In this document: positions 1 to 30,166 of the stretch, piece by piece
Numbering within the stretch: the stretch's first letter is position 1
Layout of the letters: every line of letters starts with the position of its first letter
From: a virus
Lineage: Duplodnaviria; Caudoviricetes
Reading direction: 5' to 3' (one strand)
DNA length: 30,166 nucleotides
Virus record (IMG/VR): IMGVR_UViG_3300047669_001117
Coordinates: 1-30,166 of that record
Program-made: the position numbers and the translations under genes
The notes under the pieces: model-generated
What the model was told of the DNA's origin: nothing
The model's database searches: none
What the model saw: the letters and a program-made list of their open reading frames with translations, nothing else

Positions 1-422
1 TCCAATAAAAGACTTATATCGCTGTCATGTTTTCCATCTTTTGTTGTTTGTTCAAAATACGAGTGAAGTGCATTTAATTTTGAATCTTGTGACAGAGTGG
101 TTGTAACATCTAAAATTAATGATACATCAATGTCTGGTACTTCATCCGATGTATTGATTGTCTCAATTATTGAATTCATCTTATTTAGAAGAGTGACATA
201 AGTACTGTGATTTATATCTTTATAAATATTATAACTACACCAATACACAGATGTATGTAATGCATGTGAACACAAATCAATAAACTTATTAGTAGTACTA
301 CAGTTTTTTGTTAAATTGTAGGTCACACTATAAACTGGATTTACGTCTGTTATCGGCAAATATACCTCTTCTCTTATAGGCGGGATTACGGGTAGTTGAG
401 AAAGTGTTATTTTAAGTTTCAT
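1..422 (-). CDS. Hypothetical protein, 3'-truncated by window edge (not in ORF track)
   Basis: Manual translation: ATG at 422-420 overlaps the upstream TGA (ATGA). The frame is open for 140 codons to the edge: MKLKITLSQLPVIPPIREEVYLP...QDSKLNALHSYFEQTTKDGKHDSDISLLL. Confidence 0.85.
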   Translation of the reverse strand, partial: MKLKITLSQLPVIPPIREEVYLPITDVNPVYSVTYNLTKNCSTTNKFIDLCSHALHTSVYWCSYNIYKDINHSTYVTLLNKMNSIIETINTSDEVPDIDVSLILDVTTTLSQDSKLNALHSYFEQTTKDGKHDSDISLLL

Positions 423-1807
423 TGTGTTGTCCACCATTCATATAGTTCATTGTCTGCTTTATATATATCAGCGATTGTAATCTTTTCATCTCGGATTTCA
501 TCTAGTCTATCTTGGAATCCTTTGCCACTCTTTTTACCTTGAACAAATTCGTCTGGATATTGTTCTTCAAATGAAGGTCTATTTCTCATCTCACGTAATG
601 TATTTACTAGTGTTGCTTGTTTGCCAGTCGCACGAGGTTCAATGTACTCAAGTAGTTCGTCAATCTTTCTAGCAAGAATATGTTTCGGCCAAGCAAAGGG
701 CGAGAATATAATATCTGGATGAAACGCAAACATAATCTTTGTTTCTATTCTCACATCAAGTTCTAAACTCAAATCAAATAAGTCTTTGATACTAAACATA
801 CCTGGACCAGTAATTGTCAAATCAAATCTCATTCTATCTTTGCCACCTGGTGCGGCTAAACCTTCTTTGAAGTTTTCTAACCATTCTTCCCAAACAATTC
901 CTTTACGAATGAACTCAACGATATCACCTGTTCCATCTATACTCGCACACATCAACCAATCTTTAAACTGTGGTAGATAGTCAAATAGTTTTTGACCTTT
1001 GAATTCTGTACGGGATAGATTAGAATTATATCTTAGATGGCAGTTCTTTGCTGACCCATTCTTGACCATTTCTTCTAATGCCCACCAATGTATATCATAC
1101 ATCAACGGTTCACCACCAACCCAATATATTTCTTCAACGATACCTTTTGAAATTGCATCTCTAAATTCTGGTTCAACAACTTCAGTCTGAAACGCAGTCA
1201 TCTTCTTCTTAACATCTTTCTGCATAAACGGTTGTTGTTCTATGCTCCACATATTATTCTTTTTCTTCTCTGCTTCCCACGATGACGATAACTGTTCGCC
1301 ACACATACGACACTTGAAGTTACATAAGTTTGAGTATCTGTAATCAAATGAGATAACAGGCATTGTTGTGTGTCCGTCATCGTCTGTATTGTCAAATGCT
1401 TCTTGTATCTTATCTCTGAATAGAAAACCCGTAAACCATTTACGATACGAAGAGATACTTAGAATGTCATCGTTGCATACGTCACATTGTGATATAGTTT
1501 CGCCTGCCATAAGTTTCTTGCGAATATCTTTCATGTATGGTGAGTTCCAATGTTCTTCTAAACTGACAGGATTGAAATCGTCTGCTAGTGTTTTAGATTC
1601 TTTTATCTCACCATACTTTGTATCGTTAGTCGCATCAATGTATTGCTTTTGAAATGAATGTTCTTCTCTACTCGCACAACACATTCTTCTCTCTGCTTGA
1701 GGAGAAATATAAGTGTGTGACCACGGAGCCATGCAGAAAGTTTTGTTCTCACTTTCTTCTGCACAACTTCCGTCGCTATTCCAAATTGGTACTATCTTAT
1801 TACTCAT
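419..1807 (-). CDS. Radical SAM protein with N-terminal Twitch-like Fe-S domain (rSAM-1)
   Basis: CxxxCxxC (NLCNFKCRMC), GGEP motif (VGGEPLM), N-terminal CMAPW...MCC...CDVC, ASIDG strand and FIRKG motif. Confidence 0.93.
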   Translation of the reverse strand: MSNKIVPIWNSDGSCAEESENKTFCMAPWSHTYISPQAERRMCCASREEHSFQKQYIDATNDTKYGEIKESKTLADDFNPVSLEEHWNSPYMKDIRKKLMAGETISQCDVCNDDILSISSYRKWFTGFLFRDKIQEAFDNTDDDGHTTMPVISFDYRYSNLCNFKCRMCGEQLSSSWEAEKKKNNMWSIEQQPFMQKDVKKKMTAFQTEVVEPEFRDAISKGIVEEIYWVGGEPLMYDIHWWALEEMVKNGSAKNCHLRYNSNLSRTEFKGQKLFDYLPQFKDWLMCASIDGTGDIVEFIRKGIVWEEWLENFKEGLAAPGGKDRMRFDLTITGPGMFSIKDLFDLSLELDVRIETKIMFAFHPDIIFSPFAWPKHILARKIDELLEYIEPRATGKQATLVNTLREMRNRPSFEEQYPDEFVQGKKSGKGFQDRLDEIRDEKITIADIYKADNELYEWWTTQ

Positions 1808-3297
1808 TATTTCAATGTATCATCAGTCTGGTCAATATAAGTTTCGGTTGTCTTCGGGTCTACCGCAGTATCAGATACAGTCAACACTAATTCTTTACTT
1901 AATATTTTCTCTGCTGTAGGAATTTCACTAGTCAATGACTCGAACCATTCTGCTAACGGTCCAGGGAATGTCTCTACGAAATTCTTACCTCTGCGGATAT
2001 CGTATTGTGCAAAGAATGCCCTAAAATCATTGTGTAGTTTTTCTTTATCTGCCGTGTTTTTATGAGGAGTCTTGATAATATCAAGGTAGTCAATTAATCG
2101 TGCTACACTAGCCTTCTCACCATCGTGTAACATTTTTTGCGGGCGTGCAGACTTGTACCATATATCTAACTTATCTTTGTAAATACTTTTAATATCATCT
2201 GGTAATATTGCATTACTCTGAAATGATGGGAATCGTAGAATATTTAGAGATAGCGTTGGGGCACGGGTTCCATATTGCTCACGTAGGTCTAGCATTTCGT
2301 CCAAAAATTCAGTAATGGAATCTAGACACAAGGAGTTTATAGTCATCATCATATGCAACTTAGTTAAGTTCGCTTCCTTTAACACCCGATGAATATTCGA
2401 CATCCATTCATCGTAATCAAGTCCATCTCGAATATATTCTGCTTGTTTGCCTGTTGCTTCCATACTCGTATAGATTTCAAGATTAGGCACATGCCATGAT
2501 TGTTCAATCAATTTATTCAACACCTTTGGAGTTTCAGGACACATATTTGAATTGATGGCAAATCTCATATCTTTACCGCGACCTGGATTATTTTTAAACC
2601 AATCAAATAATTTCCAAGTACCGGGATGCATAATAGGTTCGCCACCAGTTATGCGTATCTCTTCTAAACTATCTGCAAGGTCACTTTCCCACCATTTCCA
2701 AAATGCTTTAATGTATGGATTATCTTCTGGAGCAATAGCGCCGACCCAAGGGGCTGAATTAATAAAATGTCCTACTGCGTCAGATTGAATGTTCTGATAT
2801 GGACCATACGTATTGATATCTTTTGCCCAGGCAGTACTGAATGCAGGATTACAATATGAACATTTAAAATTACACGCTCTATCAAATGATATCTCAAGGG
2901 TCTTTAGATTTACATCTTCTTCCCATGGCAAATCAACCGACTTCTGGACATCTTCATCTTTATAGATTTCAGTCTTGAACACTCGGTCAGAGATATGGTC
3001 TTTGCCCATATCTTCTACCTTCCAACAGTACTCACACTCTGCTGGACGTTCGCCCTCTTGCATCATCTTACGCATCTTCTTCTTGTGTGGCGTATTATGA
3101 ATTGCTGATGGATTGTCGTCTAACAATTCTAGTGGAATAGGATGTCCCGGCGGATGATGACAACTTGTAGTTTGTCCATGACCCAACCATATAGTAGCAT
3201 TATACCATTTAGCGGCACAATAAGATTTACTAACAGGATCAATTATTCGTTCTTTGTATTCGTTTAGTGTTTCGAACTCCCAGTATTTTCTACCCAT
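1807..3297 (-). CDS. Radical SAM protein with N-terminal Twitch-like domain (rSAM-2)
   Basis: RACNFKCSYC, TGGEP, N-terminal CAAKW...SCHH...CEYC. Start moved from 3312 to ATG 3297 (GGAG RBS upstream; 8-nt overlap ATGGGTAG with the upstream stop). Confidence 0.93.
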   Translation of the reverse strand: MGRKYWEFETLNEYKERIIDPVSKSYCAAKWYNATIWLGHGQTTSCHHPPGHPIPLELLDDNPSAIHNTPHKKKMRKMMQEGERPAECEYCWKVEDMGKDHISDRVFKTEIYKDEDVQKSVDLPWEEDVNLKTLEISFDRACNFKCSYCNPAFSTAWAKDINTYGPYQNIQSDAVGHFINSAPWVGAIAPEDNPYIKAFWKWWESDLADSLEEIRITGGEPIMHPGTWKLFDWFKNNPGRGKDMRFAINSNMCPETPKVLNKLIEQSWHVPNLEIYTSMEATGKQAEYIRDGLDYDEWMSNIHRVLKEANLTKLHMMMTINSLCLDSITEFLDEMLDLREQYGTRAPTLSLNILRFPSFQSNAILPDDIKSIYKDKLDIWYKSARPQKMLHDGEKASVARLIDYLDIIKTPHKNTADKEKLHNDFRAFFAQYDIRRGKNFVETFPGPLAEWFESLTSEIPTAEKILSKELVLTVSDTAVDPKTTETYIDQTDDTLK

Positions 3298-4738
3298 ATT
3301 TCTTCTCCGCATTGTATCTTTCTAAAGTAGCAGGATCTGTTCCTAATTCTGCTGTTATTGGTTGTTGTGTTTCAAGTGAATCAAACCACTCTACCATCAT
3401 AGGGTCAAATGTTGACCTAAAATCGAATCCACGGCGTTCATCATATTGTGTATAGAATGTTTTAAAATCGTTATATTGTTTTTTTAGTTCATCGGGATTG
3501 TGGTATCGTGATTTACATTGTGTTAGATGGTGCAATAAGTTCTCAACATGAAGATGTTCTACATCTATTAGTAAATCTTTTTTCTTTTCATACCATGTTT
3601 CTAATTTGTCATGATAATGAGTTAACATATACTCGGGTAGAATATCTGGACTTTGAAATGTTGGGAAGTCCAACCTATTCAATGACATCACCGGCGCACG
3701 TTCTCCGTATATCTCACGTAGTGCTAACATATCATCCATAAAGTCTGTTATTCCATCTAAACATAAAGAATTTATAGTCATCATAACATGAAATTCACAA
3801 ACTTTAGGATTATCTAATAATCGAGAGATATTGCTCAACCACGTATCGTACTTCATTCCATCACGAATATAATCTGCCTGCTTCCCGACTGCTTCACAAC
3901 TAGTATATATTTTAAAATTAGGAACATATTGGGTAATTTCTAATAATTTATCAAATGTTTTTTCTTTCTCTGGCACTAAGTTACTATTGATTGAAAATAT
4001 CATATCACGGCCTTTAGTGGGATTATTTTTAAACCAATCAAATAATTTCCACACTCCGGGATGCATAATTGGCTCTCCGCCCGTAACTCGTATTTCATAT
4101 AAAGTGTCTACTAGACCGCCTGGTTCTTCCCACCATTCCCAAAATGCTTGGATATATGGGTTGTCTTTGTCATCTTTCGCTACTTTTTCTGCCCATGGTG
4201 CGGTGCCAATAAAGTGCCCTCTAGTATCTGACTGAATATTCTGATACGGTCCATTATCGTTAATATCTTTTACCCACGCGGTTGAGAAAGCAGGATTACA
4301 ATATGAACATTTGAAATTACAAGCACGGTCAAATGATATTTCTAATGTATGTAACGCTGAGTTGTTATCCCAAGCCTGAGTTGGTATTTTTAATATGTCT
4401 TCCTCTTCTGACATTTGCGTTTTTTGTACTCGTACTGATATTATATCCTTGCCAGAATCTTCCATTTTCCAACAAACACCACACTCAGCAGGGCGTTCGC
4501 CTTTAAGCATTAACTTTCGCATTTGTTTTTTGTGTTTAGTATTGTGAATTGCTGTATGATTGAGTTTTACTTCTTCCAACGGAATATCATGCATTGGTGG
4601 CTGATGACAACTTGTAGTTTGTCCGTGTCCTAACCAGATAGTTGCATTATGCCATTTAGCGGCACAGAACGAATCACTAATCGGATCGATAATTCTTTCT
4701 TTATATTCTTGGAATGATTCGTTTTCTAAATTATCCAT
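3290..4738 (-). CDS. Radical SAM protein with N-terminal Twitch-like domain (rSAM-3), close paralogue of rSAM-2
   Basis: RACNFKCSYC, TGGEP, CAAKW...SCHQ...CGVC. Start moved from 4750 to ATG 4738 (GAGGAG at 4748-4743; ATGGATAA overlap). Confidence 0.93.
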   Translation of the reverse strand: MDNLENESFQEYKERIIDPISDSFCAAKWHNATIWLGHGQTTSCHQPPMHDIPLEEVKLNHTAIHNTKHKKQMRKLMLKGERPAECGVCWKMEDSGKDIISVRVQKTQMSEEEDILKIPTQAWDNNSALHTLEISFDRACNFKCSYCNPAFSTAWVKDINDNGPYQNIQSDTRGHFIGTAPWAEKVAKDDKDNPYIQAFWEWWEEPGGLVDTLYEIRVTGGEPIMHPGVWKLFDWFKNNPTKGRDMIFSINSNLVPEKEKTFDKLLEITQYVPNFKIYTSCEAVGKQADYIRDGMKYDTWLSNISRLLDNPKVCEFHVMMTINSLCLDGITDFMDDMLALREIYGERAPVMSLNRLDFPTFQSPDILPEYMLTHYHDKLETWYEKKKDLLIDVEHLHVENLLHHLTQCKSRYHNPDELKKQYNDFKTFYTQYDERRGFDFRSTFDPMMVEWFDSLETQQPITAELGTDPATLERYNAEKKYG

Positions 4739-6296
4739 ATTGCTCCTCATATTCTTCTTTTGCTTCGTTCCAGAATTCTGTCATCCCTGGAAACGTTTCT
4801 AAGAAGTTTAAATTCCTGCGTTCATCATACTGGGTGAAGTATTCATAGAAGCGAATTAAGTTACTGCTTAACTCTTCTTCACTCATGTTTATTCCTTCTT
4901 TAGCCCATGCTAAATCTCTTTCTAATTTTAGTACTTCGTAATTTTTAAAGCCAGTGTATTTTAGGCCATATACATCATTCTCTAGTACATGATCTTTCAT
5001 GAAGTCAATGTTTTCTTGTATGATATTTAGCATATCGTCATCTGCTAATTGAATAGTCATCCAATCTGGGTATCTAAGATATGGCAAATCAAACCAAATT
5101 CTTTGTCTTTTCTTTCGAACAAAAGGAGTATGGACGACACCATCTCTGTCTGGTGGTTGAATACTTACATCTTCTTGGTTCTCGTAACCAAATTCTTCAC
5201 GCAAGTCTAATATCATTTGTAAGAAGCCACGTAGATTGGGAATACTCAATAAGTTAAATGTGTTGATGAATGAAATCTCAGTGCCAGATGTTTCACTCAA
5301 TACACGTCTACAGTTTTGATACATCTTGTCAAAGTCAAGACCATCACGCATGTATTCTGCTTGTTCGCCCACACCATCTACACTTACATACAAACTAAAA
5401 TGTTTACACGCTGGTGCGACATACCAGTAGTTACCACTGTCTGGATTAAACTTAGTAGTATCTTCCCACACACGAACCTCTTCTATTGCTTTTAACTTAT
5501 CCATGAACTTGTCAAATAAAGCATCTTGAGGTGGACACATATTTGATGTTATACTTAAATCTAGTGTTGCGTTTGGATTCTCGTTTACATAATCTAATAC
5601 TTTGAATGTGTTATTGTCCATAAGTGGTTCACCACCTGTCATACGAAACACTTTCAAATCTTGGTACACATTAGGAAACCATTCCCAGAATGCAGTAATA
5701 TATGGATTATCTTTACGTGCAACTTCTAGTGGCATCATGCCAGTCTTACGCAAGTACTCTATATCATTGTGACCTGTTTTGTTTGAGAATTTAAATGCTC
5801 CATGTTCTTTAATATCATCTTCCCACGCAGTAGATAAATGAGGAGAACAATAAGAACACTTGAAATTACATGCTTGATTGAAATTCACTTCTACGTATCG
5901 TGGAGTAATATCATGGTCCCACGGTTGTGTTACAACTTCATCCCATGCATCTTTAACCCACCACTCACTACTACGATAGTGTCTATCACTTAGTCTACCA
6001 CCTTCTGGTGGACTGGGAGCGTCTTCTACATTCCAACAGTACTGACATCCTTCTGGACGAGTACCTTCTTTCATCTGCTTTCGTTCTTCTAACTTGAATT
6101 TTGTATTATGCAAAGCATTTACATTTGCTTTAAGTTCGTCTAACGGAATAGGATGAGTTGGCGGATGATAACAACTATGAGTTCGCCCTTGTGGCAAGTG
6201 TAGACTTACTTGAAGCCATTTTGCCATACACATAGACGGAGACAATGCATTTAAATTGTCTCTAGTGACAACTGCATCATCGTCATAATTTGACAT
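4731..6296 (-). CDS. Radical SAM protein with N-terminal Twitch-like domain (rSAM-4)
   Basis: QACNFKCSYC, TGGEP, CMAKW...SCYH...CQYC, VSVDG, YMRDG. C-terminal YDERR motif is shared with rSAM-3 (YDIRR in rSAM-2). Confidence 0.93.
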   Translation of the reverse strand: MSNYDDDAVVTRDNLNALSPSMCMAKWLQVSLHLPQGRTHSCYHPPTHPIPLDELKANVNALHNTKFKLEERKQMKEGTRPEGCQYCWNVEDAPSPPEGGRLSDRHYRSSEWWVKDAWDEVVTQPWDHDITPRYVEVNFNQACNFKCSYCSPHLSTAWEDDIKEHGAFKFSNKTGHNDIEYLRKTGMMPLEVARKDNPYITAFWEWFPNVYQDLKVFRMTGGEPLMDNNTFKVLDYVNENPNATLDLSITSNMCPPQDALFDKFMDKLKAIEEVRVWEDTTKFNPDSGNYWYVAPACKHFSLYVSVDGVGEQAEYMRDGLDFDKMYQNCRRVLSETSGTEISFINTFNLLSIPNLRGFLQMILDLREEFGYENQEDVSIQPPDRDGVVHTPFVRKKRQRIWFDLPYLRYPDWMTIQLADDDMLNIIQENIDFMKDHVLENDVYGLKYTGFKNYEVLKLERDLAWAKEGINMSEEELSSNLIRFYEYFTQYDERRNLNFLETFPGMTEFWNEAKEEYEEQYG

Positions 6297-7282
6297 TATC
6301 TATCCCAGCCAGTTTGCTTTTCTGTTGCTACTGGATTTTTAGTTCTCGATGGATTATTATAAGTTCTTTTAAAGAATGCACTCATCTCTGGTGTTGGATC
6401 TGCTATTTCCATTCCAATCTTATCCTTTAGATAATCACCGATACGTAAGCACTCATCGTATAATTTATCGTAATTCCATTCTACTCCAGTCTTAGTACAC
6501 TTTTCTTTGCCACCTTTAACTAAGGGACAAATCTCTTCATCGAAGTAAGTCTTGAACCAATCGAATGATGAAATATTTTCTAACTTATAATCTTTAACAA
6601 AATTTACATCGTAACATCCAAGACGTGCGCCATAACAAGCCCATATACCATTCTCTACATCAGCACCAACGTTGCACCATGTTAATAGTCTTTCATAGTT
6701 CTTTGACCAGATTCGTTTCTGAAAGTCTTCGACTGGGACTGTTTTGCCTTCATCAAGTGACATCTTGACACCTTCACGATATCCTGCACGAAAGGCTTGA
6801 AATGGTGAGCCTGCGTTGAGTACTTCTGAGTATGTGTTGTTCATTTGAATATAGTTTAGGTCCCAACAGAAATCAACTTTCTTTGTATCATCGACTGCGT
6901 TCTCGTGTGTTTTCATTTCTAGGACCAACTGAACTGGCCAACACTTAATACCACCGTTTCCGTATACTAACCCATTTATCATGTTCTTAGCACTCCAACT
7001 AATGACTGATTGTTCTAAGTCTGGTGTATCTGGTGGGAATGAAATTGCTAAATCAAAGAACTTTTCATCAACAATGTTGTCTCCATCAATAGTAATAAAT
7101 CTATCAGTTTCACTTTGTTTTGCACATTCTTTGTGTGCGTTATCAAATCCTTTTACTCCATCTACTCGCTTTGCGAATGGAAACTTCATCATTAGATTAG
7201 CCCAATGTTTTTCTTTGTCTGGTTCATCGTAACTTATATAAAATACATCTAAGTCGCCAAGAACTAGTTCAGTTTTTTTCAT
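6296..7282 (-). CDS. Putative GT-A fold glycosyltransferase
   Basis: N-terminal Rossmann-like strand DVFYISYDEP, helix GFDNAHKECA, DxD after a hydrophobic strand (RFITIDGDNIV). Start moved from TTG 7294 to ATG 7282 (GGAGG at 7292-7288, ATGA overlap). Confidence 0.72.
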   Translation of the reverse strand: MKKTELVLGDLDVFYISYDEPDKEKHWANLMMKFPFAKRVDGVKGFDNAHKECAKQSETDRFITIDGDNIVDEKFFDLAISFPPDTPDLEQSVISWSAKNMINGLVYGNGGIKCWPVQLVLEMKTHENAVDDTKKVDFCWDLNYIQMNNTYSEVLNAGSPFQAFRAGYREGVKMSLDEGKTVPVEDFQKRIWSKNYERLLTWCNVGADVENGIWACYGARLGCYDVNFVKDYKLENISSFDWFKTYFDEEICPLVKGGKEKCTKTGVEWNYDKLYDECLRIGDYLKDKIGMEIADPTPEMSAFFKRTYNNPSRTKNPVATEKQTGWDR

Positions 7283-7851
7283 ACTTTCCTCCAAGAATAT
7301 TTGTCAAAATACTTCTGCGTATAAACGCTTATACTGTATTTATTCTCTTCGAACTTAACTCGTTTCCCAGTAGACAATAATTCAGAAAATGGGATTAATA
7401 TAGTTTTGATTAAGAATTCTGGTTTATCTTTATATGTAACAAAAAATACATGTTCAGTTCTGCCCGCTACAGTCACTACTTGTTGTGCATCAATTCCTAT
7501 ACTTTTCTTCAAACTTTCACTTGCTTCGAATACTAAGTCGCCATCTTCAATATAGAGTAGAATATCAGAATCTGGTATTGTTGTTATCTTATGTAACTGA
7601 TTGTCTTTATTTCTTCGATTAAGATCAACTTTTGTTTTTATAATTTCATATATTAGTGGATTACCTGTTCGAGTAATTATATGGTCTGAGAATTTCAGAG
7701 TACCCTCAAGAAATGGTTTAATTGTTTCAAAATCAAACCATGCAAATAAATCTTTTGTATCCTGAATTTGATTTGTTATCTGAGTAATCTTACTTAGACT
7801 ATCAAAGTATACAGCACGAGACGAATCAGTTTTTTCTATAAGACTTAACAT
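7279..7851 (-). CDS. Hypothetical protein (~190 aa)
   Basis: ORF coupled to both neighbours. Start moved to ATG 7851 (TAA-T-ATG junction). No recognisable catalytic motif. Confidence 0.8.
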   Translation of the reverse strand: MLSLIEKTDSSRAVYFDSLSKITQITNQIQDTKDLFAWFDFETIKPFLEGTLKFSDHIITRTGNPLIYEIIKTKVDLNRRNKDNQLHKITTIPDSDILLYIEDGDLVFEASESLKKSIGIDAQQVVTVAGRTEHVFFVTYKDKPEFLIKTILIPFSELLSTGKRVKFEENKYSISVYTQKYFDKYSWRKV

Positions 7852-7852
7852 A

Positions 7853-8707
7853 TTATTGTGCCCTCTCAAGTTGTGCAATCTTACTACTATCCATCCAATC
7901 CTTCTCTACGTAATGTAATGGTAATGTTTGGGTGAAGTTGCCGATCTTAATTTGTAAGTCATCTCCCATTTCGCTAGTGATACTCTTAGTCCAGATGTTC
8001 TCTATTTGGTTTGCAGGAACATTCTGAATCATACTTTTCATATGAACAAAAGTAGGAACATCTTTGATAGCATAGTCACAGGTTTCTTCTTCAATATCTA
8101 ATAGTTGAATTGCTAGTGCATACGCAACATCCGCACTCATCCAATTCTGTCCAACTCCAGAAAGAAACTTATCAAAGTATACATTCCAATGAGTCATAAT
8201 CAACTCAACCATCTTAAAGAATTCGTAAGTTAACTCTGACTTTTTAAAGTAAGTGAAGTTACTATACACGTTCGGTAGATTTAATTGAGTAAACTTCTTT
8301 CTGTAGTAGTCACTTGTTACATCTTCGTTTCTGAAAGTTTTAACATTAGTGCAACACCAGACATCTCTCTTTGCTAGATACTGCCACCAATGATCTACAC
8401 TAGTAGTAAACACCATATCACTGTCGAGTATGATAGTTTCGTCATACGGAGTCATGTGTGGATATTTCCATTTATTATGAATCTTCCACTTGTCTCCTTT
8501 AGCATCATCGTTCCAGGGAATATCAACTATGGCATCAAATGCTTGAATATGTTTGTCCGTGATTAGTTTTCTTGTTTCTTCATCTACACATACACATAGA
8601 TTGCTGTTCTCTTGGGTTGCTTTTAGACTGAGAGCAAGTGCATAAGACATTTCCAAATAATCAATATCACCACTATTTTGTGCGATAGTTATATATCCTT
8701 TACTCAT
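7853..8707 (-). CDS. Putative GT-A glycosyltransferase (GT8-like)
   Basis: KGYITIA...YLEMSYALALSLK...NKW...TPYDETIILDSDMVF (DxD), late His motifs FVHMK and LHYVEK. Confidence 0.8.
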   Translation of the reverse strand: MSKGYITIAQNSGDIDYLEMSYALALSLKATQENSNLCVCVDEETRKLITDKHIQAFDAIVDIPWNDDAKGDKWKIHNKWKYPHMTPYDETIILDSDMVFTTSVDHWWQYLAKRDVWCCTNVKTFRNEDVTSDYYRKKFTQLNLPNVYSNFTYFKKSELTYEFFKMVELIMTHWNVYFDKFLSGVGQNWMSADVAYALAIQLLDIEEETCDYAIKDVPTFVHMKSMIQNVPANQIENIWTKSITSEMGDDLQIKIGNFTQTLPLHYVEKDWMDSSKIAQLERAQ

Positions 8708-9575
8708 TTACTTTTTCTCCGTATAATAAGAAGTCGTCAATGAATCGTGCTATCGCCTTCTTGTTCATAATGTGCAAATCAGTATTCGTAAATCTTGATA
8801 GAATATGTTCTGTAATTCTCTCTGCATCTGCACAATACATAATAATGTCGTTATGTGAATTGACTCTGAAGATATCATCTATATCAAAACTATTGTTAAG
8901 ATATCTAATTGGTAATGATGGCACATCAAACGCAACACTACCATTCAGTATGTGTAGTGCCATTGAAAATGCAAAATCATTTCGATACAATGAACCACTA
9001 CAATTATACAAGTAATAATAATACTTATAATTATATTTTATATGGCTTATTAGTGTGAATAGATTCTCAGCAAAGTCAGATTTTTTAAAATACACAACTG
9101 TTGCCCAGTACATTGGGATGCTAAAGTTATCAATGTATTCTATATGTTCTTTATGTCTACCAGATACATCTCGATAATGACAATTAATCATAAGATCATT
9201 TTCACTATTCCATACCTGGTCTAATACGTCATTCATAATGAAATAGTCACCGTCAATGACCAACGTCTCATCATACGGTGAGAGTTCGTATACTTCGCTC
9301 CTAGACATGTTCTTGAAGGATGCGTATTCTGTCTTATCTGTTGTGTCTTTAAACAGTCGTCTATTATCTGGTTGAAAAGAATTGGTGACTATTATTCTAT
9401 CAAAGTATTCATTGATTAGTGTTTCGTTTTGTTCTAATGTTTCTGTATTAGTGATTAAACAGATTTCATCGAATAATGAAAGATTCTTTCTGGCTAAACC
9501 AGCACACGCACAGGCAGTTTCAGCATAGTTGACGTACTCATTGTTCTGAGCAAATATTATTATACCCTTACTCAT
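8700..9575 (-). CDS. Putative GT-A glycosyltransferase (GT8-like), paralogue of downstream gene
   Basis: KGIIIFA...YAETA...SPYDETLVIDGDYFI (DxD), RNDFAFSMAL, LHIMNK. Confidence 0.78.
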   Translation of the reverse strand: MSKGIIIFAQNNEYVNYAETACACAGLARKNLSLFDEICLITNTETLEQNETLINEYFDRIIVTNSFQPDNRRLFKDTTDKTEYASFKNMSRSEVYELSPYDETLVIDGDYFIMNDVLDQVWNSENDLMINCHYRDVSGRHKEHIEYIDNFSIPMYWATVVYFKKSDFAENLFTLISHIKYNYKYYYYLYNCSGSLYRNDFAFSMALHILNGSVAFDVPSLPIRYLNNSFDIDDIFRVNSHNDIIMYCADAERITEHILSRFTNTDLHIMNKKAIARFIDDFLLYGEKVNE

Positions 9576-9576
9576 A

Positions 9577-9972
9577 TTAAATCTCTAAGACTTTTTCTAT
9601 TTTACGTGAACTTCTCAATTGTTGGTATTCATTATAGTAATCATTCACCACTTCGAAGTATAAACTTGATACCTCTTCGAGAAACTTTTCAGTATCTTCG
9701 ATACGAATTGGGATATCATTTTTATCGAGCAATGAGATTTCAGTTTTACCACTTGAAACCACAAAGTTCATAAAAGAAATCAGTGATTGGTCAACGGAGA
9801 ACGAGCCACCAGAAGTACTGTAACTTAGTAAGTTTTGTGTTTTAACTTTAAGATTGTTTTTTGATAGATTGAAAGTCTTCATCGTGTTAGAAAAGTCTAA
9901 CGCTTTCTTTAATCGTTGTAAGTCTTCATCTGAGGGCTGTATAACGCCTTCTTCTTTTATAATGTCTGACAT
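9577..9972 (-). CDS. Hypothetical protein (131 aa), first gene of the modification operon
   Basis: ORF with AGGAG RBS at 9983-9979 and a promoter motif directly upstream. Confidence 0.85.
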   Translation of the reverse strand: MSDIIKEEGVIQPSDEDLQRLKKALDFSNTMKTFNLSKNNLKVKTQNLLSYSTSGGSFSVDQSLISFMNFVVSSGKTEISLLDKNDIPIRIEDTEKFLEEVSSLYFEVVNDYYNEYQQLRSSRKIEKVLEI

Positions 9973-9990
9973 GGTTTTCTCCTATATTAG

Positions 9991-10024
9991 TATTAATAAT
10001 ACAGTAAAACGGTGTGAAAGTCAA
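9991..10024 (-). promoter_or_regulatory. Sigma70-like promoter for the glycosyltransferase/radical SAM operon
   Basis: Minus strand TTGACT (10024-10019), 17-nt spacer, TATTAT (10001-9996). The overlapping TATTAATA (9998-9991) is one mismatch from the T4 late box TATAAATA. Confidence 0.7.
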
Positions 10025-10026
10025 GT

Positions 10027-10998
10027 CTAAAGAGAAGAAATAGTTGAATAAGTTGGGGATGGAAGAGTTACTCCGCCTGGGGTGTCTGATGGACGAATTT
10101 CATCTAGTGTAACAGTGAGTGTGCCAGCAACATAGTCAGTTCCTGTCCAACTTCCAGAATACGGTGGAGTAGACCATGAACCAGTATCAGCCGGATGGGC
10201 GTCATCAAATGATATCTTAACATCAATATCAGCCGTACCGTTAAGTTTTGCGTAAATGTTTAATTGATTTCCAGAATAGTCACCAGTACCACCCTTTGTG
10301 TATATGTTTGTGTAACTTGTAGTTAGGTTATTAAATCCTACTCCAGGTGTGCCTACACTTGCTGAACTCTCAGTTGTAGTATGTCCTAATTTTACAGTAG
10401 CAATTGCACTTAACATCGTTTCCCAGTCAACACTTTGTGCGTGAGAGGCATCTACACTGGTAAGTGTTGCATCAAATCTAACTTCACCACCTGAATTGAA
10501 AAAGTGTCTACGTGCATCTACGCCAGTAAATGATACCTTTGCTTCGTAGAATACTTGATTTATATTTGTCCAAGTAGGAGTACTTGGAGTTCCATTTGGG
10601 TCATAGAACGTGTTTGAGTTTGAAATTTGATTTGCTGTAACAATCATATATGCTACATTATTGTTCAATTTATTAGAGACTATAGTTGCTATATCAGTTG
10701 TCAACGCTGGCAGTACAGTAATGATATTGCTAACTGCAGGCCAACTAGCATCTGCTGTGCTAGTTGGTACTGTGATTGTTGATCCTTGGTGTTGGGCAGC
10801 AAATTTCATAGAAGTCAAAAGTTCATCCCACAATGATGCTGTCACTGAACCGCCTACTACAGCGTTAGTGACAACGAGATGATTTTGACCATATCCCGAA
10901 TCGCCTGCACCAATACCTACAATGTCGTTTATATCGTTAGCAAAAAGATTAAAGTCCGCGGCGCGAACTTTACCTCCTAGATAATAACTTTGTGGCAT
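10027..10998 (-). CDS. Putative virion/tail-associated structural protein (Ser/Thr/Gly-rich)
   Basis: Follows baseplate genes; fibre-like composition; motifs GYGQ, FFNSGGEVRF, YSGNQL, DYVAGTLTVT are shared with the neighbouring gene. Confidence 0.65.
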   Translation of the reverse strand: MPQSYYLGGKVRAADFNLFANDINDIVGIGAGDSGYGQNHLVVTNAVVGGSVTASLWDELLTSMKFAAQHQGSTITVPTSTADASWPAVSNIITVLPALTTDIATIVSNKLNNNVAYMIVTANQISNSNTFYDPNGTPSTPTWTNINQVFYEAKVSFTGVDARRHFFNSGGEVRFDATLTSVDASHAQSVDWETMLSAIATVKLGHTTTESSASVGTPGVGFNNLTTSYTNIYTKGGTGDYSGNQLNIYAKLNGTADIDVKISFDDAHPADTGSWSTPPYSGSWTGTDYVAGTLTVTLDEIRPSDTPGGVTLPSPTYSTISSL

Positions 10999-11024
10999 AA
11001 GAATCTATCTCTCAAAAGAACAGA

Positions 11025-11936
11025 TTATAACGAATCTGTTACAGTAAATGTTGGATTAGTTATACTAACTGATCCTGCTGGATTAGACATTTTCAACGAA
11101 TTAAATGTTACTGTTGATGTTCCAGGAACAGTATCATAACCAGACCAAGACCACGCTCCACCATAACCAGAACCACTACCTGAACGAGCCGTGTGAGCAT
11201 CGTTTAATGTAGTTTTCACGTAGAGGTCACCACCGTCTAAATATGCTTCCACTTGAATATAGTTTGTACTATAATCAGAATCATCTGCAAATTCCTTTTT
11301 GATAACTACATAACTGCCAGTCAAATCAGAATACTTATAATTAGTAGATGTATCTACGTTTGTTTCTGACGCTTTTGCTGAAATTTTGTATGTTCCCATT
11401 TCGCCAGCAAGTTGTGCCCAAGAAGTACCTTGATTTTCACTACCTGAAGCACTATGTGATGCCGAAACTCTAATTTCGCCACCTGCAGCCATCCAAGCAT
11501 TCATTGTAGTCATATTACCAAATGATGCACGTACTATTTGTACTCGTGAACCATTCCAGTTAGATGCTGTTTCTGTTGTTTCTTGTACTACACTTGTATC
11601 CCATCCAGTCGCATATGACCATGGTGCGTCAAAACGTGCAGTGATGTCTGTGTTAAAAGCACCTGCAACTGAACCATAATGAGTCCAAGCAACAGTTGTT
11701 CCTGCATCTACTGCCGTAAATGTATTTGTAATATTGTAAAAATTTGATATTTTTGCTGCCGCACTATAGATCGAATCTAAGTATGCATCATCAATTTGAT
11801 CACCTGCTGAGGGATTTGCCGCAACTGTGTGAGATTGGTTATAACCCCCAAGTACTCCAGTTCCGTTAAGTATCGTATTCATTTTGTCACGAAGACTACT
11901 TAAATCTGCGCTTGTTATTTGTGAGCCTGAAGCCAT
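11025..11936 (-). CDS. Putative virion/tail-associated structural protein, paralogue of 10027..10998
   Basis: GYNQ, WMAAGGEIRV, YSTNYI, DTVPGTSTVT; AGGAG RBS at 11948-11944. Confidence 0.65.
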   Translation of the reverse strand: MASGSQITSADLSSLRDKMNTILNGTGVLGGYNQSHTVAANPSAGDQIDDAYLDSIYSAAAKISNFYNITNTFTAVDAGTTVAWTHYGSVAGAFNTDITARFDAPWSYATGWDTSVVQETTETASNWNGSRVQIVRASFGNMTTMNAWMAAGGEIRVSASHSASGSENQGTSWAQLAGEMGTYKISAKASETNVDTSTNYKYSDLTGSYVVIKKEFADDSDYSTNYIQVEAYLDGGDLYVKTTLNDAHTARSGSGSGYGGAWSWSGYDTVPGTSTVTFNSLKMSNPAGSVSITNPTFTVTDSL

Positions 11937-11953
11937 TGTTATACTCCTAAAAT

Positions 11954-12619
11954 TTAACTAATTTGAATTGTAACTGTGTAATCAATTACAATTGTTCTAT
12001 TTGCTGACAGTAGGACGGGATGAAATGTCACATGTGTTAGCATTAATGTTTTTGTTTTATCTAGAACGCCACTATTAGTGACACCAGATAATAAACCAAT
12101 TTCATCAAAAGTGAATGCCGCCACTGAATCTACATCAGTTGAACTATCACTTGTTGGAATTGTCTCGCCCCCTTGACGAGAATCAGCGGCGTACAAAGCG
12201 TGAGATACTTCCACACTAAAGTTCACTTTTGCTGTGTTATTTGGTACAGTTTTACCACCCATATCCTGACCCGGATAATATACCGTGTTTGTTGTTGCTT
12301 GTTCGTACTTCGGTACATACAATGAAGAACCACTCGATGTTATCGGCAGTTGATCATATGTTGGAGTTACTCTTGGAGAACGATATGAAAGTGTTGTAGT
12401 AGAGACACTTCCGCCAGAGCCGAAACCCATCCAATTGATACTTGGTGATGAACCCGATGCATTCACACTTGTTGGTTTATTTGCAAGTGAGGATGCGAGT
12501 ACATACGCCATGTTTCCAGGATGTATTGCATTTTTCTTTTGTACAAGTATTTCTCCACTGTCTTTATCGTAGATTTTTAGTGTTCCAATTACTTGTGAGT
12601 CTATTTTGTCATTAAACAT
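11954..12619 (-). CDS. Putative baseplate/tail-fibre attachment protein
   Basis: Position after the wedge genes. The pattern KKNAI...MGFGSGG...FDEIGL...IDYTVTI resembles N-terminal baseplate-binding domains of myophage fibres (tail-collar/DUF3751-like). Confidence 0.55.
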   Translation of the reverse strand: MFNDKIDSQVIGTLKIYDKDSGEILVQKKNAIHPGNMAYVLASSLANKPTSVNASGSSPSINWMGFGSGGSVSTTTLSYRSPRVTPTYDQLPITSSGSSLYVPKYEQATTNTVYYPGQDMGGKTVPNNTAKVNFSVEVSHALYAADSRQGGETIPTSDSSTDVDSVAAFTFDEIGLLSGVTNSGVLDKTKTLMLTHVTFHPVLLSANRTIVIDYTVTIQIS

Positions 12620-12648
12620 GTATTCGTCTCTTTGTTTGTTCTTTATTA

Positions 12649-12672
12649 TATTTATCTTACATTGTATTTATG
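12649..12672 (-). promoter_or_regulatory. Tandem T4-late-like promoter boxes
   Basis: Minus strand CATAAATA (12672-12665) and GATAAATA (12656-12649) in the only sizeable gap, 30-50 nt upstream of ATG 12619. Confidence 0.6.
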
Positions 12673-12697
12673 CGTTCCGTCTATACGAAAAGTTACA

Positions 12698-15600
12698 CTA
12701 TAAGTCTTGTAAAACTATTTGCAACGGAGTATCAAGCACATATACAGTGTCAAGATTTGTAAATCCGTGTCCTAATCCAGTATATAACGCTCTATTGCTA
12801 ATGGTTAACTCTCTGCTTACTTTTTTCTCGTATAACATAAATTCTATATCAGAACTTCCTGCTTTTTGAACTGCAATCAGTTTTTTATTAGTATTAGATG
12901 CACCCGCATCGAATAGTGTTGCGTCTGATGACGTAACTGTAAGAGTTGTGCCAGTGAATGCAGATATAGTTCCTGTAGCAGAAGCATTTACACTATAACC
13001 TCTACCGTAAATATCGTAAACATAAAATATTGTTTTCTCTAAAGTATGTCCAGATGTCCCGCCAGTAATATCGACATCATAATCTTGTAATCTTACTATC
13101 GTTGCTTCGAGTCCATCGAATCTTACGAAGCCAGTATCAAATCCAGTGTTAGTATTTGTTAGATTATTTCTGTTTCTTAGCAATGAACCTTGTTCGTATT
13201 CTCCGTCTGATATACTTGAGAACGAATCAGGATTTGATGTGTCATAGTCACCGCCGTCTATCAATTGTTCTGCGTATCTACTTATGCCACCTTTGCCGAA
13301 TGCTATAGTCTGTATCATCTTTTCATCAATCGTAGTAGATGCAGTTAGTTTATCACTTGTTGAATGTGTTCGTGTAATTTCTCTTACTTTAACGTGATAT
13401 GGTTTTGCTTCTCTAACATATTCTAATACATCAGTCTCACTATCTCTTTGATACACAGCGTACTGTTTTAAATCTCTGTTATATAAATTCAAATCTATAT
13501 AACTTGTTTTAAACAACCAAGCAGGATAACTCTTTTCTGTATAAAGATAATTCACCATAGTGAAGAATATATTATTAATAAACGATGTGTCTGGATAATC
13601 CTGAATCATATTCATTAATTCTTGAATTTGAATTCCAACCGCATTGTCGTAATAGGTAGTAAATGATGTTTCTGGATATACCATGCTATCAAATGACACA
13701 CTCAATGAACTCTTACTTCTGTTAACTAATTTTAATACACCATCATGTTCAAAATAATATTCGTTATGAGTTGGTAATTTTATCTTAAATGATTTTATTC
13801 CACTGTTATACTCAGCCATCATATCAAAATTTCTAGTAGTTGATAGATACGAGAATACATCTATTGCCTTGTAATTATCATTTAGATACCAATCAGTTAG
13901 TTTAAAGATAATATCGTCAGTATCTATGTACTCCTTATAACTAGCATATGCACTTAGTAGTAACTTACTTTTCATTGTATCATTTATAATCGAAGCGAAA
14001 TTGCTTCTAGCAGTGAGATTGTTTGTAAACCAATTGTCAGCCTTACTCGCAACTTTGTACACTCTTAATATATCTCCTTCTATCATCGTGAATGACGTGC
14101 GAGATATCTTCAAGTTAGAACCATCAATAGTTAGATAACTTGCTTTTACGGTATCACTATTAACTGTGACTACTATGTCATTGATGGCTAAATCTGTAAT
14201 CCATGAAATTGGAATTATTGCGTGGTTCACATCAGATAATTGAGATGATGATAATCTCTGATTATAAGTATCTACTATTGTAAGATTAGATAATGAATCT
14301 ACCATATCAGTCAAGAATTTAGCAGGTACAGTAGTATCTGAATTCTCTGCTAACATCTCCCAATCAGAGTGACCTTTGCGAACTCCAGTCTCTTGTTGGT
14401 AATGTAATGTGGCACTAATTGTTTCGCTGTCATATGATGTAGCATTATTACTAATGAGGACACTTGATGAGCCAACTGGGATAAATTTATTCTTAGTACC
14501 ACCAGCAGAAATCAACATTGCAATTTCTACAACATCAGTACTTGCTGATGACCAGTAGAAATAATCTGTAACTTCTTTGCCCGCGACATCATCATAATAT
14601 TTCTTAGTATTATATGTTAGCGTCTCAACTGGTAATATTCTAGATTTCGTCCATTTCTTTACAACTACTGATGAGCCTGGCACTAATAGTCCCCAATATT
14701 TCTTCACGAATTTGACATCTAAGTTTCCATTGCTATCACCGTAATCATTGTATCTATAAAATCTTGATAAGTCAGTGTCCCACCAAATTTTATCCAACTT
14801 CTCATCTAACCATATATCAGAACTAGTTACTACATCATAACTCGCAGGGTCATTCCATGCGATGTAATCTAATTTAGAAACAATTGAGCCTGGCATCTTT
14901 AAATTAAGTGGATCATATATTTGATGATTAATAAAGTTTTCGCCATCCTTTATTATCAATCTTTTTGTTAAATCAGTGTCTATAACTGCTGATTGTTTAG
15001 CATACACTGAAAGTGTTCCTGTTGAACTTCTATCGAGTATCGCCCAGCCCTTATTCTCGTAATCATCTATCCATAGTTTACTTGTGCTATTCAGTCCTAA
15101 ACTACTATAGAAGTCTGTAAAAGTTGTACCATTAACACCCGAAGTATGGCGGATTGATTTCCAAAGCATTGCTTTGTAATTTGCACTACTTGTTACCGCA
15201 GAGTAATCTCTTACAAGACCTACTCTAGTTAACAATTCTGTTGTTGTTCCAGAGAAAGACATACTTACTCCAGCATGAGTAAATATCATTCTTCCATCAC
15301 TAGATAAATTAACTGATAGTCCCGCAGTGGAGGCTGCAGTAATTTGTCCAGCAAATCCTATTGCAGTAGAACTTAATACTGATGTGTTTGAAAATGTACC
15401 AACTGTTATTCCGATATCAGATAGAGAATTTCCTGTGATATTGCTAGTCACTATACTCTTTTCAGAACTCGTTATTAGTATTTGTCTGTCAGACTGCGTT
15501 GCAGTGGTTCCTGATGTAGAAAATACTTGAGTATTTAAATCATTGAGAATATTAACAGTAGCATCAACGATTCCATCTGAAAGTGATGCAAATCCTAATC

Positions 15601-18600
15601 TCCCCATAGCACCAGCAGTTACTTCGACTATATCTAGGTTATGATTTGTACTTGTTATCTTAATCGTGCCAGTTACAACCGCGGCTGATACGCCTGTTAT
15701 ACCCAAAGCGTTTATTTGTGCAACAACACTTGTTGCTGTTGGATTAGAATTCGATTGATATGTGCCTGCTGTGATTCCTAATTCGGATAATGCTGTTCCA
15801 GAAATAACCATTGAAGTGGCTGAACTTGCTATTACTATGTTAGTACCAACAGTACAAGTAATATTAGTTAGTGTATCAAGTTCGGTTGCTAAATTATCTA
15901 GTTTTGAATCGTAATATAATGTACCAGCAGAGAGACCTAGGTCTAGTAACACACTGCCCGACATATCTAATTCAGGAGATGATGTTGTTAGAACTAATTC
16001 GTTAGTTCCCGAGTTACTAGCAACTACTGAAGTTGATATCGAATTGATTGCTATAATAATATCAGCCAGAGTATCTCCGTTCGTAAGTGTCACAACTTGT
16101 CCATTAATTGATAATGGTTTCGTAGATGTCATTACTGGGGCTGTTACTGTTCCGGTTCTAGTTAAATCTGCTACTGTCTTTGTTACTCCATCGATAACAA
16201 CAGTTGTGCCTGTCGTTAATGGTGAACTCTTCACCGCTGTTGAAGTTAATGAGATTCCAGCAGAAGCACTGTAGGCTACAGTCAATGTTGTGCCGTCAAT
16301 TGTTAATATATCACTCACTGTTGAACTAAATGCGCCCGTTGTGGTAGCAACAGTACCAGAGAATGTAACTGTAGTATTTGTTGTGTTCTCAACTAATCCA
16401 CTAGCATTGTAAATAACAAATCTTGCTTGTTCGCCTTCTGCTACAACTGGGTTTGCAACTGTTCCTAGTATTGATATTCCAGAGGCAGAGGCTGCTCCAG
16501 GTGTATAAGTAAAACTCTCACCATCAATAATGAATATGTCACTGCCAGTGAATACCGGATTACTTACTGAACCGATTGCTTCAATGCCTGCATCTGCGTT
16601 CGTTGGAACAAAAATACTACTAGTAGTTGATGCATCTATTTCAACAATCACTGGCTCAAAATCTTCTTCGAATACTAGATATTCGTAGATAGTTGTGGCA
16701 CTTACTGTTTTTGTTCCATTTGCGGCAAGTAAATAATATCCATCTATCGATGGGTCTATTTCATCTCCAGAAATCTTTATATAAATTGGTTTATCAACAA
16801 ATGCAGAATCTATTGCAGTAAGCATTCCAATATATAATTGGTTGTCAGAAGTTTCTCCAACATAACTTATCTCTGCTACTTCACTTAATCGTACCACATC
16901 CCAGTCTCTATCTGTGTCGAATTGAACCCAGGCTGTGTCTCCTTCATATAATGTAGTAGTTGATGTTGCTAAATCCACTAGATCTTTTTGAGAGTTTACT
17001 TTGTAGTTTACATCTGAAGCATCAACATATCCTGCTGTTTTTATCGCTAGTGTGGGCTTAGTTGTTTGAGCAATAAGCGTTTTTGTTATGTTTGAATATT
17101 CTATTAAGAATGGATCACTAATCATATCATTGACTGTTATATCTTTTGTCATTGTAAGATTAGTTGATTCGTGTCCGTAGTCGCTTAACTTAACTGCCCA
17201 TATATCAGAATGCTTGATATCTTTAAAGTTACTATTGTTATTAACAATTCTATTAATACTTGAATTTGTTCCTTTGTGAGATAAGAATCCTTTATAGAAT
17301 TCTAGTTGTGATTCTCTTTCAACTCCATGGTTAGACAAGTATGCTCTAGTTGTATATCCCATGTGATTTGATTTTAATTTGTTAACTACCGACAATCCTT
17401 GGTCAACAAGAGTGTTTCTGTAGTGACGAGTTTCTTCAATCATTGTGTCAAAGTTTGGTATTAATTGATTATCGTTTACAAGATAACCATCAACAGACAT
17501 AGTTCCGTCCCAATCTACTGTTCGGTTACAATCAATTTGCATTCTAAGATTTCTAGTATGAGTGTGTGGGTCATATATAATATCTTCGTAACTGTCAACT
17601 CTGTCAACAACGAATGCGTGTTCGATATCTCTTACATCCATTTTCATTCCGTAGATAGGAATATTACTAGTGAATGATAATTTAGCACCGTCAGTGTGGA
17701 AACTAAGTTCAGTACTCGGTATAAGTCTGCCTGATGCATCTACTACTCGATAAAAATTCTTGAATGTTTCAGTGGCAACACTCGCAACACCATAATTAGC
17801 ATTGAAACTACCACCTGTTAATAGTGGAGTCAATGTAATGAAATCTCCAATGGTATGCTGTTCGCTCTGCCAATCTAAGAACTTGTACAATAGATTTTCC
17901 CAATCTATGATATCCCCACTTTGGTCTGAATCTGTAAATTCCCAACCTACTAATTTTAAGTAATGTTGATAACCCATAATTAAATGAGCAACATCATCTA
18001 CTGTTTCTAAGATATCGCCGTAATTATAATTCTTTATGGTATCATCTACTAACTCTTTATAACCACTCGCATGTGTTTTGTTTGTTGTTGGCCATTCTGT
18101 TACTGGTTTCCAATCTTTAATATTATCATCAAATATTGTAGTTGACGTATGATTTGTAAGACAAACATAAGGAGTCTCATTCCATAATACATATGAATCT
18201 AGTCTATAATATTCTCCACCTTGCCATTGTTTCAGAGGAAGTTTATCACCTGCTGTTGAAAATACTTTTTCGCCACTTGCTTTGTCCCAGCCCATCGAGT
18301 AGAATGTTGGATTAATCTCATCATACCCGTGTACTTGAAATCCAAACTTATTTGTCTTTGGTTGTGATATAAGTGTCCATGCACTATAATCAAAGGCGAT
18401 TACATTAGGTGTCGCTGATTCTTTTGCAGTTTGAGTTGTTACTTTTCTTTTATAATACTTACTATCATTTGAATTTAGAACAATATCTCCTTTAACATAA
18501 GTTGATGTACTAGCCAGGCTATATACAGGATATGGCACATCTAATGATACTTTTTCTAATACAATTGCACTGAAGTATTCACTTCTATTTGGTACACCAG

Positions 18601-21463
18601 CATGAACAAATAAATCATAATTGTCTGTTGGTATCTCAGAAAATCTACTATTAGATAATGAGTTGTTCTCTGATTGTAGTTTGAAATTGTTAACGAAGCC
18701 GCCTAACTTTGAACCTAACTTAAATGAATACTTGTCTTTGTCAGCAAGAACAACACTAGTGTCTATGCCTTCGTTCTTATTAGAGTATGTAATAATTTCT
18801 TTTATCTGCGTACTATAATTGTACATAACTTCAAAAGGACTCGACAACAACATTAACATAAATTCAGCAAAAGCAAATTCACTACTTCTTGTCCAAGCGA
18901 GTTCTACTGGTGAACCATCACCGAACTCCCATGCTTGACTCATCAATAGTACATCACTAGATGTTATTGCACTGCCAAAGAATAAGTCACTTGGTGTCTT
19001 TAAGTTTCCAGAAGCATCAACGGGCACTGGACAAGATAACGAATTTGTCGATATCAATGTTGTCCAAAATGAAGTCAATGTATAATCACTACCATATGTT
19101 GCATCAAATCCCGTTGGTTGTTGTGATAGTTTTATTGCTTTCCATGGTTCTAAAAGAGGTCTATCTGTGCCATATGCATTTATTAGTTGTCCTCTCCAGT
19201 GTCCACTAGAATTCTCATCCTTTGCTCGATAGTTCCACGTTTTATATGCTGAGGCATCTGCATCGAAGTCGGTGTTCTCTAGGTTGTCTACATTATTTCT
19301 CATCATCCATTTCTTAAAGAATGGATACATAATGTATTTCTTTTCAATATTAGAATAATCAGCACTAGCGGTGCCATATAATCCATAATTCATTGCATCG
19401 ATATCAGCACTACTTGGTTCATGTATGTTACTTAGACTATTAAATACTAAAGTTTCAAATGAAAGAAGTACAGTATCGATTCTGTTTCTTTTGCCATCTT
19501 CTTGTGGGTACGAAGGTGTCAATGACCCGTCATGTCCTCGAATAAATTCGACATTAGAACTATATTCTGTATCTGTGATATAAGCAGGTGGATATACTGG
19601 CGCAATCTTCAATGATGCCGCACTTGGTGGTATATAAGTTTCTTTTGTATTAGTGTAATGTCTAACAGTTAATTTATCACCTGCTGATAGTGTTTTTTGA
19701 AAATGTATTTGTGTTGCACCAGATGATAATGTGTAATCTATTAGTAATATCTGAATGACGTTGTTTAGAATAACAACAATATCTTTATCGTTTAATATTG
19801 CATCACTGAACGTTGGCATTACTTGTTCTGTTGCGTTAGCGATTACCGTAGCATCTAGTGTTTGATAATGAGAATGAATATCACCAAAGTTTAACATAGT
19901 ACTATCTCTAAAGATACTTACACTTGAATGTTTTCCAAGAGCAATGGTACTAATTGCTTCTTCTAATATTTGTAAATCAGTTTTAGTCGCACTTGAACTT
20001 AATTCTAAAATAGAAATAATAGTAGTCAATAATTTGTTTTTGTACCCATTGTATGCACCAGATAAAAATTCTGTTGCTTTAATCGGGTCGTAGTCGTCTC
20101 GTGTTAGTGCGAAGTATGCCTCTTTGACATCAACTGTGTTACGAATAAGAACACTGCCTTGATCTGCATATCTTAGTTTGTCTGTGTTTGTTCCTGATGT
20201 TCTGTAGTTATTGACTGCGTTTGCATTGCCAGTTAATCCAGGCACAGTTTCGATTATACGAACAAGATGTTCGTAGACAAGAGAGTACGTCATCTCTGTA
20301 TCTACATATGATTTGTTATCTACGTTATATTCAACTGCTGGATTGAGACGTTGGAACACTGTAGCGCCATCATATACAACTGGAGTAGCAGTACAATAAT
20401 CAACGTATACATTGCCACTGACTGCTTCAGTCATTGTAATTTTATTTGTAGCACTACTAAATGTGTAGTTTCCTATTTGTTTCTGTCCCTCTACATATAA
20501 ATCTATTGTACTAGCATTCTTTGGTGCTTGTAGCAATTCGATATCTGTTACTGCTATACTATCACCCAATTCTTGTCTTAGATTTCGATAATCAAATGTC
20601 GATGAGATATATAACTTTTTGTACGCTGTTGATAGTTTGTAAGTCGAAGTCGTTAACAAGTCTATATTAAATACGAATTCACTTTCATAGTCACCAGATA
20701 TTAACTTCGGTTTAAATCCTAGTTCAGTGTCGGTTGTATACAAACCAGTTACATAATGAAATATTTTTATGTCACTGATATATGTATTACTAGAATTATA
20801 TGATTTGAATGTAGGAACAGTAAATGAAGATGAGACTGTTGTTGCCGCACTAGTAACACTCAACTCAATGTTCTTATCGAATTCAATAATAGGTCTTAGT
20901 GCTTGAGATATTAAAGTAAAGTTAGCATCAGTAATTAAGGCTTTAATGTCATCATAGTGATACCATGAATTATTAGTTTTCCAAAAGTCTGTTGCTGTAG
21001 AATCTTTGTCAATCGTAACATAATGCTTCTTTGTTGAACCAGTAATTGATGCATCAAATCCAGGAGATACCCAGTAGTACATACTATAGTTGACAAACTT
21101 GTCTAAGTCTATCGGTAAACTTACTGTCTCTAAACTACTTTTGAACAATCTTCTATGGTCGTTAGTTAACGCACCCTTGTTGTACATTGCGTTGAGCAAA
21201 TCATCATAGAATATATTATCAGTTGCATTTGCATTTGTAAAAGTTGGTTCAAGACCATAATTATCTCTTGCATATGCGGTTGCCGGATACGAAAGATATA
21301 TATCATTGCTGTTATATATTCCTTTTTCTTTTCTACCAACAAATGCTTTTGCCTTCTCCATTTCACCAACAGAGAATACACGGTCGAGTGTAGTTTCGAA
21401 TATTGTTTCTAACTCATCGTTCTTTAAATGACTTGGTAAAAAGTCATAAATCTTCTTTGCCAT
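12698..21463 (-). CDS. Giant baseplate wedge-like structural protein (gp7 position, 2921 aa) with inserted repeat domains
   Basis: Directly follows the gp6-like gene. N-terminal IYDFLPSHL and C-terminal YVREAKPYHVKV resemble gp7/tail-protein-I-type wedge motifs. Carries internal beta-rich accessory domains. Confidence 0.65.
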   Translation of the reverse strand: MAKKIYDFLPSHLKNDELETIFETTLDRVFSVGEMEKAKAFVGRKEKGIYNSNDIYLSYPATAYARDNYGLEPTFTNANATDNIFYDDLLNAMYNKGALTNDHRRLFKSSLETVSLPIDLDKFVNYSMYYWVSPGFDASITGSTKKHYVTIDKDSTATDFWKTNNSWYHYDDIKALITDANFTLISQALRPIIEFDKNIELSVTSAATTVSSSFTVPTFKSYNSSNTYISDIKIFHYVTGLYTTDTELGFKPKLISGDYESEFVFNIDLLTTSTYKLSTAYKKLYISSTFDYRNLRQELGDSIAVTDIELLQAPKNASTIDLYVEGQKQIGNYTFSSATNKITMTEAVSGNVYVDYCTATPVVYDGATVFQRLNPAVEYNVDNKSYVDTEMTYSLVYEHLVRIIETVPGLTGNANAVNNYRTSGTNTDKLRYADQGSVLIRNTVDVKEAYFALTRDDYDPIKATEFLSGAYNGYKNKLLTTIISILELSSSATKTDLQILEEAISTIALGKHSSVSIFRDSTMLNFGDIHSHYQTLDATVIANATEQVMPTFSDAILNDKDIVVILNNVIQILLIDYTLSSGATQIHFQKTLSAGDKLTVRHYTNTKETYIPPSAASLKIAPVYPPAYITDTEYSSNVEFIRGHDGSLTPSYPQEDGKRNRIDTVLLSFETLVFNSLSNIHEPSSADIDAMNYGLYGTASADYSNIEKKYIMYPFFKKWMMRNNVDNLENTDFDADASAYKTWNYRAKDENSSGHWRGQLINAYGTDRPLLEPWKAIKLSQQPTGFDATYGSDYTLTSFWTTLISTNSLSCPVPVDASGNLKTPSDLFFGSAITSSDVLLMSQAWEFGDGSPVELAWTRSSEFAFAEFMLMLLSSPFEVMYNYSTQIKEIITYSNKNEGIDTSVVLADKDKYSFKLGSKLGGFVNNFKLQSENNSLSNSRFSEIPTDNYDLFVHAGVPNRSEYFSAIVLEKVSLDVPYPVYSLASTSTYVKGDIVLNSNDSKYYKRKVTTQTAKESATPNVIAFDYSAWTLISQPKTNKFGFQVHGYDEINPTFYSMGWDKASGEKVFSTAGDKLPLKQWQGGEYYRLDSYVLWNETPYVCLTNHTSTTIFDDNIKDWKPVTEWPTTNKTHASGYKELVDDTIKNYNYGDILETVDDVAHLIMGYQHYLKLVGWEFTDSDQSGDIIDWENLLYKFLDWQSEQHTIGDFITLTPLLTGGSFNANYGVASVATETFKNFYRVVDASGRLIPSTELSFHTDGAKLSFTSNIPIYGMKMDVRDIEHAFVVDRVDSYEDIIYDPHTHTRNLRMQIDCNRTVDWDGTMSVDGYLVNDNQLIPNFDTMIEETRHYRNTLVDQGLSVVNKLKSNHMGYTTRAYLSNHGVERESQLEFYKGFLSHKGTNSSINRIVNNNSNFKDIKHSDIWAVKLSDYGHESTNLTMTKDITVNDMISDPFLIEYSNITKTLIAQTTKPTLAIKTAGYVDASDVNYKVNSQKDLVDLATSTTTLYEGDTAWVQFDTDRDWDVVRLSEVAEISYVGETSDNQLYIGMLTAIDSAFVDKPIYIKISGDEIDPSIDGYYLLAANGTKTVSATTIYEYLVFEEDFEPVIVEIDASTTSSIFVPTNADAGIEAIGSVSNPVFTGSDIFIIDGESFTYTPGAASASGISILGTVANPVVAEGEQARFVIYNASGLVENTTNTTVTFSGTVATTTGAFSSTVSDILTIDGTTLTVAYSASAGISLTSTAVKSSPLTTGTTVVIDGVTKTVADLTRTGTVTAPVMTSTKPLSINGQVVTLTNGDTLADIIIAINSISTSVVASNSGTNELVLTTSSPELDMSGSVLLDLGLSAGTLYYDSKLDNLATELDTLTNITCTVGTNIVIASSATSMVISGTALSELGITAGTYQSNSNPTATSVVAQINALGITGVSAAVVTGTIKITSTNHNLDIVEVTAGAMGRLGFASLSDGIVDATVNILNDLNTQVFSTSGTTATQSDRQILITSSEKSIVTSNITGNSLSDIGITVGTFSNTSVLSSTAIGFAGQITAASTAGLSVNLSSDGRMIFTHAGVSMSFSGTTTELLTRVGLVRDYSAVTSSANYKAMLWKSIRHTSGVNGTTFTDFYSSLGLNSTSKLWIDDYENKGWAILDRSSTGTLSVYAKQSAVIDTDLTKRLIIKDGENFINHQIYDPLNLKMPGSIVSKLDYIAWNDPASYDVVTSSDIWLDEKLDKIWWDTDLSRFYRYNDYGDSNGNLDVKFVKKYWGLLVPGSSVVVKKWTKSRILPVETLTYNTKKYYDDVAGKEVTDYFYWSSASTDVVEIAMLISAGGTKNKFIPVGSSSVLISNNATSYDSETISATLHYQQETGVRKGHSDWEMLAENSDTTVPAKFLTDMVDSLSNLTIVDTYNQRLSSSQLSDVNHAIIPISWITDLAINDIVVTVNSDTVKASYLTIDGSNLKISRTSFTMIEGDILRVYKVASKADNWFTNNLTARSNFASIINDTMKSKLLLSAYASYKEYIDTDDIIFKLTDWYLNDNYKAIDVFSYLSTTRNFDMMAEYNSGIKSFKIKLPTHNEYYFEHDGVLKLVNRSKSSLSVSFDSMVYPETSFTTYYDNAVGIQIQELMNMIQDYPDTSFINNIFFTMVNYLYTEKSYPAWLFKTSYIDLNLYNRDLKQYAVYQRDSETDVLEYVREAKPYHVKVREITRTHSTSDKLTASTTIDEKMIQTIAFGKGGISRYAEQLIDGGDYDTSNPDSFSSISDGEYEQGSLLRNRNNLTNTNTGFDTGFVRFDGLEATIVRLQDYDVDITGGTSGHTLEKTIFYVYDIYGRGYSVNASATGTISAFTGTTLTVTSSDATLFDAGASNTNKKLIAVQKAGSSDIEFMLYEKKVSRELTISNRALYTGLGHGFTNLDTVYVLDTPLQIVLQDL
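15210..16590 (-). repeat. Protein-level nested repeat array (5 N-halves + 5 C-halves, flagellin-hook-IN-like)
   Basis: Five G(T/S)VxxP...I(D/N)G..T(V/L)-type segments followed by five helix-IN...IT...L..LG...GT segments in the translation. Confidence 0.7.
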
Positions 21464-21464
21464 A

Positions 21465-24400
21465 TTATTTGCCTACCAATTCAGATGATGCTAATTGTGT
21501 AATTATTTTTACGTCACTAGATGTTGTTACTGCCATGAATATTTCATTTAATGCACACGATATACTTAGTAAATCTTCAAATTTATTGCCTGAATATTTC
21601 GGTGTAATTACTACACTTGAAATATAATCGCCAAGTTCTTTATGCAAGAATGCCGCTAGTTCTGAGAAGTAGAATGTTGCTCCGAAGTCCCAGTTATTAA
21701 TTGCAAAGTATTCATTTACTTTTGTAGATACTGCTGTTTTAATTTCACTATCAGTGTATCCGACTCCCAGTTTCTTAATGACTTTGAATATTGCTTGGTT
21801 CTCTACTTTAGCATATGAGCCAAATAGATATTTAAACTGTACTGGAATATAAGCAATATGGTCTGCTATTGCGCCCTTCGGTTCAATACTATTCATTATC
21901 TTTGCTAATTCAAAATTGTTTGGAGCAACTGGAACAGTAGTCAAGAAATCATTTGCTATCCATTCATTTACCTTTCTAACATAATCAGCACTCAATACAT
22001 ACATATCGACAATATTACTAGTACTAGGATCTATTCGCTTGTTTATATCAGCATAATGGTCCCATCTAAAACTCGTAAATTCGTCTTTAACGAACGTGAT
22101 GCCCTCTGTCACTCTGTATTGTATACTGTTATAGTTTATTTGAATTAAAGGTGGAGTGACAGTAGTTTGATCTACATGTCCAGTTAATGCACTCCAGCCA
22201 CCCGCTTCTCGGATGTACCAGACAGTATCAGTTGTATTATAATATATTGTTGCGGCTTCTGGAACTTTAGTAGTTGCCGATGCGGCAACTACAGTTTTAG
22301 ATGCTCTTTCATATTTTATATTATTGTTAATGTATTGTTCCATTACAACAGTCTCACCAGTTGTAATATCTAGCATAGCAAATGGATTATCGTTTGTATC
22401 TGAAGTTAATAGTTTAACTTTTGTACTATCTACGTATCCTGCTGGTGTTAAGTAGTCATCATACACATATGAAGATGCATCGGTATAGGTAGTAGTAGTT
22501 GAGTTTGTTCCTACTGACAGTCCAAATGTTGCACTAACTCTCACTGAGAAGTCTGCAAAAGTTGATAATGTCGCACTCGTGCCAATAATTACATCGATGA
22601 GTTCTCCAACTGTTACTGCGTATGTCCAAAAAATAATCTTATAGTTTGTGCCACTTGTATTAGTAACTGTTATATCATCATTACTAAGTATTGTGCCTGC
22701 ACTATTTCTGAGTAAAATATTACTAGTAGTAAGTGCTGTTGCACTTGATACTGTAAATTCTCCGTAAGCATATTGTTTGAAATATATATCAGCATCAATA
22801 CTGTTATAAAGAGCCGATGCGGCAGTAGACATAGTAAAAGTATATTCAGTCGTATTTGCGTCATATACAGTAGTGAACTCATTAGTTTCTGCGGCATCTG
22901 ATACATCAGCCCACTTGAAGTTATTACTTGCCGCGGCTGTGTTAAAATAAGATAACGATATCTTTCCCTTGAATCCTAAAGTATCTAGTTGATTAGACGA
23001 TTGAGTTGAATGTGAATTATTAGAGTCACTAACATTACCAGTATATCCCTCTAGGAATCCAACTGCATCAAGTGATGTGAAAACATCTGAAACAGAAGTT
23101 GCAGTAACGGGAACATCTGTTCCGCCTGATATAGGAGTGCCGCTGTTGCTATAGTTTGCCAAATCGCTGATGGCAGCAGAAAGTTTGTATTCATTCGTGT
23201 CTGCTGGTACCGCTGTATATTCGTCTGTATATCCAATAATCTTCCATGTGCTAGATGTGGGATATGTAATCTCGGTCGCTCTATCGAGATCATATTCTAT
23301 TCCAGCGGGAGATACTAGACTATGAGTATATGTTGCATTATTAAGATAGTCATTATCTTCTACAAAATCGTAAGTTGTTGGAGCACCACTATATTTAAAT
23401 ATAGCATCAAATGTTGCGCCTGTGCTACCATCAGTTGTCAAAGTTGTTATTGGAACTTGTCCCACTGTAACTTTCTTACCACTATCATTAGTTGATGTTC
23501 CTACTGTTGTTGGATCTTCTTTTAAGTAATTAATAAATATAACATCTCGTTTAGCCAGATTTGTTTCATTATCGATTACATCAGTTGTGTTGCCATAGAA
23601 AAACTTAACTTGGTCTCTACTTTCGAATGCAACTTTTTTGCCTGTAAATTTGGCAGTATACTGTGATTCATTATCTCTGATACCAGAATTATAATTAAAT
23701 ACGACAAAGACATCTGATGCCGCAGGTGTTGTTGTGATGACTTTCCATTCCCATTCAGTTGGTTTAGACGCTGAGTATATGTATCGTAACGTAAAAGTTT
23801 GCTCAGTACTACTATCAACTACCTCTTTAATTTTAACGATTTCACCATCCGTGAATTTAGTTCTAAATCCCCTCACTACTGATTTAAGTGTTCCAACTTC
23901 TGGAATAAACTTATTTAATGTAAGTGTATCGTTTGTGTAAGTCGTTGTTTCTACTTTCTTAACATCTGCCCAAATAGTTTTTCCCGATGCAGTCATTAAT
24001 AACTCAACGTAGTCTCCTACAAAAACGCCACTAGTTGGTGCGGCAACTGTTGTAATTTTCATTCCATCTGTTGCATCAACGCTGTAAGTTGTTGTCTGTT
24101 CAATAACTGTATTATTACTAGTAGCAGGCGATACTAATTTATTCTTATGAAAATAACTATTCAATAAACTTGGATGTTTCAGTGCTTTGGATAATTCATT
24201 TCTTATAAAGTTATCACTCTTTCCTTGTAGTTTATTGTAACTCAATGGGATTGATACTATCTCATCTTCAATAAATAAACTTCCATCTGAACCAGTCACA
24301 CTCAAGTTAGAGTGATGTCCTAGAACGTCATCAGTTTCATAAAAACGTGAGTTGCCAGCAAATGATGTATTTACTGATTTTAATTTAGTAACTACATTGT

Positions 24401-25739
24401 TTCCTAAAGATAGAGGATATACATTATAATCTTGTGCATTGACCATTCTGTCTTGTGCGTAATAACTTCTTGGAGCAATTCTTCTCACACTAGAATATGT
24501 TTCACCAGCGAAGTTTTCACCAAAGTCAATCGTACTTGACATTGTTAATGTTAGTCTATAAGTTCTGTTGTCAGTTCCGATATATGGAATTGTTATAATT
24601 TTATCAGTAATGTCGTTCGTATTTACAGAGAAATTATCGTTGTCAACTATTCTATACCATGCTCTGTAGTTGCCATATGCCGCGTTGCCAAAAACACCAT
24701 CTGGATAATGTAGATCAATTCCGTTGTTGTCATTAGAATTTATACTTACAATATCTCCAGAACCAGTTCGTAAACTGTTGTAGATTGCTGTCTCTCTCGT
24801 GTTGTTATCAATTGATGTTACACTTGATACGTAATCTCTAACTGAGTCTATCTTCTGAATCCACACATCAGAATTAGATATATTAGGTTCGTTTATTGCT
24901 TCTATTCTATTTGAGATTTTATTATTATAAGTGAAATCTTGAAATGCAAGTGTGCCCTGTACTGCATATACAAAGAATCCAGTTCTATCACTTGCTGAAC
25001 CCAAACTGTCATTTCTATTAACAATTGTAAAGTTGTTACCTGGGTTAGGCTCCGCTTCAAATATCTTTTTATCAACCGTGTTTAATGCTACACGAACTGC
25101 TTCAAATTCTCTGCCCTTGCCATTAATGTTTGCAGAAAATGGATAGTTTACGCTCTTTGTATTTGTGTCTTCGTTTATCTCATATAAAGAATGCTCAACA
25201 TCTGTTATAGTTAAAGTAGATGATGGATTCTGAATTTTAGTTGTGCCTGCGAATGAAGAATTTAAGATACTGATAAAGTTCTCATACCAATCTACATTAT
25301 TACTGTCATTCCAAATAATATTCTTACCAGCCAGAGTGACACCTTCATTGTCGAGTACACCTTCGTCAGTTGTTACACTAGTAATCTTCATGAAGCCTTT
25401 TGCATTGATTGGTCTAGTTTTGTTGTAACCTAGTGTCTTTGCCATTTGTAGAATACTTGCTCTACGTTCAGCAGTGTCCATGAAGTTCTCACGAGTATTC
25501 ATGTCCAATCTAAATGATAAACTATGTCCAAGATACGCGACCAAATCTAAGATAGCAATAAATTCTGAACTTGCAATGAAATCATTAAATTTATCAGGAT
25601 AAGTTTGAACCGTGTAGGCTAATAATGCCTCTCTGATTGTGTCGAAGTCATATGCTTTAAGACTGATGTTAGTAAATGCAGTATATACTGCTGTCCAACT
25701 CTCACTTGCAAATAAATTGTCTGTTCGTTCTTGGCTCAT
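21465..25739 (-). CDS. Baseplate wedge subunit, T4 gp6-like (enlarged, 1424 aa)
   Basis: YDFDTIREAL...FIAILDLVAYLG...ENFMDTAERRASILQMAKTLGY, YPDGVFGN, GETYSSVRRIAP..YYAQDRMVNAQDY, C-terminal DFGATFYFSEL; follows gp25. Confidence 0.88.
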   Translation of the reverse strand: MSQERTDNLFASESWTAVYTAFTNISLKAYDFDTIREALLAYTVQTYPDKFNDFIASSEFIAILDLVAYLGHSLSFRLDMNTRENFMDTAERRASILQMAKTLGYNKTRPINAKGFMKITSVTTDEGVLDNEGVTLAGKNIIWNDSNNVDWYENFISILNSSFAGTTKIQNPSSTLTITDVEHSLYEINEDTNTKSVNYPFSANINGKGREFEAVRVALNTVDKKIFEAEPNPGNNFTIVNRNDSLGSASDRTGFFVYAVQGTLAFQDFTYNNKISNRIEAINEPNISNSDVWIQKIDSVRDYVSSVTSIDNNTRETAIYNSLRTGSGDIVSINSNDNNGIDLHYPDGVFGNAAYGNYRAWYRIVDNDNFSVNTNDITDKIITIPYIGTDNRTYRLTLTMSSTIDFGENFAGETYSSVRRIAPRSYYAQDRMVNAQDYNVYPLSLGNNVVTKLKSVNTSFAGNSRFYETDDVLGHHSNLSVTGSDGSLFIEDEIVSIPLSYNKLQGKSDNFIRNELSKALKHPSLLNSYFHKNKLVSPATSNNTVIEQTTTYSVDATDGMKITTVAAPTSGVFVGDYVELLMTASGKTIWADVKKVETTTYTNDTLTLNKFIPEVGTLKSVVRGFRTKFTDGEIVKIKEVVDSSTEQTFTLRYIYSASKPTEWEWKVITTTPAASDVFVVFNYNSGIRDNESQYTAKFTGKKVAFESRDQVKFFYGNTTDVIDNETNLAKRDVIFINYLKEDPTTVGTSTNDSGKKVTVGQVPITTLTTDGSTGATFDAIFKYSGAPTTYDFVEDNDYLNNATYTHSLVSPAGIEYDLDRATEITYPTSSTWKIIGYTDEYTAVPADTNEYKLSAAISDLANYSNSGTPISGGTDVPVTATSVSDVFTSLDAVGFLEGYTGNVSDSNNSHSTQSSNQLDTLGFKGKISLSYFNTAAASNNFKWADVSDAAETNEFTTVYDANTTEYTFTMSTAASALYNSIDADIYFKQYAYGEFTVSSATALTTSNILLRNSAGTILSNDDITVTNTSGTNYKIIFWTYAVTVGELIDVIIGTSATLSTFADFSVRVSATFGLSVGTNSTTTTYTDASSYVYDDYLTPAGYVDSTKVKLLTSDTNDNPFAMLDITTGETVVMEQYINNNIKYERASKTVVAASATTKVPEAATIYYNTTDTVWYIREAGGWSALTGHVDQTTVTPPLIQINYNSIQYRVTEGITFVKDEFTSFRWDHYADINKRIDPSTSNIVDMYVLSADYVRKVNEWIANDFLTTVPVAPNNFELAKIMNSIEPKGAIADHIAYIPVQFKYLFGSYAKVENQAIFKVIKKLGVGYTDSEIKTAVSTKVNEYFAINNWDFGATFYFSELAAFLHKELGDYISSVVITPKYSGNKFEDLLSISCALNEIFMAVTTSSDVKIITQLASSELVGK

Positions 25740-25740
25740 A

Positions 25741-26097
25741 TTATTCTCTCTCTAAATCTATTTTTAATTCTACTGGCTCATTCGTTGGTAGAATTTGAAG
25801 GCGCACGATTGCGTTAATAGTGTGATTCGAATCAGTAACTTCAATACTAACAAAGTTACACCGTGGATCATCTTTTATAATTTCTGTTAAATCTTCTTCA
25901 ATTAACTCAGTTGTTTCAGATGTTAAGGGTTCAAATAACATATCATGAATAATAGAGCCATAATTGGGTAGCATTACACGTTCACCTCTACGAGTCATGA
26001 TATGATTCATAAGGTCTTCGACCACTAAATCTTTATCAGTCAACTCATGATTGATTGCTTTTTTACTTTTTGTGCTAAAACCAGTGAATAATGCCAT
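25741..26097 (-). CDS. Baseplate wedge subunit, gp25/GpW family
   Basis: DLMNHIMTRRGERVMLPNYGSIIHDMLFEP...DDPR signature; 118 aa. Confidence 0.93.
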   Translation of the reverse strand: MALFTGFSTKSKKAINHELTDKDLVVEDLMNHIMTRRGERVMLPNYGSIIHDMLFEPLTSETTELIEEDLTEIIKDDPRCNFVSIEVTDSNHTINAIVRLQILPTNEPVELKIDLERE

Positions 26098-26130
26098 TTT
26101 GTTCTTTTCTCTGTAGTTAATTACTAAATG

Positions 26131-26140
26131 TATTTATCTT
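26131..26140 (-). promoter_or_regulatory. T4-late-like promoter box for the gp25-gp6-giant wedge operon
   Basis: Minus strand AAGATAAATA, identical 10-mer to 12658-12649, about 35 nt upstream of the gp25 ATG. Confidence 0.6.
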
Positions 26141-26163
26141 GGTATAAACTTCGCAGTTTTAGA

Positions 26164-26204
26164 TTGACAATTGGATGCAATTCTGTTATGATAGTATATA
26201 AATA
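26164..26204 (+). promoter_or_regulatory. clpP promoter: sigma70 consensus plus T4-late box
   Basis: TTGACA (26164-26169), 17 nt, TATGAT (26187-26192) with extended -10 TG (26184-26185). Then perfect TATAAATA (26197-26204). RBS AAGGA at 26222-26226. Confidence 0.8.
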
Positions 26205-26235
26205 ATAGTAATAATCACAACAAGGATAATAAGAT

Positions 26236-26826
26236 ATGCCAAATCTAGTACCAATGGTCGTTGACCAATCAGCAAATGGAGAGCGTAGTTACGATATTTT
26301 CTCTCGTTTATTAAAAGAAAGAGTGATATTTTTGACTAGCGAAGTGAATGACTACCAAGCAGACTTGATTTGTGCCCAGTTATTATTCTTAGAAGCAGAG
26401 AATCCAGACAAAGATATTCATTTTTATATCAATTCTCCAGGTGGGGCAGTCACGTCCGGTATGGCAATCTATGATACGATGCAATTTATCGGTTCTGATG
26501 TTGCAACTACTGTAATGGGTCAAGCATGTTCTATGGGTTCGTTACTTGCTCAAGCAGGTGCGAAAGGAAAACGACATGTGTTACCGAATGCTCGTACAAT
26601 GATACATCAACCAAGTGGTGGTGCAGGTGGTCAAGCAACCGATATGAAGATTCAAGTCGATGAAATGATGAAACTTAAAGAAAGATTGACTCAAATCTAC
26701 GTGAATCATAATTCTGCTGGAAAGACATTTGATGAGTTAACTGAAGCGATGGAACGTGACAACTTCATGTCAGCAGAAGAAACTGTTGCTTATGGATTAG
26801 CAGATAAAGTCATAGATAGTCGTTAA
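26236..26826 (+). CDS. clpP: ATP-dependent Clp protease proteolytic subunit
   Basis: [26 protein letters not shown], catalytic Ser (QACSMGS), His (MIHQP), Asp (ERDNF); GQATD handle motif. Confidence 0.98.
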
Positions 26827-27458
26827 GAAAAACTTGGCACGTAACTGAACATCTTTGCAGTTTTTATTTTTCGTTGTGCTATTTTGTCATCTACTCTGCC
26901 ATTTTTCATTAAGTCTGTTTGAATTTCGTCAGTTACAGCATACCAATCTTTTGCATTTATAAGAGCAATCACTGGACTATTTTCTATAGTACTCGTGCCT
27001 TCATTATAGAAGTGATATAATAGTGCGTCATAATGTGGTTGTGATATTTTTACTTTGATAAACTTTTCTAATATGTTACCGATGTTTCGTAATTGTTTTT
27101 CTAAAATAAATTCAGCCATTGGTTTCGTTATCTTTTTAGATTCGATATCTATTCGAGTGCCTGCAACAGTTATATATCCATAATTCGTTTCAGTATTAGA
27201 CACTTTATAATTGTAACCGACAATATTGTCTGTGACCGTAAGTGTTGGTTTATTGTCTAGTATTATAGCGTTTTTACTCATTGATGAAAACGTCAAGGTG
27301 GTCGTATCCTCTAAGTTCACTTTCACATGAGATAGTATGTAGGTTGGTTTGCCTTTTGTGTCATATCCCGTTCCTAAGTATGTACCAGTAGGGGTTATTA
27401 CGTGTAACGGCAACTGTATGTAATTTAATAATGAACCTTTTCGTTTATCGTATATCAT
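26823..27458 (-). CDS. GH24 (phage lysozyme)-like baseplate protein, catalytic residues apparently lost
   Basis: C-terminal half [10 protein letters not shown]...[17 protein letters not shown]...INAKDW...[11 protein letters not shown] matches the GH24 scaffold. The N-terminal EG...TIGYG catalytic signature is degenerate. Confidence 0.7.
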
Positions 27459-28714
27459 TTTTTGATTTCCGCGTTTTTACAACCTTCATCACTAGCGGCG
27501 CCTATTGCATAAGCACTTGCTGTGTCTTTCAATTCTTTTGCTTGGGATCTAACATATGGTTCATGTGTTGGCATACAAGATACAATTGTCTCTTTAAGTT
27601 TAGTATTTTCAGAATTTTGCATATCTTCCATTTCACCAACTAGAATGAGTTCTGATTTTTGTGCAATTGGTCCATTCAAATGCAATATGCCACCAGTTGT
27701 TACTAAACAATTGACTCCGACATCAACGTTCATTCCTGCTTCACTTTGCAAGAACTGTGCTCCTTTGCTTCGTAGATGTAATTCTTCGGTAGCATTAATC
27801 TTGGTGGACTTAACACTACGCATATTAATATTTTCGCCTGCTTCTATGTTGATATTTTTATCAGCACGAAGATTGAAATTTTTTTCTGTTCTCATATTCA
27901 GTGAGCCTTCTGCGTAGACCATGACTTCGCCACTTGCTCCAATTTCTACCCATCCAGTGCCCGTGCTGTTTATTGCGTAAATGGTATCATTACCACCATC
28001 TAAAATAACGGCAGCGCCTGATTGTGTTGTTATTCTTATTTGTTCAGGATGAATCTCACCCGTGTCATCGATACTACCGTCATCAATTGTGATTGCAGAG
28101 CCACCAGGTGTTTTAAATCCAGTAACTTTAGGTAACTGAGGTGTTTCATAGTTTGCATCTCTATGAGGAGAAGCAGTAGATGAGCCTCTTACATAATCAC
28201 TGTATGTTCCTTGTGCGGCTATAACCTCATTTCTGGCGCTATTCTCTATTTCTTCATCTGCTAGAGTTACTCCATCAAGTGTTTTTGCGGTTTCTTTGGC
28301 CGCACCGATATTCTTAAACAGACCTTCACCTTGACCCTTTCCATCTATATGTGGCTTGCCTCTTGCACCACCACTAACGATATCAAATACTTCTTGTGCA
28401 ACTGCGAACCAATATCCTTCAGACACAGAACCACCCTCACTAAAGAACACAAGAATAGTAGTTCCATGGTCAACAGGCGCACCAAATGAACCAGTATTAC
28501 TGGCATGTTGAAAAAACATAGGCTCAGAGGGATTACCACCCAGAGATGGAATATACGCGGCTAGTCTGCCTCGTCCAGTCGGGTCAATATAAACTTCTTT
28601 TGTTGTCGGATTAGTAATAACAACTACAGCCTTATAGATACCTCTGCCCAATGCCTTGACAATGGGAGATTCTTGATGTTTCTTCTGTTCTTCGATAATG
28701 TCTGAGAATGCCAT
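27455..28714 (-). CDS. Baseplate hub/central spike protein, gp5/VgrG-like (OB fold + beta-helix)
   Basis: GIYKAVV...DPTGRGRL...GTTILVFF.EG (OB fold); KTPGG..I.IDDG; 8-residue beta-helix repeats NLRADKNINIEAGENINMRS; RBS GAGGA. Confidence 0.85.
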   Translation of the reverse strand: MAFSDIIEEQKKHQESPIVKALGRGIYKAVVVITNPTTKEVYIDPTGRGRLAAYIPSLGGNPSEPMFFQHASNTGSFGAPVDHGTTILVFFSEGGSVSEGYWFAVAQEVFDIVSGGARGKPHIDGKGQGEGLFKNIGAAKETAKTLDGVTLADEEIENSARNEVIAAQGTYSDYVRGSSTASPHRDANYETPQLPKVTGFKTPGGSAITIDDGSIDDTGEIHPEQIRITTQSGAAVILDGGNDTIYAINSTGTGWVEIGASGEVMVYAEGSLNMRTEKNFNLRADKNINIEAGENINMRSVKSTKINATEELHLRSKGAQFLQSEAGMNVDVGVNCLVTTGGILHLNGPIAQKSELILVGEMEDMQNSENTKLKETIVSCMPTHEPYVRSQAKELKDTASAYAIGAASDEGCKNAEIKK

Positions 28715-28729
28715 TATTTATTCCTCGTG

Positions 28730-30166
28730 TTATGGGTTAGGGTCTACTATGAATTTATTTGGATTTATATCTATTATTAATCCACCATTTGCATCCCTGG
28801 TTAATATATTTCCTTTTGAGTAGATATTATTTGTTGTAGAAATATTAGGAAATAAATCAGAGATACCATTTTTTATGGCATCATAATCGCTATGATACAT
28901 TGGGTACATATCTGTCTTTGTAGTTGTGTGTAGACTAAAAAGTGCAACAGGATCAATAGTCTGAGAGTCACCATTCGCATCTGTATATGTAATTGCGCCT
29001 ACTTTAGAAAAGTCTTTAACCTTGATTTTAATTCCTGCATCATCTGTTACTACTTTCATCTGTGCGTTATCAGTATTTGTTATTAACTTATATATCTTTT
29101 GAGCCTCTGCGTGTTGACTTAACATGGACATATCTCCTCCGACTGCATCTAGTTTATCTCTCATACTTCCTGGTAAAAGAATATCATATGTATTAGTGGG
29201 AAGACCGGTCGTTTTAAATACAACTGGCTGTTGGGCTACAGTAACTTGTTCTACTGGAATATCTATTGGAACAAAAGTAGTTGTGCCGCCCGTTTCTATA
29301 GTTGCAACTTGCCCTATTGTCTCGTCTGGTTGAGCAAGGTGTTTTATAGTAAGGTCTGTTTCAAGATCTTCTAACTCCACTATCATAGCGAGTTCTTCTT
29401 GAGGATCAAAATAGTACGTCTTAGCAGATAACGAATCATGTTTCACACTTGCTATTGCTATTTCTGCCTGTATCATGCCTATGTTGGCAGCGTTTGTCAA
29501 ATCAGCACGGTGTCCAGTCTGTGCAGTAGTGACTATCTTCTTAACGCCATCTTCATATTTCTTAACAGTTTTGTAATCCTCTTCTGGTAATGCATTTAAT
29601 GCCGCTTCATTAGAGAGTTTTTTGATTATTGCATCTACTGTATCAAGTCTATCGATATCGGAGATAATCAGACCGTCATTCTTTATTTCGGCATCTAAGA
29701 TACTTACTGTTGAGTGAATCAATGCTTCTTTTGCCGCAACTTCATCTGAAGTTAACATATTGTTATCCAGAATACTATTGATGGCCTCTGATAATACAAC
29801 TCGGTCAGATTGTTCATTTTGAGTAAACCCTGGTCCAGTAAAACTTACAATCTCAAGTGTTCGAGATGCTGTTTTACTCGCCGCAATCTTTGCCTCTTTT
29901 GCTAATGCCTCGACTTTTTTATCTATGTAATACTGCTCCTTTACTGCATCGTTCCATTCTTTACCAAGCAATATAATCTTTCTACTGCGACATTGTCCAA
30001 CACAAGTAGTATCATCTCTTATCGTCTCCCACTTTGCTTCGTATTCTACTTCAGTCATTGGTGGTGTTGGCGGAATATTTATTAGTGTTTCTGATGATGA
30101 TCCAACAATAATAGGCGTAGTTCCATCTAGTATCATATTGTCTACTACTGCGCCGAGCGAGCCGGG
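28730..30166 (-). CDS. Hypothetical baseplate-region protein, probably 5'-truncated by window edge
   Basis: The frame stays open upstream of ATG 30136 to the edge (PGSLGAVVDN-M) and there is no RBS, so the real start probably lies outside the window. Confidence 0.7.
   Translation of the reverse strand, partial: PGSLGAVVDNMILDGTTPIIVGSSSETLINIPPTPPMTEVEYEAKWETIRDDTTCVGQCRSRKIILLGKEWNDAVKEQYYIDKKVEALAKEAKIAASKTASRTLEIVSFTGPGFTQNEQSDRVVLSEAINSILDNNMLTSDEVAAKEALIHSTVSILDAEIKNDGLIISDIDRLDTVDAIIKKLSNEAALNALPEEDYKTVKKYEDGVKKIVTTAQTGHRADLTNAANIGMIQAEIAIASVKHDSLSAKTYYFDPQEELAMIVELEDLETDLTIKHLAQPDETIGQVATIETGGTTTFVPIDIPVEQVTVAQQPVVFKTTGLPTNTYDILLPGSMRDKLDAVGGDMSMLSQHAEAQKIYKLITNTDNAQMKVVTDDAGIKIKVKDFSKVGAITYTDANGDSQTIDPVALFSLHTTTKTDMYPMYHSDYDAIKNGISDLFPNISTTNNIYSKGNILTRDANGGLIIDINPNKFIVDPNP

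What the first reader, a model, noticed from the sequence alone, without database searches (positions are those of the whole stretch)
15210..16590. Five-fold nested (Russian-doll) flagellin-IN-like domains inside the giant baseplate protein
Seen: five successive N-half segments (SVSNPV..IIDGESFTY; TVANPV..FVIYN..TVTF; ..LTIDGTTLTV; ..VVIDGVTKTV; TVTAPV..SINGQVVTL). These are followed by five C-half segments (TLADIIIAIN..LVLT..LLDLGLSAGT; LDNLATELD..IVIA..LSELGITAGT; ATSVVAQIN..IKIT..MGRLGF; TVNILNDLN..ILIT..LSDIGITVGT; AIGFAGQIT..MIFT..LTRVGL). Only the central unit near 16080 is contiguous, and it resembles the flagellin/FliD hook IN motif. Inference: each domain was inserted into the same loop of the previous one. 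The chain would run out and back as a five-domain stalk projecting from the baseplate, with length tunable by nesting depth. It could serve in adhesion, flagellin mimicry or as a Ser/Thr glycan scaffold for the nearby GTs.
Basis: partly seen in the sequence, partly recalled or inferred. Interest (0 to 1): 0.8.

Follow-up and report, generated by a model that had tools for sequence, protein, structure and literature searches.

The report
Five-deep nested arm on phage protein
A giant structural protein of an uncultured jumbo phage carries five copies of one small flagellum-type domain that are predicted to sit one inside the next, likely forming a fixed-length arm on the tail baseplate whose far end takes swappable extra modules in relatives; such nesting is known from flagella, but I found it described only two copies deep.

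Summary
Observation confirmed. The 2921-aa ORF 12698-21463(-), a GAP32/RaK2-type jumbo-phage virion protein behind the gp25 and gp6-like wedge genes, holds five N-halves then five C-halves (15197-16585) of a ~90-aa domain with the flagellin-D2/FliD-D3/sheath-insertion fold. AlphaFold2 and an ESMFold2 split test pair them anti-diagonally. Natural evidence agrees: three other phage proteins (two nearly identical) carry exactly the inner three shells, and another carries the unit in tandem. Length tuning is not supported in this protein: 103 of 103 family members with both flanks have five shells. What varies is the tip: 45 of 103 carry an extra module in the innermost loop, gained or lost at least seven times. 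Eight cultured relatives lack the stalk. Glycan-scaffold and mimicry ideas have no specific support. Best reading: a fixed-length arm projecting from the baseplate with a variable tip (function inferred). Domain and principle are known (two-deep in flagellins); five-deep was not found in print. The scan reported this stalk before in an orthologue (e1-5595441) and similar ones on other DNA. New variant of a known kind.

The parts
12698..21463 (-). Host gene: 2921-aa giant virion protein of GAP32/RaK2-type jumbo phages (T4 gp7 slot, after the wedge genes; slot assignment inferred)
   Evidence: phrog_10938 E 1.6e-186; 89 phage records match its upstream flank; synteny
15197..16585 (-). Five-shell nested stalk (about aa 1627-2089)
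16502..16585 (-). N1, N-half of the outermost (basal) domain; pairs with Ce
   Evidence: both in the interface; pairing not among the 25 listed pairs, inferred by elimination; weak covariation support
16358..16477 (-). N2; pairs with Cd
   Evidence: 18 of the 25 lowest-error contacts
16274..16357 (-). N3; pairs with Cc
   Evidence: 7 of 25 contacts; model range 102..371 aligns to one domain of 9yh1 (Z 10.1, rmsd 2.2, 89 aligned)
16169..16255 (-). N4; pairs with Cb
   Evidence: model range 136..299 aligns to one domain of 8i4m (Z 7.0, rmsd 2.4, 73 aligned); also 9ndy, 9d93
16085..16165 (-). N5, N-half of the innermost (tip) domain
   Evidence: contiguous domain 165..251 matches 9n8g at Z 11.2, rmsd 1.8, 83 aligned
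16073..16084 (-). Tip loop (4 residues here): the nesting loop of the innermost domain; empty in this phage, filled by a 75-217-aa module in 45 of 103 family members
15908..16072 (-). Ca, C-half of the innermost domain
15752..15907 (-). Cb, C-half of shell 4
15566..15745 (-). Cc, C-half of shell 3
15386..15565 (-). Cd, C-half of shell 2
15197..15373 (-). Ce, C-half of the outermost shell
   Evidence: interface list
21465..25739 (-). Context: gp6-like baseplate wedge gene
   Evidence: phrog_10646 E 1.8e-224
25741..26097 (-). Context: gp25-like baseplate wedge gene
   Evidence: Pfam GPW_gp25 E 7e-12

Best explanation
The segment encodes five N-halves followed by five C-halves of one ~90-residue domain, predicted to fold as five domains each inserted in the same loop of the previous one, and likely forms a fixed-length arm that projects from the tail baseplate and reaches toward the host surface with a variable tip. 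Shown in sequence: the 5+5 order, its invariance in the family, confinement of large inserts to the tip domain, and transfer of the inner three shells as one block into fibre-type proteins. Predicted: the anti-diagonal pairing and the flagellin-D2/FliD-D3 fold. Inferred: the chain runs out through the N-halves and back through the C-halves, so both ends stay anchored in the giant protein; each domain is closed by two crossing chains, which would make a stiffer arm than a tandem chain; about 15 nm long (my estimate from typical domain size, not measured); the base is constrained and the far end is free, so the tip loop works as a display site for an optional beta-rich module. In this phage the loop is empty, so the bare tip domain would be the outermost surface. 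Origin (inferred): one domain entered a variable site of the giant protein and was duplicated into its own permissive loop four times, long ago, then froze at five.
For: AF2 model pLDDT 84.2, pTM 0.61. Structure matches join N5+Ca, N4+Cb and N3+Cc each into one known domain. Split test N1-N3 against Cc-Ce: score 0.83, best of 3 controls 0.00; that mark was reached by 116 of 157 solved complexes and 2 of 215 mismatched pairs; runs agree in at least 95% of contacts, partner pLDDT at least 85; 25 of 25 listed pairs are N2-Cd or N3-Cc (single domains of this fold are solved, so the pass may partly be likeness). P0053, P0133 and P0153 carry N3,N4,N5 then Ca,Cb,Cc and no N1,N2,Cd,Ce, placed inside a split copy of the tip module (N4 of P0053 scores only 9.5 bits, at shuffle level). 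103 of 103 have all ten halves, stalk never under 458 aa. 47 of 103 have more than 40 extra residues, all in the tip domain, 45 in the nesting loop; tip state changes at least 7 times on a flank tree of 101. Column entropy rises from base to tip on both arms: N1 1.30/Ce 1.47, N4 2.00/Cb 1.84, N5 1.81/Ca 1.88. Orthologues are virion proteins (PA5oct record note; phAPEC6 gp245 table).
Against: No experimental structure; I had no model coordinates, so contacts were read indirectly. N1-Ce pairing is the least supported and the first 24 residues of the model are under pLDDT 50. Covariation is weak: MI top 50 gives 23 nested against 20% expected, but mean-field DCA shows no signal in the top 20 (43 of 120 pairings do as well) and ranks the nested pairing 2 of 120 only at top 100. 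pTM 0.61 leaves the angles between domains open, so stiffness is not shown. 56 of 103 members, this one included, have no large tip insert, which weakens display as the sole function. No ligand or host is known. Baseplate position rests on gene order.
Confidence: 0.55

Rival explanations
1. Same nested fold, but an internal strut or docking arm: it holds tail fibres or braces the baseplate against the sheath, and its length is fixed by virion geometry; tip inserts are tolerated decoration.
For: Depth is invariant in 103 of 103, as a geometric fit would require; over half have a bare tip; the same fold is a lateral, non-catalytic domain on sheaths and nozzles (PMC12846349 passage).
Against: Eight cultured relatives assemble tails without it; entropy rises toward the tip; inserts of up to 217 aa at the tip would clash with a docking partner.
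Confidence: 0.25
2. Glycan scaffold: the Ser/Thr-rich arm is glycosylated by the nearby GT-like enzymes and shields or hydrates the tail, or binds through its sugars.
For: Ser+Thr 30.7% in the stalk against 19.4% in the rest of the protein; two ORFs at 7853-9575 look GT-A-like by a DxD-type motif (my reading from recalled family features); flagellin outer domains are O-glycosylated in some bacteria (recalled).
Against: The tandem-unit protein P0059 is equally Ser/Thr-rich (29%), so this is a property of the fold. RsoM2USA keeps both GT-like genes (41.5% and 35.6% identity) but lacks the stalk. The ORFs have no GT hit in Pfam, NCBIfam or (for the one searched) PDB sequences.
Confidence: 0.12
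3. Flagellin mimicry or flagellum binding through likeness to flagellin outer domains.
For: Best structural matches are Vibrio flagellin D2 (Z 11.2) and a two-domain overlap with Campylobacter flagellin (6x80, Z 8.0, rmsd 3.9, 135 aligned).
Against: Identity is only 11-26%; equally good matches are phage sheaths (8kee Z 8.9); no D0/D1 coiled coil is present; the fold is general surface decoration in phages.
Confidence: 0.04
4. The nesting is a misreading: halves are separate tandem motifs or the outer shells pair otherwise.
For: Weak profile similarity for N3, N4, Ce; weak covariation.
Against: Two predictors and the natural three-shell cassette agree.
Confidence: 0.04

Closest known systems
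Flagellin D2 / FliD D3 (Head 2) domain, Pfam Flagellin_IN PF07196 (PDB 9n8g, 5h5w, 6iwy, 4nx9)
   Same: Fold of each unit (central unit Z 8.9-11.2, rmsd 1.8-2.1); in FliD this domain is itself a loop insertion (PMC5072837 passage); homologues pass the Pfam cut-off.
   Different: Five copies self-nested, in a phage virion protein, with no D0/D1 filament core; the window's own unit is below the Pfam cut-off.
Campylobacter / Helicobacter flagellin outer domains (PDB 6x80, 9ygu, 9yh1)
   Same: The inner two shells superpose together on two outer domains (135-138 residues aligned, rmsd 3.9-4.1), so two-deep nesting of this fold appears to be solved already.
   Different: Two levels, not five; part of a polymerising filament subunit.
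Geovibrio thiophilus flagellin D4/D5 (PDB 9au6; PMC11532411)
   Same: Published case of a duplicate inserted in a loop of its parent (passage).
   Different: Two levels. The paper relates D4 to FliD D2; my match to 9au6 spans 177..589, probably its D2, so D4/D5 may be a different domain using the same principle.
Phage sheath insertion domain (XM1 InD, A-1(L), phiTE, Mu, E217) and 'Russian doll' sheath proteins
   Same: Same fold used as a lateral insert in phage structural proteins (PMC10457771, PMC12846349); nested layout named Russian doll (PMC6088184).
   Different: One copy of this fold per sheath; nested sheath domains are of different folds, not self-copies.
phrog_10938 giant virion protein of GAP32/RaK2/PA5oct/Atu_ph07-type jumbo phages
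   Same: Homologous flanks (about 25% identity) and gene order.
   Different: 8 of 8 cultured members examined lack the stalk; some carry other inserts there.

Membership tests
Pfam Flagellin_IN (PF07196) | Score at or above the gathering cut-off 22.7 | tested here: inconclusive
   Window protein: no hit at E 0.1. Orthologous central units of P0047 (24.9) and P0048 (35.8) pass; 9 of 11 scanned do not.
Flagellin-D2 / FliD-D3 fold | Two-sheet sandwich with flanking helix, N-half strand plus hairpin, C-half helix plus strands | tested here: met
   Shells 5, 4 and 3 of the model align to single solved domains (Z 11.2, 7.0, 10.1). Shells 1 and 2 were not matched by a listed row.
Flagellin / FliD proteins | D0/D1 coiled-coil core for filament or cap assembly | tested here: not met
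   No long helices in the segment; no flagellin N/C family in the protein.
Self-nested domain repeat | N-halves and C-halves pair in reverse order | tested here: met
   Four of five pairs read from predicted models; outermost by elimination. Prediction only.
Self-nested domain repeat | Halves gained or lost in matched pairs | tested here: met
   P0053, P0133, P0153 keep N3-N5 with Ca-Cc only. Seen in other proteins, not in orthologues.
Length-tunable stalk | Number of shells varies among orthologues | tested here: not met
   103 of 103 have five; 43 of 43 IMG/VR loci that span the stalk have five, of 52 fetched (overlapping set).
phrog_10938 giant virion protein | Profile match and position after the wedge gene | tested here: met
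   E 1.6e-186; synteny.
Baseplate component | Located in the baseplate of the virion | not testable with these tools
   Orthologues are in virion proteomes; position not resolved in the papers read.
Glycosylated virion protein | Sugars on Ser/Thr added by phage GTs | not testable with these tools
   Indirect tests gave no link.

The most novel reading that the evidence does not exclude
A clade of uncultured aquatic jumbo phages has a plug-and-play receptor arm: a five-deep self-nested stalk of fixed reach whose single tip loop takes host-binding modules up to seven levels of nesting, and whose inner shells move as contiguous cassettes between baseplate and fibre genes. Self-nesting would then be a general phage route to rigid, swappable adhesion arms, parallel to tail-fibre swapping.
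Probability: 0.3. Interest if true: 0.68.

Novelty: new variant of a known kind. Interest (0 to 1): 0.45.

Why it matters
Most repeat proteins grow by tandem duplication; this one grew inward, five times in one loop, and the same unit also occurs in tandem in another phage protein, giving a natural pair for asking what nesting buys (stiffness, two-chain joints, both ends anchored). Profile searches see only the innermost copy, so such stalks are under-annotated. If the tip is a host-contact site, it marks an overlooked host-range determinant in a large group of uncultured jumbo phages and a ready scaffold for domain display. The surprise is tempered: the fold, its use on phage tails and two-deep self-nesting are published, and this scan has already reported the orthologous stalk.

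Tried and rejected
Pfam and PHROGs gave no family for the segment; NCBIfam only a sub-cut-off FlgL match on the central unit. PDB sequence search: 2 chance-level hits. tblastn of the segment against 50,697 phage records: no match. Single-sequence AF2 of the P0053 cassette failed (pLDDT 30.7) and was not used. Atlas search of a double tip module gave only scores under 0.8, so the tip module's family is unnamed; its beta-rich nature is read from sequence. Whether the second module in 7 double tips is a copy of the first is not established (hhalign probability 3%). No sixth shell in any of 46 tip-loop inserts over 15 aa (best 6.8 bits). No half profile hit in 17 distant family members (best 8.8 bits, P0124, under the shuffle maximum of 10); N5 scored 11.8 once elsewhere in the RsoM2USA protein without a C-half. 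The tip module was not found elsewhere in the window. Covariation was weak. DNA repeats and GC gave nothing. Literature searches with no relevant paper on multi-level self-nesting or this stalk: 0 papers; 15 listed, only sheath 'Russian doll' relevant. The library lacks most subscription papers, and no supplements were read (Supplementary Fig. 5A of PMC11532411 bears on which FliD domain Geovibrio D4 matches). Rejected: length tuning by depth, flagellin mimicry, a specific link to the GT-like genes.
Full report
Setting. The window is a 30-kb fragment of a virus record. Its minus strand carries a tail-baseplate module: lysozyme and hub-like genes, gp25, a gp6-like wedge gene, then a 2921-aa ORF at 12698-21463. 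That ORF matches phrog_10938 (E 1.6e-186); its upstream flank finds 89 phage records, of the GAP32/RaK2/PA5oct/Atu_ph07 kind, at 23-28% identity in the 50 listed, with the same gene order in 7 of 7 records opened. The orthologue is marked as found by mass spectrometry in PA5oct, and the 382-kDa gp245 next to the wedge gp244 is in the phAPEC6 virion table (PMC7247149, passages). A place in the baseplate is inferred from this order only.

The observation. An unrelated 851-aa phage protein with an Mtd_N domain, P0059, carries the same unit as contiguous tandem copies; its units align half to half with the window's, and profiles built without it hit it at up to 23 bits against a shuffled best of 10.0. 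This defines the intact domain and shows that only the central copy in the window is contiguous. Similarity among the halves is uneven, and no DNA repeat remains.

The fold. AlphaFold2 with 44 rows gave pLDDT 84.2, pTM 0.61. The central unit matches Vibrio flagellin D2 (9n8g, Z 11.2, rmsd 1.8, 83 aligned), H. pylori FliD (6iwy, Z 9.4, rmsd 1.9, 76 aligned), E. coli FliD 104-209 and the cyanophage A-1(L) sheath (Z 8.9). FliD 104-230 is the loop-inserted Head 2 domain (PMC5072837, passages). The window's unit misses Pfam Flagellin_IN, but 2 of 11 homologues scanned pass the cut-off.

Nesting. I could not read model coordinates, so I used three indirect routes. First, aligner ranges: model residues 136..299 fit one 93-residue domain of 8i4m, and 102..371 fit one 104-residue domain of 9yh1 at Z 10.1, rmsd 2.2, so N4 closes with Cb and N3 with Cc. 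Second, the outer parts folded as two chains with the inner two shells left out: score 0.83, best of 3 controls 0.00 (the mark was reached by 116 of 157 solved complexes and 2 of 215 mismatched pairs; runs agree in at least 95% of contacts; partner pLDDT at least 85); 18 of the 25 lowest-error pairs are N2-Cd and 7 are N3-Cc; N1 and Ce are both in the interface. Single domains of this fold are solved, so the pass may partly reflect likeness. Third, natural cassettes: P0053, its near-copy P0133 and P0153, fibre-type proteins of another family, carry N3, N4, N5, Ca, Cb, Cc and none of N1, N2, Cd, Ce (3 of the 41 proteins). P0153's block is 55% identical to the matching part of P0084's stalk, tip module included, while P0053's is closest to other members (43-48%). 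In both the block sits inside a split copy of the tip module. Covariation leans the same way but weakly. I put the five-deep architecture at about 0.93.

What varies. Of 121 proteins over 1500 aa in hand, 103 had both flanks in order; 18 were dropped (one truncated, 17 distant). All 103 have all ten halves and a stalk of 458-682 aa. 47 have more than 40 extra residues, all in the innermost domain: 45 in the nesting loop itself, 2 elsewhere in that domain. The 45 form one sequence family: 36 single modules of 75-112 aa, 7 with a second ~60-aa module inside the first, 2 with a ~120-aa probably helical insert at the same place. None is a sixth shell. Presence of the module changes at least 7 times on a midpoint-rooted flank tree of 101 proteins; direction was not tested. 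Entropy rises from the outer shells to the inner ones on both arms. Eight cultured relatives lack the stalk: RaK2 and XaC1 are about 485 aa shorter across the site, Atu_ph07 and Phosso carry about 830 aa more of other sequence, RsoM2USA lacks it too.

How it likely works. The chain leaves the giant protein through five N-halves and returns through five C-halves, so the arm has both ends at its base and each joint is crossed twice. A constrained base, a variable far end and a repeatedly filled tip loop fit an outward arm that presents an optional module to the host surface (0.55). An internal strut whose length is set by virion geometry explains the fixed depth and the 56 bare tips as well (0.25). 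A glycan scaffold has only composition behind it: Ser+Thr 30.7% against 19.4%, but 29% in the tandem protein too, and RsoM2USA keeps the GT-like genes without the stalk (0.12). Mimicry has no specific support (0.04).

Against what is known. The fold is a known lateral insert of phage sheaths, nozzles and capsid proteins (PMC10457771 and PMC12846349, passages). Nested layouts are known in sheaths (PMC6088184, passages). A duplicate inserted in its parent's loop is published for Geovibrio flagellin D4/D5 (PMC11532411, passages), and the inner two shells superpose together on Campylobacter flagellin (6x80, Z 8.0, rmsd 3.9, 135 aligned). I found no paper on five-deep self-nesting or on this stalk, within an open-access library. 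PMC7318152 (passages) added nothing on the protein's position. Earlier notes of this scan report the orthologous five-shell stalk (e1-5595441) and six other nested stalks, one said to be nine deep; these are unchecked notes and not support.

Verdict. Real, well supported by prediction and natural variants, a new variant of a known kind; function inferred. Interest 0.45.

Noticed in passing
P0059 residues 163-790: Mtd_N-headed phage protein with about seven tandem, contiguous copies of the same domain: the un-nested counterpart of the stalk.
   Followed up: partly
P0153 residues 743-1180; P0053 residues 407-763: Fibre-type proteins in which the tip module is split by the three inner shells; P0153 has a second tip module inside those, five levels in all. 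The two blocks resemble different subclades of the giant protein, hinting at separate transfers.
   Followed up: partly
P0016 and P0036, innermost domain: Two further insert types in the tip domain: a ~50-aa module shared by both, which in P0036 appears to sit inside a Gly-rich beta module, again nested.
   Followed up: no
L054 and L057 (Atu_ph07, Phosso giant proteins, about aa 1680-3150): The same region holds about 830 extra residues with many Gly-x-Gly-Tyr beta repeats like the P0036 insert; they may be nested too.
   Followed up: no
window 419-9575 (-): Four radical-SAM paralogues in a row, a 332-aa ORF and two GT-A-like ORFs without family hits, directly behind structural genes; the block is syntenic in Ralstonia phage RsoM2USA (35-45% identity for most). 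A possible virion-modification cluster.
   Followed up: partly
window 26236-26826 (+): A ClpP protease gene (Pfam E 1.4e-77) on the opposite strand between gp25 and the lysozyme gene.
   Followed up: no
giant ORF aa 1079-1107 (window about 18143-18229, -): Weak CBM_5_12-like motif, below cut-off here and in homologues (E 0.00025 in P0048).
   Followed up: no
tip modules of P0070, P0073, P0084, P0086, P0102 and others: An Asp-rich loop at the module's own insertion site, possibly calcium-binding (recalled motif likeness, untested).
   Followed up: no
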